Shown: positions 1-64,000 of the stretch, one piece after another
Layout: the number at the start of each line of letters is the position of its first letter
How positions within the stretch are numbered: the stretch's first letter is position 1
NCBI GenBank assembly: GCA_963841705.1
Contig: CAWJDY010000043.1
Coordinates: 41,163-105,162, forward strand
Reading direction: 5' to 3'
DNA length: 64,000 nt
Source: an uncultured Alphaproteobacteria bacterium
GTDB lineage: Bacteria > Pseudomonadota > Alphaproteobacteria > Rhizobiales > Xanthobacteraceae
Notes under the pieces: model-generated
Databases searched by the model: none
What the model was told of the DNA's origin: nothing
Seen by the model: only the letters and a program-made list of their open reading frames with translations
Made by a program: the position numbers and the translations under genes

Positions 1-887
1 GCGGTCCGGTAGAACGGCTCCAGGTCGATCTCGACGATCTGCGCACCAAGGGTGGTGAAGACCAGCAGCGCCGCGTCGTAGGCGGCAGCGGAATGCGCGT
101 CGCCGTCAAAGTCGCGTTGCCCCGCCATGGGAACGCCGAGCCGCACCCCCGACCGCATCGGGCCGAGGGCGCCGAGCACCCGCGGTCGCGAATAGGGGTC
201 GGCATCGTCCGCTCCGGCCAACACTGCCGCTGCGGCGAAGGCATCCTCGACCGTGAGCGCAAACACCGCGACGCAATCGAGCGTCCGGCAGGCCGGCACG
301 ACGCCTGCATTCGAGATCAGCCCGAGACTTGGTTTGAGCCCGACGATGTTGTTGAGAGCAGCCGGTACGCGGCCGGAGCCGGCGGTGTCGGTTCCCAGCG
401 CCAGCGGGAGGAGCCCCGCCGCCACCGCAACCGCCGAGCCGCTGCTCGAGCCGCCGGGGATGAGCGCCTGCTTGAACGGGTTGCGCGGGATGCCGTAGGG
501 CGAGCGCACGCCGGCAAGCCCGGTTGCGAACTGATCGAGGTTGGTCTTGCCGATGACGATCGCGCCCGCGGCCTGCAGGCGCGCGACGCAGGTCGCGTCC
601 TGGTCCGGCGCATAGGCGAAAGCCGGACACGCCGCCGTGGTGGCGAGCCCGGCGACATCGATGTTGTCCTTCACCGCCACCGGAACGCCGTAGAGCGCCC
701 GATTGCGGCTGCCTTGGGCGGCAAGCGCGCGCGCCTGCGCGAGCGCATCCGCCTCATCCCGCAACGAGATGAACACCGCGGGATCGCCATGGGCGCGGAT
801 GCGCGCGTAGCACGCGGCTATGGTGGCGACCGGATCAGCGCCGCCGCTGCGGTGCGCCTCGACCATCTCCGCAACGGTGCTGCTCAC
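1..887 (-). CDS. amidase-signature enzyme, allophanate hydrolase-like (N-terminal part; C-terminus runs off window start)
   Basis: Minus-strand translation from GTG at 887 reads VSSTVAEMVEAHRSGG...AVKDNIDVAGLATTAACPAF...GGSSSGSAVAVAAGLLPLALGTDTAGSGRVPAALNN, i.e. the amidase signature. It is absent from the ORF track because it leaves the window. Confidence 0.8.
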   Translation of the reverse strand, partial: MSSTVAEMVEAHRSGGADPVATIAACYARIRAHGDPAVFISLRDEADALAQARALAAQGSRNRALYGVPVAVKDNIDVAGLATTAACPAFAYAPDQDATCVARLQAAGAIVIGKTNLDQFATGLAGVRSPYGIPRNPFKQALIPGGSSSGSAVAVAAGLLPLALGTDTAGSGRVPAALNNIVGLKPSLGLISNAGVVPACRTLDCVAVFALTVEDAFAAAAVLAGADDADPYSRPRVLGALGPMRSGVRLGVPMAGQRDFDGDAHSAAAYDAALLVFTTLGAQIVEIDLEPFYRT

Positions 888-920
888 GCCCTCACACCAC
901 CGGCTGCAGGACATGTCTCG

Positions 921-1140
921 GCTCCATACCTCCCCCTGAAAGGGGGAGGTCGACAGCATTTGCCCCGGCCTTGCGCCGGGGCAGATGCTGTCGGGTGGGG
1001 GTCCGGCGCTGCATGCTCGCATTTGGTGATCCCCCACAGTTGACCCCCACCCGGCGCCCCCGACAAGTCGGGGGGCGCCGACCTCCCCCTTTCAGGGGGA
1101 GGTATTGCGGAGTTTGCTGCGGCACCGACTCCATATGCAG
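921..1140. repeat. nested-palindrome intergenic repeat, family R1 (copy 1)
   Basis: Terminal hairpins CCTCCCCCTGAAAGGGGGAGG / CCTCCCCCTTTCAGGGGGAGG. Internal 18-bp hairpin GACAGCATTTGCCCCGGC..GCCGGGGCAGATGCTGTC. GGTGGGGGTC..GACCCCCACC long-range pair. Near-identical copies at 3601, 9481 and a degenerate one at 59690. Confidence 0.85.
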
Positions 1141-1163
1141 TAGTGCTATCGACACGGCTGCGC

Positions 1164-2018
1164 TCACACCACGCTCTGGTGGCGCTCGATGCAGATGCGC
1201 ACGACCTCGTCGGGGTCGCGCTTCCACCAGTTCTCGGCGGAGAGAATCTCGACGTCGCAGTGCCCGGCATAGCCCGCATCCTCAACCAGGCCGCGCAGGC
1301 GAGGCAGATCGATGATGCCGTCGCCCGGCATGCCGCGGTCAAAGACGAGATCGCGCGTGGGCAGGAGCCAGTCGCAGACGTGATAGGAAAGGATGCGGCC
1401 TGCGCTGCGCGCGACCTGCCGCGGCAGGTCGGGGTCCCACCAGACGTGATAGGCGTCGATCGCGACGCCGACGCCTTCGCCCAGCTCATCGCAGAGATCG
1501 TTGGCATGGGCGAGGGTGTTGATGCAGGCGCGGTCCGCTGCGGTCATGGGATGCAGCGGCTCGATCGCGAGCGGCACCGCGGCCGCGCGCGCATGCGCCA
1601 GCACGGCGGCAATGCCGTCGCGCACCTGGTGATGGGCGCCGGCGAGGTCCTTCGATCCCGGCGGCAGCCCGCCGGCCACCAGGATGAGCGAGCCGGCGCC
1701 GATCGCAGCCGCCTCGTCGATGGCGCGGCGGTTGTCGTCGATCGCGGCGCGGCGGCCGGCCTCGTCGGCGGCGGTGAACATGCCGCCGCGGCACAAGCAA
1801 GTGACGGCGAGGCCGCTCGCGCGCAGGAGCCGGGCGGCGCGCTCGATGCCGCAGCGCTGCACCACGTCGCGCCACGGCGCAATCGCGGTGATGCCGGCGC
1901 GGGCGCAGCCGTCGATCGCCTGCTCCAGCGACCATGCCTTGACGGTCACGGTGTTGAGCGCGAGCCATTGCCGGTCGCGGGAGAAATCGCGCATCATATG
2001 GATTACGTTCCGGTGCAA
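1164..2018 (-). CDS. sugar phosphate isomerase/epimerase (xylose-isomerase-like TIM barrel)
   Basis: 284-aa ORF; family-typical motifs (AIEPLHP, DAYHVWWDP, HVCDW). True start is probably the internal MMRDFS/MRDFS. Confidence 0.8.
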   Translation of the reverse strand: MHRNVIHMMRDFSRDRQWLALNTVTVKAWSLEQAIDGCARAGITAIAPWRDVVQRCGIERAARLLRASGLAVTCLCRGGMFTAADEAGRRAAIDDNRRAIDEAAAIGAGSLILVAGGLPPGSKDLAGAHHQVRDGIAAVLAHARAAAVPLAIEPLHPMTAADRACINTLAHANDLCDELGEGVGVAIDAYHVWWDPDLPRQVARSAGRILSYHVCDWLLPTRDLVFDRGMPGDGIIDLPRLRGLVEDAGYAGHCDVEILSAENWWKRDPDEVVRICIERHQSVV

Positions 2019-2043
2019 TCAGCAGTGCAGCAAACTCGGTCTG

Positions 2044-2214
2044 CTCCCTCCCCTACGCAACCGGGGCTTGCCCCGGTTGCGCATTGATGCGCAAGTCGGG
2101 CAGGCCCGACTTGCGGTGGGGGAGGGTTAGGGTGGGGGGTCGCGAGTTTGACATCGATGGTGCCTCTACCTCAGGACCCCCACCCCCAGCCCCTCCCCAC
2201 AAGGGGGAGGGGAG
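2044..2214. repeat. REP-type palindromic repeat, family R2
   Basis: Hairpins GCAACCGGGGCTTGCCCCGGTTGC and GCAAGTCGGGCAGGCCCGACTTGC, flanked by CTCCCTCCCC / GGGGAGGG-type arms. The same hairpin types recur inside tRNA-like units at 32251-32274 and 32719-32789. Confidence 0.75.
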
Positions 2215-2303
2215 CACACTGCGCATGCTGCACGTTTGTGGGTCAACAGCAACGGAGCTGCGCCCCGGACACACCGATGTATTAGCGCCTGTGAGGTCGC
2301 GCA

Positions 2304-3467
2304 TCAGGCGTCGACGCCGCGCACGGCCATGACGCGGCGCATGCGATCGGCGGCAAGCTCCGGATCCGCAAGCAGCCCGGCCGCGTCCGCCAGCCGGAAC
2401 AGCTCGGCCAGGTGGCGCGTCGAGCGCGCGCTCTCCTGCCCGCCGACCAGCGTGAAGTGATCCTGCAGGCCGTTGAGATAGGCCATGAACACCACGCCGG
2501 TCTTGTAGAATTGGGTCGGCGCCTTGAAGATGTGGCGCGAGAGCGGCACCGTCGGCGCCAGGATGTCGTGAAAGCCCGCGCGATCGCCGCGGCTGAGCGC
2601 GCCCAGGGCGGCCGCGGCGGCGGGCGCGATCGCATCGAAGATGCCGAGCAGCGCATCGGAGCAGCCCTGCGCATCGCCGGCGATCAGCTCGGCGTAGTTG
2701 AAATCGTCGCCGGTATACATGCGCACCCCCTGGGGCAGGCGCCGCCGCATGGCAATCTCCTTGTCCTTGTCGAGGAGCGAGACCTTCACCCCATCGACCT
2801 TGGCGGCATTGGCGCCGATCACGTCGATGGCGACGTCCATGGCCTCGCTGTGATCCTGCGAGCCCCAATAGCCGGCGAGCGCCGGATCGAACATCTCGCC
2901 CAGCCAATGGATGATCACCGGCTCCCTGACCGCACCGAGGATGCGGCCATAGACCTTGGCGTAGTCGTCGGGCGTGCACGCCGCCTTTGCCAGCGCGCGG
3001 CTCGCCATCAGCACGATGCGGCCGCCCAGCTTCTCGACGGCGGCGCACTGCTCCTCGTAGGCGGCGATGACGTCCGAGATGGTGACCTTGGCGCCGGGCT
3101 CGAGATGATCGGTGCCGGCGCCGCAGGCGATGAGCGCGCCGGGCACGTCCTTGGCGGCGGCAAGGCTCCGGCGGATCAGCTCGAGCGAGGTGGGCCAATC
3201 CAGTCCCATGCCGCGTTGGGCGGTATCCATCGCCTCGGCGACGCCGAGGCCGAGCGACCACAGGTGCCTGCGAAAGGCGATGGTGCGTTCCCAGTCGATG
3301 GCGGCATCGAGCCACGGATCGGCATCGGCGAGGGGATCGGCCACGACATGCGCGGCGGCATAGGCGATGCGGTTGAACGGCGGCTTGGCGGCGGGAAAGC
3401 TGCGCGGCGGACGCGTGGCATAAGGCGCGAGGCTCCGGCCGGCGGTTGGAAGATTGAGCGTGGGCAC
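2304..3467 (-). CDS. DUF993 family protein (dihydrodipicolinate synthase-like fold)
   Basis: The ORF 2304..4064 reads through repeats. The plausible start is GTG at 3467 (VPTLNLPTAGRS...) with GGAGAG upstream. The protein matches the DUF993 family usually found with TIM-barrel and Gfo/Idh/MocA neighbours. Confidence 0.75.
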   Translation of the reverse strand: MPTLNLPTAGRSLAPYATRPPRSFPAAKPPFNRIAYAAAHVVADPLADADPWLDAAIDWERTIAFRRHLWSLGLGVAEAMDTAQRGMGLDWPTSLELIRRSLAAAKDVPGALIACGAGTDHLEPGAKVTISDVIAAYEEQCAAVEKLGGRIVLMASRALAKAACTPDDYAKVYGRILGAVREPVIIHWLGEMFDPALAGYWGSQDHSEAMDVAIDVIGANAAKVDGVKVSLLDKDKEIAMRRRLPQGVRMYTGDDFNYAELIAGDAQGCSDALLGIFDAIAPAAAAALGALSRGDRAGFHDILAPTVPLSRHIFKAPTQFYKTGVVFMAYLNGLQDHFTLVGGQESARSTRHLAELFRLADAAGLLADPELAADRMRRVMAVRGVDA

Positions 3468-3600
3468 CTGCTCGTCACTCTCCGGTGTGTGGTCGTCACT
3501 CTCCGGTATACGCAGCCTTATTGCACATCGCTTCCGCCCGCGCCCCCTGCCTCCCGCTGAAAGGGCAGGGCAATTGCATCTGGCTCGGTCGCATGGGTGA

Positions 3601-3780
3601 TACTCCATACCTCCCCCTGAAAGGGGGAGGTCGACAGCATTTGCCCCGGCCTTGTGCCGGGGCAAATGCTGTCGGGTGGGGGTCCTGCCCTCGGCGGATC
3701 GCGGCCCGGAGTGACCCCCACCCGGCGACCCCCGACAAGTCGGGGTCGCCAACCTCCCCCTTTCAGGGGGAGGTGTCCAC
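3601..3780. repeat. nested-palindrome intergenic repeat, family R1 (copy 2)
   Basis: Same termini and the GACAGCATTTGCCCCGGCCTTGTGCCGGGGCAAATGCTGTC core as copy 1; different central filler. Confidence 0.85.
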
Positions 3781-4097
3781 GCCTGCGCCAGCAAAGGCTT
3801 GCAATGGAGACGTGCTTGTGTTAGAACAAACACAGAACGAGAATGTCCGGAGAATCGACAATGGCCGTCACGCCTGTGTCGAATGTCAGCGCGCCGGGTC
3901 GGCGGGTAGGGGCGAGGCATGCCTCGCCCTCTACTACCTGCGATTATAATCTCGGTATTGATGCAACCACTCAGGGCATTCTTGCGCAAACGAACCCAAT
4001 TCCGCAAACGAAGCCAATCCCAGAAACGCAATGAATTCAATGTCGGAAGATGAACAGGATGCATCTACGCCGCCGTACTCTCGTTGGTTGCAGGGCG

Positions 4098-5267
4098 TCA
4101 CAGCTTCAGCGCCGGGAGGTCGATCCAGCGCCGCTCCTGCCAGCTGCGCAGCCCCGCTTCCGCAAGCTGCACCCCCTTGGCGCCTTCGAGCAGCGTCCAT
4201 TTGAACGGCGCGTCCTCGAACAGATGCCGGATGAACATCTCCCACTCCGCCTTGAAGCCGTTGTCGTAGGAGGTCGTGTCCGGCACCTCGCTCCAGGTCT
4301 CGAGGAATTTGATCGGCTGCGGCACGTCCGGATTCCAGATCGGCCGCGGCGTGTTCACCCGCGCCTGGCTCCAGCAGTTCTGCAATCCGGCCACCGCCGA
4401 GCCATGGGTGCCGTCGACGTGGAAGGTGACGAGGTCATCGCGGCGCACGCGCGTGCACCAGGAGCTGTTGATATGCGCGACGATCCCGCCGGCAAGCTGG
4501 AAGGTCGCGTAGGCGGAGTCGTCGACGTCCACGCCGTAGGGCTTGCCGTCCTCGTCCCAGCGCTTGGGGATGTGGGTCGCACCCAGGCAGGAGACGCTTT
4601 CCACCTCGCCGAACAGATTGTCCAGCACGTAGCGCCAGTGACAGAGCATATCGAGAATGATGCCGCCGCCCTCCTGCTTGCGGTAGTTCCAGGACGGCCG
4701 TTGCGCCGGCGTCCAGTCGCCCTCGAACACCCAGTAGCCGAACTCGCCGCGCACCGAGATGATGCGCCCGAAGAAGGCGGCGTCGATCAGGGTGCGCAGC
4801 TTGAGCAACCCAGGCAGGAACAGCTTGTCCTGCACCACGCCGTGCCGCAGGCGCGCCTTCTTCGCCGCGCGCGCGACCGCCAGCGCATCGTCGAGGTTCT
4901 CCGCGATCGGCTTCTCGCAGTAGATGTCCTTGCCGGCGGCGATCGCCGCCTGCAGCAGGCCCGCGCGCAGCTTGGTGGTGGCGGCATCGAAGAACAGCGT
5001 GTCGTCGGGGTTCTTGAGCGCCGCATCGAGATTGGTGGTCCAGCGCGCGATGCCGTGCGCGTTGGCGAGCTGAGCCAGCTTGGCTTCATTGCGGCCGACC
5101 AGGATGGGGTCGGGCATGACCGTGTCGCCGTTGCGCAGCGCCACGCCGCCTTGCGCGCGGATCGCCAGGATCGAGCGGATGAGATGCTGGTTCATCCCCA
5201 TGCGGCCGGTCACGCCGTTCATGATGATGCCGAGACGGTGCTGCATGGCTCCTCTCTCATTTGTCAT
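4098..5267 (-). CDS. Gfo/Idh/MocA family oxidoreductase
   Basis: 389-aa ORF with an N-terminal Rossmann segment (LGIIMNGVTGRMG) and the EKP motif (CEKPIAENL). Start probably at MQHRLG (5246). Confidence 0.85.
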   Translation of the reverse strand: MTNERGAMQHRLGIIMNGVTGRMGMNQHLIRSILAIRAQGGVALRNGDTVMPDPILVGRNEAKLAQLANAHGIARWTTNLDAALKNPDDTLFFDAATTKLRAGLLQAAIAAGKDIYCEKPIAENLDDALAVARAAKKARLRHGVVQDKLFLPGLLKLRTLIDAAFFGRIISVRGEFGYWVFEGDWTPAQRPSWNYRKQEGGGIILDMLCHWRYVLDNLFGEVESVSCLGATHIPKRWDEDGKPYGVDVDDSAYATFQLAGGIVAHINSSWCTRVRRDDLVTFHVDGTHGSAVAGLQNCWSQARVNTPRPIWNPDVPQPIKFLETWSEVPDTTSYDNGFKAEWEMFIRHLFEDAPFKWTLLEGAKGVQLAEAGLRSWQERRWIDLPALKL

Positions 5268-5302
5268 TCCGGGGCCGCGAGCGTAAGCGAGCGGAGCGCC
5301 GG

Positions 5303-7181
5303 GTAGGTGAGGATGTTACCACCCTCACCCCCCACGGACCCGGACGTGCAGGATTACCGCTTCCGGTTCTTCATGAGAGAGCCTGGCTAGCGGTGGCGTA
5401 CTGATGGACGATGCGAGGTCGCGGGAGGGGATGGCGGGCGAGGAAGGCAGAGAACCGCTCCCATGAGAGAGGCTCCGAGCGCGTCCGCCGTTCCAGCCAC
5501 TTCCTCCACGTCCTTGTGATCTGATGAGCGTAGGTGGCGAGTTGCCGGCTGTTCCCCGTGATACCGTAGTAGGCATAGTGACCTACCAGCTTCTCAGACA
5601 GCCGCTTGCGCTGATCGAGGATCGGCAGGTGGCGGTTGAACCGACACCACTCCTTCGCCGCGAGCAGCGCGCGAGCGAGCCGGCTCTTGGCCGTCCGTTG
5701 CCGTACCACGTTCTGCCCCTTGAGTGACTTCGCCCAGGTGTGGGTGAAGCCCAGAAAGTCGAACGGCGGTTCGGCGCAGTCCGGATGCGTGCCACCTTTG
5801 CGCTCGGGGCGGAAGTCGACGAACCGGGTCTTGTCGGGATGCAGCGTGAGCCCATACCGTGCAAGCCGTTTCCCCAGCACTTCCAGAACCCGTTTGGCGT
5901 CGCGGTGGTTCTTGAACGTCATCACGAAGTCATCGGCAAAGCGCACCAACGTACACTCTCCCAGCATGCGGGGTCGCACCTCTGCCTCGAACCATTCGTC
6001 CAGCACGTGGTGCAGGAAGATGTTCGAGAGCATCGGTGAGATGACGCCGCCTTGCGGGGTACCTTCAGTCGCAAGGCGCAGGGTTCCATCTTCCAGGACC
6101 CCTGCTTTCAGCCACTTGTCGATCATCCGTCGGATCACGCCATCCGTTACTCGCTGGTCGAGGAACGCCCGAAGTTGCGCGTGCGGAATCGAGTCGAAGT
6201 ACTTGCGTATATCGACATCCAGCACCCAGTGCTGTCCATGCCACGAGATGGCGCCATGCAGTTTGCGCAGCGCCTCATGGGCTGAGCGTCGCGGTCGGAA
6301 GCCATACGAGCAAGGCATGAAGTCCTGCTCGTAGATGGTCGCCAGAACCATGACAATCGCCCGCTGCGCCACCTTGTCTTCAAAGGTCGGAATGCCGAGC
6401 GGCCGCTTTGAGCCGTCTGCCTTCGGGATGTAGGTTCTGCGCACCGGCGGTGCTTTGTAGCTTCCGGACTTGATGCGATTGAGCAGGTCCAAGAGATTGG
6501 CCTGCAGCTTCGCTTCATATTCCTTCGCGGTAACACCGTCGATGCCAGTCGCTCCATCCTTGCGGGTCAGCCGGTAGGCTTTCAGCATCCATTCCAGATC
6601 GATAACGTGGTGCAGCGAGAACAGCACCTTCTTCGGCTTCGCTCTCGCCAGTTCGGCTATCCATTGTCGTTTCGTGTACAGGTTCGCGAGGTTCATGTCC
6701 CCTCCCGTGTTTCCCGGCAATGGTTCTCTCTCACGACGCCTCCCTTTCCTCCATCGGGTCCCAGTGAGCCCAGTTCCCCGCTCTCGTCGGTACTATGAAG
6801 GCGCTACGACTTCCCACCCGCGTATCAACGGTCACTTATTGGTTCGCTCCCGCCGCCCACGCGATCCTCCTGGTTCGTGTCCCGCCGTGGCGCTCCTGAA
6901 GGAGCGGAGGTCTCCTCCAGGCCGGGGCTTTTGTTGCCGGCTGCCCTGCTCCGGTTCTCGCACGTGGACGCGAATGGGATCTCTCAGGTCTTCAGGCGAT
7001 CCATCCCGTGCCTCTGCTCCGTTCCAGGACCCCGGTCGAACCAACGTGCCCTCGCCAGTGACGGCCACGTCGATGCTGCCCCCGCATTCCGGACTACGAA
7101 GGCTTCAGCGAAAATGATTTCGGGGCTAACCCGCAGCTTCAGCACCTGCTACCGTACGCTTCACGCGTGACGTTGCCGCAC
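5303..7181 (-). mobile_element. group II intron (about 1.88 kb, ORF in domain IV); boundaries approximate
   Basis: GUGCG on the minus strand at 7181-7177 (GUGUG at 7183). A domain-V-like hairpin lies at about 5337-5370 (GAACCGGAAGCGG..CACGUCCGGGUC). A domain-VI-like hairpin GGUGAGG..CCUCACCUAC ends near 5303. The element encloses an RT/maturase ORF. Confidence 0.75.
5371..6720 (-). CDS. group II intron reverse transcriptase/maturase (no C-terminal HNH endonuclease domain)
   Basis: 449-aa ORF with RT blocks (RPLGIPTFEDKVAQRA, GTPQGGVISPMLSNIFL, FADDFV) and an X/maturase region (LVGHYAYYGITGN). The ORF ends without an HNH motif. Confidence 0.92.
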   Translation of the reverse strand: MPGNTGGDMNLANLYTKRQWIAELARAKPKKVLFSLHHVIDLEWMLKAYRLTRKDGATGIDGVTAKEYEAKLQANLLDLLNRIKSGSYKAPPVRRTYIPKADGSKRPLGIPTFEDKVAQRAIVMVLATIYEQDFMPCSYGFRPRRSAHEALRKLHGAISWHGQHWVLDVDIRKYFDSIPHAQLRAFLDQRVTDGVIRRMIDKWLKAGVLEDGTLRLATEGTPQGGVISPMLSNIFLHHVLDEWFEAEVRPRMLGECTLVRFADDFVMTFKNHRDAKRVLEVLGKRLARYGLTLHPDKTRFVDFRPERKGGTHPDCAEPPFDFLGFTHTWAKSLKGQNVVRQRTAKSRLARALLAAKEWCRFNRHLPILDQRKRLSEKLVGHYAYYGITGNSRQLATYAHQITRTWRKWLERRTRSEPLSWERFSAFLARHPLPRPRIVHQYATASQALS

Positions 7182-7309
7182 ACGTGCAAGGCTCGCTTCC
7201 GGCTGGCGGGCTGCGCCTTTGCCGGGAGGGAGTCGAACCCTCTGGACCGCTACGAAAGGTTTCAGCTCGTTTTCACGATCGTCCTCCTCTCCTGCTCTCC
7301 TGACGCTAC

Positions 7310-7465
7310 CGGAATCCATAACCCCAAACAGTGATGTGGGCCACCGCAGCGTAACCACTTTCATCGCAACTGCACGGCCTGTGGTTATGGATTCCGGGCT
7401 CCGCTCGCACTCGGACGGCGCGAAGCGCCGATCCGAGCACTCGCGGCCCCGGAATGACGGCTAGA
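7310..7465. repeat. partial copy of the R3 repeat (internal part of the MITE at 21758-22030)
   Basis: CCGGAATCCATAACCCCAA..GGCCTGTGGTTATGGATTCCGGGCTCCGCTCGCACTCGGACGGCGCGAAGCGCCGATCCGAGCACTCGCGGCCCCGGAATGACGG is nearly identical to 21846-21993. It abuts the intron-containing insertion. Confidence 0.8.
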
Positions 7466-7506
7466 GTAGTGCGTAAATTCACAACAGTCACATGTATAAT
7501 CCAACA

Positions 7507-8394
7507 TCACCCGAACTCGGGGCCGATGACGGCGAAGGTGCGGTCGGGGTCGTCGAAGCGGGTCGCGTGCCCGTGCGCCATGCGCGTGAACGGTCGCGCC
7601 GGCGCAAAGCCGCGCGCCTGGAGGAATGCGCGCAGGTGCGATTTCGCATCGGCGAGATCGATGAAGAGCGGCGCCTCGATGCGCGCGGCCGCACGCGCAA
7701 CCAGCGCGCAGGCGATGGCGTCGCTCGCCGCAACCACCGGTCCGATGTGCGCGATCATGCGGCCGTCACGGCCGAGGCAAAAGCCGACGATGCGATCTCC
7801 CGATTGGGCGATCAGCTCGGCTTCGCGCAGGCGGCCGCGCAGCCCGGCGAGCACGGCATGGCGCGGCGCGCCGAACGCAGCGGCATCGAATGCGGTGAGC
7901 GCCGGCCAGTCGTCATCGCCAATGGCGCGGATGCCGATGCCGGCGGGAAGAGGGAGCGCATCGCCGGTGCTTTGCTGCGCTCCCCGCTGCTCGCGCCGCA
8001 GGCGATGAAATCCCCACCAGTCGGCATAGCCGATGGCGCGATAGACGGGATGACCGTCCGGAGTTGCGTCGAGCACCGGCACGCGGCCCGCAGCCGCGAG
8101 CTCCTCGGTCGCGCGCCGCATCAGCCGCGTCGCCAATCCGCGGCGGCGCCAGGCGCCCGCGACCAGCACCATGCTGATCCAGGCGATGCGCTCGCCGTAA
8201 GGCAGCGTCGCCGTGGTTGCGACGATGCGGCCGGCGTTGGTGTGCGCCGCGTAGATGTGCCCGAGCTCCAGGAACAGGCGCCAATCCTTCGCGTTCTGAT
8301 TCCAGCGCGCCTCGGTGACCAGCGCTTCGAGGTCATCGAGCTCCGACGGCGAAAGCGACGATTTGCGCGCGATGCCGAGCTCAGAAATTTCCAT
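7507..8394 (-). CDS. GNAT family N-acetyltransferase
   Basis: 295-aa ORF. Acetyl-CoA binding motif region [18 protein letters not shown], with a second GNAT-like C-terminal half. Confidence 0.8.
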
Positions 8395-9433
8395 CGCGGA
8401 TGTCGTAATGGGTGTCCTTGCCGAGGCTCGGCATGCCGCGCGCGACCCAGTCGGCGGTCCAGTCGATCAGCGTGAGCAGCGCCACGGCGGGATAGCCGAA
8501 CAGCCGCACCGCCTCCGCGGTGTTGACCAGCCAGGCTTCGGCGGCTTCCGTGCCGACGAAGACCGGCGCCTTGCCCAGCCGCTCGCCGAGCGCCTGCGCC
8601 AGCCAGCGCACGCTGATGGTCTCCGGCCCGCTGACGTTGAGCGGCGATGTCGGCAGCGTGCAATGGGCCAAGCTGCGCAGCACCATCGCGTTGGCGTCGC
8701 CCTGCCAGATGACGTTGACATGTCCGGTGGCAAGGTCGATCGGCTCGCCCGCAAGGACGCGCGCGGCGATGTCGTGGATGACGCCGTAGCGCATGTCGAT
8801 CGCATAGTTGAGGCGGATGATGCGCCCGGGCGTGCCGTGCAGCCGGGAGAAGTACTGGAGCATGCCCTCGCGGGCGACGCAGGAATTGGCATAGGCGCCG
8901 GGCGGCGGAGCGGCGGGTGTTGTTTCGGTCGCGCCGCCGTGGAGCACGTTGACGTACGGGTACACGCAGCCGGTGGAGTAGGCGACGATGCGCGAGCCGG
9001 CGAAGGCGTCAGCGACCAGCGCCGGCACATAGGCGTTCATCGCCCAGGTCAGCTCCTCGCGTCCGGCGGAGCCGAACTTGCGTCCCGCCATGAACACCAC
9101 GTTCGCCAGCTTCGGCAGCGCCTCGACCTGCTTGCGGTCGAGGAGGTCGGCGCTGATGCACTCGATGCCCCAGGAGACCAGCCGCTCGCGCAGGCCTCTC
9201 TCGCTGAAGCGCGCGACGGCGACGATGCGCTTGCCTGGCGCGGCGCGCTTGGCAAGCCGCGCCAGGGTTGGGCCGATCTTGCCCCCGGCGCCGAGGATGA
9301 TGAGATCGCCGCTGAGCTTCCCGAGCTCCTCCGCCACGTCGGCCGAGGGCGCGGTCATCACGTCCTCGAGATGCTCCACGTCGCGGAAGCGTTCCGGCAA
9401 CGCTGGCGCTCGTTGCGTCAACGAACTCTCCAT
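8381..9433 (-). CDS. NAD-dependent epimerase/dehydratase family protein
   Basis: 350-aa ORF. GAGGKIG Rossmann motif, YANSC (YxxxK-like region). Overlaps the downstream GNAT gene by 14 nt (operon). Confidence 0.8.
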
Positions 9434-9480
9434 ACCTCACCTGAAAGCAGGGCTATCGCACATGGCTCGGCCGCAGGGCT

Positions 9481-9698
9481 GATACTCCATACCTCCCCCT
9501 GAAAGGGGGAGGTCGACAGCATTTGCCCCGGCCTTGCGCCGGGGCAAATGCTGTCGGGTGGGGGTCTGGCGCTGGGCGCGAGCATTTGCTGATCATCTCG
9601 GCTGCGGCTGGATCCCCACCCGGCGCTTCGCGCCGACCTCCCCCTTTCAGGGGGAGGTATTGCGGAGCTTGCTGCACCGCTGAGTCCATATGCGATAG
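9481..9698. repeat. nested-palindrome intergenic repeat, family R1 (copy 3)
   Basis: Same termini and core hairpin as 921-1140. Confidence 0.85.
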
Positions 9699-9719
9699 AG
9701 AAGTCCGCGGGAGCGGAGA

Positions 9720-11234
9720 TCAGCCGGCAGACTGGCGGCGAAGCATGGAGACCTTGGCGTCCGGCGACTGCGCTGCGTCATCCGCCGGCTGATAATCGTA
9801 GCTCGCCATGAAATCCTCGACCAAGGTGTTGAACTCGCCCCAGTCGGTCTCGCGATAGGAATGGTTGCGGATGATGAAGGCCGCGCCGGCGTAGAACTTC
9901 TCGTATTGCAGATGGCGGCCGGCGAACTCCGAGCCGACCATGTCCCAGGCGAGCTTGAACAGCTTCATGCGCGTGAGCGCATCCGCCTGCGGCGTCTGCC
10001 AATAGGTCGTGAACGCGTTCGCCAGATGGGCATCGCGCATGACCGAGATGTCCGCCGGCATCTGAAAGACACCGCCGCCGCAAAGCTCGCGCAGCTCGTC
10101 GATGAATTTGCTGTAGTTCTGGGTGCACCAGTCGAGGCCCGCATACATGATGCGGCGGTTGAAGCAGGCATAGCCGGGCGGCCACTGCTCGTACGCATTG
10201 ATCTGGCCGTGCACCAGCCCCGCGATCGTGCTCTCCACCGCGCTCATCTTCCCCAGCGTCTCGCGCACGGCCGGGACCTGGTCGGCGCCGGTGGCGTTGG
10301 CGACCTTGCTGCACAGCCCGAGCAGGAGCCGCATCTTCGACCAGTAGCGCACATTGGACTGGTGATTGCCGAAGCAATGGCTCGGCGTCTTGATGTAGAT
10401 GTCGCGGGAAAGCGCCGCGTCGTCGTGCACGAACACCTTCTCCCACGGCACCTTGACGTTGTCGCACAGCACCATGCTGTCGCTCTCGTCGTAGCGCCAG
10501 GCGAGCGGCGAATCGAACTCCGAAGTGACGCCGGCCATGGCGGGCTTGCGCGACCACATCGTCAGTCCCGGCACGTTGCATGCAACGGCGCAGGTGATCG
10601 CCTGCTTCTTCTGGTCGGGCGCAAGCGGGAGCACATTGCCGATCCAGATCTCGTTGGCATAGAGCGCGCCGGTCGCCAGCATCTTCATGCCCGAGATGAC
10701 GACGCCGTCGTCGTCCTCGCGCACGACCTGGAGGGTGGGCACCGGGATGTTCTGGCGCTGGTAGAACTCGGGGTTGCGCGAAGCCTGCGGCGGCAGCACG
10801 GCGTAGACCACGTAGACGTCGTTGTCGCGGATGTGGCGGTAGTAGCGCAGGAGGTTGTCGGCATGCGCGCACGGCGCCGGCAAGGCGTCCGGGTTCATCG
10901 CCATCCCGGTGACGAAGGACGAGACGTGATCGGGGGAGCGGCCGAACATGCCCATGGTGAGATCGGCGATCTTGCGATGGCCGATCATGCGCCGCTGCAG
11001 GTCGTCGCGGCTGCGCGCGCGCAAGAAATAGATGGAGTGGCGCGAGCCGTCCTCCTCGTAGGTCATGGTGTCGCGATTGGCGGGATCGGCCTTCATGTCG
11101 TAGATCGCGGCAACCGTGCGCGCCGCCTCGCGGAAGGCGGGATGGCGCGTCACGTCGTCGATTTTCTCGCTGCCGACATAGACGACGCGCCCGTCGCGCA
11201 GCGTCTCCAGATGCTCCTTGCCCGATCGCAACAT
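9720..11234 (-). CDS. 4-hydroxyphenylacetate 3-hydroxylase (HpaB) family flavin-dependent oxygenase component
   Basis: 504-aa ORF with HpaB N- and C-terminal family similarity (GRVVYVGSEKIDDVTRHPAF, FGRSPDHVSSF, LQYEKFYAG). Confidence 0.8.
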   Translation of the reverse strand: MLRSGKEHLETLRDGRVVYVGSEKIDDVTRHPAFREAARTVAAIYDMKADPANRDTMTYEEDGSRHSIYFLRARSRDDLQRRMIGHRKIADLTMGMFGRSPDHVSSFVTGMAMNPDALPAPCAHADNLLRYYRHIRDNDVYVVYAVLPPQASRNPEFYQRQNIPVPTLQVVREDDDGVVISGMKMLATGALYANEIWIGNVLPLAPDQKKQAITCAVACNVPGLTMWSRKPAMAGVTSEFDSPLAWRYDESDSMVLCDNVKVPWEKVFVHDDAALSRDIYIKTPSHCFGNHQSNVRYWSKMRLLLGLCSKVANATGADQVPAVRETLGKMSAVESTIAGLVHGQINAYEQWPPGYACFNRRIMYAGLDWCTQNYSKFIDELRELCGGGVFQMPADISVMRDAHLANAFTTYWQTPQADALTRMKLFKLAWDMVGSEFAGRHLQYEKFYAGAAFIIRNHSYRETDWGEFNTLVEDFMASYDYQPADDAAQSPDAKVSMLRRQSAG

Positions 11235-11376
11235 TGGCAGCTCCTCGCGCCTTTGGCCCGTTGCCCAAGTCTAGCACTACAGCAGATTGAGCTCGAATTG
11301 AACCAATCCTCTCCGCGTCATGCGCGGGCTTCCCCTATGTGCGCTAACTTCAGCTGCAATCGCCAATCTCTCGTTT

Positions 11377-11490
11377 GTCATGCCCCGCTTTAAGCGGGGC
11401 ATCCAGTAATCCCGGCGCGGCAGGGTGAGGCGCCCATGCCAAATTCAACTTTCCTGATTACTGGATCGTCCGCATGCGCGGACGATGACG
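11377..11490. repeat. REP-type composite palindrome
   Basis: Hairpins ATGCCCCGCTTTAAGCGGGGCAT and ATCGTCCGCATGCGCGGACGAT flank the inverted pair CCAGTAATC..GATTACTGG. Confidence 0.7.
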
Positions 11491-11533
11491 ACCGAGAGCG
11501 CTCGATCTGGATTGGTTCTATGGAATCGATCTA

Positions 11534-12727
11534 CTACGAGCCGGCGGGATAGGTGCCGATCAGGTTCCAGTGGCCTGCCTGCATCTCGATCACATAGACC
11601 GGCTTGAGCGCGTCTCCATTCTGGCCGAACGAGATAGGGCCTTCGAGCGCGGGATGGTTCTTCATGGCGCGCAGGGTGTCGCGAATGGCGGTGCGTTCCG
11701 CTGCGAGCTTGGCGGCATCGCCCGTCACCTTCGCCTCTTTCATGGCATAGGCATAGAACTGCACGATGTCGTAGGTCGCCGCGTCGAACTGCGAAGCGGC
11801 CGAGCGCTCGACGCCGGCGGCTTTTGCCCGCTTGACGAATTCCTGGTCGAACGCCTTCGCCTTGTCGCTCACGCCGGGATAGAACGTGCTCGGGATCACG
11901 GTCCCGTTGCCGTCATTGCCCATGCGCCGGGCGAGCTCGGGGTCGCCGACGGTCGAGCCCGCGATCAGCCGGCCGCTGACCCCCTGCCGGCGCAGCTCCT
12001 GCGCCAGCCGGATCGCCGCGTCCGGACCGGCGCCGATGCCGATCAGGTCGCTCGCCTGGCTCTTGAGCTGCGAGACCTGGGTGGAGAGGTCGAACGCCTG
12101 CGTCTGAAAGGTGACGCTGCCTTTCACCTCGGTGCCGAACTTTTTCATGATGCTCGGCAGCACCACCTCGCCCATGGTCTTCGAGATGACGTCGTCGGTG
12201 GCATAGGCGATCGAGCCGGTGGCGATGGGATAGTTCTTCTCCTGCAGCGTCCTCATCACCTTCTGAAACATGTAGCCTTCGTCGGAGGTGTTGCGCAGCC
12301 CGTAGGTGAAGGGCTCCGCGAGCTTCGGCGCGGAGGACGCCATGGACATGGCGACCACCCCGATGCGCTCGCCGGCTGGAAATACGACCCGGCATTCGGC
12401 CGAGCTCAGGGGCCCGATCACCGCCAGCACATGATCGTCCTCCGCGAGCTTGCGCAGCCCGACCACGGCCTGATCGGGCTTGCCCGCGGTATCGAACGCA
12501 ATGATCCGAAGCTTCTTGCCGGCGATGCCGCCGGCCGCATTGATCTCGTCGACCGCCATCTGGGCGGCGATCTCGTTGGTGCGCGAGAGGGTCGCAAATG
12601 GACCCGCGCTCGAGGGCAGATAGCCCAAAAGGATGTCCTGCGCGCGTCCCGGCGCATGAGCAAGGATCAACAGAGCCGCTGCCAATCCCAACAGTCTTGC
12701 GTTCATTGCTTCTCTCCTCTGGTTCAA
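11534..12727 (-). CDS. ABC transporter substrate-binding protein (branched-chain amino acid / Liv-type family)
   Basis: 397-aa ORF with a signal peptide (LLGLAAALLILAHAPGRAQD) and a periplasmic binding protein type 1 pattern. Confidence 0.85.
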   Translation of the reverse strand: MNQRREAMNARLLGLAAALLILAHAPGRAQDILLGYLPSSAGPFATLSRTNEIAAQMAVDEINAAGGIAGKKLRIIAFDTAGKPDQAVVGLRKLAEDDHVLAVIGPLSSAECRVVFPAGERIGVVAMSMASSAPKLAEPFTYGLRNTSDEGYMFQKVMRTLQEKNYPIATGSIAYATDDVISKTMGEVVLPSIMKKFGTEVKGSVTFQTQAFDLSTQVSQLKSQASDLIGIGAGPDAAIRLAQELRRQGVSGRLIAGSTVGDPELARRMGNDGNGTVIPSTFYPGVSDKAKAFDQEFVKRAKAAGVERSAASQFDAATYDIVQFYAYAMKEAKVTGDAAKLAAERTAIRDTLRAMKNHPALEGPISFGQNGDALKPVYVIEMQAGHWNLIGTYPAGS

Positions 12728-13446
12728 ACAACCGCGCTGCGCCCGAGATACGCGTCGCGCAAGGACGGATCGGCGCGCAGCTGTGCCGGATTTCCTTCCA
12801 TCACCTTGCGTCCGAGCTCCAGAACGTGGGCGCGCTCGGCGAGATCGAGCGCCCGATGCGTGTTCTGCTCCACCAGCAGGATGGCCAAGCCGCGCCGGCG
12901 ATTGAGCTCGCCGATCAGAGCAAACACCTCGCCGGTCAACCGCGGGCTCAGTCCGAGCGACGGCTCATCCAGCATCATCAGCCGGGGATTGGCAAGAAGG
13001 CCGCGCCCGATTGCGAGCATCTGCTGCTCGCCGCCGGACAGAACCGAGGCCGGCAAGTGCCGCCTCGCGCCGAGGTTCGCGAAGCGCTCGTAGATGGCAT
13101 CGACTTCCGCCTTCACGGCGTGCGCGTCGCGGCGCGCAAACGCGCCCATCAGCAGGTTCTCGTGCACGCTGAGACTCATGATGATGCGGCGGCCTTCGGG
13201 AACCAGGCTGAGGTTATGCCGCACCCGCCGGTGCGGCGGCCAATGACTGATATCGATACCGTCGAGAACGACTCTGCCGGCACTGACCGGCGCAAGCCCC
13301 ATCACCGCCTTGAGCAGAGACGACTTGCCGGCGCCGTTCGCGCCGAGGACGGCGACGATCTCCCCCGCGCCGACTGCAAGCGAAACCCCGCGCACCGCAT
13401 GAATGCGGCCGTAGCGCACATGCAGCTCCTCGAGCTCAAGACGCAT
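12724..13446 (-). CDS. ABC transporter ATP-binding protein (LivF-like)
   Basis: Walker A GANGAGKSS, signature LSGGEQQ, Walker B LMMLDEPS. Start taken at MRLELEEL; overlaps the upstream gene by 11 nt. Confidence 0.85.
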   Translation of the reverse strand: MRLELEELHVRYGRIHAVRGVSLAVGAGEIVAVLGANGAGKSSLLKAVMGLAPVSAGRVVLDGIDISHWPPHRRVRHNLSLVPEGRRIIMSLSVHENLLMGAFARRDAHAVKAEVDAIYERFANLGARRHLPASVLSGGEQQMLAIGRGLLANPRLMMLDEPSLGLSPRLTGEVFALIGELNRRRGLAILLVEQNTHRALDLAERAHVLELGRKVMEGNPAQLRADPSLRDAYLGRSAVV

Positions 13447-14233
13447 GGCGCCGCTCGCCTGTCTGCGTGGCGTCGGTGCCGAGATAGGCTTCCCGCACCA
13501 GCGGGTCCTCGCGGATCTGATCGGGCGTGCCTTCGGCAATGCGGCGGCCGAAATTGAGCACGATCACGTGGGCGCACAGAGCGCCGACGAAATGCATGTC
13601 GTGCTCGACGATCAGCATGGTGACGCCGCGCTCCCGGCTGACGGCGGCGAGGCGCTCGCGCAGCAGCTCGGTTTCGCGGGGATTGAGGCCCGCGGCCGGC
13701 TCGTCGAGCAGGAGGAGGCGCGGTTTTGCCATCAGCGCGCGAACGAGCTCGACCCGCTTCTGCAAGCCATACGGGAGGCTGCCCACGGCTGCGCGCTCAT
13801 AGTCGCCAAGGCCGGCATCGGCGAGAGCTGCGCGCGCCTCCTCGCGCCAGCGATTGCGCGGAACGAGATTGACGGGTTGAAGCACGCCGCGCCATCCGCT
13901 GTTGCGGCAATGCTGCCCCACGAGCACGTTCTCGATCGCGCTCAGGTGCGGCATCAGCCGGATGTTCTGAAAGTTGCGTGCGATGCCGTGGTAAATGCGC
14001 TGCCGCGACGGAACCGCGCCGATGTCGTTTCCTTCGAGCAGCATCCGCCCGGCATCGATCGCATAAACGCCGGTGACGAGATTGAACACCGTGGTCTTGC
14101 CGGCGCCGTTGGGGCCGATCAGCGCGGTGCAGGCGCCACGGGGGACGCAGAAGCTGAGATCATCGACGACGCGCAGGCCGCCGAAACTCTTGCTGACGTT
14201 CTCGAGCACCAGCATGGGCTGCGAGCTCGTCAT
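13436..14233 (-). CDS. ABC transporter ATP-binding protein (LivG-like)
   Basis: Walker A GPNGAGKTT, Walker B LLLLDEPAAG. Start at MTSSQPMLVLENV with an ATGA overlap to the permease. Confidence 0.85.
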   Translation of the reverse strand: MTSSQPMLVLENVSKSFGGLRVVDDLSFCVPRGACTALIGPNGAGKTTVFNLVTGVYAIDAGRMLLEGNDIGAVPSRQRIYHGIARNFQNIRLMPHLSAIENVLVGQHCRNSGWRGVLQPVNLVPRNRWREEARAALADAGLGDYERAAVGSLPYGLQKRVELVRALMAKPRLLLLDEPAAGLNPRETELLRERLAAVSRERGVTMLIVEHDMHFVGALCAHVIVLNFGRRIAEGTPDQIREDPLVREAYLGTDATQTGERRHAS

Positions 14234-15087
14234 GCCGGCTGCTCCGTGCGTTCGGGCTCGCGGTTGCTGCCAAGCAGGCGTCGCATCTGCGTGCCGGTGA
14301 CGAGCCCCTGCGGTCGCACCACCATCACCAGGATCACGATCGCGGCGAACAGCACGTAACGCCATTGCGCGCTGCCGCGCAGCAGCTCCGGGAGCAGCGT
14401 GAATACACCAGCGCCAAGCAAGGGTCCAAGCACGCTTTGGGTCCCCCCGAACAGAACATAAAGTACGATGGAAATGCTCAGCGAAAAGCCGAAATATTGG
14501 GCTTCGATATAGCTGAAATGATGAGCATAAAGGCCGCCGCCGATCCCCGCGAAGCCGGCGCCGAGCGTGAATGCCGCAACCTGAAAGGCGCGCACGTTGA
14601 GGCCCATGAGGTCGGCCACGCGCTCGTCATCGTGCACCGCAGTGATCGCGATGCCAAAACGCGTGGCGAAGAGGAGCCACACCACGATCATGACGCCCGC
14701 GGCGAAAGCAGCGATGGTGGGAAAGCGGATGAAGGCGGCAACGGGGTAGCCTGCGGCTCCGCCAACCACCTGCATGTTCAGGATCGAGGCGCGCACGATC
14801 TCGCCCAGCGCGAAGGTCGCGAGCGCAAGATAGATGCCGCGGGTGCGCAGCACCGGGACGGCGACGGCGAGCGCGATCAGGGCCGCGGCCAGTCCGCCGA
14901 GCGCAATGGCGGCAGCCGCGGGAATGGCGATATTGTTGCTGAGATACGCGGAGACATAGCCGCCAATGGCGGCAAACCCCGCGATGCCGAGATTGAGCTG
15001 CCCAGCTGCGATCGGCAGAAACGCGCCATAGGCGAAAACCACGTTGATCGCGAGCAGGACCAGAATGCCTTCAACGTAGCCGCTCAC
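14230..15087 (-). CDS. branched-chain amino acid ABC transporter permease (LivM-like)
   Basis: Hydrophobic multi-pass protein. GTG start at 15087 overlaps the LivH-like stop (GTGA). The upstream part of ORF 14230..15627 is an out-of-gene extension. Confidence 0.8.
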   Translation of the reverse strand: MSGYVEGILVLLAINVVFAYGAFLPIAAGQLNLGIAGFAAIGGYVSAYLSNNIAIPAAAAIALGGLAAALIALAVAVPVLRTRGIYLALATFALGEIVRASILNMQVVGGAAGYPVAAFIRFPTIAAFAAGVMIVVWLLFATRFGIAITAVHDDERVADLMGLNVRAFQVAAFTLGAGFAGIGGGLYAHHFSYIEAQYFGFSLSISIVLYVLFGGTQSVLGPLLGAGVFTLLPELLRGSAQWRYVLFAAIVILVMVVRPQGLVTGTQMRRLLGSNREPERTEQPA

Positions 15088-15926
15088 GCACGCGCTCCCG
15101 TGCCGGTCGCGCCGAGCAGGCCGGTGGGGCGCAGCATCAGAATGACAAGGAGCAGGCCGTACACGGAGATATCGACGAAGTCGGCGCCGAAGAGGTCGAT
15201 GGATACGACCTCCGCCCATCCGATGATGAGGCCGCCGACGATGGCGCCCCAGGTGCTGCCCATGCCGCCGACCACCATTGCGGAAATTCCCTTGAGCCCC
15301 AGCGCTTCGCCCATGAAAGGATCCACCTGACGGTAGTTGACGGCAAACAGAACGCCGCCGAGCGCGGCGAAAACCCCGCTGATCAGAAACACGATCGGCA
15401 CGATGCGGTGAATGTCGACGCCGAGAAGGAGCGCGGTGTCGGCGTCCTCGGCAATGGTGCGCAGCGCGCGCCCCAGCCGGGTCCTGGCAAGGACGAGCGA
15501 GAGCCCAGCGATCAGCACGATCGACAGGATCAGGCCGACGAGCTGCGGCACGCTGACGACGAGACCTTTGACGCGCCAATCGGTGGCGGCAAAAAGACGC
15601 GGGATGCTCTGCAGGTCGGAGCCCCAATACGCCACCGCGAGATTCTCGAACAGAATGAGGAAGGCCATGGAGCTCACGAGCGGGACGAATTCCTCCGCCT
15701 TGCGCATCCAGCGCCAGGTGAAAAGCTCGACCGCAAGCGAGGCGCCGGCCCCCACAATGAGCGCGCCGCCGGCGGCAAGCGGCCAGGGGACTGCGTTGCG
15801 CACCAGCGCCCAGGTCAGCATGCCGCCGATCATGAACAGCCCGGGAATGCTGAAATTGAGAAATCGCAGGACGCCGATGCCGAGCGTCAGGGCGACGGCG
15901 ACCATGGCGTAGATGGAGCCGAGCAT
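15084..15926 (-). CDS. branched-chain amino acid ABC transporter permease (LivH-like)
   Basis: 280-aa multi-pass membrane ORF, first gene of the permease pair. Confidence 0.85.
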   Translation of the reverse strand: MLGSIYAMVAVALTLGIGVLRFLNFSIPGLFMIGGMLTWALVRNAVPWPLAAGGALIVGAGASLAVELFTWRWMRKAEEFVPLVSSMAFLILFENLAVAYWGSDLQSIPRLFAATDWRVKGLVVSVPQLVGLILSIVLIAGLSLVLARTRLGRALRTIAEDADTALLLGVDIHRIVPIVFLISGVFAALGGVLFAVNYRQVDPFMGEALGLKGISAMVVGGMGSTWGAIVGGLIIGWAEVVSIDLFGADFVDISVYGLLLVILMLRPTGLLGATGTGARA

Positions 15927-16002
15927 CAGGCCGTTGACGATCTGCTGGGAGAAAATGGCAGCCCTCTCGATCCGATCGCCAACGAGCGCACGCCGGCTGC
16001 GA

Positions 16003-16332
16003 TCAGAATACCAGCTTGACGATCATGGCCTCATGCGTCAGTTCGCCGTCGAACGGCGGAAATTTGTGAAAATCATCACGTGCTTGCCGGCGTGCGTCTG
16101 AGCGCAGCGCCGTGTTGAGATCGCTCGCGCTGTCGAATTGCATCTGCGCGAGCAGGAAAGTATCGCCGCGCCGCACCGGAAACGGATCGCTTGAGGCAAC
16201 GGGGCGATGCAGGATGAGCGAACGGATGCCGGGAAAGCGCCGCAGCAGCGCGGCGTGCTCTCCCTCGTAATAGGCGTGAAACGCCTCCGGATCGCTCGCA
16301 GAGCCGCGATATCTCACGAAATACGAGATCAT
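16003..16332 (-). CDS. EthD family reductase
   Basis: 109-aa ORF MISYFVRYRGSASDPEAFHAYYEGEHAALLRRFPG..., typical of the EthD / TIGR02118 family. Confidence 0.75.
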   Translation of the reverse strand: MISYFVRYRGSASDPEAFHAYYEGEHAALLRRFPGIRSLILHRPVASSDPFPVRRGDTFLLAQMQFDSASDLNTALRSDARRQARDDFHKFPPFDGELTHEAMIVKLVF

Positions 16333-16339
16333 GCCGCCG

Positions 16340-16972
16340 CTAGAGATTGACGTATCCCGTATCGCGCAGCAGGGTGGACTCCACCGGGATGTGCAGGCTG
16401 TCGTGCACGGTGTTGTAGAACTTCCAGAAGCCGACCAGACATGCGAGCTCCACGATCTGCGGCGGCGTCAAGTGCTGCTTCAGCCGTTGCAGGAGCTCGT
16501 CCGGCACCGAGGTCGGATCTTCGGAAGCCGACCGGACGTAATCGAAGCACACCTGCTCCATCTCGTTTGCCGGCGAGTAGGCGCCGGTGATGATGTCTTG
16601 CAGCTCTTCCTCGCTCAGCTCCCAGCCTTCGAACCCCTGCTCCTTCGGCTTTTTCAGCATGGAACAGCTGTGCGCGGTGCAGTAGGCGCAGCCGTTGATG
16701 ACGCAGGCAACCGCCGCGAGCTTGCGCTTGAGCAGCTGATCGAGCGTCGAGGACGGATCGCGCATGACGTTGCTGTTGAGCTTCCAGAGCGTCTCGGCAA
16801 TCTCCGGACGATGCGCGTAGAGCTTGAGCGCATTGGGCAGGAATCCCATGCGTTTCTTGTAAGGCTCGACCACGGGCTTAAGCCGCGGGTCGAACTCCGC
16901 CTCGGGCATGTAGGGAATGAACGGCTCGGCCTCGAAAAGAACCTTGGGCTTGGGCGGCGTGATGGCATCCAT
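16340..16972 (-). CDS. carboxymuconolactone decarboxylase (AhpD-like) family protein
   Basis: Start at MDAITPPKPK (ATG 16972). CxxC-type motif INGCAYCTAHS. The rest of ORF 16340..17443 overlaps the UbiD gene out of frame. Confidence 0.75.
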   Translation of the reverse strand: MDAITPPKPKVLFEAEPFIPYMPEAEFDPRLKPVVEPYKKRMGFLPNALKLYAHRPEIAETLWKLNSNVMRDPSSTLDQLLKRKLAAVACVINGCAYCTAHSCSMLKKPKEQGFEGWELSEEELQDIITGAYSPANEMEQVCFDYVRSASEDPTSVPDELLQRLKQHLTPPQIVELACLVGFWKFYNTVHDSLHIPVESTLLRDTGYVNL

Positions 16973-16983
16973 GATGTCCTCCT

Positions 16984-18393
16984 TCAGAGATAATCGGCGA
17001 GCTTGACCTTGCCCCAGTTGCGCGGCCATGCCCGTTCGAAGTCCGCGGGATCGTGGCGCGATTTGGCGGTGGCATCGATCCCCATCTTGCCGACGATGCG
17101 CCAGGGATACTGTCCTTCGAGCGGACGCGCCGAGGGATCGTAGGGCGACCCGCGCGTATTCGGCACCACGATCACGTCGCGGGCCGGGTCGCAGCGCGTC
17201 GCGATGGCATGATAAACGTCGCCAGGATTGTCGAGATCGGTATCCGGCGACACCGCGACCACGAGCTTGGTGTTGAGCCAGGGCGCACCCATCGCCAGCA
17301 TCAAAGCGTCGTTGACCATGCCTTCGCGCGGATAGTCGAACTGGATGATGCAGGAGAGCGCCGCGCCCCAGGTCGGGAAGCGCACGTCCTTGACGGCAAG
17401 TCCGATCTCGCTCAGCCGATTGTACAACACCGCCTCGTGACACAGCCGCGGCAGCGGCTGGTGGTCGGTATCGGGACAGGTCTGGTGATTACGATAGATC
17501 GGCCGGTCGCCGCGCATGGTGATGGCGGTAATCTCGACCTCCGGCAGGTTCTCGTAGTGCGGCAGATTGTACATCGAGGGCGAAGTGACGTCGCCGACCT
17601 TGAACTTTTCCTTGAGGTTCACGTGCCCCTCGACCACAATCTCGGCTTCCGCGGGAACATTGATCTCCAGCGTCTCGCAAGGAACCATCTCGACATCACG
17701 ATCCATGATGGTGCCGACCATCTCCATCTCGCCCCAGGCGTCCATGTGCAGGCCGGAGAAATTGGCCATGATCTCGTAGGCCGGCGGCACGCCGAATACG
17801 AACGCGATCGGCATCTCGTCCCGGCCCATCTCGCGGTACTTCCCCATGATGACGTGCGAGTGCGGCGTGACGAAGCTGATGAGACCGCGGCGCGGACCGA
17901 CCGCGTGGGTGCCGGCGTGGCAGGAATTATAGAAGCCGGTCTCGGGATCGCGGATGATGTTCATGGCGGTGACGTAGGGTGCTGCGTCCTTGTCCTTGTG
18001 AAAGGGGATCGGCAGCTCCGTCCAGTCTGCCTCGTTATGAAGCTTGACCACTTCCTTCACCGGCCCGCTCTTGACCGGCTTCAGTCCGCGCGGCGGCTGA
18101 CGCAGCCGGAAGGCGAGCGTGCGCAAGTAATTCTCCGGCGTTGTTCCCAGCGCGCGCGCCTGCGCGCGCCGCGTCTTCACCAGGATGTCGCACAGCCTGA
18201 AGCCTGGCTTCTCAACGATATTCTCGAACACGATCGGCTGGTCGCTCTGGGCGGAGAGCGCGCCGATATCGGCCATGTGGACCGGCTTGGTGATGCGCGT
18301 GACGATGTCGCCATTGCTGGCGAGAAAGCCGCGCAGCGAGGCATCGAGCGGCTTTCCAGGCGGCGGTGGCCGGTGGCTGACGGAGAGCGCCAT
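16984..18393 (-). CDS. UbiD family (prFMN-dependent) decarboxylase
   Basis: 469-aa ORF with UbiD family similarity throughout (APYVTAMNIIRDPETGFYN, FVFGVPPAYEIMA, EAEIVVEGHV). Confidence 0.85.
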   Translation of the reverse strand: MALSVSHRPPPPGKPLDASLRGFLASNGDIVTRITKPVHMADIGALSAQSDQPIVFENIVEKPGFRLCDILVKTRRAQARALGTTPENYLRTLAFRLRQPPRGLKPVKSGPVKEVVKLHNEADWTELPIPFHKDKDAAPYVTAMNIIRDPETGFYNSCHAGTHAVGPRRGLISFVTPHSHVIMGKYREMGRDEMPIAFVFGVPPAYEIMANFSGLHMDAWGEMEMVGTIMDRDVEMVPCETLEINVPAEAEIVVEGHVNLKEKFKVGDVTSPSMYNLPHYENLPEVEITAITMRGDRPIYRNHQTCPDTDHQPLPRLCHEAVLYNRLSEIGLAVKDVRFPTWGAALSCIIQFDYPREGMVNDALMLAMGAPWLNTKLVVAVSPDTDLDNPGDVYHAIATRCDPARDVIVVPNTRGSPYDPSARPLEGQYPWRIVGKMGIDATAKSRHDPADFERAWPRNWGKVKLADYL

Positions 18394-18609
18394 CGCGATC
18401 CTCCATTTGCTTGAACACCTTTAGTAGCCGACCTAGCCGAGTCAAGGCGCAGGAGGACGCGGGAAGCGCGCAGTTGAGGCATCCCCTCGCTGAGGTTTGC
18501 CTCCTTGTCGCTGCGTGTCGGTCGCCTATGTAGCCTTGGTGTCAACCCTGCAACGGAGATGCGCTGCCATGGCGAGCACACGCATGCCGCAGCGGCAAGG
18601 AAACCTGAA

Positions 18610-19515
18610 ATGTCCATTCGACCTGTCAAACGCATCGTCCAATCCACGCCGGCGATCGAGGGTGCCGGAGTGAAGCTGCGCCGCGCCTTCGGCTTCGGGA
18701 ACACCAGCGAGCTTGATCCCTTTCTGCTGCTCGATGATTTTCGCAACGACCGTCCCGAGGACTATCGCGCCGGTTTCCCCTGGCATCCCCATCGCGGCAT
18801 CGAGACCATCACCTATGTGCTGGCGGGGACAGTGGAGCACGGCGACAGCCTGGGCAATCGCGGCAGGCTCGGAGCGGGCGACGTCCAGTGGATGACGGCG
18901 GGCAGCGGCATTCTCCACCAGGAAATGCCGCAGGGCGACGCGCAGGGGCGCATGCACGGATTTCAGCTGTGGGCGAACCTGCCCTCCTGCCTGAAAATGA
19001 CGCCCCCGCGCTATCAGGACATCAAGGCTGCGGAGATCGCCGAGATCACCGATGACGACGGCACCAGGGTGCGGGTGATCTGCGGCGAGTTCCGGGGCAA
19101 GCGCGGCCCGGTCGAAGGGGTCGCCGCCGACCCGCGCTATCTCGACGTGCTCGTGCCGCCGGGGCGACGCAAGATCTTGCCGGTCGAGACCGAGCGGCAT
19201 GCCTTCGCCTATGTGTTCGAGGGCTCCGGCAGCTTCCGCTCCGCATCCGAGCCATTCGGCGTGCTGACAGAGAAGGACGGCAATGGCGCGGAGGCGTTGG
19301 TGCGCGAGCGCACGGGCAATCGCTCATTGGTGCTCTTCGACAGCGGCGACGAGGTGACCGTCACCGCCGGAGACGATGGCATCCGGTTCCTGCTGGTCTC
19401 GGGGAAACCAATCGAGGAGCCCGTGGCCTGGTACGGTCCGATCGTGATGAACACCCAGGCCGAGCTCCAGCGGGCGATAGCCGAGCTGCGCGACGGCAGC
19501 TTCATTAAACAGTAG
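18610..19515 (+). CDS. pirin family protein
   Basis: MSIRPVKRIVQSTPAIEGAGVKLRRAFG...FPWHPHRGIETITYVLAG...DVQWMTAGSGILHQEMP. The upstream TTG-extended part of the ORF was discarded. Confidence 0.88.
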   Translation: MSIRPVKRIVQSTPAIEGAGVKLRRAFGFGNTSELDPFLLLDDFRNDRPEDYRAGFPWHPHRGIETITYVLAGTVEHGDSLGNRGRLGAGDVQWMTAGSGILHQEMPQGDAQGRMHGFQLWANLPSCLKMTPPRYQDIKAAEIAEITDDDGTRVRVICGEFRGKRGPVEGVAADPRYLDVLVPPGRRKILPVETERHAFAYVFEGSGSFRSASEPFGVLTEKDGNGAEALVRERTGNRSLVLFDSGDEVTVTAGDDGIRFLLVSGKPIEEPVAWYGPIVMNTQAELQRAIAELRDGSFIKQ

Positions 19516-19663
19516 CCCGCGGATTGAGCATCCTCTCGTCACGGCCGGGCTCGTCCCGGTCAATTCGCTCTAGGCTCCACTTCTCGTTCTCTCATTCACG
19601 GAATTCTGAAAATGATCTAGGCTCTCCCGGCAGGTACTGGCCTGCAAGCCGGGAGGAAACGCC

Positions 19664-20902
19664 ATGGACCTGATTGCCGACCGCGGCCGTCGTGTTGCCA
19701 TCGAGGAGCTCAACACCAGCCGCCTGCTCGCGCATGCGAGGAAACAGGCGCAGCAGCGCCGGCTCGATGATGTCCTCATCGTCGATGTCGATGCGCATCA
19801 TTACGAGAACGAGTGCGTGGACGAGTTTCTCCCGTTCATGGAGAACGACGTTCTGCGCCAGCTCACGGTTTCCGGCCGCAGCAAGGGCCGTGGCAGCGCA
19901 ATCCCAAGCCCGGCGACGGGATTTCAGGACATGGGCGGCCGCATCACGCGCTATCCGCTGCGCGCATCGGAAAAGACGGGACGCACCCAGCTGCGCGACG
20001 TGGAGCTGGGGCAGCGCTGGATGGACGCCATGAGCGTCGATTACTCATGCCTGTTTCCGACCTTGATGCTCGCCATCGGCTTGCATCCCGATGCGCAAAT
20101 GGAGGTCGAGCTGTGCTGGGCCTACAATCGCTGGCTCACGGAAAAGGCGCTGCCGGAGGCGGGCGGGCGCTTGTACTCGATGCTCACGCTGCCGCTCTCG
20201 GACCCCGATGCCTGCATGCGGCAGATCGAGACCTTCGGCGGGCGCAAATACGTGACCGGCTTCATGATCACCTGCGTGCGCTCGCTGCCGATTCATCACA
20301 ATGCCCACATGAAGATATTCCGCGCGCTGGAAGAGCGCGGTCTGGCGCTCTCCTTTCATTCCGCCATCAACCCGACCGAGCCGGTGTTCAAGAGCCTCAA
20401 CCGTTTCGCCTCGGTGCACGGGCTGGGCTTTCCGTTCTACAACATCCTGCATGCGACCAACTGGGTCACCAACGGGCTCGGCGAGCGCTTTCCCAGGCTT
20501 CCGGTGATCTGGATCGAAGGAGGCCTGGCCTGGGTGCCGTTCCTGATGCAGCGGCTCGATCATGAATTCATGCTGCGCAGCTCCGAGTATCCGCTCCTGA
20601 AGAAGAAGCCGAGCGATTACATGCGCGACATGTACTATGCCTCCCAGCCGATGGAGGCCGAGAACATGCGGGCGCTGGAGTGCACGCTGGAGATGATCGA
20701 TGCGCAAGATCATCTGCTCTATGCCTCCGACTATCCGCACTGGGATTTCGATCTGCCGTGCCGGATCTGGGATCTGCCCTTCCTGTCGGAAAAGGCCAAG
20801 CACAAGATCCTCGGCGGCACCGCGGCGCGGCTCTTCAAGCTGCCGCCGCGCACCGCCGAGCAGAAGAAGAATCTGCAGCGCTTCGGCAATCTGGCGGCGT
20901 AA
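19664..20902 (+). CDS. amidohydrolase family protein (amidohydrolase_2 / ACMSD-like)
   Basis: 412-aa ORF. Metal-ligand pattern VDVDAHH near the N-terminus and SDYPHWDFD near the C-terminus. Confidence 0.8.
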   Translation: MDLIADRGRRVAIEELNTSRLLAHARKQAQQRRLDDVLIVDVDAHHYENECVDEFLPFMENDVLRQLTVSGRSKGRGSAIPSPATGFQDMGGRITRYPLRASEKTGRTQLRDVELGQRWMDAMSVDYSCLFPTLMLAIGLHPDAQMEVELCWAYNRWLTEKALPEAGGRLYSMLTLPLSDPDACMRQIETFGGRKYVTGFMITCVRSLPIHHNAHMKIFRALEERGLALSFHSAINPTEPVFKSLNRFASVHGLGFPFYNILHATNWVTNGLGERFPRLPVIWIEGGLAWVPFLMQRLDHEFMLRSSEYPLLKKKPSDYMRDMYYASQPMEAENMRALECTLEMIDAQDHLLYASDYPHWDFDLPCRIWDLPFLSEKAKHKILGGTAARLFKLPPRTAEQKKNLQRFGNLAA

Positions 20903-20960
20903 GTCGCCCTGAGACGAGGTGATTGCGATGGCCAAGATCGACCTGGAGTAGAGTGCATCA

Positions 20961-21629
20961 GTGCACGGCCGGAAAACGCCACTCAAGCTAGCCATTCTCA
21001 CAGCAGTCTCAGCGATTGCGTATCTCGGGCTTGCGATTCTCGGCTGGGGCGGCTTTGCCGCCTTCTTCTCGCATCCGCCTCTGATTGCGTTGACGATCGT
21101 GGCATGCCTGCTGTTCGCGATTGCGCCGTTCAGCGGCGGCAATATCAGCCCTGGCGAGCGGGAGGATCGCTCGAACCGCTGGGTGCTGCCTGTGTTCGGC
21201 GCGCTCGGGCTGCTGAGCGCGTGGCTGCCGGCCTACACGGACCGGCACGAATTCTGGACCATTGATGGCGATGGGATGCGCTGGATTGGCGTTGTCCTGT
21301 TCGCAGCCGGCGGCGCCCTGCGGATGTGGCCGGTATTCGTGCTCGGCCAGCGTTTCAGCGGCCTGGTGGCGATCCAGCCGGGGCACGAGCTCGTCACCAC
21401 CCGCGTTTACGGCGTCATCCGCCACCCCAGCTATCTCGGATTGCTCATCAGCTCATTGGGCTGGGCGCTGGCGTTCCGTTCCGGTGTGGGCGTGCTCCTT
21501 GCCGCTTGCATGTTGCCTGCGCTCCTCGCGCGCATGCGCGCCGAGGAGAACCTGCTGCGCTCCCATTTCGGCGCGCAGTACGATGCTTACCGCGCCCGCA
21601 CCTCGCGGCTGATCCCCGGCGTTTACTGA
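20961..21629 (+). CDS. isoprenylcysteine carboxyl methyltransferase (ICMT/PEMT) family membrane protein
   Basis: 222-aa multi-pass ORF ending VYGVIRHPSYLGLLISSLGWALAF...EENLLRSHFGAQYDAYRARTSRLIPGVY. Non-ATG start; exact start uncertain. Confidence 0.75.
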   Translation: MHGRKTPLKLAILTAVSAIAYLGLAILGWGGFAAFFSHPPLIALTIVACLLFAIAPFSGGNISPGEREDRSNRWVLPVFGALGLLSAWLPAYTDRHEFWTIDGDGMRWIGVVLFAAGGALRMWPVFVLGQRFSGLVAIQPGHELVTTRVYGVIRHPSYLGLLISSLGWALAFRSGVGVLLAACMLPALLARMRAEENLLRSHFGAQYDAYRARTSRLIPGVY

Positions 21630-21757
21630 GCACGGCCGATCACGCCGGACAACTTGATCGATTTTGCTGGAGTGAATTTCGCCAGCTCGACGCCTTGTCC
21701 CTGGTCTTACCTTGAGCTGTTTGCAACTAGAGCATTTCCCGCTCATGTTGATACATA

Positions 21758-22030
21758 GGTGGGTTAGTGGTACTGCGTCACAAGTTGCCCCTCGACGTCA
21801 TTCCGGGGCGCAGGAAAATCGGCCGTGCCGATTTGCCTGCGAGCCCGGAATCCATAACCCCAAGCAGTAATGTGTGCCACCGCAGCGTAACCACTTTCAT
21901 CACTGCACGGCCTGTGGTTATGGATTCCGGGCTCCGCTCGCACTCGGACGGCGCGAAGCGCCGATCCGAGCACTCGCGGCCCCGGAATGACGGGCTAGCG
22001 TAGCTTGTGACGCAGTACGGCTAACCCACC
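21758..22030. mobile_element. MITE-like non-autonomous element (273 bp) with 27-bp terminal inverted repeats; carries R3 repeat core
   Basis: Left end GGTGGGTTAGTGGTACTGCGTCACAAG. The right end is the reverse complement GGTGGGTTAGCCGTACTGCGTCACAAG (25/27 match). The interior has long hairpins and no ORF. Confidence 0.65.
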
Positions 22031-22122
22031 CTACGCAGCGATCGTGATTTAACTTCATCGAAACGCGCTCTAATGTGGACGGCACCGAGGGGCCGGTTCG
22101 CGTCCTGCTGGTAGAATGCGTC

Positions 22123-24222
22123 TCAATTCTCGAGGAAGCTTCGAAGAATCCGTGACCGGCTGGGGTGCCGCAGCTTCCGCAGGGCCTTGGCCTCGATCTG
22201 CCTGATGCGCTCGCGCGTCAGCGAGAACTGTTGGCTGACCTCTTCCAAAGTATGATCCTTGTTCATGCCGATGCCGAACCGCATCCGCAGGATGCGTTCT
22301 TCGCGCGCGGTAAGCGAGGCGAGCACGCGCGTCGTGGTCTCGCGCAATTCCGAGTGGATCGCGGCGTCAATCGGCGCAATCGCGCTCGTGTCCTCGATGA
22401 AATCACCGAGGTGCGCACCCTCCTCATCGCCCACGGGCGTCTCGATCGAGAGCGGCTCCCTTGCAAGCTTGAGAGCTTTGCGGACACTCTCCAGCGGCAT
22501 CCCGAGCTTTTCAGCAAGCTCCTCGGGCCGCGGTTCGCGGCCAATGTCGTTTAGCATCTTCCGCGACACGCGGGTTATCTTGTTGGCCACCTCGATCATG
22601 TGTATCGGGACTCGGATGGTGCGCGCCTGCTCGGCGATCGAGCGGCTCATCGCCTGGCGGATCCACCACGTCGCATAGGTTGCGAACTTGTACCCGCGGC
22701 GGTACTCGAACTTGTCGACCGCCTTCATCAGGCCGATGTTGCCTTCCTGGATCAGGTCGAGGAACTGCAGCCCGCGGTTGGTGTATTTCTTGGCGATGGA
22801 GATGACGAGGCGCAGGTTCGCTTCCACCATCTCCTTCTTCGCCTGGCGCGACTCGCGCTCGCCCTTCTGCACCATGTGCACGATCTTGCGGAACTCGCCG
22901 ATCTCGAGCCCGGTCTCGCCGGCAAGCACCTGGATGTCGTGGCGGTACTGGCGGATCTTGTCCTTCTCCCTGGCGATGAAATTCTTCCAGCCCTTGACAG
23001 CGAGCTTGGAGACGCGGTCGGGCCAGCGCGGATCGAGCTCCGAGCCCTGATAGTTGCGCAGGAACTCCTCCCGCGTCACTCCATGGCTTCCGGCAAGGCG
23101 CATGAGGCGGCCCTCACAGCCGACGAAACGCTTGTTGATGTCGTAGAGCTGGTCGACCAAAGAATCGATGCGGCTCTGATTGAGCCGCAGCGATTTCACT
23201 TCCGCGATGATGTCGTGCTTGAGCCTCTTGTAGCGGCGCTCCCGTGCAGGCGAGAGCGCGGTGCTGTTGAGCTTGAGCTCGATGTCCTGCTCCTGGAGCG
23301 GGCGCAGACGCTTGTAGGCGTCGGCCACATGATCCAAGGTTTCCAGCACCTTCGGCTTGAGCTCGGCCTCGATTGCGGCGAGCGGAGGCGAGCTCCCCAC
23401 ATCTTCGGCATCCATTTCCGATTCGCTCGGTATGCCCTCGTCCGCTTCCACCCCTTCGCTGTCGGGACGGATTGGTGCGGGCCTGAAGGGAGTCGGAGCG
23501 GGCGGTGCCGCGGGCGGTGCCGCCGTCCGTGCAAGCGGCGGCACGCCGGCAATCGGTGCAGCGGGAACTGGCTGCCCGTCTGCTGTGATAACGGCGGCGG
23601 GCACAGCCTTGCCCTGGGGACCGGCGTAGGTCTCTTCCAGATCGATGATATCCCGGAGGAGGACTTTCCCCTCATTGAGCTCGTCGCGCCAGATGATGAT
23701 GGCCTGGAAGGTGAGCGGGCTCTCGCACAGCCCGGCGATCATGACCTCGCGGCCCGCCTCGATACGCTTTGCAATCGCAATTTCCCCCGCGCGCGAAAGC
23801 AGGTCCATGGAGCCCATCTCGCGCAGATACATGCGCACCGGATCGGTGGTGCGCTCCGTCGGCTCCTTGGCATCGGACTTTGCGGGGACCGCGCGCGGAC
23901 TTTCGACCAGTTTGGCTTGCGCCTCTTCTTCCGGCTCCTCGCGCGCCTCCTCATCCTCGCTGGCGTCCTCGGTTTCGACGACATTGACGCCCATCTCGCT
24001 GAACATCGCGACGACATCCTCGATCTGCTCGGACGTGATCTTCTCGGAGGGCAATACCGAGCTGATCTGCTCATGCGTCACGTAGCCCCGCTTCCTGGCG
24101 TTGCGAACGAGCTCCTTGATCGCCGCATCTGATGCGTCGAGCGTGAGCTGGTCGAGCGGCGATGCGGGATCCTCAGGCTCCGGCACCTGCTCCTTCGGCG
24201 TGAGCTTAGTCTCGCGCGCCAT
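22123..24222 (-). CDS. rpoD: RNA polymerase sigma factor RpoD (sigma-70)
   Basis: Regions 1.1-4.2 are present ([51 protein letters not shown]), with an acidic and Pro/Ala-rich insertion. Start taken at MARETKL (24222); the ORF extends to 24282. Confidence 0.95.
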
Positions 24223-24385
24223 GATTCTCCTGGTTGCGCTGAGCAGCGCCGCATAGTCGAGCAACGCCGAAGAGTCTTTCACCGGGTCGCCACTAAAGAC
24301 ACGGCGCGTCGCCGGGCCTGTCGAACTTTCGCCTCGGGGTCCTGTCGGTTCGGTCCCCGAGATTCGTCTTATGGCACGTCTTGGC

Positions 24386-26314
24386 CTAAAAAGCTCGATC
24401 GATCTCGCCCGAGCTCAGCGCATTTGCTGCATCCATGGGCCCCGGCGATGCCCCAGTCAATCGGGCGATTTTCTTCACATGCGCGATTGCAGCCAGCGCC
24501 CCCGTCGTCCGGGTGAGGAGCTCGAGAGCCGTATCGTCGTCGTCGCGGACGGGCTGGAGTGCCTGATCCAGATAGGAGCGCGCGTTGGGATCATGCTCTA
24601 TCGCAATCTTCATCAGCAGGAGCCGCGCGGCCGTAGCTGCGAGAATCGCGTGCTTGCTCAAGGTTTCCGCGACGAGCCGCGGCCAAAAAATCCAGGGATG
24701 CTCGCGCGGCAAGCCCGGTCGGCGCTCGGAGGGACGCTTCAGACGCAGGATGCCCGCCTGGAGCGGGTGCACGTTCTCTAATCGAACCGTCGTTGCGAAA
24801 GCGACCAGTATCTTGACCAAGCTGCCCATCGGCCCGCCGCTGGCCGCCATGCGTCGGAGCAGCGTTTTCATGTGCTCCGGCGTGTAATAAAGCGACCAGG
24901 CTTCGCGGTAGATCGTCTCCCACTCGTGCTTGCTCATGTTGGGGTGAGAGGTGCAGACATGCTCGACGTCGTATTTGTTGAGGTCCGCCTCCATCGCGGC
25001 CTCCTTTTTCCAGAGGACCTGGTGATCCTCCGAGCCGGGGAGCGGCGTCAGGCAGAAAAACTCGAGGATGTCGAGCGGCAGCTCCTTCTGAATGATCGCA
25101 ATATCGCGTCTGATCGTTTGCGGCGTGTCGGCGGGAAAGCCGAGAATATACCCAGCAAGCGTGATGATGCCCTGGGCCTTCCAGGCGAGCAGCATCTTGC
25201 GGTACTCGGTGATCTTGTTCTGCCGCTTCTTTGCGCCTGCGAGATTGTCAGGATTGATGTTCTCCAACCCGATGAAGACGCGCGTAACCCCGGCCCGCTT
25301 CGCTTTCTCGATGAAATTCGGGATCTTGTGACACAAGGTGTCGACTTGGATCATGAGGCCAAGCGGAATGTCGGACCGCTCGCGCAACTCGGCCAGGCGG
25401 TCGAAGATCGCCTCCCACCCCCTGTTGCGCGCGAAATTATCATCGGTAATGAAGAATTTATGAATGCCATGAGCCCAATTGACGCGCACGAGCTGCTCGA
25501 TGTCATCCGCCGAACGGAAACGCGACTTGCGACCTTGCACGTTGATGATGGTGCAGAACGAGCATTGATAGGGACAGCCGCGACCGGCGTCGAAACTGGT
25601 ACTCAGTCCGAGCGTGCGCGCCACGTACCGCTTGGGGAGGAACGGCACGGGCGTACCCTCCAGTCCCGGCAGGTCGTGCATGAAGTTGTATTCCGCGGCA
25701 AGAACGCCCTCTGCTGCGTCGCGCAGGACGTTGTCGAGCCGGCCCTCAGCCTCGCCCGCAAACATGGCGATGCCCATCTTCCGGCAGGCGTCGAGCTCGA
25801 CCGCGCTTCCATCCAGCATCGATAGGCATCCCGAAACGTGGAAGCCGCCAATCGCAACCGGAATCCCAGCCGCCTTGAACGGTCGCGCAATGTCGAGGGC
25901 GCGAGGATATTGGTTCGACTGAACACCGACGAGAGCGACAAGGCCAAGGTTGTGATGGCGCCGGAAGCGGGCGAGCAGCGCCGGCACATCCAGCCGAGCG
26001 TTGGTCTCGTCGATGACTTCAATATCGAGGGCGACGTCTCGCCCCAGAACCTGCCGTTTGGCGCAATCGGCGGCAATCGCATAGACGGCAGCGAGCGAGT
26101 TCGAGGGGATTGTCGCGCGCCACCAACGGATCACGTATCCGTCGTCGTCGTAGTGCGACGGCTTGATCAGAACAAGCTGGAAGCATCGACTTGCCGATAG
26201 TGCGGACTGCATCCCAGGCTGCTCGCAGGACGTCAGCAGATTGGAATCCGCAGTGCCGGTCTCCGCCGTGGATTGACCGTACGCGTATGTCGGTTGTACA
26301 AGGGAACTCACCAA
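24386..26314 (-). CDS. B12-binding domain-containing radical SAM protein
   Basis: 642-aa ORF. N-terminal cobalamin-binding-like domain ([32 protein letters not shown]), CxxxCxxC cluster GCPYQCSFC, and a long C-terminal extension. Confidence 0.85.
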
Positions 26315-26439
26315 GTTTTCGGTCTGCCTTGCCTAGCTCCCCTTTGGGCCGCTCTCAAGTCATTCGCCAAAACTCGGACCTACCGATGGCGCGATACTCG
26401 CGCGATCGCCTACATGAGCGCAATCCTAAGGAGACGGAG

Positions 26440-26646
26440 ATGGCGACAGGAACCGTGAAGTGGTTCAATCCGACGAAGGGGTATGGTTTCATTCAGCCTC
26501 AGAGCGGTGGCAAGGACGTGTTCGTCCACATTTCCGCTGTCGAGCGGGCCGGACTAAGCTCCCTGAATGAGGGGCAGGTCGTCGAATACGAGGTCGTCAG
26601 CAATCGCGGGAAGGAATCGGCAGAGAAGCTCAAGGTCACCCGATAA
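26440..26646 (+). CDS. cspA: cold-shock protein (CspA family)
   Basis: MATGTVKWFNPTKGYGFIQPQSGGKDVFVHISAVERAG... with RNP1/RNP2 motifs. AAGGAGA RBS; about 125-nt leader. Confidence 0.95.
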   Translation: MATGTVKWFNPTKGYGFIQPQSGGKDVFVHISAVERAGLSSLNEGQVVEYEVVSNRGKESAEKLKVTR

Positions 26647-26768
26647 GAGGGTGACCCGGTCCACAGCATTCGCACAGAGCTGCAAGCAGCGGCTCCAACC
26701 CTGGGGCAAACAGTGCCTGCGTGGACCTTGTTTTGCGGTACGTAGCGATGCATCGTTGCTAGTCCGTA

Positions 26769-26957
26769 CTACTTCTTCTTTTTCTTCGGGTTGGCGAGGT
26801 TGTCCGCTGCGTCCCTTGCCAACCTGAGCGCCCGCAAGCGCGCAGTCTTCTCCCGGGCGGCGCGCGCCTGGGCCTGATAGTCGGCCCAGGCCTGCGCACC
26901 TTCCCGAGCGCGTTGCTCCTTTTTATCCTCTGTTTGTTTCGTCATCTGTTTCGTCAT
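26769..26957 (-). CDS. small Lys/Arg/Ala-rich hypothetical protein
   Basis: 62-aa ORF MTKQMTKQTEDKKEQRAREGAQAWADYQAQARAAREK...KKKKK. Coding is likely but the function is unknown. Confidence 0.45.
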   Translation of the reverse strand: MTKQMTKQTEDKKEQRAREGAQAWADYQAQARAAREKTARLRALRLARDAADNLANPKKKKK

Positions 26958-26993
26958 CGCAAAGGCGGCTCGTTTTCGGAATGGTTCGCAGTG

Positions 26994-28352
26994 TCACTCG
27001 AACTGCTGACTGGCCGTGACGCGCACCGGATCAGCTTGTTTCCGGCCGGTCTTTCGTCCCGCCTCGCGATACAGAAAAGCGGGAAGTCCTGTCGGAGGCT
27101 TGCGCCGTTGCTCCGCTCGATCCTGCTGGCGCGGCGCATCCTCCCGGTGCTGCGGTTTGCCGAGGGCATGAGAACGCGGCCGGGTTGGGCGGCTCTGCTG
27201 GGCCGGACGCCCGGTTTGTCGGGTCGAGGAGGAATGATCGGTCACCGGAATGGACATGCGGATCAGCTTCTCGATGTCACGCAGGAACGGCCCCTCCGCG
27301 GGCTCGCAGAGGGAGATCGCGACGCCTTTCGCGCCGGCTCGCGCCGTGCGGCCGATACGGTGCACGTAAGTCTCGGGCAGGTTGGGGAGGTCGAAATTGA
27401 CCACGTGGCTGATACCATCGACGTCGATCCCGCGCGCGGCGATATCGGTCGCGACCAGCGTGCGCACCTCGCCATTGCGAAAGCCTGCCAGTGCGCGGTT
27501 GCGCTGGCTTTGCGACTTGTTGCCGTGAATCGCTTGCGCAGCGATGCCGGCCTGGCCGAGGCTACGCACCACCCTGTCGGCCCCACGCTTGGTGCGGGTG
27601 AATACGAGGGCCCGGTCGATCGATTCCCGCCGCAGGATGTCCGCGAGCATGGCCGGCTTGGCGGCACGATCAAGGCGCAGGATGCGCTGCTCGACACCTG
27701 CGACCGTCGAGCCCTCCGGCGTCACGACGACCTTCACCGGATCGCGCAGCATCGCGCGTGCGAGCTCGGCGATGGCCTGCGGCATCGTAGCCGAAAAGAG
27801 TAGAGTCTGCCGGTCGACCGGCAGCTTCCCCACGATCTTACGGATGTCTTGGATGAAGCCCATATCGAGCATTCGATCGGCTTCATCGAGCACGAGAAAT
27901 TCCACCTCGCCGAGGCGCAGAGCATTGCCCTGCACTAGGTCGAGCAGCCGTCCCGGGGTCGCGACGAGGATGTCGAGCCCGTCACGCAACGCCCGTACCT
28001 GGCCACCCATCGGCACCCCGCCGATCACCAGCGCGGCGCTGATGCGAAGATGGCGGCCGTAAGCGCGGAAACTATCGAGAATCTGTCCGGACAGTTCGCG
28101 GGTCGGGCTGAGCACCAGCACCCGGCAGCACTTGCGCGGCATACTCCGCCTATGGGCGGAGATGTGATGCAGTATCGGCAGCGCAAATGCCGCGGTTTTG
28201 CCGGTGCCGGTCTGGGCAATACCGATCACGTCACGGCGGGAGAGAACGGTTGGGATAGTCTGCGCCTGAATCAGCGTGGGCGTGACGTATTTCTCTTCTG
28301 CAAGCGCACGTTCGATCGGGTCGGCGAGGCCAAAGTCCTGAAATGAGGTCAA
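26994..28352 (-). CDS. DEAD-box ATP-dependent RNA helicase (RhlE-like)
   Basis: Q motif FQDFGL..PTLIQ, AQTGTGKT, PTRELS, DEAD, SAT, HRIGRTARAG, and a basic C-terminal tail. Start assigned to TTG at 28352 (LTSFQDFGL). Confidence 0.9.
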   Translation of the reverse strand: MTSFQDFGLADPIERALAEEKYVTPTLIQAQTIPTVLSRRDVIGIAQTGTGKTAAFALPILHHISAHRRSMPRKCCRVLVLSPTRELSGQILDSFRAYGRHLRISAALVIGGVPMGGQVRALRDGLDILVATPGRLLDLVQGNALRLGEVEFLVLDEADRMLDMGFIQDIRKIVGKLPVDRQTLLFSATMPQAIAELARAMLRDPVKVVVTPEGSTVAGVEQRILRLDRAAKPAMLADILRRESIDRALVFTRTKRGADRVVRSLGQAGIAAQAIHGNKSQSQRNRALAGFRNGEVRTLVATDIAARGIDVDGISHVVNFDLPNLPETYVHRIGRTARAGAKGVAISLCEPAEGPFLRDIEKLIRMSIPVTDHSSSTRQTGRPAQQSRPTRPRSHALGKPQHREDAPRQQDRAEQRRKPPTGLPAFLYREAGRKTGRKQADPVRVTASQQFE

Positions 28353-28885
28353 ATGGATACAATCTTTATATGGTGCGAGATGGCACAGGTCCTGAGCGCT
28401 CTGCGCCCCCTGACCGCCATGTCGCAGGGTGGGTGAAGACACCCCCGCGTGATCTGGGTTGTCACTGATGGATGAGCAAGCCAGATACCGTTTTACGGGG
28501 ATCCGCACACGCGGCTTGCCATGACCTTATGAAGGTCGCGTCGTTCATATGGAGCATACATATGTTAATTTCAAGGCGCTTGCCTTCCGAGCCGCCAAGC
28601 TGGTCTCTCGCGCGGCCAAGCCGGTCCCCAGCCTGCTCCATTTCGGCGCGGCTTGTCCGGCATTAATGTACCCGATACGCAACAAAGTTCTTGTAGATGG
28701 AAACGAGTTCGTCCATATCTCCACCGTCGAACGCGCCTGCCCAACTGACTCAGTCGGGACGGGCGCCTGAACAGAACCACGAAAACCAACAGAACCACCG
28801 TAATATCGTCAGATCCAGTCAATCATCGAGCCCTGCCCCGGCCCCGACGGCCGCATAGCGGGCTGCAACAAAGATCGGAAAACGC

Positions 28886-29173
28886 TTGCAGGTATTCGTT
28901 CGCGAAAACAATGTCGATCAGGCTCTTAGGATTCTCAAGAAGAAGATGCAGCGCGAGGGCGTCTTTCGCGAGATGAAGCGCCGGAAAGCTTATGAAAAAC
29001 CGTCCGAGCGCAAGACCCGGGAGAAAGCAGAAGCCATCCGCCGTGCACGCAAGGCGGCCCGCAAACAGGCGCAACGCGACGGATTGATTCCAACCCCCAA
29101 GCGTCGCGAGCTCACACGCGGCGGGGTTGGACGCGGCCGCGAAGGGGGCACGGAGAGCCAAAGGAGAGCGTAA
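28886..29173 (+). CDS. rpsU: 30S ribosomal protein S21 (with extended basic C-terminus)
   Basis: (TTG)[55 protein letters not shown]... Confidence 0.9.
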
Positions 29174-29390
29174 GCTTGTTCAGGCTTTCGGTCCGAATCA
29201 GGGATGAAGCCGGTCCGTGGCACAAACAGGCGTTTCGAGAATTCTGATCGGCCCCTACGGACTGCACGCCGTGCTTGCCGTGGTACTTGCGCTGTTTCTC
29301 GGATTTCTTTGGGCCTTCAACTTCACGGCCTTCTTTTAAGCATTGGCGCGCGACCTACCGGCATTTCCAAAGACACGCCACACCCCGCGC

Positions 29391-29672
29391 TCAGAAGTCG
29401 GTACTGATCAGATCGTAAGACCCTTTCCGTCCGCGTGCATAGACCTTTGCGGCGGCGGCGTAGATCAAGTCGCGATTCGCATCGAAGGCGCTGAGAAGTC
29501 CATCCTCATTGAGCCGCATGCCAGGCTGAACGCACCGCAAAGCATCTTCGGTTATGAAAAAAACAGCTTCCAATGCGCTGTCGTGGCCCCAAAACCGCAC
29601 GGCACGTCGGGTAGCGTCATAAAAACGGCTCTTATTGGGAAAGCTGAGCGTCATCGCCGGATGATTTTCCAA
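29391..29672 (-). CDS. DUF1488 family protein
   Basis: 93-aa ORF with the LSFPNKSRFYDATRRAVRFWGHDSALEAVFFITEDAL pattern typical of DUF1488. Confidence 0.7.
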   Translation of the reverse strand: MENHPAMTLSFPNKSRFYDATRRAVRFWGHDSALEAVFFITEDALRCVQPGMRLNEDGLLSAFDANRDLIYAAAAKVYARGRKGSYDLISTDF

Positions 29673-29681
29673 AGTTGCACC

Positions 29682-29864
29682 TTACTCCGAGCTCACCGGG
29701 AAGTCGCGAGAGGTGTTAACATCTGCGTCAGGTTCGGGCTCGGCACGCTCAGCTTTGCGCTGCGCAGCCTTTTCGTCCTTTCTTCGTTGCTTTTCCTCGC
29801 TGCGCGCGCGCGCTGCCCTCTGCCGTTCAGCCCGATCTCTACCGTAGTTTGGCTTGAATGCCAT
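29682..29864 (-). CDS. small basic hypothetical protein
   Basis: MAFKPNYGRDRAERQRAARARSEEKQRRKDEKAAQRKAERAEPEPD... (60 aa). The rest of ORF 29682..30197 is judged non-coding. Confidence 0.5.
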   Translation of the reverse strand: MAFKPNYGRDRAERQRAARARSEEKQRRKDEKAAQRKAERAEPEPDADVNTSRDFPVSSE

Positions 29865-29984
29865 CGGATCCTCTTTGTGGCCGGTTGATATCATCCGAGA
29901 CAATCCATAGATATATAATCGCTGGATGTATAGCCGCTCGAATCTGCCCTTTTGGCAGCGTTCCCGAAAAGGTGATGCTCTGTT

Positions 29985-30218
29985 ATGGCTCGGAAACCGG
30001 GAACGCGTGCCAGCGCTGAATTCGTGCTGTTCGATGTCTTTTATGAGGACGGCTCGCGGCGGTCCAATCGCAAGGTGCCAAGTGCGGTGCTGGCCGGCAT
30101 AGAAGGCGAGGCCGCCGCTGCCGTCTTCCTTACCGAGCAGGACCAGGCGATTGCAACGAAGTCCGGGCTCCCCGCAGTTGCCATAAAGGCCGTACACCGC
30201 TCCGGCAGAAAGGGTTAG
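29985..30218 (+). CDS. hypothetical protein
   Basis: 77-aa ORF, compositionally protein-like, tandem with the next ORF. Confidence 0.45.
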   Translation: MARKPGTRASAEFVLFDVFYEDGSRRSNRKVPSAVLAGIEGEAAAAVFLTEQDQAIATKSGLPAVAIKAVHRSGRKG

Positions 30219-30221
30219 CTC

Positions 30222-30467
30222 ATGCGCATCTACATATTCAAGTCAGAGTCGAGGAGGGAGCTGCGTGCATTCGCAGGCGATATAAGCGGGGACAAACTCC
30301 CGAAAAACCACGGTCCCTGGACGGCCACTGGCGTGATCGGAGCAGAGAAAGCACCTCCCCATAATCTCTCGCGTGAAGTGATCGAAGAAGCAATCCAAAC
30401 TGAGGGATTTCAGCTCTGGCGCCTGCAGAAAAAAGCAAAGAAGGAAAAGCTCCAGTCTGCGCCATAG
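30222..30467 (+). CDS. hypothetical protein
   Basis: 81-aa ORF MRIYIFKSESRRELRAFAGD..., 3 nt after the previous ORF, followed by hairpin GAGCTCC-GCGCTG-GGAGCCC. Confidence 0.45.
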   Translation: MRIYIFKSESRRELRAFAGDISGDKLPKNHGPWTATGVIGAEKAPPHNLSREVIEEAIQTEGFQLWRLQKKAKKEKLQSAP

Positions 30468-30514
30468 AGCTCCGCGCTGGGAGCCCGGCGCGTCTATGAG
30501 CTACACCCTCGAAT

Positions 30515-30588
30515 TGGTACTGACGTCAGGAGTTGAACCTGAATCACCCGGTTCACAGCCGAGTACTCTGCCGTTGAGCTACATCAGC
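30515..30588 (-). tRNA. tRNA-His(GUG), alphaproteobacterial type
   Basis: 74 nt. Acceptor GCUGAUG/CGUCAGU with G1-U72, A73, encoded CCA. Anticodon arm CUCGG-CUGUGAA-CCGGG. T arm UCAGG-UUCAACU-CCUGA. Base -1 is U (no G-1). Confidence 0.85.
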
Positions 30589-30589
30589 A

Positions 30590-30664
30590 TGGTGCCTATG
30601 GGTTGAATCGAACAACCGACACGCCGCATATGAAACGGCTGCTCCACCGCTGAGCTACACAGGC
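30590..30664 (-). tRNA. tRNA-Met or tRNA-Ile2 (CAU), elongator type
   Basis: 75 nt. Acceptor GCCUGUG/CAUAGGC, A73, CCA. D arm GCUC-AGCGGUG-GAGC. Anticodon arm GCCGU-UUCAUAU-GCGGC. T arm GGUUG-UUCGAUU-CAACC. No initiator features. Confidence 0.85.
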
Positions 30665-30675
30665 GTTTTCCGCAC

Positions 30676-30749
30676 TGGCTCCCCCTCATGGATTCGAACC
30701 ACGATCCTCGCATTCAAAGTGCGATATCCTGCCGTTAGACGAAGGGGGA
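30676..30749 (-). tRNA. tRNA-Gln(UUG)
   Basis: 74 nt. Acceptor UCCCCCU/AGGGGGA (U1-A72), G73, CCA. Anticodon arm UCGCA-CUUUGAA-UGCGA. T arm CGUGG-UUCGAAU-CCAUG. Confidence 0.85.
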
Positions 30750-30751
30750 AA

Positions 30752-30828
30752 TGGTCCGACCTGCGGGATTTGAACCCGCGTCACCTCGCTTGAAAGGCGA
30801 GCATCCTGGGCCACTAGACGAAGGTCGG
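30752..30828 (-). tRNA. tRNA-Glu(UUC)
   Basis: 77 nt. Acceptor CCGACCU/AGGUCGG, A73, CCA. Glu-type D region UCGUCUAGUGGCCCAGGA. Anticodon arm CUCGC-CUUUCAA-GCGAG. T arm GCGGG-UUCAAAU-CCCGC. Confidence 0.8.
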
Positions 30829-30830
30829 TT

Positions 30831-30905
30831 TGGTGCGGGCAGTGAGAATCGAACTCACGCGTCTTGGTTGGAAGCCAAGCACGCACCCCAGTACGCCATG
30901 CCCGC
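30831..30905 (-). tRNA. tRNA-Gly(UCC)
   Basis: 75 nt. Acceptor GCGGGCA/UGCCCGC, A73, CCA. Anticodon arm CUUGG-CUUCCAA-CCAAG. T arm GUGAG-UUCGAUU-CUCAC. Confidence 0.9.
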
Positions 30906-30912
30906 ATTGATT

Positions 30913-31000
30913 TGGCGGAGAGTTGAGAGCACGATTCTCACCGGCTAACCCGGCCGATCGCTTAGCAGGCGACGCTGGGCACCCGCCCAGTTAACTCTCC
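30913..31000 (-). tRNA. tRNA with Ser anticodon GCU, tRNA-Sec/allo-tRNA-like 8/4 fold
   Basis: 88 nt. 8-bp acceptor GGAGAGUU/AACUCUCC, G73, CCA, AA linker. D arm is a 6-bp stem CUGGGC/GCCCAG with 4-nt loop GGGU. Anticodon arm GUCGC-CUGCUAA-GCGAU. Variable hairpin CCGG-GUUAG-CCGG. 4-bp T stem GAGA/UCUC, loop AUCGUGC. Confidence 0.7.
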
Positions 31001-31004
31001 AGGT

Positions 31005-31079
31005 TGGAGACCGCGACACGATTCGAACGTGCATCCTCCGATGTAGGAAATCGGCGCTCATCCTTTGAGCTACGCGGCC
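31005..31079 (-). tRNA. tRNA-Arg(CCU)
   Basis: 75 nt. Acceptor GGCCGCG/CGCGGUC, U73, CCA. D arm GCUC-AAAGGAU-GAGC. Anticodon arm CCGAU-UUCCUAC-AUCGG. T arm GCACG-UUCGAAU-CGUGU. Confidence 0.85.
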
Positions 31080-31129
31080 ATGGAAGAAAAGCTGATCAGT
31101 CCCGGTCCGGGCTCTTCCAACCGATCTGT

Positions 31130-31579
31130 TTAACGGCGCTGCCTGCGCAAAGGGTACGAACTGGACTGGCCGTCTGGACTCGCAATGACCACCACATAAC
31201 CGTCGGGGTCGCGGAGCCACATTTCTCGATGTTGAGGCCCGGGGTTGACGTGAGGTTCTTCGATGATCTCGGTCCGCAATGCGCGCGCACGCTCCACGAC
31301 GGAGTCAAAGTCGTCAACCTGGAACCAAAGTAAGACCCCGTGTCCGGGAGGCGCGGCATTCGCGTCGACCAGGTTTGCGTGATTCTCCTCGTCCCAAGCG
31401 TGGAGTTGAAGAATCAAATGACCGGACGAGGACATCCGGTCGTACACGTCACGATGACTGTGTTCGGGGAGCGAGTCTGCCCCAAGCAGTTCCGCGTACC
31501 AGCGACTGCTCGCTCTTACATTGCGCACGGCTATGAGGGGTTGAGCCTGGACGCTTGATTTCTGCACAGCGGAGCTCAT
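31130..31579 (-). CDS. VOC (glyoxalase/bleomycin-resistance/dioxygenase) family protein
   Basis: 149-aa ORF with a GGAGGAC RBS 7 nt upstream. Embedded in the tRNA array on the same strand. Confidence 0.8.
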   Translation of the reverse strand: MSSAVQKSSVQAQPLIAVRNVRASSRWYAELLGADSLPEHSHRDVYDRMSSSGHLILQLHAWDEENHANLVDANAAPPGHGVLLWFQVDDFDSVVERARALRTEIIEEPHVNPGPQHREMWLRDPDGYVVVIASPDGQSSSYPLRRQRR

Positions 31580-31658
31580 ATGTCCTCCTGCTTTTGATAG
31601 TTCGCACTGAATCTCTGCGCATCAGATAATATGGCGCCGCCTTGACGCCGAGAATGAG

Positions 31659-31734
31659 TGGAGCTCCAGGCTGGATTCGAACCAGCATGTGCCGATTTAG
31701 AAGATCGGTGCCTCTCCGCTCGAGCCACTGGAGC
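31659..31734 (-). tRNA. tRNA-Arg(UCU)
   Basis: 76 nt. Acceptor GCUCCAG/CUGGAGC, U73, CCA. Anticodon arm CCGAU-CUUCUAA-AUCGG. T arm GCUGG-UUCGAAU-CCAGC. Confidence 0.85.
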
Positions 31735-31735
31735 T

Positions 31736-31809
31736 TGGAGACCAGAGCCGGAATTGAACCGGCGTGGGCGCTTTTGCAGAGCGCTCCCTAACCACTCGGG
31801 CATCTGGTC
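31736..31809 (-). tRNA. tRNA-Cys(GCA)
   Basis: 74 nt. Acceptor GACCAGA/UCUGGUC, U73, CCA. Anticodon arm GCGCU-CUGCAAA-AGCGC. T arm GCCGG-UUCAAUU-CCGGC. Confidence 0.9.
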
Positions 31810-31812
31810 GAT

Positions 31813-31887
31813 TGGCAGCCCGTCGCGGACTTGAACCGCGGCATCCGCTTTCAGAGAGCGGCGCTCTACCAGCTGAGCTAACGGGCA
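31813..31887 (-). tRNA. tRNA-Gln(CUG)
   Basis: 75 nt. Acceptor UGCCCGU/ACGGGCU with a U1-U72 mismatch, G73, CCA. D arm GCUC-AGCUGGUA-GAGC. Anticodon arm CCGCU-CUCUGAA-AGCGG. T arm CGCGG-UUCAAGU-CCGCG. Confidence 0.75.
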
Positions 31888-31889
31888 AT

Positions 31890-31968
31890 TGGTCAGGGCG
31901 GGTGGATTCGAACCACCGGTCTCCTGCTTCCAAGGCAGGCAGGGACGGCCAGGCTCCCCTACACCCTG
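31890..31968 (-). tRNA. tRNA-Pro(UGG)
   Basis: 79 nt. Acceptor CAGGGUG/CGCCCUG (C1-G72), A73, CCA. Anticodon arm CCUGC-CUUGGAA-GCAGG. T arm GGUGG-UUCGAAU-CCACC. Confidence 0.85.
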
Positions 31969-31974
31969 ATGAAT

Positions 31975-32051
31975 TGGCGCGCACGGGAGGACTCGAACCT
32001 CCACCGCCCGGATTCGTAGTCCGGCACATTGTCCAGTTGTGCTACGTGCGC
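31975..32051 (-). tRNA. tRNA-Arg(ACG), array copy
   Basis: 77 nt. Acceptor GCGCACG/CGUGCGC, G73, CCA. Anticodon arm CCGGA-CUACGAA-UCCGG. T arm GGAGG-UUCGAGU-CCUCC. Differs from the tRNA-Arg(ACG) at 41013-41089 at 18 of 77 positions by hand alignment. Confidence 0.9.
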
Positions 32052-32055
32052 AGAT

Positions 32056-32129
32056 TGGAGCGGCCGACGGGATTTGAACCCGCGTTTCCCGGCTTGAGGG
32101 GCTAGTGTGCTGCCTTAGACGACGACCGC
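32056..32129 (-). tRNA. tRNA-like, Glu(CUC)-type, imperfect anticodon arm (possible pseudogene)
   Basis: 74 nt. Acceptor GCGGUCG/CGGCCGC, U73, CCA. T arm GCGGG-UUCAAAU-CCCGU. D region UCGUCUAAGGCAG. Anticodon arm CUAGC-CCCUCAA-GCCGG has an A-C mismatch and C at position 33. Confidence 0.45.
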
Positions 32130-32133
32130 GAAT

Positions 32134-32211
32134 TGGCTCCGGCCGGTGGATTCGAACCACCCTCATTCTCGGTTAACAGCCGAGCGCGCTCACCTAGAGT
32201 GCTAGACCGGA
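32134..32211 (-). tRNA. tRNA-Asn(GUU)
   Basis: 78 nt. Acceptor UCCGGUC/GGCCGGA (U1-A72), G73, CCA. Anticodon arm CUCGG-CUGUUAA-CCGAG. T arm GGUGG-UUCGAAU-CCACC. Confidence 0.8.
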
Positions 32212-32216
32212 AGAAT

Positions 32217-32321
32217 TGGTGGAGACAGTCGGTAACGCGTCGCAACCCGGGCCCGCCCGGGTTGCGCATCATCGACCCGCGACGATCTTGCAAGGATCAT
32301 CTGCACCCTTGTGCTGTCCCC
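32217..32321 (-). ncRNA. tRNA-like unit of unknown specificity containing a REP-type hairpin (possible pseudogene)
   Basis: 105 nt, 1-5 nt from its neighbours. 8-bp acceptor-like helix GGGGACAG/CUGUCUCC plus ACCA. Hairpins CAAGG-11nt-CCUUG and AUCGUC-GCGGGUC-GAUGAU. An 11-bp hairpin CGCAACCCGGG/CCCGGGUUGCG resembles the R2 repeat. No recognisable T arm. Confidence 0.3.
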
Positions 32322-32322
32322 G

Positions 32323-32467
32323 TGGTGCCGAGGGTTGGTTTCGAGCCAACCTCCCCGCCGAAGTCGGATGTATCCGACTTCGGCCGACTTAACACTTGGC
32401 CGAACTCGAGTATACCCGAGTTCGGCTGTCTTCAGCGCGGTGCTTTCACCAGATGAGCTTCCTCGGC
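32323..32467 (-). tRNA. tRNA-Phe(GAA)-like gene expanded/disrupted by two long hairpins (possible pseudogene)
   Basis: 145 nt. Acceptor GCCGAGG/CCUCGGC, A73, CCA. D region AAGCUCAUCUGGUGAAAGC. CCGCG-CUGAAGA is not followed by a matching 3' stem. About 75 nt with perfect hairpins CCGAACUCG/CGAGUUCGG and GCCGAAGUCGGA/UCCGACUUCGGC. T arm GUUGG-CUCGAAA-CCAAC. Confidence 0.4.
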
Positions 32468-32503
32468 ATTTAACGTTGCAGACGGGTGTAAACACCCTTT
32501 TGT

Positions 32504-32577
32504 TGGTGCGGGCGTCGGTAATCGAAACCGAGTCTCCTGAGTGGCGCTCAGGTGCTAGGCCTTCCAGCTACGTCCGC
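32504..32577 (-). tRNA. tRNA-Gly(GCC)-like, unusual anticodon loop
   Basis: 74 nt. Acceptor GCGGACG/CGCCCGC (one A-C mismatch), A73, CCA. Anticodon arm CCUGA-GCGCCAC-UCAGG (C at 33; a G32-C38 pair could reduce the loop to 5 nt). T arm UCGGU-UUCGAUU-ACCGA. Confidence 0.55.
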
Positions 32578-32601
32578 CATCAGGGCGTTTGCGCACGCTA
32601 T

Positions 32602-32692
32602 TGGTGGGAAGTGGACGGAATCGAACCTCTTGCCCGCAGGGACCGCGTTTACAGCGCGGCGACGGCACCAGCCTGTCCTTATGGCACTTCCC
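32602..32692 (-). tRNA. tRNA-Tyr(GUA), class II, non-standard D arm
   Basis: 91 nt. Acceptor GGGAAGU/ACUUCCC (an 8th G-C pair is possible), A73, CCA. Anticodon arm CCGCG-CUGUAAA-CGCGG. Variable hairpin CCC-UGC-GGG. D position occupied by GAC(A)GGC-UGGU-GCCGUC. T stem GAGG/CC(G)UC, loop UUCGAUU. Confidence 0.7.
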
Positions 32693-32697
32693 GTGTC

Positions 32698-32838
32698 TGG
32701 TTGCGGGTCCCGGGGTTGCACCGCAAGTCGGCTTTTGCCGACTTGCGGCACTTCATTTAGTGCCGGAAGTCGGGCAAGCCCGGCTTCCGGGCGATCGCGG
32801 CTTATGAGACCGCGTGGGTTCCTAACCGACCTACCCGC
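32698..32838 (-). tRNA. tRNA-Met(CAU)-like 5' half followed by three REP-type hairpins (probable pseudogene)
   Basis: 141 nt. The 5' half is good (acceptor strand GCGGGU, D arm GGU-CGGUUAGGA-ACC, anticodon arm CGCGGU-CUCAUAA-GCCGCG). Then come hairpins CCGGAAGCCGGGC/GCCCGACUUCCGG, GGCACU-AAAUGA-AGUGCC and GCAAGUCGGC-AAAA-GCCGACUUGC. No T arm; 3' end ACCCGC-AACCA. Confidence 0.35.
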
Positions 32839-32844
32839 TAAAAA

Positions 32845-32897
32845 TGGTGCGAAGGCTTTTACTCCCTCGCTTGCTGCCGGTACTTCCGCGGTCAGCA
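32845..32897 (-). ncRNA. tRNA fragment / minihelix with ACCA end
   Basis: 53 nt. Hairpin UGCUG(A)CCG..CGGCAGCA, then minihelix GCGAGGG-AGUAAAAG-CCUUCGC followed by ACCA. No cloverleaf. Confidence 0.25.
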
Positions 32898-32901
32898 GAA
32901 A

Positions 32902-32988
32902 TGGCGGATGCCTGACGTGTCGATCGCCACACCATGTGGTGCCATCCCGCTTCGAACGGGTGCCAGAGGCCGCTCTGGTTAAGCATCC
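32902..32988 (-). tRNA. tRNA with Ser anticodon CGA, tRNA-Sec/allo-tRNA-like 8/4 fold
   Basis: 87 nt. 8-bp acceptor GGAUGCUU/AGGCAUCC, G73, CCA, AA linker. D arm is a 6-bp stem CCAGAG/CUCUGG with 4-nt loop CGGC. Anticodon arm CCCG-UUCGAAG-CGGG. Variable hairpin GCACC-ACAU-GGUGU. 4-bp T stem GGCG/CGUC, loop AUCGACA. Confidence 0.7.
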
Positions 32989-32991
32989 ATG

Positions 32992-33096
32992 TGGAGGAAG
33001 GCCGCGGTCTCGATCCGCAGTGGCGAACCACCCGATCGCTTTCCAAGCAATGCCGATCGCCCGACCCCCGGACTTGATCCGGGGGTTTGACCTTCC
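32992..33096 (-). tRNA. tRNA with Ser anticodon GGA, 8/4-like fold with oversized D hairpin
   Basis: 105 nt. 8-bp acceptor GGAAGGUC/GGCCUUCC, U73, CCA, AA linker. 9-bp hairpin ACCCCCGGA-UCAAG-UCCGGGGGU. 11 extra nt. Anticodon arm AUUGC-UUGGAAA-GCGAU. Variable hairpin GUGG-UUCG-CCAC. T stem GCGG/CCGC, loop AUCGAGA. Confidence 0.5.
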
Positions 33097-33100
33097 GTAT

Positions 33101-33188
33101 TGGCGGATGGCGGAGCACTCGAAGCCCATGCCTTGCGGCACCATCGGTGTTCAAAGCCGCGCCGGCGAGCCTTGCCGGTTCACCATCC
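33101..33188 (-). tRNA. tRNA with probable Ser anticodon UGA, 8/4-like fold
   Basis: 88 nt. 8-bp acceptor GGAUGGUG/CGCCAUCC, G73, CCA, AA linker. D arm CCGGC-AAGGCUC-GCCGG. Weak anticodon arm GCGGC-UUUGAAC-ACCGA (3 central bp). Variable hairpin GUGCC-GCAA-GGCAU. 4-bp T stem GGGC/GCUC, loop UUCGAGU. Confidence 0.55.
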
Positions 33189-33192
33189 CTAT

Positions 33193-33267
33193 TGGCCTAC
33201 CGGATAGGAGTCCAACCTATGTCCTCGACGTTCGGAGGGTCGCGCTCATCCACTGAGCTACCGGTAG
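33193..33267 (-). tRNA. tRNA-Arg(CCG)
   Basis: 75 nt. Acceptor CUACCGG/CCGGUAG, G73, CCA. D arm GCUC-AGUGGAU-GAGC. Anticodon arm CGACC-CUCCGAA-CGUCG (C-C at 31-39). T arm AUAGG-UUGGACU-CCUAU (G instead of C56). Confidence 0.65.
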
Positions 33268-33276
33268 TTTGTTTGT

Positions 33277-33366
33277 TGGTCGGCGCCCCGGGTTACGATC
33301 CCGACCGTCTACAGCAGTCCGCTGCCCCGGTTTATAAGACCGAGCCGCACGCCAGTGCTGACGCCG
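33277..33366 (-). tRNA. class-II-shaped tRNA with Ile anticodon UAU
   Basis: 90 nt. Acceptor CGGCGUC/GGCGCCG, A73, CCA. D arm GCAC-UGGC-GUGC (4-nt loop). 6-bp anticodon stem CUCGGU/ACCGGG, loop CUUAUAA. Long variable region with hairpin CAGC-GGACU-GCUG. T arm UCGGG-AUCGUAA-CCCGG. Confidence 0.55.
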
Positions 33367-33406
33367 TGCAGAGAATGCGCGCGATATTCTCCTCATCGTC
33401 TGTCCT

Positions 33407-33483
33407 TGGTCGGAGTGGCTGGATTTGAACTAGCGACCTCTTCGTTCCGAACGAAGAGCGCTTCCAGGCTGCGCTACACTCCG
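33407..33483 (-). tRNA. tRNA-Pro(CGG)
   Basis: 77 nt. Acceptor CGGAGUG/CACUCCG (C1-G72), A73, CCA. D arm GCGC-AGCCUGGAA-GCGC. Anticodon arm CUUCG-UUCGGAA-CGAAG. T arm GCUAG-UUCAAAU-CCAGC (one A-C mismatch). Confidence 0.8.
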
Positions 33484-33487
33484 GAAA

Positions 33488-33562
33488 TGGCGCGCTGTAC
33501 GGGACTCGAACCCGTCTCGCTCGATAGACAGTCGAGCTGCCTCACCCGATGCATAACAGCGC
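33488..33562 (-). tRNA. tRNA-Asp(GUC)
   Basis: 75 nt. Acceptor GCGCUGU/ACAGCGC, G73, CCA. Anticodon arm CUCGA-CUGUCUA-UCGAG. T arm ACGGG-UUCGAGU-CCCGU. Confidence 0.85.
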
Positions 33563-33601
33563 AACGCAATCGTGAAGGCCGACTGCCGCGATCGACGAAA
33601 A

Positions 33602-33677
33602 TGGTGTGCCTGGCTCGTTTCGAACGAGCACTGAACGCGCTCTCAACGCGTTCCCTCTGCCATTGGGGTACAGGCAC
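33602..33677 (-). tRNA. class-I tRNA with Leu anticodon GAG (identity uncertain)
   Basis: 76 nt. Acceptor GUGCCUG/CAGGCAC, A73, CCA. D arm CCCC-AAUGGCAGA-GGG. Anticodon arm ACGCG-UUGAGAG-CGCGU. Only a 5-nt variable loop. T arm GCUCG-UUCGAAA-CGAGC. Confidence 0.75.
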
Positions 33678-33678
33678 A

Positions 33679-33765
33679 TGGAGGACCAGGCAGGAGTCGA
33701 ACCTGCGATGGGCATAGCCAGCGGATTAAGAGTCCGCCCCGTTCGGCCGCTACGGTGACTGGTCC
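33679..33765 (-). tRNA. tRNA-Lys(CUU) with enlarged variable region
   Basis: 87 nt. Acceptor GGACCAG/CUGGUCC, U73, CCA. Anticodon arm GCGGA-CUCUUAA-UCCGC. 14-nt variable region with mini-hairpin GGC-UAU-GCC. T arm GCAGG-UUCGACU-CCUGC. Confidence 0.65.
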
Positions 33766-33767
33766 CA

Positions 33768-33850
33768 TGGAGGACGCGAGTGGTTACGATCCACAGGCCG
33801 ACGGGTTAAAAGTCCGCTCCCTCTCCATTCGGGTTTAAGGCTTCGCGTCC
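33768..33850 (-). tRNA. tRNA-Lys(UUU)-like, oversized D region
   Basis: 83 nt. Acceptor GGACGCG/CGCGUCC, U73, CCA. Anticodon arm GCGGA-CUUUUAA-CCCGU (A-C at 31-39). T stem GUGG/CCAC, loop AUCGUAA. Confidence 0.55.
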
Positions 33851-33854
33851 GGAT

Positions 33855-33931
33855 TGGTGCAAGCGGGAGGTTACTCCCTCCTCCTACCACGCGGTTATCG
33901 GCCGCGGCCCTCGCTTCTCGGACTCGCTTGC
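33855..33931 (-). tRNA. tRNA-like with Ile anticodon GAU, non-canonical T and anticodon loops
   Basis: 77 nt. Acceptor GCAAGCG/CGCUUGC, A73, CCA. Anticodon arm CGCGG-CCGAUAA-CCGCG (C at 33). T stem GGAGG/CCUCC with a 9-nt loop AGGGAGUAA lacking UUC. Confidence 0.4.
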
Positions 33932-33948
33932 ATGTTTGGTCTTTTGAT

Positions 33949-34024
33949 TGGTGCTCCCTGACGGACTCGAACCGCCGAATGTCCGGGTGTAAACCAGATG
34001 CCTTTGCCGCTTGGCGAAGGGAGC
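33949..34024 (-). tRNA. tRNA-Val(UAC)
   Basis: 76 nt. Acceptor GCUCCCU/AGGGAGC, A73, CCA. Anticodon arm UCUGG-UUUACAC-CCGGA. T arm GGCGG-UUCGAGU-CCGUC. Confidence 0.9.
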
Positions 34025-34030
34025 GTTATC

Positions 34031-34110
34031 TGGTGCCCGTGATAGGATTCGAACCTACACTGTCACTTCTTTTGAGGAAGTGGCCGCTACCGGGATTGGG
34101 CTACACGGGC
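34031..34110 (-). tRNA. class-I tRNA with Leu anticodon CAA (identity uncertain)
   Basis: 80 nt. Acceptor GCCCGUG/CACGGGC, A73, CCA. D region UAGCCCAAUCCCGGUAGCGGC. Anticodon arm ACUUC-CUCAAAA-GAAGU. 5-nt variable loop. T arm GUAGG-UUCGAAU-CCUAU. Confidence 0.75.
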
Positions 34111-34112
34111 AT

Positions 34113-34190
34113 TGGTGCGCCAGGCGAGATTCGAACTCGCACTGCTCTCGTTCTGAGCGAGATGCCTCCTGCCAATTGGGCTACCGGCGC
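34113..34190 (-). tRNA. class-I tRNA with Leu anticodon CAG (identity uncertain)
   Basis: 78 nt. Acceptor GCGCCGG/CUGGCGC, A73, CCA. D region UAGCCCAAUUGGCAGGAGGC. Anticodon arm UCUCG-CUCAGAA-CGAGA. 5-nt variable loop. T arm GCGAG-UUCGAAU-CUCGC. Confidence 0.75.
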
Positions 34191-34279
34191 ATGCTGCTCT
34201 CTCGGATGAGCAGAGCATGATCCCGAAAAGTTGCAAGCTTTTGGACACGATCATGCGACCGAACAAGGTCAGAGCGAAT
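34191..34279 (-). other. structured spacer with anticodon-loop-like hairpin (not a cloverleaf)
   Basis: 89 nt between two tRNAs. Long hairpin GCAUGAUC..GAUCAUGC capped by AAAAG-CUUGCAA-CUUUU (UGC in a 7-nt loop with U33/A37). Second hairpin AUGCU(CU)GCUC-AUCCGAGA-GAGCAGCAU. No acceptor stem or CCA. Confidence 0.2.
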
Positions 34280-34353
34280 TGGAGCCCTCACCTGGACTTG
34301 AACCAGGCTCCCCGCCTTACAAGAACGGAGCATCACCGCAATGCTTTGAGGGC
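34280..34353 (-). tRNA. tRNA-Thr(UGU)
   Basis: 74 nt. Acceptor GCCCUCA/UGAGGGC, U73, CCA. D arm GCAU-UGCGGUG-AUGC. Anticodon arm CCGUU-CUUGUAA-GGCGG. T arm CCUGG-UUCAAGU-CCAGG. Confidence 0.9.
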
Positions 34354-34374
34354 GCAATACCTTCAGGATCATGT

Positions 34375-34446
34375 TGCTGGCAGCAGGGATCAAACCTCCC
34401 GACGCCACATATGAGAGTGGCGCTCTATCGCCTTAACCCTGCCAGC
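34375..34446 (-). tRNA. degenerate tRNA-Met(CAU)-like unit, first in array (possible pseudogene)
   Basis: 72 nt. Acceptor GCUGGCA/UGCCAGC, A73, no encoded CCA. Stem GCCAC/GUGGC with 8-nt loop UCUCAUAU. T arm GGAGG-UUUGAUC-CCUGC with a G-G mismatch. Poor D arm. Confidence 0.35.
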
Positions 34447-34505
34447 GCTGACATGTTCTCGCCGAAACCAGAGCCGTTGGTCGGTCCTACGGGTCGAGAG
34501 GCGCT

Positions 34506-34533
34506 CTTATGCGTAGGGAGCGCCGGCCTGCAA
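34506..34533 (-). promoter_or_regulatory. candidate sigma-70-type promoter for the tRNA array
   Basis: Minus strand TTGCAG (34533-34528), 16-nt spacer, CATAAG (34511-34506), about 60 nt upstream of the first array unit. Motif match only. Confidence 0.2.
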
Positions 34534-34541
34534 CGATTCGA

Positions 34542-34733
34542 TCATTCCGAGCCGAAAATCCGCTCGAAATCAGCGTCTGCGCGCGCAACGATCTCGCGCG
34601 CGATATCGGGATTGGCGATGGCGGTCTTGCCGAAGACGAACGAGCGCCGGCACGCGCGCCGCTGCTCCGGCGACGCAGTGGTGTCGCGGGTGCTCTCGAT
34701 CAGCTCGTCTTTGGTCTTGGTGTCGCGGACCAC
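34542..34733 (-). CDS. small hypothetical protein
   Basis: 63-aa ORF MVRDTKTKDELIESTRDTTASPEQRR...IAREIVARADADFERIFGSE. Protein-like composition; no family recognised. Confidence 0.3.
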   Translation of the reverse strand: MVRDTKTKDELIESTRDTTASPEQRRACRRSFVFGKTAIANPDIAREIVARADADFERIFGSE

Positions 34734-35067
34734 TTGGTCCTCCTGCCTGTTGGCGGAGGACTTGGGTCTCCGCCGGTTACGCTAGGGCTAAGCTTTGCCC
34801 TTGTTCGCCTGTTATCTGATGCCTGGGCATAGCCCCGCACGAACGCCGCCGATCGCTCGGCCGATCAAACGGCCGTGCGGCGGCGGTTGAGAGCGCGGTA
34901 TGTGGTCTTAACGACAACATCTCTTCCTCAGGTCCTCAGGGCGACGCAACTCGTCCTTGAACAGCGCGCTCATATAGTGAGCAGCTGCAAAAAGTCAAGT
35001 GCACGCGAGCAACATGCTCTCTCTTTCTCTAACAGGCGGTTATTCTACGCAAAGCGGGCAGAGCAAC

Positions 35068-36070
35068 TCAACGGGCTGCCTTCGCCTTCTCATAAAAGCT
35101 GAGGTCGATGTATTTCATCGGATCCTTCAGCTCCTTTTTAGGCTCGCCATACTGGCTGCGCAACGCGAGCACGGTGCGTACGCCCTTCGACGTCGATCGA
35201 AGCGTCGCGTGCGAAGCCGTCCTTCGGGTCCATCAAGATGCCATAGGACTTGTTGGCAAGGTCCTCGGCCATGTTGGGCAGGTTCTTGCGCAGGATCGCG
35301 ATCGCCTCGGCCTTGTTGGCAGGGTCGTAGAGCCAACCAACGGCTGCTCGATAGCCGCGGATGAAACCCGCGACCTGCAACTCGTTCTCCTTCGCCCATT
35401 GCCGCCGCGAACAGGCAACGACGCCCTGGTAATGCCCGAGCACGTCGACCGCATTGGCGAGCCGGTTGAAACCGCGTGCCTCCGCGGCTGCCTCGAACGG
35501 CGAAACGAGCAGGGTTGCGGCATGCTTCTTGGCGAGGAGCGCCTCGAACCGCTGTAGCACGCCGCCTGCTTTCACATACGTGACATCGTCGGGCTTGAGC
35601 CCGCCTTTCTCGAGCAGCTTCTCGAGGACAAAGGCGTAGCCGGTCGTGCGCGCATCGACCGATACCTCCTTGCCCTTGAGGTCGGCATAGGTCTTCACCT
35701 CCGGCAGGCTGACCAGCCGCAGGAAACCGTTGTCAGAACCCATAACCGCGACGAGGTCCGGCGTCTGGGTGGTCGATGCCTCGCCCTGACCTTCCATGTA
35801 GGCGATGATATTATCAATTGCGGTCATCGCGATGTCGAACTTGCCGTCGATCAAATTCGTGAGCTGGAACACCGAGTTCGGCGTGGGTGTGATCCTGACT
35901 GCCACGTTACCGCGCGCGAACAAGCCTTTCTCCTGCGCGACCCAGATCGGCCAGTTGAAACCGCCAGGGAAGACGATGACCTCTATAGGCTTGGAGGCTT
36001 GTGCCGTCGCCGGGCTGATGAGCCCAAGCGACACAAGGATGGATGTAAGTGCCGTGAGCGGGCGACCCAT
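35068..36070 (-). pseudogene. ABC transporter substrate-binding protein (NMT1/THI5-like, sulfonate/nitrate/taurine type) with apparent 1-nt frameshift near the 3' end
   Basis: The ORF 35138..36070 has a signal peptide and an SBP body. After ...DASIDVEG the family-typical C-terminus VRTVLALRSQYGEPKKELKDPMKYIDLSFYEKAKAAR continues in another frame to the stop at 35068-35070. The switch is at a GGG/CCC run at 35182-35184. Confidence 0.75.
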
Positions 36071-36074
36071 GAAT

Positions 36075-37238
36075 TTATCTCCTCGCTTCTGTTGGGGCTT
36101 GTTGCCGAGCTGCGGCGTGCGCGGCGTCGTATTGCGCCATGAGCTTTGGCGAGGCGCGGCGAAGGCGGGCCTTATCGACCCGACCGGAACGGGTGATGTA
36201 GCTCAAGGCAAAATCGAGCGGATCGAGCCGCATGTGCTCAGGGAAGCGCTCGTACCACGAGGCGCTTGCCTTCGCGGCCTTGACGAGCTTTTCGACCACC
36301 GGCTTGCGAGTCGCCTCGTACCGCTCAAGACCAGCCCTGATGTCGCCAGGCTCGGCATCGAGCGCCTTGACCACCGCGATGACGTCCTCCATGGCCAGAC
36401 GCGTACCCGACCCGATGGAGAAATGCGCGGTGCGCAGCGCATCGCCGACCAGCACCATGTTGCGGAAGCTCCAGCGCTCGTTCCAGATCCAGGGGAAGTT
36501 GCGCCAGACCGACTTGTTTGAGGCCAGAGGCTGCCCTCCCAGCGCAACGGCAAATACCTTCTCGCAAAGGGCTTTGGTCTCCTCCGGGCTTTTTTCGGCA
36601 AAGCCTGCGCGCAGCCACGTGTCGCGATCGCATTCGATGATGAACGTGCTCATCGTCGGCGAGTAGCGATAGTGATGAGCGTTGAATGTGCCGATGTCGT
36701 TTTCGACGAACGTTTGCGTCAACGTTTCGAACCTTCGTGCCGTGCCATACCAGACGAACTTGTTGTCGAGATAGCAAAGCGAAGTCTTGAAATCTCCCTC
36801 GAAGCTGCGACGAACTAGCGAGTTCACCCCGTCTGCCGCGACGATCAGATCGAACTCTTTCAGCTCGTCGAGGGATTTGATCGTGTGATTGTACCGCGGC
36901 TCGACCCCGACCGAGCAGGCCCGGCCCTGCAGCATCAGCAGGAAGTCCAAACGTCCGATCGCCGAGAATCCAACGCCGTCGATCTGGATTTCCTCGCCCT
37001 GATGGCAGAGCACGAGATCCTGCCAGGTCTCCATTCGCCTGGTGATGATCTCCTCGGTCTCCGGATCGTCGGCGCGCAGAAACTCCAGCGCGCGGTCCGA
37101 AAACACGACTCCGAAACCAAAAGTGGCATCGGCAGGGTTCTGCTCGAACACCTCGATCTGCGCCTCCGGATGCCGTCGCTTCCAAAGGTAGGCGAAGTAC
37201 AGGCCGGCGGGGCCGGCCCCGAGAACCGCGATAAGCAT
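36075..37238 (-). CDS. FAD-dependent monooxygenase (aromatic hydroxylase family)
   Basis: 387-aa ORF. GAGPAG dinucleotide fold at the N-terminus, DG motif (AADGVNS), GD motif (LVGDALRTAHFSIGSG). Confidence 0.85.
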   Translation of the reverse strand: MLIAVLGAGPAGLYFAYLWKRRHPEAQIEVFEQNPADATFGFGVVFSDRALEFLRADDPETEEIITRRMETWQDLVLCHQGEEIQIDGVGFSAIGRLDFLLMLQGRACSVGVEPRYNHTIKSLDELKEFDLIVAADGVNSLVRRSFEGDFKTSLCYLDNKFVWYGTARRFETLTQTFVENDIGTFNAHHYRYSPTMSTFIIECDRDTWLRAGFAEKSPEETKALCEKVFAVALGGQPLASNKSVWRNFPWIWNERWSFRNMVLVGDALRTAHFSIGSGTRLAMEDVIAVVKALDAEPGDIRAGLERYEATRKPVVEKLVKAAKASASWYERFPEHMRLDPLDFALSYITRSGRVDKARLRRASPKLMAQYDAAHAAARQQAPTEARR

Positions 37239-37278
37239 GTTGGGCTCCGCTACGATGACGAGCCGTGCGTTCGATCAG

Positions 37279-40200
37279 CTATTTCCCGGCTTCAAGGATG
37301 GCGATGTCCTTCTTCAGCAGATCGTTGGCGAGATCAGAGAGTGGCACGCCCTTCCTCGCCGCGAGAGCGGCAAGGTAATCTTGCACGTCGGCGTCGAGAT
37401 AAACTGGTAGATTAAGCCGGACATTCGTCCTGGTATGCGGCATGACGATCCCGGCCTCGAGCCAACCCTTGAAGCCATATGAATCGGTGAGCGAGCGAAG
37501 CCGCTCTGCGATCTCCGCCGCCGCATCGCGCTCGCCCCGCTGGTAATGAACCCAGGCCATGTACCAAAGTGTGATGGCGGTCGTCATGGGATGATCGAGC
37601 TGCTGCGCGAGAGCGTAGGCGTCGCGGACGGCGGCGAGTGCCTCGTCGGGGTAGCCCAGCAGCCAGCGATTAAGTCCGAGATGATAGCGGCAACAGGCCC
37701 CGGGATCGTGTCCGCCGTAGAGAAACATCTGTGATGCGTGCCGGTCGCGATCATAGAGAGCAATCCCACATTCAGTGTGTGTGACGGCCGCCGCCGGCTG
37801 CCCCATCGCAGTGAGCGTCGCCCACAGCGAATGATGCGCTTCGAGCAGCCGACCCGTGTCGTCGCCGGCCTGCGCGGCGCTCAGCAGCCGCTGCGCGCCC
37901 TCGTGCGCCTCCTGGTATCGTCCGCGCGTATAAGCGACGAACCACAGACCCCAGAGCACGGGAAAGCGACGCGAAGCGGCCCCCAGGCGATCAACCAACT
38001 CAAGCGCGCGATCATACGAGGCACGCACTTCCTCGGCCTCGGTGCCATGCACAGCGATGAGGGCAGGTCCCAGTGCGATGTGGACGTCGAGAATGTCTGA
38101 CAGGCTCTCCGCGGTTTCCGGCATTTCGGCTAGTATCGCCAGCGCCGTTCCGAATAACCCGACGGCCTCTCGATTCGCCGACCGAGCTACCGCCTTTTCC
38201 CCTGCCTGCCGGAGATACCGGACGGCTTTCGCGCCGAGCTTTCCCCGCGCCGCATGATGCGCGAGCACCTCGATCTCGTCGCCCAACCGGTCAGGACGCA
38301 GCCGCTCAATCGCCTCCACAACGGCAGCGTGAAGAGCGCGTCGTCGATCCTCCAGCAAGCTGCCATAGGTAACATCATGGGTAAGTGCGTGCTTGAAGGT
38401 ATATTCCAGATCAGGGAACAGCCGCGCCTCGTACAGGAACTCTGCCTCCTGAAGTTCCGAGAGGACGCGACGGAGATCGTCGCCAGTCACCTCGGCGATC
38501 GCCTCCAGGAGCACGAAGGGTACATCCTTGCCGATGACCGACGTGGCTTGGAGCAGCCGCTTGAGCTCGGGCCGCAGCCTATCAATCCGCGTCGCCAGGA
38601 TCGCCTGGACGGTCGGCGGCACCTGGATGGCTTCCGCGGCTTTCGCCAGCCGATACGCGCCCGCTTCGCCGACAAGGGCATGGGACTCCACGAGTGTGCG
38701 CACGCTTTCTTCGAGGAAGAGCGGATTGCCCTCCGGTCTCTCGATCAGCAGCGCCTTGAGCGGCTGGACCGAGGCGTCGATTCCCAAAAGCGTCTGAAGA
38801 AGCTCGGTCGCGCTCTCGGGAGGCAGGGGATCGATGCGAAGCTGTCGATAGTAGGTCTTGGCGCCCCAGTCGTGGCGGTACTCGGGGCGGTAGTTCACCG
38901 CGAGTAGGACCGGCGCTGTCGGCAGGCTTCCGACCAGGCCGTCGAGCACGGCCTGGGTCTCTGCATCGATCCAGTGCAGATCCTCGAACACGAGCAACAG
39001 AGGTTGAACCCGGCTCTCGCGCAGGAGTAAACGCTTGATGCCTTCGACCGCACGTTGGCGGCGTTGCGCCGGTTCGAGCATAAGAAACGAAGCGTCCGGC
39101 TCCAGCGCGTCCAGCAACCACGCGATCGCGGGCACCACGTCTTCCAGCGCGCGGTCGAGCGCCAGCACGGTGCCGATGGTCTTGGCACGCACGTTTCGCG
39201 CGTCATCTCGATCCTCGATGCGCAGATATGCGCGCAAGAGGTCGGTAACCGGGAGAAACGGTGTCGCCTTGCCGTAGGACACGGAGCTCGCTTCGAGGAC
39301 GAGCCAGCCGTGGGTGTGATGCGAGTGGATGAACTCGTGGAGGAGCCGGGATTTGCCGACGCCCGCCTCACCCACGATGGCGACGATCTGACCCCGACCG
39401 CGGCGCGCATTCTCAGCGGCCTGACGCACCTGCTCCAACTCTGCATCTCGTCCGACGAACTGTGTGAAGCCGCGCGCGTGCGCAGCCTGGAGCCGCGTCC
39501 GCACCGCCGCGGCACCGGTGAGCTCGAACACCTCTTTCGGTTCGGCGATCCCCTTCACCGGGATCACTCCGAGCGGCTTCACGAGGACGAAGCCCTCCGC
39601 CAGGTGGACCGTCTCCACCGTGAGGCGCGTCGCGCCTGGGGGCGCCAACTGCTCCATGCGCGCCGCGAGATGCGTCGTCTGTCCCACTGCCGAGTAGTCC
39701 ATGCGCAGGTCGCTGCCGATGGAGCGGACAACCACCTCGCCGGAGTTGATGCCCACCCGGATCTGAACCTCGATCCCATGGCTGCGGCGCACTTCCTCGG
39801 TGTATCGGCGGATCAGGTCTTGCATCCGGAGCGCCGCGTAACAGGCGCGAACGGCGTGGTCCTCATGTGCCAACGGCGCTCCGAACAGTGCCATGATGCC
39901 GTCGCCCATCACCTGATTGACCGTGCCTTCGTAGCGATGAACCGACTCCATCATGTGCGCGAGGACCGGGTCGATGATCTTTCTCGCTTCCTCGGGATCG
40001 CGGTCGGGCCAGCAATTCCATCGAGCCTTTGACGTCGGCGAACAGCACCGTTACGTGCTTGCGCTCACCTTCAAGCGCGGCCTTCGAGCTGATGATTTTC
40101 TGGGCGAGGTATTTAGGGATGTTAGCTTCAGGCACGTCGAAGCGCGGTGACGAGACAGGTGTAGGCGGCGGCGTCACCTGGCTAGCCGGATGAGCGCACT

Positions 40201-40330
40201 CCGAGCAGAACTTGGCGGTCGGGGAAAGCTGCGCTCCGCAGTTCGCGCACACGCGCGCCAGGGGTGCAGCGCACTCTTCGCAGAACTTTGCGCCGATGCG
40301 ATTTTCGTGCCCGCACTTCGAGCATTTCAT
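37279..40330 (-). pseudogene. double zinc-ribbon / class III adenylate-guanylate cyclase / AAA(STAND) ATPase / TPR protein, split by a 1-nt frameshift; C-terminal ribbon-helix-helix-like tail
   Basis: ORF 39863..40330 holds the CxxC zinc ribbons and the start of the cyclase domain (HVTVLFADVKGSMELLA). The continuation DRDPEEARKIIDPVLAHMMESVHRYEGTVNQVMGDGIMALFG is in the frame of ORF 37279..39954. The shift is at a CCC run (complement of 40006-40008). P-loop GEAGVGKS, then TPR-like repeats. Confidence 0.8.
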
Positions 40331-40633
40331 CAGGAGCCCCTGGGGCAGCGAGGGTTAGGAGCGTAGCCTTGCGTATAACGGGCAACAAGGCGTGTGTCGC
40401 TTTCTCACTTGACGCGAGGTTCAGGCAAAGGACTGCTGTGGGTCACGGATGGCCCAAAAACTGTACCCCCGTTATAGTCCGATACTCCCCCATCAAAAGA
40501 CATTGGCCGGCCTCCCCCCGCAAGCCTCTTCCGTGCCAGGAGGCGACATTCGCATCGGCATTGTGCACCAGAAAAAACGCGGGAGTTCAGGGGTCTAAAG
40601 TTGGTGCGAAAATCTTGAGTTTCGGGCATGCGC

Positions 40634-41007
40634 TCAGGAAGCGTCCTGAATGTCGAAGCGAGTGACCTTGCCATCCTGAAGGCGAAAGACGTGCATCACC
40701 GTCTTGTCCTTCAGCCCGTGCGCTTGATCCTGCAAAGGCTTGCCTTCGAGATCGCGGACGGACTGCTGGACCTCCACGACGACCGAGCTATCTGCGGTCT
40801 CGGTGAAACTCACCGGCTCGACATGCGGGCTGACAATAGTCCACTGGCGGGTCCAATACTCTCTGACGGCCTCAAGCCCATGAACATGGCCACCATCCAT
40901 GCCGTTGGCCCAAGCTACGTCGTCGGCCAGCACAGCAAGAACGCCGTCGATGTCCCGTGCATTGAAGCGGTCATAGATGCGCTTCAGAACCTCGATGTTG
41001 TCAGCCA
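40634..41007 (-). CDS. SnoaL-like / NTF2-like domain protein
   Basis: (TTG)ADNIEVLKRIYDRFNARDIDGVLAVLADDVAWANG... The longer ORF 40634..41179 reads through the tRNA-Arg gene and was trimmed. Confidence 0.7.
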
Positions 41008-41012
41008 AGTAG

Positions 41013-41089
41013 TGGCGCGCCCGAAAGGATTCGAACCTCCGACCCCCAAATTCGTAGTCTGGTGCTCTATCCAGCTGAGCTACGGGCGC
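41013..41089 (-). tRNA. tRNA-Arg(ACG), conventional chromosomal copy
   Basis: 77 nt. Acceptor GCGCCCG/CGGGCGC, G73, CCA. D arm GCUC-AGCUGGAUA-GAGC. Anticodon arm CCAGA-CUACGAA-UUUGG. T arm GGAGG-UUCGAAU-CCUUU. Confidence 0.92.
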
Positions 41090-41390
41090 GTCTTGCGCGG
41101 TGCGCGGGAGAGTCTGCCGCCGCTGATGCAGGCGGGCCGGTAACCCGCCGTAGCTATAGGCTGCCGCCTGCATTGGCAAGTTTCCAAGCAGCCGAGCGCG
41201 TAGGCAGGCGAGATGCCCGGTCCATGTTTGTGGCCACTGGGTCCCCGATCATCGCTCGCCGAGCAAGCTCCGGCTCGCTCGTCCGGGGACACGAGGCTGT
41301 CGGCTGCCGCTGCTTCAACTTCACGCGCTCATAGCACGGGCCCTCGTCCGCGCGCCGGCGCATGCATCTTTCTGCCCACCTCGCGCCCGC

Positions 41391-42881
41391 TCAGGCGCTG
41401 GCGCGCTCATCGCGCCGGCTGCGGATATCCACCGCGCGGTCGGGGATGGTGAGCCGAAACGTGGCGCCGATAGTGCCTTCAACCAGGCGGATCTCGCCGC
41501 CATGGGCGCGTACCAGCTCAGCGACGATGGCAAGGCCGAGACCGGCACTGCCCGCGCGGGTCGAGCCTTTGAACGCTTCGAACAGATGAGCGCGGGCGCG
41601 CTCCGGCAGCCCAGGACCGGTATCGGCAACCTCGATCACCGCCACGGCGCCCTCGCGCCGACCGGTGATGCGGATCTGATCGCGGCCGGGATCCCGTGCG
41701 TCGCGGCCCTCCAGTGCCTGCACCGCGTTGCGCGCGAGATTGAGCAGGATGCGAAAGAGCTGCTCCGGGTCGGCGTCCACCGTCAGGCCGCGCTCGACCG
41801 CGCTGATCCAGCGCACCGGGGAGGTCGCGTCGAGCCCTAACGTCTCGCGCACGTCCTCCGCCACCGGCTCGAGCTCGACCATGCGGCGCTCGGGCGGAGG
41901 CTCCTGCATGCGTCCGTACGACAATGTCGTTTGACAGAATGCGATTGCGCGCTCGAGCGCGCGCATGAGCTGCGGCGCAAACCGCTGCACGCGCGGATCG
42001 GCGACCTTGGCAAGGCGCTCGGAAAAGAGCTGCGCCGAGGTCAATAGGTTGCGCAGGTCATGGTTTATCTTGGAAACCGCAAGCCCGAGGGCGGCAAGAT
42101 GATTCTTCTGCGCGAGGAGGGCGGCAAGATCGCCCTGCATGGCGGCAAGCTCGCGCTCGGCGGTGCCGATCTCGTCGCGCCGATCCGAAGCCGCGATGAT
42201 GGGGGCCGGGTTTTCCGGGTCGGCGCGGAACGCGACCATGTTGTCGGTCATCCGCCGCATCGGCCGCACAAGCAGCCGATGCAGCGAAACATAGACGAGG
42301 GTTGCGGAAAACGCGGAAATGATCAGCGACAGGATGAGGATGCGGATGGAGAACTCCAGCATGGCGGCGCGCAGCGGCGCCTCGTCGGCGACGATCTCGA
42401 CGTACTCGCCCATGGGCGCCGGCCCCACGACGCGCATCACGTCGGTCTTGGCAGAGAACAGCGTCTGGAACGCCCCGATGATGGCGCGGTGCCAGGACAT
42501 GTCGCGCATGTCAACGTCGAGGTTGATTGCGGGCGGCATGTCGGAGGCGGCAAGGAGCCGGCGTTGCTGGCCCATTTTCAACGCCACCGCGCGCGCGCCA
42601 ATGCTCTTGAGCAGCTGGCGCGCGACCCCCTCGGGCACCACGCCATCGGGCACGGTCTGAAACACCAGCGCGGCGGTGTACGCCGCGGAAAGCCGGTCGT
42701 TGAGCCAGTTCAGCCGAAAATTGGCAACCGAAGGAACATAGATCAGCACCTCGGCCATCATCACGAACAGGACGGTGAGCACGAGGAGCTTGCCGGACAG
42801 CCCCAATCGGGGCGCCCTCGCGCGTTCGGCCGCGACTGGTGAGGCAGTACTCTCGGCCATTGCTGTCCCGTGCCTATCCAA
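41391..42881 (-). CDS. sensor histidine kinase
   Basis: 496-aa ORF. Two N-terminal TM segments, H-box INHDLRNLL, N/G boxes (LLNLARNAVQA, DTGPGLP, GSAGLGLAIV). Confidence 0.88.
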   Translation of the reverse strand: MDRHGTAMAESTASPVAAERARAPRLGLSGKLLVLTVLFVMMAEVLIYVPSVANFRLNWLNDRLSAAYTAALVFQTVPDGVVPEGVARQLLKSIGARAVALKMGQQRRLLAASDMPPAINLDVDMRDMSWHRAIIGAFQTLFSAKTDVMRVVGPAPMGEYVEIVADEAPLRAAMLEFSIRILILSLIISAFSATLVYVSLHRLLVRPMRRMTDNMVAFRADPENPAPIIAASDRRDEIGTAERELAAMQGDLAALLAQKNHLAALGLAVSKINHDLRNLLTSAQLFSERLAKVADPRVQRFAPQLMRALERAIAFCQTTLSYGRMQEPPPERRMVELEPVAEDVRETLGLDATSPVRWISAVERGLTVDADPEQLFRILLNLARNAVQALEGRDARDPGRDQIRITGRREGAVAVIEVADTGPGLPERARAHLFEAFKGSTRAGSAGLGLAIVAELVRAHGGEIRLVEGTIGATFRLTIPDRAVDIRSRRDERASA

Positions 42882-44301
42882 ACCGCCGCAGGAAGATGAT
42901 CATACGCCGCACAAAACGGCTGGTCAGAACGGGGGTGAAATAGGTCATGGCGGCGCGTTTTCCAACTTCCGCGCGCGTGGGGTAAGGCACGACCATCCCT
43001 GCGATGGCGCTGATGTTGAGCTTGCGGGTCACCGCCAAGGCCCAGGGCACGATCAGATCGCCGGCCCCTGCCGCGACAATCGTTGCGCCCAGGATCCTGC
43101 CCCTTCGAGTCGTGATGATCTTGACGTGGCCGTTGGTCGCGCGCTCAGCCTGGGCGCGATCGTTCTCGTGAAACGGCCAACGCAGCACCCGGAAAGCCAC
43201 CCCCCGATCGCGCGCCTCCAGCTCCGTCAAACCCACATGTGCAAGCTCCGGGTCGGTGAAGGTCACCCGCGGAATGACGTGCTCATTGACCCGCGCGGGC
43301 AGGCGAAAGAGCGCGTTGCGGATCACCATGCCGGCTTGGTGATTGGCGAGGTGGGTGAACTGTGCTCCACCGGCAACATCGCCAATGGCATAGACGCGCC
43401 GGTTCGTCGTCCTGAGACCCTTGTCCACGGCGATCCCGGCACGATCCTGGCGAATGCCTGCGATATCCAGGCCGAGACCATCGACATTGGCGCGTCGGCC
43501 GGTGGCAAGCAGGAGATGGCTGCCGCTGATCGTTTCCTCGCCGGCTTGAGCGCGAACGACCACATTCACCTTTCCGTCGGCGCGTTGCAGTCGAACAACG
43601 CTGGTGCCGGTAGGCAGCTCGATGCCCTCGCGCGTGAGCGCATCCAGCACGACCTGCGCGCATTCCGGATCCTCGCGGGCGAGCGGGCGCCCCGTTTCCA
43701 GCACGGTGACGGCGGAGCCCAGGCGCCGGAATGCCTGTGCCAACTCGAGCCCCACCGGACCTGCACCGACCACGATGAGATGCTCGGGGCGCTCGGTAAG
43801 ATCAAACACCGTCTCGTTGGTGAGGTGCGGCGTCTCCATGAGCCCTGGAATGGGGGGCAGCGCCGGCGAGGAGCCGCTCGCAATAACGAAGCGGCGAGCC
43901 CTGATCGCGACCTCGTCGCCCACCACGACGGTGTCGCGGTCCGTGAAGCGTGCGGCGCCCGCGATGACGCTCACGCCAAGCCCGGTGAAGCGCGCCGTTG
44001 AATCGTTCGGCGCGATCGCCGCGATGACGTCGTGAACGTGCTTGTGCACGCCGGCAAAATCAACCTCAAAACCGCGCGGTAATAGGCCGAACGCCTTGGC
44101 ATCTGCGATCGCGTGGGCGTGCTTGGCGGCGGCGATGAGTGACTTCGACGGGACGCAGCCGGCATTGAGGCACTCACCCCCCATTTTCCCTTTTTCGACG
44201 AGCACCACTGGAACCCCGAACGCCGCCGCCGCGGCCGCCACGCTCAGGCCGCCGGAGCCCGCTCCGATGACGCAGATGTCCGGCGTCAATATTTCGACCA
44301 T
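42874..44301 (-). CDS. FAD-dependent pyridine nucleotide-disulfide oxidoreductase (dihydrolipoyl dehydrogenase / mercuric reductase-like)
   Basis: GAGSGG FAD fold, redox-active CLNAGCVPSK, second Rossmann GAGPVGLE. Confidence 0.88.
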   Translation of the reverse strand: MVEILTPDICVIGAGSGGLSVAAAAAAFGVPVVLVEKGKMGGECLNAGCVPSKSLIAAAKHAHAIADAKAFGLLPRGFEVDFAGVHKHVHDVIAAIAPNDSTARFTGLGVSVIAGAARFTDRDTVVVGDEVAIRARRFVIASGSSPALPPIPGLMETPHLTNETVFDLTERPEHLIVVGAGPVGLELAQAFRRLGSAVTVLETGRPLAREDPECAQVVLDALTREGIELPTGTSVVRLQRADGKVNVVVRAQAGEETISGSHLLLATGRRANVDGLGLDIAGIRQDRAGIAVDKGLRTTNRRVYAIGDVAGGAQFTHLANHQAGMVIRNALFRLPARVNEHVIPRVTFTDPELAHVGLTELEARDRGVAFRVLRWPFHENDRAQAERATNGHVKIITTRRGRILGATIVAAGAGDLIVPWALAVTRKLNISAIAGMVVPYPTRAEVGKRAAMTYFTPVLTSRFVRRMIIFLRRFG

Positions 44302-44324
44302 GCTTTCAACCTCTTACCTGCCAT

Positions 44325-44489
44325 GTAGAGGCGGGTTTCAAACCCGCCCCTACATGCTGTCGCTGCTGAAACCCTCGTAGGGCGACGCCCCCGATGCGCA
44401 GCAACGACGCAAAGATAGGGGGCGAGGCAATGCCTCGCCCCCTACGGATATAAAGGACCTTGTGGGGCCGCGTTTCAAATCGCCCCTAC
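44325..44489. repeat. cluster of three REP units (GTAGGGGCGGGTTTCAAACCCGCCCCTAC type)
   Basis: GTAGAGGCGGGTTTCAAACCCGCCCCTAC (44325-44353), TAGGGGGCGAGGCAATGCCTCGCCCCCTAC (44415-44445), GTGGGGCCGCGTTTCAAATCGCCCCTAC (44462-44489). A related unit lies at 61714-61747. Confidence 0.75.
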
Positions 44490-45358
44490 AACCGGGACAC
44501 AAAGCCGCCGGTGTGCCGCGTGCGCCAGCGCTTCACCAGGACCGGAACGAGCGCAAGCACACCGAGAGCGACGAGAGCTGCGAGAAGCTGCGGCGTGAGC
44601 ACGTCGGCGGTTGCGAACACGAGCGGGCAATCGGAGCGCCCTGCTGCAATGCATGCGCGTCGCGCGGCTTCTTGCGCCACGATCACGCTCTCCAATCCGC
44701 TTCCGACGAACGCAAAGGCAAACGTCGCCGGCATGATGCCGAGCACCGTTGCCGCGGCAAACGGCGCAAGCCGCAGCCCACTGGCGGCCGAAACCAGGTT
44801 GACCAGCCAGAACGGGAAAACCGGGACGAGCCGCAGAAACAGCAGATAACTGAACGCATCCTTGCGAAACCCCGCAGCGATCTTCTCTGCGGTTGCGCCC
44901 GCCCGCCGGGCCAGATGCTCGCCGAAAGCGCTCCTCGCGATCGAGAAGATCGCGACCGCTCCGATGCTCGCGCCGATGACGGCGGCAAAGCCACCGAGCA
45001 CCACGCCGAAAAGCATTCCGCCTATCACGGTCAGATAAGCTCCAACCGGCAGTGAAAGCGCCACGACTACGACGTAGAGCGCGATGTAGGTTGCGACGGC
45101 GAGCGCCTCGTGCGCGGCGATGAACTCCCGCAGCGCGGCGTGATGCCGCGCGAGCGTCGCGAAGGACAGCTCGCGGTGCCATCCCATCGCGATGACAACG
45201 ATCGAGACAATGCCGATTGCGACCAGTGGCGCAAGGCGCCGCAACGAAAATAGCCAGCGGCTTGGCGCAATGCGCGGTGAAGACGGATCATGGTCGATGT
45301 TCATGAAGCTGTCATGCAGGAACCCGAGGCAGTCCCGGAATTGACGGGAAAAGGCCAC
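44486..45358 (-). CDS. TVP38/TMEM64 (DedA-related) family membrane protein
   Basis: 290-aa multi-pass ORF with LFLRLVPVFPFWLVNLVSAASGLRL. Confidence 0.8.
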   Translation of the reverse strand: MAFSRQFRDCLGFLHDSFMNIDHDPSSPRIAPSRWLFSLRRLAPLVAIGIVSIVVIAMGWHRELSFATLARHHAALREFIAAHEALAVATYIALYVVVVALSLPVGAYLTVIGGMLFGVVLGGFAAVIGASIGAVAIFSIARSAFGEHLARRAGATAEKIAAGFRKDAFSYLLFLRLVPVFPFWLVNLVSAASGLRLAPFAAATVLGIMPATFAFAFVGSGLESVIVAQEAARRACIAAGRSDCPLVFATADVLTPQLLAALVALGVLALVPVLVKRWRTRHTGGFVSRL

Positions 45359-45470
45359 CTCCCTATAAGCCGCTCCATATTTTCGAACGGCAGTGCACTC
45401 GATTGGGGCCTTGGCGGACGCCGCGCGCTGCGCGTTTCGTCGATAACCGGCACAGAGCGGAGACAGCGAG

Positions 45471-45605
45471 GTGAAACGGACCTATCAGCCGAGCAAGCTG
45501 GTGCGCAAGCGCCGCCACGGTTTCCGCGCCCGCATGGCAACCAAGGGCGGCCGCAGGGTGATCGCAGCGCGCCGCGCGCAGGGCCGCAAGCGCCTCAGCG
45601 CCTGA
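45471..45605 (+). CDS. rpmH: 50S ribosomal protein L34
   Basis: (GTG)[43 protein letters not shown]. 44 aa, below the ORF-track cutoff. Confidence 0.95.
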
Positions 45606-45611
45606 TCCGCG

Positions 45612-45944
45612 GTGGAGCGGCTGAGACGGCGAGCCGATTTCCTCGCCGCCGCGACCGGGATCAAGGCGCCGACCGCGGGCTTCGTGTTGCAGGTTCGCCC
45701 GCGCGGGGATCAGGCCCCTGGCCGCGTGGGTTTTACCGTTGCCAGGAAGGTCGGAACGGCGGTTGAGCGCAACAGGGTGCGACGCAGACTCAAGGAGGTT
45801 GTGAGGCTTGCCGCCGCAACTGGTCTTCCCCCCGGCAATGATTATGTGCTGGTCGGACGGCGCGCCGCCCTGTCGCTGCCGTTCGAGCAAATCCTCAACG
45901 ATTTCAACCGCGCGCTAGGACGGCTGCGAGTGGCCCACAGATGA
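45612..45944 (+). CDS. rnpA: ribonuclease P protein component
   Basis: 110-aa basic ORF directly after rpmH, with the FTVARKVGTAVERNRVRRRLKE RNR motif. Confidence 0.9.
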   Translation: MERLRRRADFLAAATGIKAPTAGFVLQVRPRGDQAPGRVGFTVARKVGTAVERNRVRRRLKEVVRLAAATGLPPGNDYVLVGRRAALSLPFEQILNDFNRALGRLRVAHR

Positions 45945-47767
45945 CCGACCAGAAGAACACCATTCTCGCAATCGTGCTGTCCGCGCTCGTCCTGATCGGA
46001 TGGCAGCTTTATTTCGGCCTTCCTCAGGTCCAGAAACAAAGAGAAATTCAGCAGCAGCAGGCGCAGGAGCATGCGCAGCCGGTTCCCGGTGCGCCAGCGC
46101 CGCAAGCCGTTCCGCCGGCACAGGCTCCTCCAGCCAGCATGCCGCAAGCCCCTGCGCATCCCGGAACTGCCCCCGGGATGCCGATGACGCGGGAGGAGGC
46201 CCTCGCCGCTTCCCCGCGCGTGCGCATCGAGACGCCGAGTGTCTCCGGATCGATCTCGCTCAAGGGCGCGCGCATCGACGATCTTTCCCTGATCAAATAT
46301 CACGAGACCGTCGACCCCGGCTCGCCCCCCATTGTGCTGCTTGCACCCTCGGGCAGCCCCAACCCGTTCTATTCCGAGTTCGGCTGGACCGCCGCGAGCG
46401 GCACCAGCGCAAAGCTGCCCGGTCCCGATACGCTGTGGCGCCAGGAAGGAGGAGGCACGCTCTCCGTCGGCCGGCCCGCGACGCTTGTCTACGACAATGG
46501 CGAGGGGCTCGAATTCCGGCGCACCATCACCGTCGACGACAAGTATCTCTTCACTGTCAAGGACGAGGTTGTGAACAAGGGGACCTCCGCGGTCACGCTC
46601 TATCCCTATGCGCTGATCTCGCTTCACGGGACTCCGCACACGCTCGGCTACTACATCCTGCACGAAGGCATGATCGGCGTGCTCGATGACAAGCTGCAGG
46701 AGCCAAGCTATGCGGATATCGAGAAGAAAAAGGAGATGACGTTTACCTCGACCAATGCCTGGCTCGGGATCACCGAGAAATATTGGGCGGCGACGCTGCT
46801 GCCGCCTACCACGGCAAAAATCTATGCCCAGTTCTCCTTCTTTCAGAACGGCATCAAGCGCTATCAGACCTATTACAATCTTGATCCCGTGACCGTGGCT
46901 CCCGGCTCGACCAGCGCCGCCGACACTCGGCTGTTTGCGGGCGCCAAGGAAGTCTCGATTGTGGACGGCTACAATCAGCAGCTCGGACTCAACAAGTTCG
47001 ATCTGCTCATTGATTGGGGCTGGTTCTATTTCATCACCAAGCCGATGTTCTTCTCGCTTGACTGGATCTATCGCCTGGTCGGTAACTTCGGCGTGGCCAT
47101 TCTGATCATCACCGTCATCATCAAAGCCATCTTCTTCCCGCTCGCCAACAAGTCGTATGCCTCCATGGCCAAGATGAAGGCGGTGCAGCCGGAGATGATG
47201 GCGATCCGCGAGCGCTACGCGGACGACAAGATGAAGCAGCAGCAGGCAATGATGGAGCTCTACAAGAAAGAGAAGGTGAATCCGGTCGCCGGGTGCCTGC
47301 CGATGCTCATTCAGATCCCGGTTTTCTTTTCGCTATACAAGGTGCTGTTCGTCACGATTGACCTGCGGCACGCCCCGTTCTTCGGCTGGATCAAGGACCT
47401 TTCGGCGCCCGATCCGCTCACGGTGTTCAATCTGTTCGGGTTGATCCCGTGGGACCCGACGGTCGTTCCGGTCATCGGCCCATTCCTGCATCTCGGCCCA
47501 TGGCCGCTGATCATGGGCCTGACCATGTGGGCGCAGATGAAGCTCAATCCGCCCCCGCCGGACCCCGCGCAGAAGATGATCTTCGATTACATGCCGATCA
47601 TCTTTACCTTCATGCTCGCGAACTTCTCCGCGGGGCTGGTGATCTACTGGGCATGGAACAACACGCTCTCCGTCATTCAGCAGAGCGTGATCATGCGCAA
47701 GCACGGCGCCAAGGTCGAGCTCATCGACAACGTCAAGGCGCTGTTCGCGAAGAAGGAGAAGGCGTAA
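45941..47767 (+). CDS. yidC: membrane protein insertase YidC
   Basis: 608-aa ORF. Large periplasmic domain plus a conserved C-terminal 60-kDa-IMP region (FFPLANKSYASMAKMKAVQPEM, CLPMLIQIPVFFSLY). Confidence 0.95.
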   Translation: MTDQKNTILAIVLSALVLIGWQLYFGLPQVQKQREIQQQQAQEHAQPVPGAPAPQAVPPAQAPPASMPQAPAHPGTAPGMPMTREEALAASPRVRIETPSVSGSISLKGARIDDLSLIKYHETVDPGSPPIVLLAPSGSPNPFYSEFGWTAASGTSAKLPGPDTLWRQEGGGTLSVGRPATLVYDNGEGLEFRRTITVDDKYLFTVKDEVVNKGTSAVTLYPYALISLHGTPHTLGYYILHEGMIGVLDDKLQEPSYADIEKKKEMTFTSTNAWLGITEKYWAATLLPPTTAKIYAQFSFFQNGIKRYQTYYNLDPVTVAPGSTSAADTRLFAGAKEVSIVDGYNQQLGLNKFDLLIDWGWFYFITKPMFFSLDWIYRLVGNFGVAILIITVIIKAIFFPLANKSYASMAKMKAVQPEMMAIRERYADDKMKQQQAMMELYKKEKVNPVAGCLPMLIQIPVFFSLYKVLFVTIDLRHAPFFGWIKDLSAPDPLTVFNLFGLIPWDPTVVPVIGPFLHLGPWPLIMGLTMWAQMKLNPPPPDPAQKMIFDYMPIIFTFMLANFSAGLVIYWAWNNTLSVIQQSVIMRKHGAKVELIDNVKALFAKKEKA

Positions 47768-47814
47768 GGTTGCGTACGCTCGCGCCACCGCCCGCTGCAC
47801 TCGTGCGGGACACG

Positions 47815-48465
47815 ATGAGCGGCTCCCATCCTACCCGCGCCGAGATCGAGGCCGGCCGCAAACTGTTCTCGGCGCATTGGCAATTCGCGAGCGCGTCCGG
47901 ATCCATCGCCTCGCTGCCTCCGATGCGCGGGGTCGAGATCGCGTTTGCCGGCCGCTCCAATGTGGGGAAATCGAGCCTGATCAACGCGCTGACGGGTCGA
48001 CGCGCGCTTGCGCGCACCTCACACACGCCGGGCCGGACGCAGGAGCTCATTTTCTTCACCGGGCCGGCGGTGCTCACGCTCGTCGACATGCCGGGCTATG
48101 GCTACGCGGCCGCTGCCAGCACCAAGGTAAAGGCCTGGACCGCGCTCATTCACGATTTCCTCAGAGGACGCGCCAATCTCGCGCGGGTCTATCTCCTGAT
48201 CGATGCGCGACACGGGTTGAAAGCGGCCGACGCGGCAGTGCTGAAAACACTCGATGATGCGGCGGTAAGCTATCAATTGATCTTCAGCAAAGCGGATCAG
48301 GTCGATGCGGCCGCTCAGGCCGCGCTGCTGGCGCGGACCAGCACGGCCCTGGCGCAACATCCCGCTGCACATCCGCAGCTCCACGTCACTTCCGCCCGCG
48401 ACCGCGCGGGAATCCCCGAGTTGCGCGCTGCCATTGCCCGTCTCCTCGCCGAGCGCCAGGCCTAA
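47815..48465 (+). CDS. engB: ribosome biogenesis GTP-binding protein YihA/EngB
   Basis: Start at [19 protein letters not shown]1 [10 protein letters not shown]3 DMPGYG, G4 SKAD. The upstream part of ORF 47449..48465 overlaps yidC out of frame. Confidence 0.9.
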
Positions 48466-48538
48466 CCACAGCCAGGTCGCATTTGTTGTCTCGCAGCTCG
48501 CTGAGGCGCTAAAAGGCGGCAGTAGTCGGAAAGTTGCC

Positions 48539-49423
48539 ATGACCGTTTCCCCCCACGAGATCGCTCGCGTCCTGTCGGAAGCGCTGCCCCATATGCAGCG
48601 CTACGACGAAGCGACGGTGGTCGTGAAATATGGCGGCCATGCCATGGGCGAAGACGAGCTGGCGCGCAGCTTTGCCCGTGACATCGTCCTGATGGAACAG
48701 ACCGCCATCAATCCGGTGGTGGTGCACGGCGGCGGCCCGCAGATCGGCGACATGCTGGCCCGGCTCGGCATCAAATCGCAGTTCGCGGACGGGCTGCGCA
48801 TCACCGATGCCGCCACCATCGAGATCGTCGAGATGGTGCTCGCCGGCTCCATCAACAAGCAGATCGTCGGTTTCATCAACGAGGCAGGCGGCACGGCGAT
48901 TGGCCTGTGCGGCAAGGACGGCAACATGGTGCGTGCGCGCAAGGCGAGCCGCAGCATGGTCGACCCGCACTCCAAGATGGAGAAGATCGTCGACCTCGGC
49001 TTCGTGGGCGAGCCGGAAGCGGTTGACACCACGGTGCTCACTCAGATCCTGGGCCGCGATCTCATTCCCGTGCTGGCGCCGCTTGCAACCTCGAGCGATG
49101 GCGTCACCTACAACGTGAATGCCGATACCTTCGCCGGCGCCATCGCCGGCGCGCTCAAGGCCAAGCGGCTGCTCCTGCTCACCGACGTGCCGGGCGTGCT
49201 CGACAGGTCCCAGAACCTGATCAAGCAGCTCTCGGCCAAGGAGGCGCGGCGGTTGATCGCCGACGGCACGATATCGGGCGGCATGATTCCGAAGGTCGAG
49301 ACCTGCATCTATGCGCTGGAAGCGGGAGTGGAGGGGGTCGTGATTCTCGATGGCAAGGTACCCCATGCCGTACTGCTCGAGCTCCTGACCGATCACGGCG
49401 CCGGCACTCTGCTGATGCGCTGA
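48539..49423 (+). CDS. argB: acetylglutamate kinase
   Basis: [37 protein letters not shown]...[11 protein letters not shown]...[12 protein letters not shown]. Confidence 0.95.
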
Positions 49424-49541
49424 GCGACGGCAGCGTGAGGCGCCACGAGCCTGGGCAACATGCGCGCCACTCCCGCCGGCGCCCGAAAATCGCCGCGCTC
49501 ATCCGGCCTACGCGCTGGTTAATGATTTCCTAAGATCCCGC

Positions 49542-50060
49542 TTGCAGCACGGAAGAGGCCGTTTCACGATCGCTTTGCGGGGGCGGTGTGGGAGATCGTG
49601 TCCCATGCTCGCCGCGGTGCGGCTCGTGCGCGCGCCGCTCGCGAAATTCTACAATCTGCTCGACGAGGGGCAGAAAACCCGCTTCAACGCGCTCGGCTCC
49701 GACGACGCCAGCGATCGGCAAATCACGCGCGATGTCATCCATATCTGCAGTGAGCCGGTGTCCGGTATGGCAGGAATCCCGATCGAACGCATCGAGCGCG
49801 CCGTCCGACCAAACGCAGCGCAACGCGCTTCATTGCATCGTCTTGCCGACGCGCTCACGTCGGCCGGTGACCTCTTGAGATCGAATTGTCCCGGCGGGAA
49901 CGCGATCACTCCAGCGCCGCGAATCGGAGCGATGGAGCAGCGGCTCGACACCATGCGGCGCGCGGTTGAGACCGTGCAACCCGCGCTGCAGGAATTCTAC
50001 GAGTTGCTGAGCTCCGAGCAGAAAGAGCGCTTCAACCTGCTCGCGCCCACTGCCGGCTGA
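49542..50060 (+). CDS. Spy/CpxP (LTXXQ-motif) family periplasmic protein; N-terminus unresolved
   Basis: Two LxxxQ-type repeats (FYNLLDEGQKTRFN, FYELLSSEQKERFN). No signal peptide is seen in this frame, so the start is uncertain. Confidence 0.55.
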   Translation: MQHGRGRFTIALRGRCGRSCPMLAAVRLVRAPLAKFYNLLDEGQKTRFNALGSDDASDRQITRDVIHICSEPVSGMAGIPIERIERAVRPNAAQRASLHRLADALTSAGDLLRSNCPGGNAITPAPRIGAMEQRLDTMRRAVETVQPALQEFYELLSSEQKERFNLLAPTAG

Positions 50061-50115
50061 GCTTCGGTCGCAGACGAGGGTGTCGCACTGTAGGTCCCTT
50101 TTAGGTGAGGTATTG

Positions 50116-51747
50116 TCACTCTGCGGCGATGCGGATCTCGGGAGCGGCCGAACGCACCTCGGCATCAACATCGTCCTCGTATTTGGTGAAGTTCTTCTGG
50201 AACATGCCTACGAGCTTGCGGGCTGTGTCGTCGAAGGCCGCCTTGTCCTTCCAGGTTTTCATTGGATAGAGCAGGTGCGGCTCGATGCCTGGCACTGAGG
50301 TCGGCACCGCAAAGCCGAAATAGGGATCAGTGCGAAAGCTCACCGTCTTGAGCGAGCCGTCCAGCGCGCCGCTGACCAGGGCGCGCGTTGCCTTGATCGG
50401 CATGCGCCGGCCGACCCCGTAAATGCCGCCCGTCCACCCGCTATTGACCAGCCAGCAATCGACCTTGTGCTTCGAGATGTAGTCGCGCATCACCGCGCCA
50501 TACTCGGCGGGCGGGCGCGGCAGGAACGGAGCGCCGAAGCAGGTGGAGAATTCGGGCTGCACCCCGACCAGCCCTTTCTCGGTACCCGCCACCTTGGCGG
50601 TGTAACCGGAGAGGAAGTGATACATCGCCTGCGCAGGGGTGAGCTTGGCAATCGGAGGGATCACGCCGAAGGCGTCGGCGGTAAGAAAGATGATGTTCCT
50701 GGGATGTCCGGCGCGTCCGGTAGACGAAGCGCGCGGCATGAACTCGAGCGGATAGGCCGCGCGCGTGTTCTCGGTCTTGGAGTCGTCATCGAAGTTGGGA
50801 ACGCGTGTCTGCGGGTCGAACACCACGTTCTCCAGGACCGCGCCGAAACGATTGATAGCGGCGTAGATTTCAGGCTCGGCTTCCTGCGACAGCTTGATGC
50901 ATTTGGCGTAACAGCCGCCCTCGAAGTTGAATACGCCATCCGGTCCCCAGCCGTGCTCATCGTCTCCGATCAGAATGCGATCGGGGTCGGCGGAGAGCGT
51001 CGTCTTGCCAGTACCGGAAAGCCCGAAGAACAGGGCAACGTCGCCGTCCTTGCCGACGTTGGCGGAGCAATGCATCGGCATGACGCCCTGCGCCGGGAGA
51101 TAGAAATTGAGCGTGGTGAACACGGACTTCTTGATTTCGCCGGCATAGGAGGAGCCGCCGATCAGGATGATCTTTTTGCTGAAATCGATGGCAATGACGG
51201 TCTCGCTGCGCACGCCATGGCGCCTGGGATCCGCCTTGAACGAAGGCAGGTCGACGATGGTCAGGTCGGGAGCGAACGTCAGCAGATCCAAGCGCTCGGG
51301 ACGGATCAGCAACTGACGGATGAACAGCGAGTGCCAGGCGAACTCGGTGAATACGCGAGTCTTGATCCGGTAAGCGGGATCGGCGCCGCCGTAGAGGTCC
51401 TGCGCGAACAGTTTCTTGCCGCGCGCGTGCGTGATGAAATCTTCGCAGAGGCGCTGGAAATTCCCCTGACTGATCCTGCGGTTGCCCTCCCACCACACCG
51501 AGCCCTCGGTCAGCTCGTCAACGACCGTATGCTTGTCCTTGGGCGAGCGTCCGGTGTGCACGCCGGTTTCCGCGCACAGCGCGCCGCCTTGCACGACCGA
51601 GGCTTCGCGCCCCCAGATCGCATGCTCGTAAAGCGCAGGCGCGGTAAGATTCCAATGAACGGCGTCGAGATCTTCAAGACCGAACCTATCGGCGCCGTAG
51701 CTGCTGTTCCTTAGACCCGTTTCCTGCACGCCAAACTCCTCCACCAC
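50116..51747 (-). CDS. pckA: phosphoenolpyruvate carboxykinase (ATP)
   Basis: 543-aa [17 protein letters not shown] kinase-1a motif. Whole-length family similarity. Confidence 0.95.
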
Positions 51748-52019
51748 TCAGCCGGCTGGCGCCGGAGACCCTCCCGAGAGATCGGCACGGCAGCGTGATC
51801 TCGGCGTTCCAATCCCGCGTGGCGACCTATAGTGGGGATCACCTACCCTGCCAAGACGCAACGCAACATCGCAGCTTCTGCGGGCCTAGGCCGCATTAAC
51901 CAAGATCAACTGAGCACTCCTGCGGGTGCCCAGCAACAAAGCTCCAAGCCCTCTCCGGTTCCATGCTGCACTGCAGCAGTTCACGCCAAGCCATCCGCTC
52001 CCTCTTACGCAGTTTCTAC

Positions 52020-52431
52020 CTAAGATCCCGATCTTCCGGCCATTTCTAAATCTGCGAACCCGACAAACATTTCTGCCTCGGGCTGGCGCGCCAGATAACG
52101 CCGCCGGGCGCTGGGGTCCTCTGTCGGCGCCGCCATGCCCATCAGCATGACGCGCGCCCCTTCGAGCGGATCGCCTTCCCGGCGCTCGTCGAGCATGAGC
52201 GACACCCGGACATCGCCGAGAATGTTCCTGGTGTGCACGGCCAGGGTCGAGATCAGCAACAGCGGCGCGCCGTCGGGAGCGCTCGCGACATTGACCAATG
52301 AGGCAATAGGGACCGCCCGAGCCCGGCATAAGCGTCGCCAGAGCACCGGAGCGGCTCTCGCGCAGGAGCTTCTTGGCCGCGGCAGCCGGGATGAAATCAG
52401 GAGCTGGTTGCATCAACGTTCTCCGCTGCAA
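52020..52431 (-). pseudogene. pyridoxamine 5'-phosphate oxidase-related / HugZ-like protein with 1-nt frameshift
   Basis: The N-terminus [35 protein letters not shown] (frame of ORF 51886..52431) continues as [32 protein letters not shown]... in ORF 52020..52346. The shift is at a CCC run (complement of 52309-52311). Confidence 0.7.
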
Positions 52432-52665
52432 GCCGATGTGCTAACTCCATTCGCCGGACGCGAACCACGGGCGCGTGAGCACCGGAAGAGTGTCCGATTG
52501 CTGGAGATTTTGCGGCGGGACCCCGCATTTGCGTTCGCAGCGCGGAACGGCTATGCTGACAATCCATTGACGAATCATGTGTTTGTCAGGGATCGGCCAC
52601 ATTTCGGCCTTGCTTTGGGGGCTTCAGAGTCGCGGGGCGCGCACGCTGCCAGGACACAGGGGCTC

Positions 52666-53367
52666 ATGCCAACCATCGCTCTCGTCGACGACGACCGCAA
52701 TATCCTGACTTCGGTCTCCATCGCTCTCGAGGCCGAAGGTTATCGCATCATGACCTACACCGACGGAGCATCTGCGTTGGACGGGTTCAAGACAAGTCCG
52801 CCGGATCTCGCGATTCTCGACATCAAGATGCCGCGCATGGACGGAATGGAGACGTTGCGGCGCCTGCGCCAGAAGTCCGATATGCCCGTGATCTTTCTCA
52901 CCTCCAAGGACGAGGAGATTGATGAGTTGTTCGGACTCAAGATGGGCGCCGACGATTTCATCCGTAAACCCTTCTCGCAGCGGCTTCTGGTCGAACGGGT
53001 CAAAGCTATTTTGCGACGCTCGACGCCGAAAGACGGCAGCGCGCCAAAGGAGACCGATGCTGCAAAGGTGCTGGAGCGCGGGCTGTTGCGCATGGATCCC
53101 GAGCGTCACACCTGCACCTGGAAGAACGAGGCCGTGACGCTCACGGTCACTGAGTTCCTCATCCTGCAGGCGCTTGCAAGTCGGCCTGGGGTGGTCAAGA
53201 GCCGCAACGCTCTGATGGATGCAGCCTACGACGATCAGGTCTATGTCGATGACCGCACGATCGACAGCCATATCAAGCGTCTGCGGAAGAAATTCAAAGC
53301 AACGGACGACGATTTTGACATGATCGAAACGCTCTACGGCGTCGGCTATCGGTTCAAGGAGATGTAA
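52666..53367 (+). CDS. chvI: OmpR-family response regulator ChvI
   Basis: [28 protein letters not shown]...[17 protein letters not shown]... plus a winged-helix C-terminus. Lies in the conserved position between pckA and chvG. Confidence 0.92.
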
Positions 53368-53399
53368 GACCGCGACGAGTTGGCGCCAGCATATATGGG

Positions 53400-55244
53400 A
53401 TGGGCTGCTCCGCCGGACTGCGGTCCTGGCGGTCATTAGGGGCGCTCAATCAGCAGACTATCGTGCTTAATCGAACCCCACAGAGTTTAATCGGCTTGGC
53501 GGAGGTTCAGCCGCTCCACCGGGACGTTCCGCTTGCTGAAAAAGGCGGACGGGTTGTCGAGTTGTTGCGCCAAGGCTGGCACCTCTTCGTCCGCATCAGC
53601 TTCTCCAGCCTGACGCGCCGGATCATCTTCCTCAATGTGACCGGTCTGCTCGCTCTCGTCATCGGAGTGCTTTACCTCTCGCAATTCCGCGCCGGACTGA
53701 TCGACGCACGTATCCAGAGCCTGCTGGTGCAAGGCGAGATCATCGCCGGCGCAGTCGCAGCATCGGCGACCGCCGAGCCCGATACGATCACCATCGATCC
53801 CGAGCGGCTGCTGGAGCTGCAGGCAGGCGAAAGCTACGGTCCTCCGGACGAGGCGCTTTCAGGCCTCGAATTCCCGATCAATCCCGAACGGATCGGGCCG
53901 GTGTTGCGCAAGCTTGTTTCGCCGACCAACACGCGTGCCCGCATCTATGATCGCGACGGAGGGCTCGTTCTCGACAGCCGAAATCTCTACGACGTATTGC
54001 GCTTCGACCTCCCGCCACCTTCCCGGCTGAGCTTCCTGGATCGTGCCTATGTCACCGTGCGCACCTGGCTGACCCGGGGCACCCTGCCGTTCTATCACGA
54101 GATCGGCTCGCAGAACGGCAAGAGCTACGAGGAAGTGGAGAGAGCGCTCAAGGGCTTCAAGTCCAACATGGTCCGCATCAACGAGCGCGGCGAGGTGATC
54201 GTCTCCGTCGCGGTCCCGGTGCAACGCTTCCGCGCAGTGCGGGGCGCGCTGATGCTTTCGACCCAGGGCGCCGACATCGACAACATGGTCGGGAGCGAGC
54301 GTCTGGCGATCTTCAAGCTTTTCCTCATTGCAGCAGGGGTGATGGTAGTTCTCTCGTTCCTGCTGGCGGGAACAATCGCCGGCCCGGTGCGGCGGCTCGC
54401 GGAAAGCGCCCAGCTTGTGCGCCGGCGCATTCGTACTCGCGTGGAGATACCCGATCTCAGTCACCGGCGTGACGAGATCGGGCACCTCTCCGGCTCGCTT
54501 CGGGATATGACCGATGCGCTCTACAACCGCATCGAGGCGATCGAGCGCTTTGCCGCTGACGTCGCCCATGAGCTGAAGAATCCGCTGACGTCATTGCGTT
54601 CGGCAGTCGAAACCTTGCCGCTCGCCAGGACCGACGACAGCCGGGGACGGCTTCTTGCCGTGATCCAGCACGATGTGAAGCGCCTTGACCGTCTGATTTC
54701 GGACATCTCGGACGCAAGCCGCCTGGATGCGGAAATGCAGCGGCATGAGGCGCAGCCGGTCGATCTCGTGAAGCTTCTCACCACCGTGGTCAACGTCACC
54801 AAGGAGCGCCACGACGACGGCGTGAGCGTCAATCTGCGATTTGAGGGAGCACGGCCCGATGGATTCCTCATAATGGGCCATGACTTCCGGCTCGGCCAGG
54901 TAGTCGATAATCTGATCGATAATGCTCGATCGTTTTCCTCCCCCGGCAGCGCGGTAAACGTCGTTTGCCGGCGATCCAAGAACGACATCGACATCATCGT
55001 CGAGGACGACGGTCCGGGGGTGCCACCGGAATCCATGGAGATGATCTTCGAGCGGTTCTACACGCATCGACCGCATCAGGCCTTCGGGCAAAACTCGGGG
55101 CTCGGCCTGTCGATCTCCAAACAAATCGCCGAAGCGCATGATGGCCGCGTCTGGGCGGAGAACCGACAAGTTCTGGCCTCGGCGACAGATGAGCCGCCGC
55201 AAATTAGAGGGGCTCGATTTACGGTGCGCTTGCCGGCCATGTAA
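53400..55244 (+). CDS. chvG: sensor histidine kinase ChvG (ExoS-type); start uncertain
   Basis: Two TM segments flank a periplasmic domain. HAMP, H-box AADVAHELKNPLTSL, N/G boxes (VVDNLIDNARSF, DDGPGVP, GLGLSISKQIAEAH). Confidence 0.9.
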   Translation: MGCSAGLRSWRSLGALNQQTIVLNRTPQSLIGLAEVQPLHRDVPLAEKGGRVVELLRQGWHLFVRISFSSLTRRIIFLNVTGLLALVIGVLYLSQFRAGLIDARIQSLLVQGEIIAGAVAASATAEPDTITIDPERLLELQAGESYGPPDEALSGLEFPINPERIGPVLRKLVSPTNTRARIYDRDGGLVLDSRNLYDVLRFDLPPPSRLSFLDRAYVTVRTWLTRGTLPFYHEIGSQNGKSYEEVERALKGFKSNMVRINERGEVIVSVAVPVQRFRAVRGALMLSTQGADIDNMVGSERLAIFKLFLIAAGVMVVLSFLLAGTIAGPVRRLAESAQLVRRRIRTRVEIPDLSHRRDEIGHLSGSLRDMTDALYNRIEAIERFAADVAHELKNPLTSLRSAVETLPLARTDDSRGRLLAVIQHDVKRLDRLISDISDASRLDAEMQRHEAQPVDLVKLLTTVVNVTKERHDDGVSVNLRFEGARPDGFLIMGHDFRLGQVVDNLIDNARSFSSPGSAVNVVCRRSKNDIDIIVEDDGPGVPPESMEMIFERFYTHRPHQAFGQNSGLGLSISKQIAEAHDGRVWAENRQVLASATDEPPQIRGARFTVRLPAM

Positions 55245-55681
55245 TGTCTGGCGAGGTGTCGACGGTGCACGGCTCGGCCGTGCTTACGGGTGCCCGCGCT
55301 GTGCTCATTCGCGGACCATCCGGAGCAGGGAAGTCGAGTTTGGCGCTTTCCCTCATTGGCGCCGCACATACAGGCCTGCTTCGGTTTGCACGCTTGGTGG
55401 GGGATGATCGCCTGCATCTTTCAGCCTGCAACGGGCGGCTGTTGGTGCGGCCGGTGGCGGCCTTGGCGGGATTGATCGAAGTGCGAGGATTGGGCGTTCG
55501 CAAACTGGACTATGAGACGCGGGCCGTGGTCGGGCTCGTGGTTGATCTCTCCGCCAGTGATGCCGAGCGGCTCCCCAGCCCAGGCACTGCCGTTCTCGAA
55601 GGAATTTCCGTGCCGCGGCTAGCGATCGCGGTGCAAGCAGCCCCCCTGCAAGTGGTGATGGCTTCAATTCATACTGTTTAA
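55244..55681 (+). CDS. hprK: HPr kinase/phosphorylase, short alphaproteobacterial form (C-terminal domain only)
   Basis: 145-aa ORF with P-loop GPSGAGKSS and LIEVRGLG. Confidence 0.88.
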   Translation: MSGEVSTVHGSAVLTGARAVLIRGPSGAGKSSLALSLIGAAHTGLLRFARLVGDDRLHLSACNGRLLVRPVAALAGLIEVRGLGVRKLDYETRAVVGLVVDLSASDAERLPSPGTAVLEGISVPRLAIAVQAAPLQVVMASIHTV

Positions 55682-55916
55682 CCTTAAATTTCAGTCAACA
55701 AAGCTTGCACAACGCACTGAAGGTACAGAAGTAATCCACCATCGGAAAGGTGGCCGCCTAGGCCTCCCTGCGTTCCGAGGCTGCGAGGGCGACCCCTCTG
55801 ACTGCAATGCAACACCTCCTCATAATCACGAAAAAGGCCCTTGCGCAGGGCCTTGGGATGCTCATCATGAGCGCCCTTTCGTGCGGTGCAACCTGCATCG
55901 GTTCGGGGCGAGTGCG

Positions 55917-56318
55917 ATGATTGGTGTCGTTCTGGTCACCCACGGGCGGCTGGCCATCGAGTTTCGCTCCGCGCTGGAGCATGTGGTGGGCCCGCAATCC
56001 CAGATCGAGGCCGTGACCATCGGGCCCGATGACGACGTGGAGCAACGGCGCAAGGATATCATCGAAGCAGTCAAGCGCGTCGATAGCGGCGACGGTGTCG
56101 CTATTCTCACCGACATGTTCGGCGGTACCCCCTCAAATCTCGCAATCTCAGTGATGGGTCGTCCCAAGGTCGAAGTGCTCGCGGGCATCAATCTGCCCAT
56201 GCTGGTGAAGCTGGCCAAGGTTCGCGGCGAATGTCCGCTGCCGGACGCGGTTGCTGCTGCCCAGGACTCCGGCCGCAAATACATCACCATCGCCAGCCGG
56301 GTTCTGACCGGCAAATGA
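55917..56318 (+). CDS. PTS EIIA component, mannose family
   Basis: MIGVVLVTHGRLAIEF...LTDMFGGTPSN. Start trimmed to MIGVV. Confidence 0.88.
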   Translation: MIGVVLVTHGRLAIEFRSALEHVVGPQSQIEAVTIGPDDDVEQRRKDIIEAVKRVDSGDGVAILTDMFGGTPSNLAISVMGRPKVEVLAGINLPMLVKLAKVRGECPLPDAVAAAQDSGRKYITIASRVLTGK

Positions 56319-56644
56319 CCGAGACTGGTGGGGTCGGCGGATCCTCCTCTGAGACTGAGAGCGGCGACGGCGCCGCGGTGACCCGCGTGCTTGAGATCTG
56401 CAATAAGCGAGGATTGCACGCCCGCGCGTCGGCGAAATTCGTGCAAACGGTGGAGAAATTCGACGCCGACGTGAAGGTGAGGCGTGGGCAGGAGGTCGTG
56501 GGCGGCACCTCGATCATGGGACTCATGATGCTCGGAGCCGGGCCCGGCACCACCATCACGGTGGAAGCCACCGGAAGGGACGCGAACCAGGTGATTGAAG
56601 CTTTGGCTGCGCTGGTCAGCGGACGGTTTACCGAGCGGGATTGA
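56315..56644 (+). CDS. HPr-family phosphocarrier protein (NPr/HPr)
   Basis: ATGA overlap with the EIIA stop. ICNKRGLHARASAKFV active-site His region. N-terminal Gly/Ser-rich extension. Confidence 0.88.
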   Translation: MTETGGVGGSSSETESGDGAAVTRVLEICNKRGLHARASAKFVQTVEKFDADVKVRRGQEVVGGTSIMGLMMLGAGPGTTITVEATGRDANQVIEALAALVSGRFTERD

Positions 56645-56795
56645 TCCTTCGTCAGGCCGCCTGCGCAAGCACGTTTGCGGCCACACATAAAGCGATCTTT
56701 ATGCGTTCGTTGCGCGGGTTGGCGCGTCCTGCTATAGCCCGACCTCGGAACGCAAATGCCTTCGGCACACGTCTCTTCCACATCTAAGGACAGTC

Positions 56796-58235
56796 ATGAA
56801 AGCTGCAGCGAAAGCCGGAACCGCGGCTGGATCGAAGCCCGCCACCGACTATGTGGTGAAAGACATCAGCCTCGCGGAATGGGGCCGCAAGGAAATAGCC
56901 ATTGCCGAAACCGAGATGCCGGGTCTGATGGCGACCCGCGAGGAGTTTGGCCCGGAGCAGCCGCTGCGCGGCGCCCGCATCTGCGGCTCGCTCCACATGA
57001 CAATTCAGACCGCGGTGCTCATCGAGACGCTCAAATCGCTCGGAGCCGATGTGCGCTGGGCCTCATGTAATATCTACTCGACCCAGGACCATGCGGCCGC
57101 GGCCGTTGCAGCGAGCGGCACTCCGGTGTTCGCGATCAAAGGTGAAACTCTCAAGGACTACTGGGAGTACCAGCATCGCATTTTCGAGTGGGGGGACGGC
57201 GGCGCGCCCAACATGGTTCTTGACGACGGCGGCGACGCAACCCTGCTCATCCATCTCGGCCTGCGCGCCGAGCGCGGCGAGACCGGTTTGATCAGCAAAC
57301 CGGCGAATGAGGAAGAAGAAGTGCTGTTTGCGGCGATCAAGCAGCGTCTGAAAGACAAGCCGGGCTGGTACAAGAAGAATGCCGAGTGCATTCGCGGCGT
57401 CACCGAAGAGACCACGACCGGCGTGCACCGCCTCTACGAGATGCAGAAGAAGGGCACTCTGCTGTGGCCGGCAATCAATGTAAACGACAGCGTCACCAAA
57501 TCGAAATTCGACAACCTCTACGGCTGCCGAGAGTTGCTGGTCGACGGCATACGCCGCGGCACGGACGTGATGATGGCGGGAAAGGTGGCCATGGTGGCCG
57601 GGTTCGGGGACGTGGGCAAGGGCTCTGCCGCCTCCCTGCGCCAGGCCGGATGTCGCGTCATGGTTGCCGAGATCGATCCCATCTGCGCCCTGCAGGCCGC
57701 GATGGAGGGCTATGAGGTGACGACCATGGACGACGCTGCCCCGCGCGCCGACATCTTCGTTACGGCAACCGGCAATCTCGACGTGATCACCATCGAGCAC
57801 ATGCGCAAGATGAAGGACCGCGCTATCGTCGCCAATATCGGCCATTTCGACAGCGAGATCCAGGTCGCCGCGCTGCGCAATATGAAATGGCACAATGTGA
57901 AGCCGCAGGTCGATGAGATCGAATTCCCGGACGGGAAGAGGATCATTCTCCTCTCCGAGGGTCGGCTGGTGAATCTAGGCAATGCCATGGGCCACCCGAG
58001 CTTCGTGATGTCGTCCTCGTTCACAAATCAGGTCCTGGCGCAGATGGAGCTGTGGGGGAACCCGAGCAAATACGAGAAGAAGGTCTACACGCTTCCCAAG
58101 CAGCTCGACGAAAAGGTCGCCCGGCTGCATCTTGCCAAGATCGGCGTCAAGCTCACCAAGATGACGGATCGACAGGCGAGCTATATCGGCGTCCCAGTCG
58201 AAGGCCCGTACAAATCCGATCACTACCGGTACTGA
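56796..58235 (+). CDS. ahcY: adenosylhomocysteinase
   Basis: 479-aa [31 protein letters not shown]...[10 protein letters not shown]...SDHYRY. Confidence 0.96.
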
Positions 58236-58345
58236 TCCAACCGCTGGTGGCGCGACCCTAAGCACGATCTCACATACAGCCAACGATCGTCATGAGGCGG
58301 CAGCCACGCCGGTCAGGGCAAGGCTCAGGTCGTCAGTAGCTCGCG

Positions 58346-58642
58346 TCAACGACCAGGTGCATAGCGTCCCCTGGATACGCGCTCCAGACGTTTCATTCGC
58401 TCCCGGCGCATGGCCCGGATTTCTGCCACCGAACTGACCCGGGCGCGCGGCAGTTCTCCCCGCTTCAATCGTTCCAGCTGGCGCCTCGCCCATTCCCGCC
58501 CTCGCTCCTGCCAGTCGTCGGAATAGGTCGAAGCAAGGAGCCGCCTGATCTCCTCTTCCATCGATGCGCCATGATCCGCCGCGCGACGTTTGATCGAATT
58601 GACCACGGCATCGTCCAGGTTACGGATGGTGATGGCGCCCAT
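58346..58642 (-). CDS. FitA-like ribbon-helix-helix antitoxin domain protein (no cognate toxin gene adjacent)
   Basis: MGAITIRNLDDAVVNSIKRRAADHGASMEEEIRRLLASTY... is the FitA/VapB-type RHH N-terminus, followed by a basic C-terminal half. Confidence 0.7.
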   Translation of the reverse strand: MGAITIRNLDDAVVNSIKRRAADHGASMEEEIRRLLASTYSDDWQERGREWARRQLERLKRGELPRARVSSVAEIRAMRRERMKRLERVSRGRYAPGR

Positions 58643-58872
58643 GAGCCCTCCTAGCGGGTGCTGGCAATGCCTAGCAGAGTGGCGCGGTTACCGACAACGG
58701 CCAGCAGTCAGGACGACGGGTCGGGACGGCCGAAACGAGCGGAGGGCACACGCCGGTGCCCGCCGCCCCCATGGCGTGAGGAGCCGAACAGCGCCATATT
58801 AGCCCGGAAACCCTCTTTGCCATTGGTTTGCCGCATCGCCGCGCGATGCTGCGTGCCATCCGGGAGCAGCCG

Positions 58873-59664
58873 ATGTGCCGCTGGATTGCCTATCGCGGCG
58901 AGACCATTCCGCTGGAGGAGTACGTAACTGCGCCGGCGCACTCGCTCGTGGTGCAGAGCCAAAGGGCGCTGGAATCGACCGCCTCCACCAACGGCGACGG
59001 CTTCGGCATGGGCTGGTACGGCGAGCATGCGGAGCCGGGGCTTTACCGCGAGGTACGGCCCGCCTGGTCGGATGAGAACCTGCGCTATCTCTGCCGCCAC
59101 ATCCGTTCGCATCTTTATTTTGCGCATGTGCGCGCCGCCACCGGCACACCGGTCATGCGCCCGAATTGCCATCCCTTTGCCTGCGGGCGGTGGCTGTTCA
59201 TGCACAATGGCGTCATCGGCAACTGGTCGCGCTTGCGACGCAGGGTGGAAGGCCTCATTCCCGATGCGGTCTACGGCTCGCGCATCGGGACTACCGATTC
59301 GGAGGCGGTCTTTCTCGCCATCATGGGTGCAGGCGGCGAGCGTGATCCGGTCGGCGCCACCACGCAGGTGCTTGCGACCCTTGCCGACATGGTGACCACC
59401 AAGGATTACAAGGAACCGCTGCGCTTCACGGCGGCGCTGGCCAACGGCCACGATCTCTATGCATTTCGCTACGCCGCCAATGACCAGGCCAATTCGCTGT
59501 ATTACCGCGAATCCTCCGGTAACGTGGTCGTCGTGTCCGAGCCGCTCGACGATCAGCGAGCGCACTGGAAGCCGGTGCCGCCCGGCTATGCCGTGATTGC
59601 CCAAGGGGAAAAGCCGGTGAAACTCGAGCCCTTGTGCATCGAGCAGCGCATCGCCGCGGAATAA
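58873..59664 (+). CDS. class II (Ntn) glutamine amidotransferase domain protein
   Basis: Starts MCRWIAYRG (Cys2 nucleophile), then NGDGFGMGWY, HVRAATG, NCHPF. Confidence 0.8.
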   Translation: MCRWIAYRGETIPLEEYVTAPAHSLVVQSQRALESTASTNGDGFGMGWYGEHAEPGLYREVRPAWSDENLRYLCRHIRSHLYFAHVRAATGTPVMRPNCHPFACGRWLFMHNGVIGNWSRLRRRVEGLIPDAVYGSRIGTTDSEAVFLAIMGAGGERDPVGATTQVLATLADMVTTKDYKEPLRFTAALANGHDLYAFRYAANDQANSLYYRESSGNVVVVSEPLDDQRAHWKPVPPGYAVIAQGEKPVKLEPLCIEQRIAAE

Positions 59665-59689
59665 GCATTCATGCTGCCGATATCAGATA

Positions 59690-59838
59690 CCTCGCCCTGC
59701 AAAGGGGAGGTCGCCCCCATTTGCCCCGGCCTTGCGCCGGGGCAAATGCCGTCGGGTAGGGGTTGCGACCATCGGCGTTGGTGTTTGACCCCTACCCGGC
59801 TCGCGCTGCTCGCCGAGCTCCGCGTTTCAGGCGGAGGC
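59690..59838. repeat. degenerate copy of repeat family R1
   Basis: CCTCGCCCTGCAAAGGGGAGG..CATTTGCCCCGGCCTTGCGCCGGGGCAAATGCCGTCGGGTAGGGG..CCCCTACCC..CTCCGCGTTTCAGGCGGAGG. Confidence 0.7.
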
Positions 59839-59901
59839 AGCGCGGAACAAATTCGTGCGAATCTTGCCGGCTCATAAGGCGGGTGCTAGGGCGCCAACGC
59901 A

Positions 59902-61704
59902 ATGCAAGCGGCCATCGAAAACATCCGCAATTTCTCGATCATTGCGCACATCGACCATGGCAAATCCACGCTCGCCGATCGGTTGATCCAGGCAACCGGG
60001 GCGCTCGCGGATCGCGAGATGGTCGAGCAGGTGCTCAATTCGATGGACATCGAGCGCGAACGCGGCATCACCATCAAGGCGCAGACGGTTCGCCTCAATT
60101 ATCGTGCCCGCGACGGCAAGACCTACGTGCTCAATCTGATCGACACGCCCGGCCATGTCGATTTTGCCTATGAGGTCAACCGCAGCCTCGCCGCGTGCGA
60201 AGGCTCGCTGCTGGTGGTCGACGCTTCGCAAGGGGTCGAAGCGCAGACCCTCGCCAACGTCTACCAGGCGATCGAGAACAATCACGAAGTCGTCCCGGTC
60301 CTCAACAAAGTCGACCTGCCGGCGGCCGAGCCCGAGAAGGTGAAGCAGCAGATCGAGGACGTGATCGGGCTCGACGCTTCGAACGCGATTCTCATTTCGG
60401 CGAAGACCGGAGAGAACGTGCCGGAAGTGCTCGAAGGCATCGTGCACCGGCTGCCGCCGCCTCGCGGCGATCGCGAGGCGACGCTCAAGGCGCTGCTGGT
60501 GGACAGCTGGTACAACTCGTATCTCGGAGTGGTCGTCCTCCTGCGCGTCGTGGACGGCGTGCTTGGCAAGGGCCAGCGCGTCCGCCTGATGGGGACCGGC
60601 GCCGCTTATGAAGTCGATCGGATCGGGGTGTTCACGCCGAAAATGGTTGACGTGGAGGAGCTTGGCCCCGGCGAGATTGGCTTTCTCACCGCCTCGATCA
60701 AGCAGGTGGCCGACACCCGCGTCGGGGACACCATCACCGATGACAGAAAGCCGGTTCAAGACCCGCTACCGGGTTTTCGCCCCGCCGTGCCGGTCGTCTT
60801 CTGCGGATTGTTTCCGGTGGATGCCGCGCAGTTCGAGGATCTGCGCGCCGCCACGGGCAAGCTGCGGCTCAACGATGCGAGCTTTACCTTCGAGATGGAG
60901 ACCTCTGCTGCGCTCGGGTTTGGCTTCCGCTGCGGGTTTCTGGGGCTGCTGCACCTGGAAATCATCCAGGAGCGGCTCGAGCGCGAATTCAACCTCGATC
61001 TGATCGCCACAGCGCCGTCGGTTATCTACAAGATTCTGCTGACCAGCGGGAAACGGATCGAGATCCACAATCCCGTCGACATGCCCGACCCGGTGCAGGT
61101 CGAGGAAGTGCATGAGCCGTGGATTCGCGCCACGATTCTCACCCCGGACGAGTATCTCGGCAGCGTGCTGAAGCTCTGTCAGGATCGGCGCGGCGTTCAG
61201 GTTGAGCTCACCTATGTGGGCAACCGCGCGATGGTGAAATATGACCTTCCCCTCAACGAAGTGGTGTTTGATTTCTATGACCGTCTGAAATCCGTCTCGC
61301 GAGGCTACGCGTCCTTCGATTATCAGCTCACCGATTTCAAGCCGGCCGACCTTGTGAAGATGCAGATCCTGGTGAACGGCGAGCCGGTCGATGCGCTGGC
61401 GATGCTGGTGCACCGCACGCGGGCGGAAAGCCGTGGCCGTGCCATGGTGGAAAAGCTCAAGGAGCTTATCCCGCCGCATATGTTTCAAGTGCCGATCCAG
61501 GCGGCCATCGGCGGCAAGATCATTGCGCGCGAGACGGTGCGCGCGTTTCGCAAGGACGTGACGGCGAAATGCTACGGCGGCGACGTGACGCGCAAGCGCA
61601 AGCTCCTGGAGAAGCAAAAGGAAGGCAAGAAGCGCATGCGCCAGTTCGGCAAAGTGGAGATTCCGCAGGAGGCCTTCATCGCCGCGCTCAAGGTGGACGT
61701 TTGA
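59902..61704 (+). CDS. lepA: translation elongation factor 4 (LepA)
   Basis: 600-aa [24 protein letters not shown]...DTPGHVDF...NKVDL plus the LepA C-terminal domain. Confidence 0.96.
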
Positions 61705-61713
61705 GCCCACCAT

Positions 61714-61747
61714 GTAGCGGGGCCGGTTTCAAACCGGTCCCTGCGGC
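61714..61747. repeat. REP unit (GTAGNGGGNCGGTTTCAAACC type)
   Basis: GTAGCGGGGCCGGTTTCAAACCGGTCCCTGCGGC hairpin just after the lepA stop. Confidence 0.6.
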
Positions 61748-61862
61748 ACGCCTCCCACAGTTTGAACTCGTGCGCGTTCCGGAGTTCCCGCTTGCTGCCC
61801 TTCTTTGGGCCAAATCGCCCAATTACTTGCGTCAGCAATTATCGGGGACATCGGGGACAAGC

Positions 61863-62819
61863 ATGACACCTTGGCGCGCCTTCGTGCCCAGCTCTGCCTG
61901 GCGCACCGCTGTGCTCGCGGCTTTTACGCTGATCTTGGCGGTAAGCTCAGCGCCTGCACAGGACAAAGGGAGGCTGAAAGCCGACCCGCTGCCGCCGCTC
62001 GCTCACCCGGAAGATCCGAGCACCCCCGCCAAGGAGCTCTTCGGCCGCAAGACTGCACCCCTTCCCACGGCAGCCCACACCATCGGCTTCTACTCCCACG
62101 GCTGTATTGCTGGTGCCAAGGCACTCCCGATCAACGGCAAGACGTGGCAGGTGATGCGCCTCTCCCGCAACCGCAACTGGGGGCACCCGAACCTCGTGAA
62201 ATTTCTTGAGCGCCTGGCCAGCCAGGCGCCAAAGACGGGCTGGCGCGGCCTTCTGGTCGGCGACATGTCGCAGCCGCGCGGCGGGCCAATGCGCACGGGG
62301 CACGCGAGTCATCAGGTAGGACTCGACGCCGACATCTGGCTCACCCCGATGCCCGCGCGCGAACTGACCCGCACCGAGCGCGAAGATATGTCGGCGACCA
62401 TGGTGGTCGCGGAAGACCGCTTGGACGTGGATCCCAATGTATGGACCCCAGCGCATGTTGCACTGATCAAAGCCGCCGCGCAGGATCCGGAGGTCATTCG
62501 CATCTTCGTCAATCCCGCGATCAAGCGCGCATTGTGCCGGGACGCCGGCCATGACCGCGCCTGGCTGAGCAAGGTTCGGCCGTGGTGGGGTCACGATTAT
62601 CACTTCCACGTGCGGATTCGCTGTCCCGCAGATAGTCCCGAGTGTCAGCCGCAGGAGCCGGTAGCCGCAGACGATGGCTGCAACGGCCAGGACCTCGACC
62701 ATTGGTTCACGGACGAGATCCTACACCCGCACCCCTCGCCCATTCCGCCGAAGACCAAGCCTCCGCTGCGCATGGCCGACCTGCCCGCCGCCTGCCGTCA
62801 GGTGCTGCTAGCACCTTAG
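61863..62819 (+). CDS. mepA: penicillin-insensitive murein endopeptidase
   Basis: Start at MTPWRAF with a signal peptide. MepA motifs GHASHQVGLDADIW and WWGHDYHFHVRIRCP. Confidence 0.9.
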   Translation: MTPWRAFVPSSAWRTAVLAAFTLILAVSSAPAQDKGRLKADPLPPLAHPEDPSTPAKELFGRKTAPLPTAAHTIGFYSHGCIAGAKALPINGKTWQVMRLSRNRNWGHPNLVKFLERLASQAPKTGWRGLLVGDMSQPRGGPMRTGHASHQVGLDADIWLTPMPARELTRTEREDMSATMVVAEDRLDVDPNVWTPAHVALIKAAAQDPEVIRIFVNPAIKRALCRDAGHDRAWLSKVRPWWGHDYHFHVRIRCPADSPECQPQEPVAADDGCNGQDLDHWFTDEILHPHPSPIPPKTKPPLRMADLPAACRQVLLAP

Positions 62820-62961
62820 CCCCCACCCGTACGTCTCTCCGTCACAGGCCAGGGCGCAAGCAAAAGCTGCAACCAGTTTGACGCTCCCTGTAAACAACAG
62901 GAAATTTAAAGGCCTTTTTCAGCCGCAGGTTGAACAGACAAAAGAGTGATGCAATTGCAAG

Positions 62962-63948
62962 CTACGCGAGCAACGATTGTCGCAGCACGTCGGGATTGAC
63001 CACGTTGATCGGTTTTCCCGCGGCGTAGGCCGTGATCTGATCGAAGATATCGCTGAACTGCACCTCGTATTCCTCGCGCGAGACGTAGCCGAGGTGCGGC
63101 GTGCACACCACGTTATCCATTTGGAGCAGGGGATGCTTGGTGTCGAGCATCGGCTCGTCTTCGTAGACATCGACCGCAGCGAGCCCCGGCCGTCCCGCGC
63201 GCAGCGCATCGACGAGCGCGCCGCGCTCGATCAGCGGCGCGCGGCTGGTATTGACGATAAGGGCGGTCGGTTTCATGCGCGTGAGATCGGCGGCAGTTAC
63301 GATCCCGCGGGTGGCATCGACGAGGCGCATGTGCAGCGAGATGACGTCGCATTCCTGGAAGAACGCCTCCTTGCCCGGTGGGGTCGCGTAGCCGTCCGCT
63401 CGCGCGCGGGCGAGTGAAGCTTCGCGTGCCCAAACGCACACGTTCATCCCGAACGCCCTGCCATAGCCGGCCACTACGCTGCCGATACGGCCGTAGCCAT
63501 AGACGCCTAACGTCTTGCCTCGCAGCGTGCTGCCGACCCCGATCTGCCAGTGGCCGGCTTTTAACGATGCCATCTGCTGCGGAATCCGGCGCATGGCTGC
63601 AAGGATGAGGCCCCAGGTGAGCTCGGCCGTGGCATAGGACGGCGTGCCCATGTGCAGGCTCGACGACACCACGATGCCTTGGCGCGTGCACGCGTCGACA
63701 TCTATGTGCGGATAGACGCTGCGCTGGCTGATGAGCTTGAGCGCGGGCAGGCGCTCGATCAGCGGGGCGCGGATCGCCGTGCGCTCGCGGATCAGCACGA
63801 GCGCCTGCGTGTCGCGCAATCGCTCCGCCAGGGCGTCGGTGTCCTGGACGTGATCGTTCCAGATCGTGATTTGGTGCCCGGTCAGTTTCTTGAAGCAGGC
63901 CAGCGTGCGAACGGTGTCGTGATAGTCGTCGAGAATGGTGATGTTCAT
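62962..63948 (-). CDS. D-isomer-specific 2-hydroxyacid dehydrogenase family protein
   Basis: 328-aa ORF. NAD fold [13 protein letters not shown], catalytic region SLHMRL..TRG.., [10 protein letters not shown]. Confidence 0.88.
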
Positions 63949-64000
63949 TAGCGGGCGTCCTCGCGGATCATGGCCGCGCCCTTCTCCGCGATCATCATGG
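63949..64000 (-). CDS. 3' end of an unidentified gene (partial)
   Basis: The minus-strand frame reads ...[16 protein letters not shown]-stop. The stop TAA abuts the start of the downstream dehydrogenase. Too short to name. Confidence 0.3.

Follow-up and report, generated by a model that had tools for sequence, protein, structure and literature searches.

The block at positions 30515-34446 of the window (the whole 64,000-nucleotide stretch of DNA analysed here, from a soil alphaproteobacterium) is an accessory rather than a core set of tRNA genes, a long tRNA array (L-array). It holds 35 back-to-back tRNA-type units of 74-145 nt each, all on the minus strand. With moderate confidence, we favor the overall explanation that this is a horizontally acquired L-array providing a regulated reserve tRNA pool, with a leader and a small open reading frame, ORF-B, as its sensor.

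Extent and composition of the array

The preliminary description of a dense one-strand tRNA array was borne out by our own map, with which every entry of its anticodon list agrees. It had claimed an encoded CCA for nearly all units, and we find one at the end of 34 of the 35, with the first unit ending in ACA instead. The spacers of 1-40 nt that it gave hold for most of the array, the exceptions being a REP-like element (89 nt) and a cassette carrying a VOC gene (579 nt).

Together, ARAGORN and Rfam called 24 of the 35 units at default thresholds. ARAGORN found 23 minus-strand tRNAs within 30515-34353; elsewhere in the window (60 kb) it called just one, the host Arg-ACG (41013-41089). Rfam RF00005 matched 21 array units at or above the gathering score in a whole-window scan and 22 in a focused scan (39-63 bits, E 1e-12 to 7e-6). 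Relaxed ARAGORN recovered Ser GCU, Ser UGA, Ser GGA, Ser CGA, the Tyr-like unit, and the first unit, and the last five (GAU-like, UUU-like, Met-like CAU, Phe GAA, and Ala-like UGC) were resolved against orthologous arrays. The following units have canonical, shortened, or lengthened forms ("both" denotes ARAGORN and Rfam):

34280-34353 (-): tRNA-Thr(UGU); both, Rfam 45.8 bits
34113-34190 (-): tRNA-Leu(CAG), short (78 nt), without long variable arm, A73; both
34031-34110 (-): tRNA-Leu(CAA), short (80 nt), A73; both
33949-34024 (-): tRNA-Val(UAC); both
33679-33765 (-): tRNA-Lys(CUU), long (87 nt), 3-bp variable-arm hairpin, U73; both
33602-33677 (-): tRNA-Leu(GAG), short (76 nt), A73; ARAGORN only; 93-96% conserved
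33488-33562 (-): tRNA-Asp(GUC); both; 99-100% identity in 8 arrays
33407-33483 (-): tRNA-Pro(CGG); both
33193-33267 (-): tRNA-Arg(CCG); both
32504-32577 (-): tRNA-Gly(GCC), A5-C68 mismatch; Rfam 42.3 bits, focused scan
31659-32211 (-): seven canonical tRNAs, each called by both, with Rfam at or above the gathering score, and 95-100% identical to L082 and L096:
32134-32211 (-): Asn GUU
32056-32129 (-): Glu CUC
31975-32051 (-): Arg ACG (array copy)
31890-31968 (-): Pro UGG
31813-31887 (-): Gln CUG
31736-31809 (-): Cys GCA
31659-31734 (-): Arg UCU
30515-31079 (-): final seven tRNAs:
31005-31079 (-): Arg CCU
30913-31000 (-): Ser GCU, 8/4 type; relaxed ARAGORN
30831-30905 (-): Gly UCC
30752-30828 (-): Glu UUC
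30676-30749 (-): Gln UUG
30590-30664 (-): Met CAU
30515-30588 (-): His GUG, G1:U72, A73, without G-1

Some of these forms vary among related arrays. The short tRNA-Leu(CAG) is common to L085, L091, L100, L101, and L109, and most other loci (e.g. L082, L092-L096, L098, L104, and L105) carry one of 84-85 nt. The variable-arm hairpin of tRNA-Lys(CUU) retains its stem and differs in its loop from array to array; L082, L084, and L086 have a canonical 76-77-nt version.

A further set of units is irregular, and these are 94-100% conserved across arrays, apart from the UUU-like unit, which falls to 85%:

33855-33931 (-): GAU-like irregular tRNA, 7-bp acceptor stem, A73-CCA, D and T loops non-canonical; missed by ARAGORN and Rfam; 7 arrays, 94-96% conserved
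33768-33850 (-): UUU-like irregular tRNA, 8-bp acceptor stem, 4-bp T stem, loop ATCGTAA, U73-CCA; 85-98% conserved in 11 arrays
33277-33366 (-): UAU unit, 90 nt, allo-tRNA-like; Ile-UAU in ARAGORN; 94-99% conserved
33101-33188 (-): tRNA-Ser(UGA), 8/4 type (8-bp acceptor, 4-bp T stem), G73; relaxed ARAGORN
32902-32988 (-): tRNA-Ser(CGA), 8/4 type, G73; relaxed ARAGORN
32602-32692 (-): tRNA-Tyr(GUA)-like, 91 nt, 8 acceptor pairs, A73; 95-100% conserved

The acceptor stem of the UUU-like unit shows a compensatory change in L085, and the eighth acceptor pair of Ser-UGA covaries, being G:C in the window array and U:A in L084 and L086. The UAU unit combines a 3-bp D stem and tetraloop, a 6-bp anticodon stem, a variable-arm hairpin, A73, and seven consecutive acceptor pairs; it matches Rfam tRNA-Sec at 25.8 bits, below the gathering score. 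The Tyr-like unit does likewise at 29.5 bits, also below that score; relaxed ARAGORN gives it the wrong anticodon, and its counterparts in relatives are called Tyr-GUA. Four tRNA-Ser of the array (UGA, GGA, CGA, and GCU) are of the 8/4 type, which, like the A73 tRNA-His type, is known from the literature (PMC5389517). Because the array tRNA-His is of the alphaproteobacterial type, its features suggest that the array arose in, and works in, Alphaproteobacteria.

Damaged units, losses, and insertions

The window copy of the module is partly eroded. The affected units and the inserted or residual elements are as follows:

34372-34446 (-): unit 1, decayed tRNA-Thr(CGU); RF00005 23.5 bits, below the gathering score
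34191-34279 (-): REP-like palindromic element (GCATGATC...GATCATGC), recognized by sequence
32992-33096 (-): tRNA-Ser(GGA), 8/4 type, U73, with extra hairpin
32839-32874 (-): fragment, 7-bp hairpin then ACCA and TTTTT, terminator-like match
32698-32838 (-): Met-like CAU tRNA, interrupted
32323-32467 (-): tRNA-Phe(GAA), interrupted
32217-32321 (-): Ala(UGC)-like tRNA, G3:U70, A73, 3-bp D stem and tetraloop
31080-31658 (-): inserted cassette between Arg UCU and Arg CCU
31130-31579 (-): VOC/glyoxalase-family gene in the cassette (Pfam Glyoxalase)
30497-30510 (-): possible tRNA-Trp remnant (GAGGGTGTAGCTCA), 14 nt, at the right module boundary

The preliminary description had marked several units as non-canonical folds, a label that stands for those that are conserved 8/4-type or otherwise irregular tRNAs. 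It does not stand for Phe, the Met-like unit, Ser GGA, and the Ala-like unit, which are canonical tRNAs broken by hairpin insertions, nor for the first unit, a decayed former Thr-CGU. Compared with the canonical Thr-CGU of L092, unit 1 reads CAU after a 1-nt deletion, has a broken D arm, and ends in AACA; its identity to orthologs is 75-79% versus 93-100% for other units. Ser-GGA carries an 18-nt extra D-region hairpin within the hairpin-forming sequence 33065-33085 relative to the 87-nt Ser-GGA of L096, and the Met-like unit a 66-nt palindromic insertion at about 32724-32790 relative to the intact 76-nt Met-CAU of the same array. In Phe(GAA), a 69-nt double-hairpin insertion follows nucleotide 39 (32359-32427; compared with the intact Phe of L096) and is also present in L092 and L094 at 94% identity. 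The unit at 32217-32321, previously left without an identity when Ala was reported missing, was identified as Ala-like by alignment to L096 and to the Ala-UGC of L082; its 31-nt hairpin insertion, within the hairpin-forming sequence at about 32239-32276, is absent from L096.

No Trp gene is present, as had been stated. Relatives end His-Trp, and 30497-30510 resembles the start of their Trp (aligned to that of L082), but part of this stretch, 30497-30502, also occurs in L116, which makes the remnant reading uncertain. The REP-like element occupies the position of Thr(GGU) in relatives, and a similar element was found upstream of the array in L108. Arg UCU and Arg CCU, here separated by the cassette, are only 18 nt apart in L082; homologs of the VOC gene (70-94% identity) occur across phyla, mainly outside arrays. 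Conservation of the fragment at 32839-32874 is 87-93% in L082 and L092-L094. It looks like a GAU-like unit that has lost its interior, and it has features of a tRNA minihelix as well as of an intrinsic terminator.

These observations fit decay of the array as well as its use: damage affects 5 of the 35 units, neither Trp nor Thr-GGU survives, both a REP-like element and a gene cassette have entered the array, and most of it is gone in the relative L006. The tRNA units, irregular ones included, are better conserved than the spacers (about 89% versus 67%; 88% versus 68% against L096 and 90% versus 67% against L092), and the array units and leader are under purifying selection.

Upstream module and genomic setting

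All related arrays share an upstream module, which has not been described previously and which lies upstream of the block reported in the preliminary description. Its parts in the window are:

35023-35066 (-): upstream (left) limit of the mobile module, from the extent of homology
34972-34999 (-): promoter, CTTGAC (34994-34999), 16-nt spacer, CTATAT (34972-34977)
34734-34965 (-): structured 5' leader RNA, about 230 nt, RNAalifold consensus
34777-34920 (-): ORF-A, 47 codons, inside the leader
34542-34733 (-): ORF-B, 63-aa array-linked small protein, GTG start 5 nt past AGGAGGA
34447-34541 (-): nearly invariant 95-nt spacer, ORF-B to first tRNA

Homology among array loci begins at TAACCGxCTxTTAGAGAAAG, and homology to L118, an NMT1 locus without the array, stops at 35067. 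The promoter is conserved in about 17 array loci and was not listed by a generic E. coli-type promoter scan; we take it to match the rhizobial sigma-70 consensus, CTTGAC-N17-CTATAT.

The leader is more conserved than ORF-B, has no Rfam match, and is unusually stable (MFE z-score -3.58, with 0 of 200 shuffles equally stable). It contains an apical stem (34844-34886) and a hairpin, GGCGGAG/CTCCGCC (34752-34774), whose 3' strand is predicted to be able to pair instead with the Shine-Dalgarno sequence AGGAGG (34739-34744); the two alternative pairing partners make up an imperfect direct repeat of 28 nt. Among array loci the leader helices do not vary, and covariation therefore cannot support the proposed switch. 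ORF-A is probably not coding (pN/pS about 1 in three pairwise comparisons).

ORF-B, in turn, is a coding sequence. It is open in 21 of 21 loci, every indel is a multiple of 3, and pooled pN/pS is 0.52 in frame versus 1.1 in the other two frames. Its relatives form 116 protein clusters of 59-74 aa without annotation, and it has no match in Pfam, NCBIfam, or PADLOC; AF2 predicts a helical fold, though weakly (pLDDT 65). The array follows ORF-B in 17 of 20 metagenome loci found, and four more were too short to show it. The 95-nt spacer, with hairpin 1 at 34500-34524 and stem-loop 2 at 34457-34499, is 90-98% identical in 14 loci, with compensatory changes at two base pairs and ordinary thermodynamic stability (z = -0.42).

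The array lies in the following setting:

30503-41012 (unstranded): variable region of 10.5 kb containing the array, from blastn against L116
41013-41089 (-): host tRNA-Arg(ACG), ARAGORN and Rfam (63.6 bits), present in L116

L116 is about 97% identical to the window on both sides (18610-30502 and 41013-46478) and lacks the block. Between these flanks only 152 nt are shared, and L116 instead holds 3.5 kb of other genes (AEP-TOTE plus ResIII/DUF559). The 3' end of the host tRNA abuts the variable region, and the array lies in a variable hotspot adjoining tRNA-Arg(ACG). This position had been missed by the preliminary description.

Across the same-order loci compared (L082-L111), more than 25 contigs from soil metagenomes carry this array with its gene order preserved, and their flanks are unrelated; the array is accessory and mobile between contexts. 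This supports the earlier view of a second, divergent set that is not a recent host duplication, as does the reproduced count of 18 differences in 77 positions between array and host Arg-ACG. The anticodon loops of these two, the sole pair compared, are identical and give no sign of nuclease evasion.

Proposed role and comparison with known arrays

The array most likely serves as a normally restrained reserve tRNA pool. The preliminary description had listed codon supply, buffering against anticodon nucleases, and a source of tRNA-derived RNAs as possible roles. The module, about 35045 to 30503 (minus strand), would form a single sigma-70 transcription unit: promoter, folded leader of about 230 nt, ORF-B, 95-nt spacer, and 35 tRNA units, which ordinary tRNA-processing nucleases would excise. 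Transcription as a single unit is uncertain because a terminator-like hairpin and T-run lie mid-array (32839-32874) and a second such hairpin precedes the VOC gene. The ancestral array encoded tRNAs for all 20 amino acids, a full second set mixing canonical 7/5 tRNAs, 8/4-type tRNA-Ser, and several other irregular conserved tRNAs. Faltering translation would trigger release of the reserve, as would antibiotics, toxins of toxin-antitoxin systems, or anticodon nucleases that deplete or cleave the housekeeping tRNAs. The sensor would be the leader, with its switch hiding the ribosome-binding site, together with ORF-B translation. We infer the co-transcription, the regulation by the leader, the charging of the array tRNAs, and any benefit to the host.

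This array family is widespread in soil bacteria and, as far as we could find, undescribed. Its neighbors include integrases and Prim-Pol (L086), AIPR (L083), and the toxin-antitoxin genes HigB, BrnT, or RelB (L082, L087-L089, and L111). The earlier comparison with phage and ICE arrays and with those of a few bacterial lineages holds, and by published definitions the array is both a tRNA array unit and an L-array. Horizontal transfer spreads L-arrays, which bring supernumerary tRNAs and are often linked to HNH genes (PMC8421152); here, an HNH gene lies inside the L082 array. In Anabaena, translational stress induces the L-array, which aids survival (PMC8421152).

The array and its accessory site

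The preliminary description had reported a dense one-strand tRNA array in the window, and the ARAGORN and Rfam scans confirm that it is real. At default settings, ARAGORN called 23 minus-strand tRNA genes from 30515 to 34353, and the remaining 60 kb of the window held a single other call, tRNA-Arg(ACG) at 41013–41089. Array matches to Rfam RF00005 above the gathering score numbered 21 in a whole-window scan and 22 in a focused scan (39–63 bits), and the union of the two methods at default thresholds was 24 units. Under relaxed settings, ARAGORN also picked up the first unit, a Tyr-like one, and the four tRNA-Ser of class II; five more units were recognized through alignment to orthologous arrays. 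The final map contains 35 units of 74–145 nt each within 3.93 kb, which together represent 19 amino-acid specificities on one strand, and an encoded CCA end is present in 34 of the 35. Units are separated by 1–40 nt, except where an 89-nt REP-like element and a 579-nt gene cassette intervene. The order of anticodons is non-repeating along the array, and TRF found no tandem array among the tRNA units.

Each of the anticodons listed in the preliminary description agrees with this map. Its claim that no Ala unit was present does not hold: the one unit it had left unassigned (32217–32321) is an Ala(UGC)-like tRNA with G3:U70 and A73. It was right about the lack of Trp. No Trp gene is left, and a stretch at the 3′ boundary that resembles the start of tRNA-Trp is a doubtful trace; a longer Trp remnant was considered and rejected, as it shrank to about 14 nt once the adjacent bases were recognized as host sequence from the relative L116.

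L116, a second metagenome contig, was retrieved by an exact-match look-up of the window's ribosomal protein S21. It is about 97% identical to the window across 18610–30502 and 41013–46478, and window positions 30503–41012 (10.5 kb) are replaced in it by 3.5 kb (L116 11428–14898). Comparing the flanks, as had been proposed for judging presence or absence of the block, thus revealed a site without it. The L116 insert instead encodes an AEP-TOTE primase and a ResIII/DUF559 helicase-nuclease, which are TOTE conflict system domains (Pfam). The array module occupies about 35045 to 30503, inside the window's variable segment, and homology across the whole family of related arrays begins about 45 nt upstream of the −35 box. 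In L118, a locus with the NMT1 ortholog and no array, the match to the window ends at 35067. The NMT1 flank was rejected as an anchor for empty sites, its closest long matches (L112–L115) being paralogous loci in other contexts. The surrounding window genes are housekeeping genes, namely rpoD, a DEAD-box helicase gene, rpsU, and a radical-SAM gene.

With 19 specificities on one strand, the array might have been taken for the ordinary core tRNA set, clustered as in Firmicutes. That explanation is effectively refuted by L116, which matches the window on both sides and lacks the whole block. It also conflicts with the separate host-type Arg-ACG gene 6.5 kb from the array, which differs from the array copy at 18 of 77 positions (a count already made from the sequence and reproduced here), with five broken units and the lack of a Trp gene, and with L006, another relative, which keeps only a fraction of the array.

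The variable segment directly adjoins the 3′ end of the host tRNA-Arg(ACG), and L116 carries a 17-nt direct repeat of tRNA-Arg at the far end of its insert. Direct repeats of this kind were rejected as att sites of the window's island, since the window has none, although L116 has one. The tRNA-Arg(ACG) gene marks a variable hotspot, and its 3′ halves differ between the window and L116. In the window, the hotspot contains a SnoaL_2 gene, a gene for a zinc-ribbon/cyclase/AAA_16/TPR protein, an FAD mono-oxygenase gene, NMT1, and the array. The second of these (37279–40330, minus strand) is seemingly split in the ORF list into 39863–40330 and 37279–39954, and the deposited gene calls give 719 and 281 aa. 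Its PADLOC PycC matches concern the cyclase domain only. The last 152 nt of the gene are 85% identical to L116, which suggests a remnant common to both versions of the hotspot. Elsewhere in the window, a group II intron is marked by a match to RF02005 (domain D1-D4, 116 bits) at 7020–7235; a reverse-transcriptase ORF (5371–6720, minus strand; RVT_1, E = 1.6e-41) adjoins it, about 23 kb from the array.

Related arrays, conserved units, and damage

Gene callers produce spurious ORFs across tRNA arrays. We used one such ORF (31576–32166) as a protein query for relatives and obtained 54 in metagenome assemblies; a profile search with ORF-B, a small ORF upstream of the array, added 20 further loci. 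The tRNA order in the relatives' contigs is the same as that in the window: Thr CGU, Thr UGU, (Thr GGU), Leu CAG, (Leu UAA), Leu CAA, Val UAC, (Val GAC, Ile GAU), Lys CUU, Leu GAG, Asp, Pro CGG, the UAU unit, Arg CCG, Ser, Tyr, Gly GCC, Phe, Ala, Asn, Glu CUC, Arg ACG, Pro UGG, Gln CUG, Cys, Arg UCU, Arg CCU, Ser GCU, Gly UCC, Glu UUC, Gln UUG, Met, His, and (Trp). The flanks are different in each independent locus, and arrays of the same order occur in at least eight contexts without common flanks. A search of the plasmid collection in near mode returned no match to the array. Genes found beside or inside the arrays of individual relatives are listed below.

Genes next to or within related arrays
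L086, neighbors: two tyrosine-recombinase genes, Prim-Pol, DUF3987
L082, inside the array: HNH endonuclease gene
L083, neighbor: AIPR
L082, L087–L089, and L111, neighbors: HigB, BrnT, or RelB toxin-antitoxin pairs; N6/N4 methyltransferase
L006 (Xanthobacteraceae MAG), inserted in a shrunken array: cpYpsA SLOG gene

The endonuclease gene inside the L082 array and the integrases flanking that of L086 would fit the remnant of a phage or prophage tRNA cluster, once kept for phage codon usage or counter-defense. We regard this origin as highly improbable, however. Within 10 kb of the array, the window contains no genes for phage structure or replication, a distant-mode search of 50,697 phage records gave generic single-tRNA similarity only, neither the array pseudo-ORF nor the ORF-B profile nor the UAU unit had a match in IMG/VR, and every locus has its own rhizobial-type promoter and leader.

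The arrays exist in a series of states, from intact (L082, L092, L096, and L111) through the partly eroded window to the nearly lost array of L006, with an empty site in L116. L006 is the one named relative with a homologous array and leader. Within its positions 1–7100, the leader and ORF-B are kept, only about six tRNAs are left, with Pro-CGG cut short, inserted foreign genes (that for the cpYpsA SLOG protein among them) take up about 4.4 kb, and the Gln/Met/His block precedes a VOC gene; read from its sequence, it is a late stage of array erosion and rearrangement. In L082 (8619–9155 and 10790–12546), the HNH gene is accompanied by a 1.5-kb insert encoding an AIDA-like repeat protein and an unknown ORF. 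Because this insert is bounded on either side by duplicated Gly-UCC genes, it suggests insertion targeting a tRNA gene. Identity between the window and any single relative is a mosaic, as with L082, where some blocks are at 83–85% and others at 95–97%, and this mosaic suggests that arrays recombine with one another.

The units of the array, like the module upstream of it, are under purifying selection. When the window is aligned with L096 and L092, identity is 88–90% in tRNA units and 67–68% in the spacers between them. Single units are mostly 92–100% identical in closer arrays, including those missed by every detector. Many of the conserved units depart from the canonical form. The four tRNA-Ser units (UGA, GGA, CGA, and GCU) each have eight consecutive acceptor pairs and a 4-bp T stem, i.e. 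a 12-bp acceptor branch split 8/4, with hairpins in a long variable arm and discriminators G, U, G, and G, respectively. The eighth acceptor pair of Ser-UGA covaries, being G:C in the window and U:A in L084 and L086. The UUU-like unit (33768–33850) also has an 8/4 branch, and the GAU-like unit (33855–33931) is irregular and conserved. The UAU unit (33277–33366) is 90 nt long, with a 3-bp D stem and tetraloop, a variable-arm hairpin, and seven acceptor pairs; its T stem is 5 bp in relatives. Lys-CUU (33679–33765) reaches 87 nt with a small variable-arm hairpin whose stem is kept and whose loop varies among arrays. Leu CAA and Leu GAG are without a long variable arm, all three Leu units have A73, and both short and long forms of Leu CAG and Leu CAA are present across arrays.

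The His unit (30515–30588) has G1:U72, A73, and no encoded G-1, as do its counterparts in most aligned arrays, L085 being the exception. Wang et al. 2007 reportedly described the features of alphaproteobacterial-type tRNA-His. Our list of these features combines that description with PMC5389517, and judged by it the array's tRNA-His sequence is of the alphaproteobacterial type.

One alternative assigns the irregular tRNAs a role mainly outside decoding, as toxin decoys, mis-acylated tRNAs, non-ribosomal amino-acid donors, or sources of small RNAs, with the canonical tRNAs secondary. It would account for the GAU-like, UUU-like, UAU, and long Lys-CUU units being 94–100% conserved despite departing from the cloverleaf, and for the 92–100% conservation across arrays of the 8/4 Ser units, which are irregular too. 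In E. coli, variants of allo-tRNA-UAU either had no activity or were toxic, and they are linked to toxin-antitoxin loci (PMC5389517). Several of the arrays have toxin-antitoxin genes as neighbors, and a tRNA sponge has been raised as an idea for the Anabaena array (PMC8421152). Most units are nevertheless regular tRNAs that carry the usual identity elements, namely A73 in Leu, G3:U70 in Ala, and G73/U73 in Ser, and the ancestral set spans all 20 amino acids, as expected for decoding. We consider a mainly non-decoding role improbable.

The window's array has also been damaged, in ways confined to it or to its near relatives. Alignment to relatives identifies unit 1 as a decayed Thr-CGU. Short, GC-rich hairpins of 18–69 nt have been inserted in four tRNA bodies: 18 nt in Ser-GGA (hairpin sequence within 33065–33085), 66 nt in the Met-like CAU unit (32724–32790), 69 nt in Phe (32359–32427; common to L092 and L094 at 94% identity), and 31 nt in the Ala-like unit (hairpin sequence within 32239–32276). 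These insertions may be damage, or tolerated extra loops as in some irregular soil tRNAs. Copies of a host repeat were considered as their source and rejected, as the window holds no further copies. The position of Thr-GGU in relatives is taken in the window by the REP-like palindrome at 34191–34279 (GCATGATC...TTTTCGGGATCATGC), the only one of the inserted elements that resembles a repeat seen elsewhere. A similar element lies directly upstream of the L108 array, and from its sequence the palindrome probably belongs to a repeat family of the host lineage.

Arg UCU and Arg CCU lie 18 nt apart in L082, and in the window a VOC-family cassette stands between them. The VOC/glyoxalase gene (31080–31658; ORF 31130–31579, minus strand) has more than 510 relatives, nearly all outside tRNA arrays, and among the best 80 of these protein identity is 68–94%. 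Their labels include Acidobacteriota, Delta-, Alpha-, and Gammaproteobacteria, Binataceae, and Eremiobacterota. DNA identity of the cassette is up to about 87–90% and continues past the ORF for about 65 nt on its upstream and 30 nt on its downstream side, and the gene looks like a small cassette moving between phyla. As an anchor for finding related arrays it was discarded, although it yielded L006, since its loci spread across phyla and almost none have arrays.

Two further elements bear on transcription. At 32839–32874 (minus strand), a 7-bp hairpin is followed by ACCA and TTTTT, with 87–93% conservation in four relatives. It looks like an internally deleted GAU-like unit, and resembles a tRNA minihelix and an intrinsic terminator alike, in mid-array. 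A second terminator-like hairpin precedes the VOC gene, and together these two elements make co-transcription of the distal tRNAs less certain.

The damage is an argument for the main rival of the function we favor (a regulated reserve tRNA pool), namely that the array is a selfish or neutral passenger, horizontally acquired, silent, of no benefit to the host, tolerated, and eroding by insertions, deletions, and point mutations. The decayed Thr-CGU, the four hairpin-bearing units, the loss of Trp and Thr-GGU, and the inserted REP-like element and VOC cassette all fit such decay. So do the arrays of L006 and L085–L090, which are shrunken or fragmented by foreign genes, and the literature describes weak transcription for most L-arrays and expects selection against them (PMC8421152). 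Against this, units are clearly better conserved than spacers, about 30 of them are intact, and the promoter, leader, and ORF-B are intact and conserved beyond neutral DNA across loci. The family is also abundant, with 116 ORF-B clusters, which speaks for selection somewhere, on the element or on its hosts. We judge the passenger explanation unlikely, though it deserves to be taken seriously.

The upstream module and a proposed function

Upstream of the array, and outside the coordinates of the preliminary description, lies a module of promoter, leader, ORF-B, and spacer that is common to all family members for which upstream sequence is available. Two of its parts are located as follows.

Features of the upstream module
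34999–34972, minus strand: promoter, CTTGAC-N16-CTATAT, conserved across loci
34733–34542, minus strand: ORF-B, 63 aa, open in 21 of 21 loci

The promoter is what we take to be a match to the rhizobial sigma-70 consensus. The leader is about 230 nt long and better conserved than ORF-B downstream of it. The fold predicted for the leader is significantly stable (z = −3.58), and of 200 shuffled sequences none matched its stability. In both the consensus and the centroid structure, GUCCUCCGCC is predicted to pair with the Shine-Dalgarno region GGC-AGGAGGAC, and an upstream GGCGGAG is an alternative partner for the same strand; the competing segments together make up an imperfect direct repeat of 28 nt. 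The leader helices are invariant across loci, so covariation cannot confirm these pairings. ORF-A, 47 codons inside the leader (34777–34920, minus strand), was rejected as a second leader gene, with a pN/pS of about 1.

ORF-B behaves as a protein-coding gene under constraint would: every indel in it has a length divisible by three, and the pooled pN/pS of 0.52 for its own frame compares with 1.1 out of frame. Its clusters, drawn from a collection of 5.8 billion proteins, are all 59–74 aa and unannotated, and searches of Pfam, NCBIfam, and PADLOC gave no family match. The AlphaFold model is helical and of low confidence (pLDDT 65, pTM 0.35). In L095 and L096, GTC stands in place of the GTG start codon, as a natural variant, and the rest of the ORF is intact there. 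The 95-nt spacer that follows is 90–98% identical from locus to locus; it contains two hairpins, and two of its pairs show compensatory changes. As its stability is not unusual, it may be a recognition or processing site. The leader and spacer gave chance-level matches only against Rfam at permissive thresholds, with no family for the upstream module, and a terminator scan found no intrinsic terminator 3′ of ORF-B.

These observations establish a dense, accessory, and mobile array. We propose that transcription would start at the conserved promoter and run through the leader and ORF-B into the array, that the units would be matured by the usual tRNA-processing enzymes, aided by their encoded CCA ends, and that the leader and ORF-B would control the array's output. 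Under the function we favor, the array would be a regulated reserve pool of tRNAs, a buffer for when housekeeping tRNAs become depleted or are cleaved. This reading draws on the analogy to the Anabaena L-array, which stays silent while translation is unimpaired and helps survival once it falters (PMC8421152), and on the enrichment of toxin-antitoxin and conflict genes near family members.

In a more specific and more speculative version, which we think rather doubtful, the promoter-leader-ORF-B-spacer cassette would amount to a novel sensor of translation status, one that turns on a horizontally mobile reserve tRNA operon, with the irregular tRNAs as functional parts. Whether the tRNA polycistron is produced or survives would depend on ribosomes reaching ORF-B, with the helix over its ribosome-binding site as the gate. 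The 8/4 Ser, UAU, UUU-like, GAU-like, and long Lys-CUU units might then serve as nuclease-resistant replacements, toxin decoys, or deliberately mis-charged tRNAs. If this were true, L-arrays would carry a self-contained regulatory cassette between hosts.

To our knowledge, functional data on long tRNA arrays exist only for the Anabaena operon. The present family bears on the purpose of such arrays and on a host's tolerance of some 30 additional tRNA genes arriving together. Three aspects appear to be new: the soil-metagenome family itself, whose tRNA-His type points to Alphaproteobacteria, probably the host clade of the mobile element; its conserved cassette of promoter, leader, ORF-B, and spacer; and the combination of canonical and several irregular tRNA classes, under selection, in one mobile operon. 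The leader and small-ORF module is kept in every member and travels with the array, which makes its regulation testable by reporter fusions. Conservation across arrays tells selected tRNA oddities from damage within one putative transcription unit that mixes canonical with 8/4-type and other irregular tRNAs, and the natural series from intact to nearly lost, together with the empty site in a close relative, offers a handle on the fate of arrays. The family also places 8/4 tRNAs, earlier reported as isolated curiosities, within a defined mobile element of soil bacteria.

Comparison with known systems

The upstream module resembles leader-peptide attenuators and translational riboswitches in having a short ORF after alternative helices, one of which is predicted to cover its Shine-Dalgarno, and in the position of this helix-ORF unit upstream of genes it may control. 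Membership in these classes would call for alternative helices backed by covariation or a known aptamer; the module has predicted alternative pairings and a significant fold, its helices are invariant, and it has no Rfam match. Unlike those systems, it has tRNAs rather than protein genes downstream and lacks an intrinsic terminator after ORF-B, and ORF-B, at 63 aa and with a conserved helical C-terminus (in a weak model), is long for a leader peptide. We treat the resemblance as an analogy for a possible mode of working, and not as family membership.

Phage tRNA clusters, such as those of T4, T5, and mycobacteriophages, supply codons or replace tRNAs cut by host defenses. They share with our array their density, single strand, association with homing endonucleases, and a proposed replacement-tRNA role. 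The window's array differs in being chromosomal, with no phage genes in its flanks and with its own housekeeping-type promoter and leader.

Parallels also exist to the irregular tRNAs that Mukai et al. 2017 (PMC5389517) described, comprising (8/4) tRNA-Ser, (8/4) tRNA-His, allo-tRNAs, and, from soil metatranscriptomes, "polycistrons of irregular tRNAs." The window's four Ser units share the 8-bp acceptor, 4-bp T stem, long variable arm, and G73/U73 of the (8/4) tRNA-Ser. Its tRNA-His, with no G-1 and with A73, can also be drawn as 8/4, and regular and irregular tRNAs share one putative polycistron, with toxin-antitoxin genes adjoining several family members. The long UAU unit resembles the commonest allo-tRNA group; judged by description, it shares with allo-tRNA-UAU only the anticodon, the long variable arm, and the short D stem with tetraloop, and its seven acceptor pairs and 5-bp T stem place it outside the 8/4 and 9/3 definitions. 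The published polycistrons, to which we likened ours by description, differ in being short (three tRNA groups) and ascribed to Acidobacteria (PMC5389517).

The best match is to tRNA array units, or L-arrays, defined by 20 or more tRNA genes packed at two or more per kb (Tran et al. 2016, PMC4758250; Santamaria-Gomez et al. 2021, PMC8421152). With 24 units at default thresholds and 35 in all in 3.93 kb, the window's array exceeds both values. All units lie on the minus strand with short gaps except at two insertions, the array is non-periodic and so not built by tandem accretion, it is supernumerary (judging from L116 and the separate host Arg-ACG), and it has spread horizontally, as the same gene order recurs in unrelated contexts. 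An HNH homing endonuclease gene, frequent but not obligatory in L-arrays, is absent from the window's module and present in its relative L082. The locus thus shows every obligatory feature that can be tested, and is an L-array.

Like the Anabaena PCC 7120 trn operon and the Acidithiobacillus ICE arrays, it has more than 20 same-strand tRNAs at more than two per kb in non-periodic order. Published L-arrays are likewise supernumerary, patchily distributed, and horizontally spread (PMC4758250; PMC8421152); they too combine a conserved gene order with frequent insertions, deletions, and pseudogenes, carry HNH genes in some members, and have a single upstream promoter. Compared by descriptions, the window's family belongs to another lineage, found on soil metagenome contigs and bearing an alphaproteobacterial-type tRNA-His. 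The Anabaena operon is controlled by 9-nt direct repeats overlapping its promoter, whereas the conserved leader of our family, about 520 nt long, comprises a folded RNA, a predicted switch that hides the ribosome-binding site, and a 63-aa ORF. Relative to the published L-arrays, the window's array additionally contains 8/4-type and other irregular tRNAs.

Follow-up and report, generated by a model that had tools for sequence, protein, structure and literature searches.

The window, that is, the whole 64,000-nucleotide stretch of DNA from an uncultured Alphaproteobacteria bacterium, carries a dense array of tRNA-like genes, four of which bear serine anticodons and an uncommon distribution of base pairs between the acceptor and T stems (8 + 4, hereafter 8/4, instead of the ordinary 7/5). 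The features relevant here are:

30515..34446, minus strand: L-array with some 36 tRNA-like units, each with an encoded CCA, among which the four Ser genes are embedded
30913..31000, minus strand: tRNA-Ser(GCU), 8/4 type, 88 nt including CCA, anticodon at 30966-30964, G73
31130-31579: glyoxalase-family ORF (Pfam) interrupting the L-array
32902..32988, minus strand: tRNA-Ser(CGA), 8/4 type, 87 nt, anticodon at 32954-32952, G73
32992..33096, minus strand: tRNA-Ser(GGA), 8/4 type, disrupted, 105 nt, anticodon at 33044-33042, U73
33064..33086, minus strand: REP-like palindromic hairpin within the GGA unit (D arm); its 9-bp inverted repeat is perfect and reads ACCCCCGGA-CTTGA-TCCGGGGGT on the plus strand
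33101..33188, minus strand: tRNA-Ser(UGA), 8/4 type, 88 nt, anticodon at 33153-33151, G73

Clusters are assigned to L-arrays, or tRNA array units, if at least 20 tRNA genes follow one another on one strand with a density of at least 2 per kb; here 23 tRNAs called by ARAGORN, the four Ser genes and about nine irregular units are packed into 3.9 kb of the minus strand. The likeness to described L-arrays (2021, PMC8421152) and tRNA array units (Tran et al., 2016, PMC4758250) extends to dozens of same-strand tRNA genes lying a few bases apart, apparently supernumerary isodecoders, signs of horizontal transfer and an HNH endonuclease gene near related copies, whereas the present lineage differs by its 8/4 Ser genes and several other irregular tRNAs; in the actinobacterial L-array that was examined (Nonomuraea plasmid) the Ser genes are canonical. 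The order of tRNAs is syntenic with an array from an Alphaproteobacteria MAG (locus L002), the array copy of tRNA-Arg(ACG) shares just 78% identity with the stand-alone host gene (41013-41089), and GC content amounts to 59.6% in the array versus approximately 63% in its flanks. Related arrays adjoin genes for HNH endonuclease, recombinase and transposase in differing contexts, and an HNH endonuclease ORF found inside related arrays fits the description of L-arrays, which were reported to spread horizontally (PMC8421152). Neither an integrase nor an insertion boundary was identified within the window, and the search for a sigma-70-type promoter upstream gave nothing convincing, its sole match being weak and ~600 nt away. 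Signs of decay are evident: REP-like hairpins reside in the Ser-GGA (D arm), Ala (T loop), Phe and CAU units, Ile-GAU has no normal T loop, and Trp is represented by a truncated unit, canonical versions of the damaged genes being retained in L002. The locus is thus an L-array, probably supernumerary and decayed in part, which a soil alphaproteobacterium carries in its chromosome.

The four Ser units occupy the positions given in the initial annotation, all on the minus strand and each ending with encoded CCA, and the features described there were confirmed for every one of them: eight acceptor base pairs, AA as the linker, a long variable hairpin and no more than four pairs in the T stem. The acceptor stems are GGAGAGUU/AACUCUCC, GGAUGCUU/AGGCAUCC, GGAAGGUC/GGCCUUCC, and GGAUGGUG/CGCCAUCC, the T loop comprises 7 nt in all cases, and the variable hairpins are closed by loops GUUAG, ACAU, UUCG, and GCAA in GCU, CGA, GGA, and UGA units, respectively. 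The discriminator is G73 in three of the four, as had been noted, and U73 in the GGA unit. The decoding set for serine is complete, with UGA, GGA, and CGA anticodons serving UCN codons and GCU serving AGY codons; the anticodon UCA is absent, in agreement with the initial reading.

In the GCU unit the D stem CUGGGC/GCCCAG carries the loop GGGU, the anticodon stem has 6 bp with a bulge, and the T arm reads GAGA-AUCGUGC-UCUC; it scores 88.6 bits with model R1, and an identical sequence was found in loci L014 and L025. The CGA unit (94.6 bits with model R1) combines the D stem CCAGAG/CUCUGG and loop CGGC with the T arm GGCG-AUCGACA-CGUC; in its L002 orthologue both the acceptor stem (C8-G in place of U8-A) and the D stem have changed in a compensatory way. 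For both units the minimum free energy (MFE) structure given by RNAfold is exactly an 8/4 cloverleaf with the proposed D arm of 6 bp and 4 nt. The UGA unit (90.6 bits with model R1, T arm GGGC-UUCGAGU-GCUC) is identical in 12 contigs and has G-C as its 8:66 pair. The D arm of 5 bp and 7 nt attributed to it is indeed seen (CCGGC/GCCGG) and is accompanied by an A.C mismatch, but this irregular form is not shared by the L002 orthologue, where the arm has the regular 6 bp and 4 nt. A C31.A39 mismatch is also present, and together with the weakened D stem it counts against the explanation favored below. Compensatory changes were likewise found in the orthologues of the Ser units from L002 and L015, and all differences of the GCU, CGA, and UGA units from more distant copies are of this kind. 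These three genes are intact in the window.

The GGA unit has suffered an insertion. Its acceptor, anticodon arm, variable arm, and T arm are all intact, while the initially proposed D arm of 9 bp and 5 nt turned out to be an inserted REP-like hairpin (33064-33086), which took the place of the 5′ strand of the D stem, so that the ancestral 6-bp stem CCGAUC/GAUCGG, retained in many related arrays, is lost. Hairpins similar to the insert, with the form GCCCCGGC-CTTGC-GCCGGGGC, lie in the host DNA at 961-983, 3637-3669, 9519-9551, and 59718-59748; according to the alignment of orthologues, the insert is shared with L013 alone. The unit scores only 48.6 bits with model R1 versus 75-96 bits for its 87-nt orthologues, and its tRNA-like fold (-45.5 kcal/mol) lies above the MFE (-54.5); intact orthologues fold into the cloverleaf. 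The GGA gene is probably impaired. There is also a small chance that members with REP hairpins, such as Ser-GGA, are not dead but represent “extra-arm” tRNAs that occur naturally and are tolerated.

Standard tools pass over the whole set. With default parameters ARAGORN reports 24 tRNAs in the window and misses all four Ser units, returning no Ser at all, which corroborates the remark that no conventional tRNA-Ser resides in the array; a canonical Ser-GCU gene present in the related array L002 (7372-7459) is absent from the window. At -ps70 all four units are called tRNA-Ser, the GCU unit being found only at this setting. Searches with Rfam models gave no match of the four units to RF00005, including at E<=10 on a 301-nt stretch; RF01852 likewise matched none of them, whether 6 kb were searched at E<=1 or 301 nt at E<=10.

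Relatives are nevertheless numerous. The covariance model built from six Ser units (three from the window and three from L002) matched another 176 sequences in related loci, and its matches in viral loci number 184; the signal is far above chance. The 8/4 Ser class occurs in at least 120 IMG/VR stretches, and phages of Caulobacter and Brevundimonas carry it too, the anticodons being those of serine throughout; 143 of 143 viral relatives possess GCU, GGA, CGA, or UGA in roughly equal numbers, and G73 is found in 135 of them. The initial view that a full Ser set on this fold within a tRNA array would be unusual is not supported, given these 143 distinct viral sequences and the literature, where (8/4) tRNA-Ser were described as a subset of (8/4) allo-tRNAs that occurs in bacteriophages, in proteobacteria, and in bacteria of the rumen, and also within the tRNA clusters of alphaproteobacterial phages (Mukai et al., 2017, Nucleic Acids Res, PMC5389517). 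The units considered here share with that class a 12-bp branch split 8/4, Ser anticodons, a long D stem with a tetraloop usually having a pyrimidine after two G’s, a longer anticodon stem, a long variable arm, G73 or U73, and the occurrence in tRNA gene clusters of phages and proteobacteria. The D arms of the GCU (6 bp and GGGU) and CGA (6 bp and CGGC) units, both with pyrimidine 20, conform to it, the exceptions being UGA (5 bp and 7 nt) and GGA with its destroyed D stem. Unlike the published cases, all four isoacceptors are assembled here within one array of some 36 units on the chromosome of a soil alphaproteobacterium, and GGA is disrupted by a REP-like insertion; the conserved single-base bulge in the anticodon stem may be a further difference.

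The choice between the two splits of the acceptor/T branch is ambiguous for the GCU and CGA units taken alone, since A66 can pair with either U8 or U49, and the 8/4 shape might therefore be an artefact of reading an ordinary class II tRNA-Ser. Such tRNAs (7/5, RF00005) have in common with the units found here Ser anticodons, a long variable arm, G73, and encoded CCA, and the labels given by ARAGORN at -ps70 are in line with this, but they differ in having a 7-bp acceptor with U8, a large D loop closed by a stem of 3 bp, and T and anticodon stems of 5 bp, whereas a D arm of 6 bp and 4 nt is observed. The 7/5 fold is impossible in the UGA unit because U49 faces C66. Two independent sets were used for covariation, namely 91 distinct homologues from soil and MAG arrays and 143 distinct sequences from viral contigs. 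The eighth acceptor pair (8:66) is always Watson-Crick, with three pair types in the soil set (UA 47, CG 25, GC 19) and four in the viral one (GC 51, AU 39, UA 37, CG 15), never being unpaired in either. In the soil set 97.5% of cells are paired, with a covariation score of 0.740 versus 0.199 in shuffles, and the score for the viral set is 0.85. By contrast, the extra T-stem pair required by 7/5 fails to form in 21 of the 91 soil sequences and reveals neither double changes nor covariation, position 49 being a constant U while position 66 is A, G, C, or U; in the viral set this pair is mostly U.C or U.U. In the soil set all six D-stem pairs and the variable hairpins of 4-5 bp covary as well. 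The base before the anticodon arm, initially described as a single C, is paired (CG 86, UA 3, GC 2; n = 91). The anticodon stem comprises 6 bp, and one nucleotide bulges out of its 3′ strand; its outer pairs are formed in 91/91 and 77/91 sequences, and the unbulged 5-bp register fails in 54/91. With model R1, canonical tRNA-Ser genes of the actinobacterial L-array reach no more than 22-28 bits, and the lack of any RF00005 match speaks in the same direction. The allo-tRNA-like branch proposed at the outset is thus backed by sequence covariation, which settles the matter for 8/4 over 7/5 and effectively refutes the ordinary cloverleaf, leaving it a very slight probability. Slighter still is the chance that the units are relatives of tRNA-Sec used for recoding, or are charged with an amino acid other than serine. 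Bacterial tRNA-Sec (RF01852) indeed has an 8-bp acceptor, a 2-nt linker, a D arm of 6 bp and 4 nt, a 6-bp anticodon stem, a long variable arm, and recognition by SerRS, and two other long units of the array match RF01852 weakly (29.5 and 25.8 bits). However, tRNA-Sec is distinguished by a 13-bp branch (8/5), the UCA anticodon, and dependence on SelA/SelB, while the branch here has 12 bp, with a 4-bp T stem whose fifth pair is unsupported, and solely Ser anticodons occur in the window and in the 143 viral relatives. No SelA, SelB, or SelD was found among genes called within ~10 kb either side of the glyoxalase gene inside the array. The Sec kinship suggested initially did not survive: it is ruled out by the 12-bp branch, the absence of UCA, and the lack of RF01852 matches on the four units.

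More weight, though still clearly the minor part, belongs to the view that the array is what remains of an element acquired horizontally, now silent and decaying, and that its Ser units, irrespective of their fold, have ceased to serve translation in this host. The damage to Ser-GGA, Ala, Phe, CAU, Ile-GAU, and Trp implies that the whole array may be silent here; the counterparts still canonical in L002, the unsuccessful promoter search, and the reported poor expression of L-arrays under standard conditions (PMC8421152) are consistent with this. Against it, many other contigs contain copies that match the intact GCU, CGA, and UGA units exactly or almost exactly, the divergence from distant copies consists of compensatory changes, and the Anabaena L-array is induced by translational stress and useful for survival (PMC8421152). 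The latter observation is also compatible with an adaptive role of the 8/4 shape, namely evasion of tRNA-targeting nucleases of the host or of competitors, or of further defences directed at tRNA, by tRNA-Ser encoded in phages or arrays, with the array acting as an anti-defence or stress back-up set, which we regard as rather improbable. The concentration of the class in phage contigs and mobile arrays points to it, as does PMC12803027, where tRNA arrays are discussed as putative anti-defence systems; but other tRNAs of the same arrays are mostly 7/5, so the 8/4 shape is Ser-specific rather than a general evasion strategy, and it may be a neutral lineage trait tolerated by SerRS. In its boldest form, the geometry would have been selected to keep a full Ser set unseen by host tRNA-directed nucleases and regulators, the window array being a domesticated, partly eroding back-up or anti-defence set; this is a conjecture of marginally lower probability again.

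The four units most probably belong to the (8/4) allo-tRNA class and represent genuine serine tRNA genes borne by an L-array. Their 12-bp acceptor/T helix is divided 8 + 4 rather than 7 + 5, and the genes ride in a long, probably supernumerary array of a kind reported to spread horizontally, the same tRNA class being carried by phages. The SerRS-type identity features assumed initially, that is, a long variable arm, G73 or U73, and Ser anticodons, are present in the genes, and by analogy with published work on the class the transcripts are likely to be SerRS substrates; 8/4 allo-tRNAs in E. coli are processed, charged by SerRS, and insert serine (PMC5389517). Since the acceptor and T stems still stack coaxially over 12 bp, as opposed to 13 bp in tRNA-Sec, EF-Tu and the ribosome would presumably treat them like any other elongator tRNA. 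The 8/4 serine tRNA shape is already described and common in phage tRNA clusters, and the four units are its further members, of a shape that escapes standard tRNA finders.

A dense array of tRNA genes occupies the minus strand of the window from about 34446 to 30515. With its default parameters ARAGORN called 23 tRNAs within the array together with one stand-alone tRNA-Arg (41013-41089) and no tRNA-Ser in the window, while under relaxed settings (-ps70) four units were called as tRNA-Ser tga, gga, cga and gct. When 29500-35500 was scanned permissively with Rfam, the canonical members were confirmed and neither a tRNA nor a tRNA-Sec match fell on the four units; a 301-nt Rfam scan at E<=10 gave none either, and comparison with RF01852, proposed in the initial annotation, was thus negative. 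The units are separated from their neighbors by 3-7 nt, and each ends in an encoded CCA:

Serine units of the array
30913-31000, minus strand, GCU unit, 88 nt
32902-32988, minus strand, CGA unit, 87 nt
32992-33096, minus strand, GGA unit, 105 nt
33101-33188, minus strand, UGA unit, 88 nt

Re-reading of the sequence proved the initial description accurate in most structural details: all four units possess 8-bp acceptor stems (GGAGAGUU/AACUCUCC, GGAUGCUU/AGGCAUCC, GGAAGGUC/GGCCUUCC and GGAUGGUG/CGCCAUCC), an AA linker, stable variable hairpins (loops GUUAG, ACAU, UUCG and GCAA) and a T arm with 4-bp stem and 7-nt loop, and three carry G73, the GGA unit having U73. For the GCU and CGA units the minimum free energy (MFE) structure given by RNAfold is the cloverleaf with 8-bp acceptor and 4-bp T stems (8/4), a 6-bp D stem and a 4-nt D loop. 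Since A66 of these two units may pair with either U8 or U49, one sequence alone does not decide between 8/4 and the standard 7/5 split. The UGA unit is unable to form 7/5, because its U49 faces C66.

Comparative evidence was obtained using the translation of a spurious ORF over the Ser block (32548-33144, minus strand) as a "protein" handle. It led to L002, a MAG locus from an uncultured member of the Alphaproteobacteria whose array is syntenic, and matched 39 miscalled "proteins" in metagenomes, for eight of which the contigs were fetched; a scan with a 9-sequence protein alignment from the same handle added 53 soil-metagenome loci, and the Ser-block translation found no match in a viral scan. 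A covariance model built from three Ser units of the window and three of L002 (R1) gave 176 matches in the related loci, the best 150 of which, from soil and MAG arrays, comprise 91 distinct sequences. In alignments fitted to the model and gap-free in the relevant columns, 97.5% of cells are paired under the 8/4 structure, and its covariation score is 0.740, compared with 0.199 when shuffled and no more than 0.103 when the register is slid. The eighth acceptor pair is UA in 47, CG in 25 and GC in 19 sequences, never unpaired and with 44 double changes, whereas the fifth T-stem pair required by 7/5 (UA 45, UG 25) is unpaired in 21 of 91 and shows no double change, position 49 being a constant U; the 7/5 fold is rejected on these grounds. 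The same set corrects the reading of a "single C" preceding the anticodon arm: this base is paired (CG 86, UA 3, GC 2), the next pair is formed across one bulged base in 77 of 91 sequences, and a 5-bp register without the bulge breaks in 54, so that the anticodon stem has 6 bp with a bulge. The 8/4, allo-tRNA-like interpretation of the units is therefore right, with covariation in support of the fold.

The anatomy is exactly that by which allo-tRNAs were defined (Mukai et al., 2017; PMC5389517): their 12-bp branch is split 8/4 or 9/3, the D stem is long as in tRNA-Sec and capped by a tetraloop, the variable arm is long, the anticodon stem is lengthened and the discriminator is G73 or U73. Identity with tRNA-Sec itself is rejected, as the branch comprises 12 bp versus 13, no unit has the UCA anticodon and RF01852 gives no match; the Pfam families of the genes called within some 10 kb to the left and right of the glyoxalase gene inside the array include neither SerRS nor SelA/B/D. 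A full Ser set on this fold had been deemed unusual; the class has, however, been described before, and it turns out to be frequent in the tRNA clusters of phages and arrays. (8/4) tRNA-Ser are known from bacteriophages, proteobacteria and rumen Clostridia, including tRNA clusters of alphaproteobacterial phages (PMC5389517). Scanning IMG/VR with a structural DNA pattern matched at least 120 stretches, and the first 80 of these loci yielded 184 R1 matches. All 143 distinct viral sequences bear Ser anticodons (GCU 44, GGA 35, CGA 33, UGA 31) and 135 have G73; their eighth pair is formed throughout, with each of the four Watson-Crick types represented. Among cultured phages, three 8/4 tRNA-Ser genes, unannotated in the RefSeq record, were found in Caulobacter phage CcrColossus (NC_019406.1), and one unannotated gene in Brevundimonas phage Bajun, R1 scoring them at 52-80 bits:

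Phage 8/4 tRNA-Ser genes
62633-62722 of NC_019406.1 (L191 5001-5090), CcrColossus
62727-62816 of NC_019406.1 (L191 5095-5184), CcrColossus
62980-63067 of NC_019406.1 (L191 5348-5435), CcrColossus
L192 5001-5087, Bajun

No 8/4 Ser gene occurs in the examined 16-kb tRNA region of the Sinorhizobium jumbo phage Phosso, and an actinobacterial L-array (long tRNA gene array) on a Nonomuraea plasmid has canonical Ser genes only; therefore the fold is not universal to arrays.

The GGA unit deviates from the common plan by an insertion. Its "9 bp + 5 nt D arm" turned out to be an inserted hairpin, ACCCCCGGA-UCAAG-UCCGGGGGU, standing in place of the 5′ strand of the D stem in the window and one other contig (L013). 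The gene has the regular 8/4 form of 87 nt in many loci, L002-L005, L012 and L014 among them, where the D stem is CCGAUC/GAUCGG and the MFE structure the cloverleaf. For the 105-nt unit the tRNA-like fold lies 9 kcal/mol above an MFE structure that buries the anticodon. The window copy is thus damaged and probably impaired; U73 is also present in most GGA orthologues. The inserted hairpin resembles a palindromic repeat family of the host (961-983, 3637-3669, 9519-9551 and 59718-59748). HIP1-like GCGATCG motifs were considered as an explanation for the insertion and rejected: CCGAUC/GAUCGG was already the D stem of the ancestral gene, and the inserted sequence is a REP-like hairpin distinct from it.

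Erosion of the array copy in the window extends beyond this gene. REP-like hairpins interrupt its Ala, Phe and CAU units, the canonical versions of which are kept in L002. Perfect palindromic hairpins of 9-14 bp, whose families also occur as REP-like repeats between genes of the host, are found in the T loop of Ala-UGC, in Phe-GAA (two), in the long CAU unit (two or three) and in the D arm of Ser-GGA; AAGTCGG-N-CCGACTT occurs 3 times versus 0.01 expected. The tRNA-Trp following tRNA-His is reduced to its 5′ half (L002 has tRNA-Trp), an Ile-GAU-like unit is devoid of a UUC-type T loop (canonical in L002), and the anticodon loop of a Gly-GCC-like unit is unusual in having C33.

Repeats and decay in the array
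32241-32266, 32357-32384, 32721-32748 and 33064-33086, array-internal hairpins
2056-2081, 2090-2115, 961-983, 3637-3669, 9519-9551 and 59718-59748, host repeats used for comparison
30440-30514, 33855-33931 and 32504-32577, decay sites

The contig (contig_32647 of ENA metagenome assembly ERZ25039605) places the array among chromosomal neighbors, namely RpoD, a DEAD-box helicase, S21, a cold-shock protein and a radical-SAM enzyme. The GC content of the array is about 3.5% below that of the flanks, and its Arg-ACG copy shares only 78% identity with the stand-alone host gene. Related arrays occupy unrelated contexts; some lie near recombinase or transposase genes, and often the Arg-CCG and Ser block is directly preceded by an ORF for an HNH endonuclease. 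Compared by BLAST with plasmids and phages, the complete array showed only scattered single-tRNA similarities and no related array. The window array and its relatives resemble the L-arrays of Santamaria-Gomez et al. (2021; PMC8421152), which are reported to be long, supernumerary, horizontally disseminated and associated with homing endonucleases, and whose expression is usually poor, being inducible in Anabaena by translational stress. Between Arg-UCU and Arg-CCU the window has an ORF of the glyoxalase/bleomycin-resistance family (31130-31579, minus strand, 149 aa) with a good AGGAGG ribosome-binding site; in L002, L003 and L012-L014 there is instead an HNH endonuclease ORF upstream of Arg-CCG. 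A segment 3′ of Ser-CGA (32842-32900), comprising hairpin GCGAGGGAGUAAAAGCCUUCGC, ACCA and a U run, scans as a candidate intrinsic-terminator-like site and is conserved in related arrays, where it is seen as peptide "LLTAEVPAASEGV" in spurious ORFs.

Several other tRNAs of the array are irregular. The tRNA-His (30515-30588; L002 7795-7869) has A73, G1.U72 and no G-1, as in the tRNA-His of Alphaproteobacteria to which Mukai et al. refer (PMC5389517), in agreement with L002 taxonomy; an 8/4 fold, as in some alphaproteobacterial phages, is rejected in favor of 7/5 judging from the L002 orthologue. Leu GAG, CAA and CAG (33602-33677, 34031-34110 and 34113-34190) measure only 76-80 nt, their variable loop is short, and they so have class I shape; Leu-CAG and Leu-CAA of L002 measure 85 nt, the Leu genes of Phosso 77-79 nt. 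The variable region of tRNA-Lys(CUU) (33679-33765, 87 nt) contains a short additional hairpin. The adjacent UUU unit (33768-33850, 83 nt, U73) combines an 8-bp acceptor stem GGACGCGA/UCGCGUCC with a 4-bp T stem GUGG/CCAC and loop AUCGUAA (R1, 28.5 bits), and is so an 8/4-like non-Ser tRNA; Lys genes at matching positions in L002 are 88 and 91 nt long. A 90-nt unit with anticodon UAU (33277-33366) carries A73 and T loop AUCGUAA; its D stem has 4 bp and a tetraloop, its anticodon stem 6 bp, and its variable region forms a hairpin. The unit matches tRNA-Sec weakly (25.8 bits); it is reminiscent of Mukai et al.'s abundant allo-tRNA(UAU) group and could alternatively be an AUA-decoding tRNA-Ile. 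On soil metagenome contig WNEZ01039004.1 (L058 2121-2207), one unit combines the 8/4 body of the Ser genes with anticodon GCA and U73, so that this scaffold may here have switched from Ser to cysteine identity.

Allo-tRNAs of the 8/4 type have been shown to undergo processing and serylation and to function on the E. coli ribosome (PMC5389517). Judging from such published behavior of the class, SerRS would read the long variable arm and G73 regardless of the 8/4 split, and EF-Tu and the ribosome would treat the units as ordinary elongators, because the coaxial stack still comprises 12 bp; the UGA, GGA and CGA units would then decode UCN and the GCU unit AGY.

These data reveal neither a new kind of molecule nor a selenocysteine link. 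Default ARAGORN and Rfam models miss the whole 8/4 tRNA-Ser class, and therefore tRNA complements of phages and arrays may look falsely incomplete. Surveys have put tRNA-Ser last among the isotypes of arrays (frequency 0.36; PMC8421152) and described an under-representation of tRNA-Ser(GGA) in them (PMC4758250); failure of detection may contribute to these results. The practical value thus consists in a warning for annotation and in strong covariation support for the 8/4 fold with its bulged 6-bp anticodon stem, while the documented range of (8/4) tRNA-Ser is extended to a widespread L-array family of soil alphaproteobacteria.

Follow-up and report, generated by a model that had tools for sequence, protein, structure and literature searches.

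Leucine tRNAs of bacterial cells carry, by the textbook rule, the long variable arm that defines class II. The determinants that give E. coli tRNA-Leu its identity are A73, the A15-U48 Levitt pair, G18G19, A20a and tertiary pairs joining the D loop to the T loop; the sequence and folding of the long arm are uncorrelated with leucylation, and armless variants remain active (PMC9976931). In another source, AlaRS, SerRS and LeuRS are named as the only synthetases that ignore the anticodon (PMC11028032). Animal mitochondria have a leucine acceptor without the long arm, whose identity rests on A73 and A14; it is organellar and structurally reduced, and is served by its own LeuRS.

Short tRNA-Leu genes of 74–79 nt are also carried by cultured phages, namely Bixzunavirus (Mycobacterium phage Cali/Bxz1), Streptomyces BE-cluster phages, Mooglevirus/Felixounavirus (Shigella phages Sf19 and Sf14), Erwinia phage phiEa21-4, KVP40-like Vibrio phages and the T5-like phage OSYSP. 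The literature searched yielded no explicit description of this short-arm phage tRNA-Leu; among the sources silent on it are one reviewing non-canonical tRNAs and one devoted to the tRNAs of a carrier phage. Long arrays of tRNA genes (L-arrays) are defined as at least 20 tRNA genes at a density of at least 2 per kb (PMC4758250), and the passages of the L-array literature that were searched do not mention a short arm on Leu genes.

We analysed a 64,000-nt stretch of DNA (the window) from an alphaproteobacterial metagenome contig. It contains a tRNA array that resembles L-arrays in its gene content (20 or more tRNA genes on one strand, at a density above 2 per kb, including supernumerary isodecoders), in its embedded protein genes and, as far as the related loci indicate, in an apparently patchy distribution over differing genomic neighbourhoods. 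It differs from the described L-arrays in that its family is found in Bradyrhizobium, Xanthobacteraceae and soil metagenomes. Three units of this array place leucine anticodons on a body without the long arm. We consider it probable, at roughly 80%, that these are leucine isoacceptors of the short-variable-loop type of phages and horizontally spread L-arrays, charged by the LeuRS of the host.

Structure of the three leucine-anticodon units

The array (30515..34353, minus strand) comprises 23 tRNA genes reported by ARAGORN and several weaker tRNA-like units, all of which encode CCA. With 23 same-strand genes in 3.84 kb, it is an L-array by the definition given above. ARAGORN places the Leu(CAG) unit at 34113..34190 (minus strand, 78 nt with CCA, anticodon 34155-34153), the Leu(CAA) unit at 34031..34110 (minus strand, 80 nt with CCA, anticodon 34074-34072) and the Leu(GAG) unit at 33602..33677 (minus strand, 76 nt with CCA, anticodon 33644-33642). 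On the plus strand the anticodons read ctg (34153-34155), ttg (34072-34074) and ctc (33642-33644).

The stems of each unit measure 7 bp (acceptor), 3 bp (D) and 5 bp (T), and all three units contain U8 A9, A14 A15 U16, G18G19, A73 and the encoded CCA. The T loop is UUCGAAU in the CAG and CAA units and UUCGAAA in the GAG unit. The variable region (positions 44-48) has 5 nt in the CAG (GCAGU) and GAG (UCAGU) units; that of the CAA unit, GACAGU, has 6 nt, or 5 nt if C26:G44 is taken as a sixth anticodon-stem pair as in the ARAGORN drawing. With 5-6 nt, all three are devoid of the long variable arm by which class II is recognized, a stem-loop of at least 10 nt. An initial annotation had described the GAG, CAA and CAG units as clean cloverleaves with a short variable loop, A73 and CCA, in an array without class-II Leu and without a UAA or UAG unit. 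ARAGORN and the anticodon coordinates agree with this description, and the latter two absences hold even at a permissive ARAGORN threshold. The long-arm units that the array does contain include Ser(UGA), Ser(GGA), Ser(GCU) and a Tyr(GUA)-like unit.

The D arm reads GCCC-AAUUGGCAGGA-GGC in the CAG unit and CCCC-AAUGGCAGA-GGG in the GAG unit, and the D loop of the CAA unit is enlarged, AAUCCCGGUAG. When aligned, all three fit the family form U8 A9 (G/C)CCC AAU..GG.AG(A)GG(C/G) with a 3-bp stem, the GAG unit being the C10 variant (taccccaat) that is common to its orthologues. With canonical class-II tRNA-Leu, such as that of E. coli, the units share A73, A14, A15:U48, the 3-bp D stem and the Leu anticodons; they differ from it in the missing long arm and a diverged body. 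The D loop of E. coli tRNA-Leu contains the AAUUGG-N-AGA motif, as do the window units. Position 37 is A in the CAG and GAG units, a point against the leucine reading; the E. coli CUN decoders have G37. Unlike animal mitochondrial tRNA-Leu, the window units possess the full canonical D- and T-loop elements and occur in a bacterial/phage context.

Against the Rfam tRNA model the CAG unit scored 55.0 bits and the CAA unit 47.4 bits. The GAG unit gave no match to this model at E<=1 and is therefore the weakest of the three by this measure.

Occurrence of the short-arm type in phages and viral contigs

More than 120 viral contigs contain the same design, as do 180 phage records of GenBank, in which the genes are annotated as tRNA-Leu. 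Its shared elements are a D arm of the form UAGCCCAAU..GG.AGAGGC, A15:U48, A73 and a 5-nt variable loop. The search pattern for the UAGCCCAAU D arm (motif tagcccaat) also admitted Phe anticodons; 142 viral tRNAs were recovered, of which 140 have a Leu anticodon and none a Phe anticodon. Among 208 short Leu-anticodon tRNAs of viral contigs, A73 and A15 are each present in 207 and U48 in 206, and 187 have a variable loop of 5 nt, a further 18 one of 6 nt. At least two subtypes of short-arm Leu exist, the UAGCCCAAU type and a UG-N-GGAAUUGG type. Phage OSYSP (MF402939.1) has only two Leu-anticodon tRNAs, both 77 nt long and short-armed, and this pair represents a different subtype with a class-II-like D arm, UGAUGGAAUUGGCAUAC. 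The tRNA-Leu genes of Sf19, which is related to Sf14, measure 77-79 nt. The short-arm type is the only tRNA-Leu type carried by Cali, Sf19 and OSYSP.

Phage copies and window units are alike in the variable loop of 5-6 nt, A73, A15:U48, the D arm UAGCCCAAU(U)GGNAGAGGC and the Leu anticodons. The D arm of the Cali tRNA-Leu(CAG), gtagcccaattggcaggaggca, is exactly that of the window CAG unit, and in both settings the tRNA clusters around the short Leu genes keep long arms on Ser and Tyr. They differ in that the window copies are only 75-82% identical to the phage copies, that the window CAA unit has the enlarged D loop and that the window units stand in an array, not in a phage. The three units are further examples of a known short-arm tRNA-Leu type already annotated in phages. 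The rarity implied by the initial annotation does not hold, since the type is common in phages and mobile arrays and is already listed as tRNA-Leu in GenBank.

Loss of the arm in viruses is concentrated on leucine. A neutral sample of viral tRNA clusters contained 89 Leu-anticodon tRNAs, of which 40 were short, compared with 4/64 for Ser and 2/33 for Tyr. The class-II rule for bacterial-type tRNA-Leu consequently fails in roughly half of the viral tRNA-Leu genes of this sample, and arm loss in Leu, not in Ser or Tyr, provides a natural confirmation that LeuRS needs no arm. The same pattern gives a lead on tRNA-targeting defence and counter-defence. The units could be leucine acceptors whose short arm was selected to evade defence or toxin enzymes that choose class-II tRNAs by the long arm, the array then serving as a toxin-proof spare set rather than as codon supply. 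We regard this as possible, if not probable. Besides the bias toward Leu, it agrees with the demonstrated arm independence of E. coli LeuRS (PMC9976931), SerRS by comparison requiring the arm, and with reports that phage tRNAs evolve away from host tRNA nucleases (PMC13596443); units of tRNA arrays are also regarded as putative anti-defence systems in one source (PMC12803027). However, genome compaction or drift, permitted by the tolerance of LeuRS, fits the pattern equally well, class-II Leu is kept at 29 of 51 loci of the neutral viral sample, and the array of Bradyrhizobium sp. Ai1a-2 holds both classes. That arm loss in phage and array tRNA-Leu is an adaptive escape from toxins or nucleases selecting the long arm (MenT3/AbiEii-like nucleotidyltransferases, possibly Schlafen-like nucleases) seems to us rather unlikely; Leu would be able to take such a route because an E. 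coli-type LeuRS can do without the arm. If the escape did occur, long tRNA arrays would be toxin-proof back-up translation kits.

Isotype assignment and identity elements

To the reading of the units as leucine isoacceptors charged by LeuRS, the isotype profiles add evidence from the tRNA body. An independently built profile, for which viral short-arm Leu tRNAs were the sole source, was compared with profiles of other isotypes after the anticodons had been masked. It scored 56.0 bits for the CAG unit, 42.9 for the CAA unit and 26.0 for the GAG unit. The runners-up were Lys (31.6), Met (23.5) and Asn (8.1 bits), respectively, in a home-made, crude panel whose accuracy on non-Leu isotypes is 61%, and the margin in favour of the short-arm Leu profile is 18-24 bits across the three units. 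In the neutral viral sample, 21 of the 23 tRNAs assigned to this profile by at least 10 bits have Leu anticodons. The shared body type of the three Leu-anticodon units and the margins of the masked profiles are beyond chance.

We also considered whether the units are host Leu genes with a recent deletion of the arm. A class-II Leu profile trimmed of its arm was outside the five best-scoring profiles for each of the three units, and the untrimmed profile was among the five best only for the CAA unit, at 18.6 bits. This origin was rejected because the arm-trimmed profile failed to capture the units, which are not simply arm-deleted host Leu genes.

All three units contain the LeuRS identity set of E. 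coli (A73, A14, A15:U48, G18G19, A20a), here carried over to an alphaproteobacterial host, and the D-loop motif GG-N-A-G. Since an E. coli-type LeuRS reads A73 and the corner formed by the D and T loops (A14, A15:U48, G18G19, A20a) but ignores both anticodon and long arm, the ordinary LeuRS of the host would be expected to load them with leucine. If expressed and used on the ribosome, as we predict, the charged units would decode CUG, UUG and CUC/CUU as leucine and would add to the host's own long-arm tRNA-Leu. The codons CUG, CUC, CUU and UUG make up 96% of the Leu codons in 8 flanking genes.

Results with phage relatives point in the same direction. The Moogle-like phage Sf14 has three tRNA-Leu, for each of which the tRNAscan-SE isotype models rank Leu at the top, with scores of 67.4, 49.1 and 60.2 (PMC12482277). 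As described in a 2026 preprint, an anticodon-swapped tRNA-Leu(CGA) from OSYSP reads TCG as leucine in recoded E. coli (PMC13596443); because both OSYSP Leu tRNAs are short-armed, this points indirectly to leucine insertion by a short-arm tRNA, albeit one of another subtype than the window units. Together with the identity set and the Leu-linked body type, these data favour the first of two readings offered by the initial annotation, namely short-arm acceptors charged by LeuRS.

The second reading was that another synthetase charges these class-I-shaped units, so that CUG, UUG and CUC/CUU would partly stand for another amino acid. The units do miss the class-II hallmark of cellular bacterial tRNA-Leu, and with the short-arm Leu profile left out of the panel their best matches are the non-Leu runners-up listed above. 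These matches are weak, and none is a confident alternative isotype. Identity games in these arrays are conceivable in view of the related L128 array, in which a long-arm Lys and a long-arm Asn/Met unit have a shape that disagrees with the anticodon. Other observations speak against this reading. The three units have G-C, C-G and G-C, respectively, as pair 3:70, so that the G3:U70 mark of AlaRS is missing from all of them, as are the long arm and G73 that mark SerRS substrates. If only AlaRS, SerRS and LeuRS ignore the anticodon, as PMC11028032 has it, the remaining synthetases would face Leu-type anticodon bases. The Leu identity set, in addition to being complete, is about 99% conserved across the family. 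We judge recoding to be highly improbable.

Streptomyces tRNA-ProX is an example of a mistranslating tRNA in which anticodon and body do not match. The nematode nev-tRNAs (PMC3333845) and the yeast CUG-Ser tRNA are of the same kind, and the window units are superficially like them in having a structural class that is unexpected for the anticodon. In those tRNAs, however, the body carries the identity set of another amino acid. The body of the window units holds the Leu set, so they present no mismatch between anticodon and body. For this window the recoding alarm is removed, and the units are best viewed as phage-like, ordinary leucine decoders in a probably transferable tRNA array.

Conservation in related arrays

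The short-arm Leu units are kept in 28 related arrays, whose sources are Bradyrhizobium sp. Ai1a-2, Xanthobacteraceae and soil metagenomes, and the gene order of the window array is common to these 28 loci. The CAG unit is identical in sequence in 9 of the related loci. The CAA orthologues of three loci (L127, L128 and L153) have the same acceptor stem, and their anticodon and T stems differ in sequence but stay paired. The GAG orthologues (L127, L129, L131-L135, L139, L141-L142, L152-L153) preserve the cloverleaf through compensatory changes, notwithstanding the failure of the Rfam model to report the window unit.

The related arrays supplied 37 distinct short-arm Leu tRNAs, in which 98.2% of cells were paired and changes on both sides were seen in 18 of 20 pairs. 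The covariation score was 0.764, compared with 0.184 in shuffles, and none of 500 shuffles reached it; slid controls showed pairing at 31-46% only. This pattern of substitution suggests that the cloverleaf of the short-arm Leu tRNAs in related arrays is under selection.

These results bear on the possibility that the units are pseudogenes, or decoys or sponges whose transcripts stay uncharged or play no part on the ribosome. Elsewhere L-arrays are poorly transcribed or cryptic, or are induced only by stress, according to one study (PMC8421152). The window array includes some aberrant tRNA-like units with odd T loops, and the GAG unit itself fails the Rfam model. Pairing at 98% and compensatory changes in 18/20 pairs, on the other hand, are not expected of pseudogenes. 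Nearly every copy retains A73, A15:U48, G18G19, CCA and a canonical anticodon loop that includes U33, Cali, Sf19 and OSYSP have no other tRNA-Leu type, and 23 tRNAs of an Anabaena L-array are described as functional. A non-translating role is thus improbable, and leucine decoding is the reading that we prefer.

The array of Bradyrhizobium sp. Ai1a-2 combines short CAG and CAA units with long UAA and GAG units; its class-II Leu(GAG), of 84 nt, occupies the slot that the short GAG unit has in the window. The shared slot suggests that the short GAG unit may be equivalent to this class-II Leu(GAG).

Genomic setting of the array

The array has a GC content of 0.58-0.61, compared with 0.62-0.70 in the rest of the window. 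None of the genes flanking it in the window adjoins the related arrays, whose own flanks differ; many of these loci are short. Pfam searches with ORFs from the array and its surroundings revealed no integrase, no phage genes and nothing informative; a glyoxalase-family gene was among the matches. The array region (30000-35000) had no megablast match in the plasmid and phage collections. The host-type tRNA-Arg(ACG) at 41013-41089 was examined for att-like direct repeats that would connect it with an island boundary, but the only hits were generic similarities of tRNA 3' ends. The setting on this alphaproteobacterial metagenome contig looks chromosomal and is not that of a phage.

Just upstream of the first tRNA lies an ORF of 63 aa (34542..34733, minus strand) that is conserved with the array; tblastn places it in 15 related array loci, at 66-90% amino-acid identity, and it has no Pfam match. 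A sigma-70-like sequence upstream of this ORF and the array (35042..35071, minus strand) matches the consensus at 9 of 12 positions and is a candidate promoter for both, a weak lead only, as the scan at this level returned 3 sites in the region against 1.3 expected.

Two long-arm units of the window array are odd in that they carry Lys(CUU) and Ile(UAU) anticodons. The occurrence of long-arm tRNAs with Lys anticodons in the same arrays hints that structural class is actively reshuffled there.

Three short tRNA-Leu genes in a tRNA array

ARAGORN finds 24 tRNA genes in the window, of which 23 form an array on the minus strand at 30515-34353; all 23 encode CCA. Three of these carry Leu anticodons: CAG (34190-34113, 78 nt), CAA (34110-34031, 80 nt) and GAG (33677-33602, 76 nt), all on the minus strand, with anticodon coordinates verified against the plus strand. 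In the ARAGORN drawings each has a 7-bp acceptor stem, U8 A9, a 3-bp D stem, A14 A15 U16, G18G19, a 5-bp T stem with a UUCGAAU or UUCGAAA loop, and A73 followed by CCA. Variable regions of 5 nt are seen in the CAG and GAG units; that of the CAA unit has 6 nt, or 5 nt if C26:G44 is paired. The initial annotation, which described clean cloverleaves with a short variable loop, A73 and CCA, was therefore accurate. Its claim that the array lacks a class-II Leu unit as well as any UAA or UAG anticodon also holds in a permissive ARAGORN run, where a long arm is seen in three Ser units, one Tyr-like unit and the odd Lys(CUU) and Ile(UAU) units. The Rfam tRNA model scores the CAG and CAA units at 55.0 and 47.4 bits, respectively, and does not report the GAG unit at E ≤ 1.

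Probable leucine identity of the short-arm units

For E. coli tRNA-Leu, a review of identity elements rates A73 as crucial, and as essential the A15-U48 Levitt pair, G18G19 and A20a; D/T tertiary pairs matter as well, while leucylation shows no correlation with how the long arm folds or with its sequence, and armless variants are still active (PMC9976931). According to the cloverleaves and an alignment of short-arm Leu sequences from related arrays, the E. coli identity nucleotides are present in all three window units. Among 208 viral short-arm Leu tRNAs, A73 is found in 207, U48 in 206 and A15 in 207. The combination of A15:U48 and A73 occurs in 220 of 223 unique Leu-anticodon tRNAs from viral loci, compared with at most about one-third of any other isotype. 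Arm independence is known for E. coli LeuRS rather than for that of this host, and Aquifex LeuRS relies on how the variable arm is oriented.

As a stand-in for isotype models, profile HMMs were built for each isotype from viral tRNAs with the anticodons masked. With no short-arm Leu profile in the panel, no isotype convincingly claimed the three units. The short-arm Leu profile gave the CAG, CAA and GAG units 56.0, 42.9 and 26.0 bits, with the next best profiles at 31.6, 23.5 and 8.1 bits, in a home-built panel that is crude (61% accuracy for other isotypes). In an independent neutral sample, 21 of the 23 tRNAs assigned to the short-arm Leu profile by at least 10 bits had a Leu anticodon, and a Leu-type profile won for 37 of 40 short Leu tRNAs.

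Published phage data agree. For the Moogle-like phage Sf14, the tRNAscan-SE isotype model ranks Leu top for the TAG (67.4), CAA (49.1) and TAA (60.2) tRNAs, which are labelled consistent (PMC12482277); their anticodon loops are the same as those of the 77-79 nt tRNA-Leu genes of phage Sf19. In a recoded E. coli, an anticodon-swapped tRNA-Leu(CGA) from phage OSYSP (MF402939.1) read TCG as leucine (PMC13596443). Run on the whole OSYSP genome, ARAGORN calls two tRNAs with Leu anticodons and no more; each is 77 nt long and combines A15, U48 and A73 with a variable loop of 5 nt. The long-arm genes there are Ser (89-90 nt) and Tyr (88 nt). Since both Leu tRNAs are short, the experiment implies in vivo leucylation of a short-arm phage tRNA-Leu, independent of the anticodon, whichever of the two it employed. 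As a caveat, the OSYSP pair has a class-II-like D arm and belongs to a second subtype, whereas the window units are of the UAGCCCAAU subtype.

The identity nucleotides, the masked profiles, the Sf14 isotype scores and leucine insertion by the OSYSP tRNA thus support the reading of the three units as short-arm Leu acceptors. The initial annotation had also offered recoding, in which a synthetase other than LeuRS charges them. According to PMC11028032, the bacterial synthetases that charge tRNAs without regard to the anticodon are AlaRS, SerRS and LeuRS. The units lack G3:U70, they lack the long arm and G73 needed by SerRS, and no other isotype profile fits them; recoding is therefore unsupported.

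Short-arm tRNA-Leu in viruses

IMG/VR contigs were scanned for the D arm that the units share, followed at short distances by an N-A-R anticodon and then the T loop; at least 120 stretches matched. The UAGCCCAAU D arm occurs in at least 142 tRNAs of the scanned viral loci. All 142 listed are 73-80 nt long and 140 have a Leu anticodon (UAG 42, UAA 42, CAA 40, CAG 6, GAG 6 and AAG 4 among the listed matches); none of those listed has a Phe anticodon, though the pattern admitted AAA and GAA. By BLASTN, the CAG unit matches 180 GenBank phage records, including Mycobacterium cluster C, Streptomyces, Felix-O1-like and Moogle-like phages, Erwinia phiEa21-4 and KVP40-like Vibrio phages. Where a feature is annotated at the match, it is named tRNA-Leu. 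In phages Cali and Sf19, taken as examples, Leu alone is short: Cali has tRNA-Leu genes of 76, 75 and 74 nt and a tRNA-Ser of 85 nt, and Sf19 has tRNA-Leu genes of 77 (TAG), 78 (CAA) and 79 nt (TAA) with Ser of 88 and 93 nt and Tyr of 88 nt. The D arm of the Cali CAG gene is exactly that of the window CAG unit.

For a neutral estimate of frequency, viral tRNA clusters were drawn with a tRNA-Asn pattern and unique tRNAs counted. Short forms made up 40 of 89 Leu-anticodon tRNAs versus 4 of 64 Ser and 2 of 33 Tyr. The short arm may serve a counter-defence purpose, which is compatible with Leu charging. The loss concerns Leu specifically, and Leu is the class-II isotype for which the E. coli synthetase has been shown to manage without an arm; long-arm tRNAs are reported to be preferred by AbiEii and MenT3; however, many viral contigs keep a long-arm Leu.

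The second short-arm subtype combines a class-II-like D arm (UG-N-GGAAUUGG-UA-UAC) with a UUUUG or UUCUG variable loop. It is found in viral loci such as L004, L025, L033 and L046, and at 3693-3769 and 9291-9367 of the OSYSP locus (L124). Its existence points to more than one loss of the long arm.

The three window units are further members of a tRNA type for which phage records hold abundant annotated examples and which synthetic biology has already put to use. In the literature searched we found no explicit statement that the long arm is missing from phage or array tRNA-Leu. The words 'variable' and 'arm' are absent from the Sf14 tRNA paper (PMC12482277), a review of non-canonical tRNAs does not mention phages, and the searched passages of the array papers do not raise the short arm of Leu. 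The missing arm is under-described rather than unknown.

Related arrays and constraint on the fold

Related arrays were sought with the 5′ half of the CAG unit, which matches 25 JGI metagenome contigs and, among one-genome-per-species contigs, three loci (Bradyrhizobium sp. Ai1a-2, a Xanthobacteraceae MAG and an alphaproteobacterial MAG). In most related loci the genes follow the window's order: Thr, Thr, Thr, Leu(CAG), optional Leu(UAA), Leu(CAA), Val, Lys(CUU), Leu(GAG), Asp, Pro(CGG), 90-nt Ile(UAU), Arg(CCG), etc. Their Leu units are short, with UAA and UAG versions in some arrays, except in Bradyrhizobium, where CAG and CAA are short, UAA and GAG are long, and the long GAG occupies the slot of the window's short GAG.

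Pairs were counted on a specified cloverleaf in an alignment of 37 distinct short-arm Leu sequences from related arrays. Paired cells amount to 98.2%, and 18 of 20 pairs have changed on both sides. The covariation score is 0.764 compared with 0.184 after shuffling (0 of 500 shuffles reach 0.764), and pairing falls to 31-46% once the 3′ partners are slid. The short-arm Leu genes of related arrays are evolving under tRNA-fold constraint. This covariation and the near-invariant identity nucleotides conflict with the alternative that the three units are pseudogenes or decoys that do not translate.

Genomic setting of the array

By exact protein matches, the window maps to ENA metagenome contig ERZ25039605:contig_32647 (117.6 kb). 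The array is surrounded by genes of chromosomal character, encoding the primary sigma factor RpoD, a DEAD-box helicase, ribosomal protein S21, a cold-shock protein, a histidine kinase and oxidoreductases. Its GC content is 0.58-0.61 versus 0.62-0.70 outside it in the window. A host-type tRNA-Arg(ACG) at 41013-41089 is identical to the array tRNA-Arg(ACG) at only 61 of 78 aligned columns, which indicates that the array copies are divergent extra genes and not recent host duplicates. The Leu codons of eight flanking genes divide into CUC 40%, CUG 35%, CUU 13%, UUG 9%, CUA 2.6% and UUA 1.1%. The CAG, CAA and GAG anticodons cover about 96% of them, which explains the missing UAA/UAG unit.

With at least 20 genes at no fewer than two per kb, the array is a tRNA array unit by the published definition (PMC4758250). 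It matches the L-arrays of PMC8421152, described as supernumerary, spread horizontally and often silent until translational stress. The genes flanking it were not found beside the related arrays, many of them on short loci, and the flanks of those arrays differ too. No integrase or att-like repeat was found at the window array. Directly upstream of the first array tRNA is a 63-aa ORF (34542-34733, minus strand) with 66-90% amino-acid identity in 15 related array loci, no Pfam match and a weak sigma-70-like site upstream; it may regulate the array or act in its mobility. A 149-aa glyoxalase-family gene lies inside the array (31130-31579, minus strand), and no homologue was found in related array loci.

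Other unusual tRNA-like units

The minus-strand unit at 33679-33765 is an 87-nt long-arm tRNA with Lys anticodon CUU and U73. Its body, scored with a masked anticodon, fits Tyr (31.2) and Cys (30.0) best, and Lys scores 19.1. The long-arm Lys(CUU) is kept at 86-88 nt in related loci L129, L132, L134 and L142; in the separate lineage of the Bradyrhizobium array (L128), Lys(CUU) is 89 nt and Lys(UUU) 91 nt. An ordinary 76-nt Lys(CUU) fills the same slot in L127, L133, L135, L139, L141 and L153. The long-arm unit is a class swap opposite to that of the Leu units.

At 33277-33366 (minus strand) is a 90-nt unit called Ile(UAU) by ARAGORN, whose T loop, GAUCGUAAC, is non-canonical and whose extra region is long. 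Its only Rfam match is a weak one to tRNA-Sec (25.8 bits), and it is nearly unchanged in L127, L129, L131, L133 and L153. Two CCA-ended tRNA-like units at 33766-33948 (minus strand) were missed by ARAGORN and Rfam; one combines an aberrant T arm with a GAU (Ile) anticodon loop, and in the other a UUU loop goes with the odd GAUCGUAAC T loop of the 90-nt unit. At this position L127 has normal Val(GAC) and Ile(GAU) genes. About 1 kb of the array (32212-33192, minus strand) has weak tRNA-like units only: an 88-nt Ser(UGA), Ser(GGA), a CAU unit with a large insertion, a Tyr(GUA)-like unit (Rfam tRNA-Sec, 29.5 bits) and Gly(GCC) (Rfam, 42.3 bits). A 193-aa ORF called in part of this stretch is probably spurious.

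The Bradyrhizobium array also contains an 86-nt long-arm unit with Asn anticodon GUU, a Leu-like D arm (GGAAUUGGUAGAC) and G73, and an 84-nt long-arm unit with a CAU anticodon. The two, at 5685-5770 and 4666-4749, are possible tRNAs with mismatched shape and anticodon. A TROVE/Ro60 gene (6829-8001) directly follows this array.
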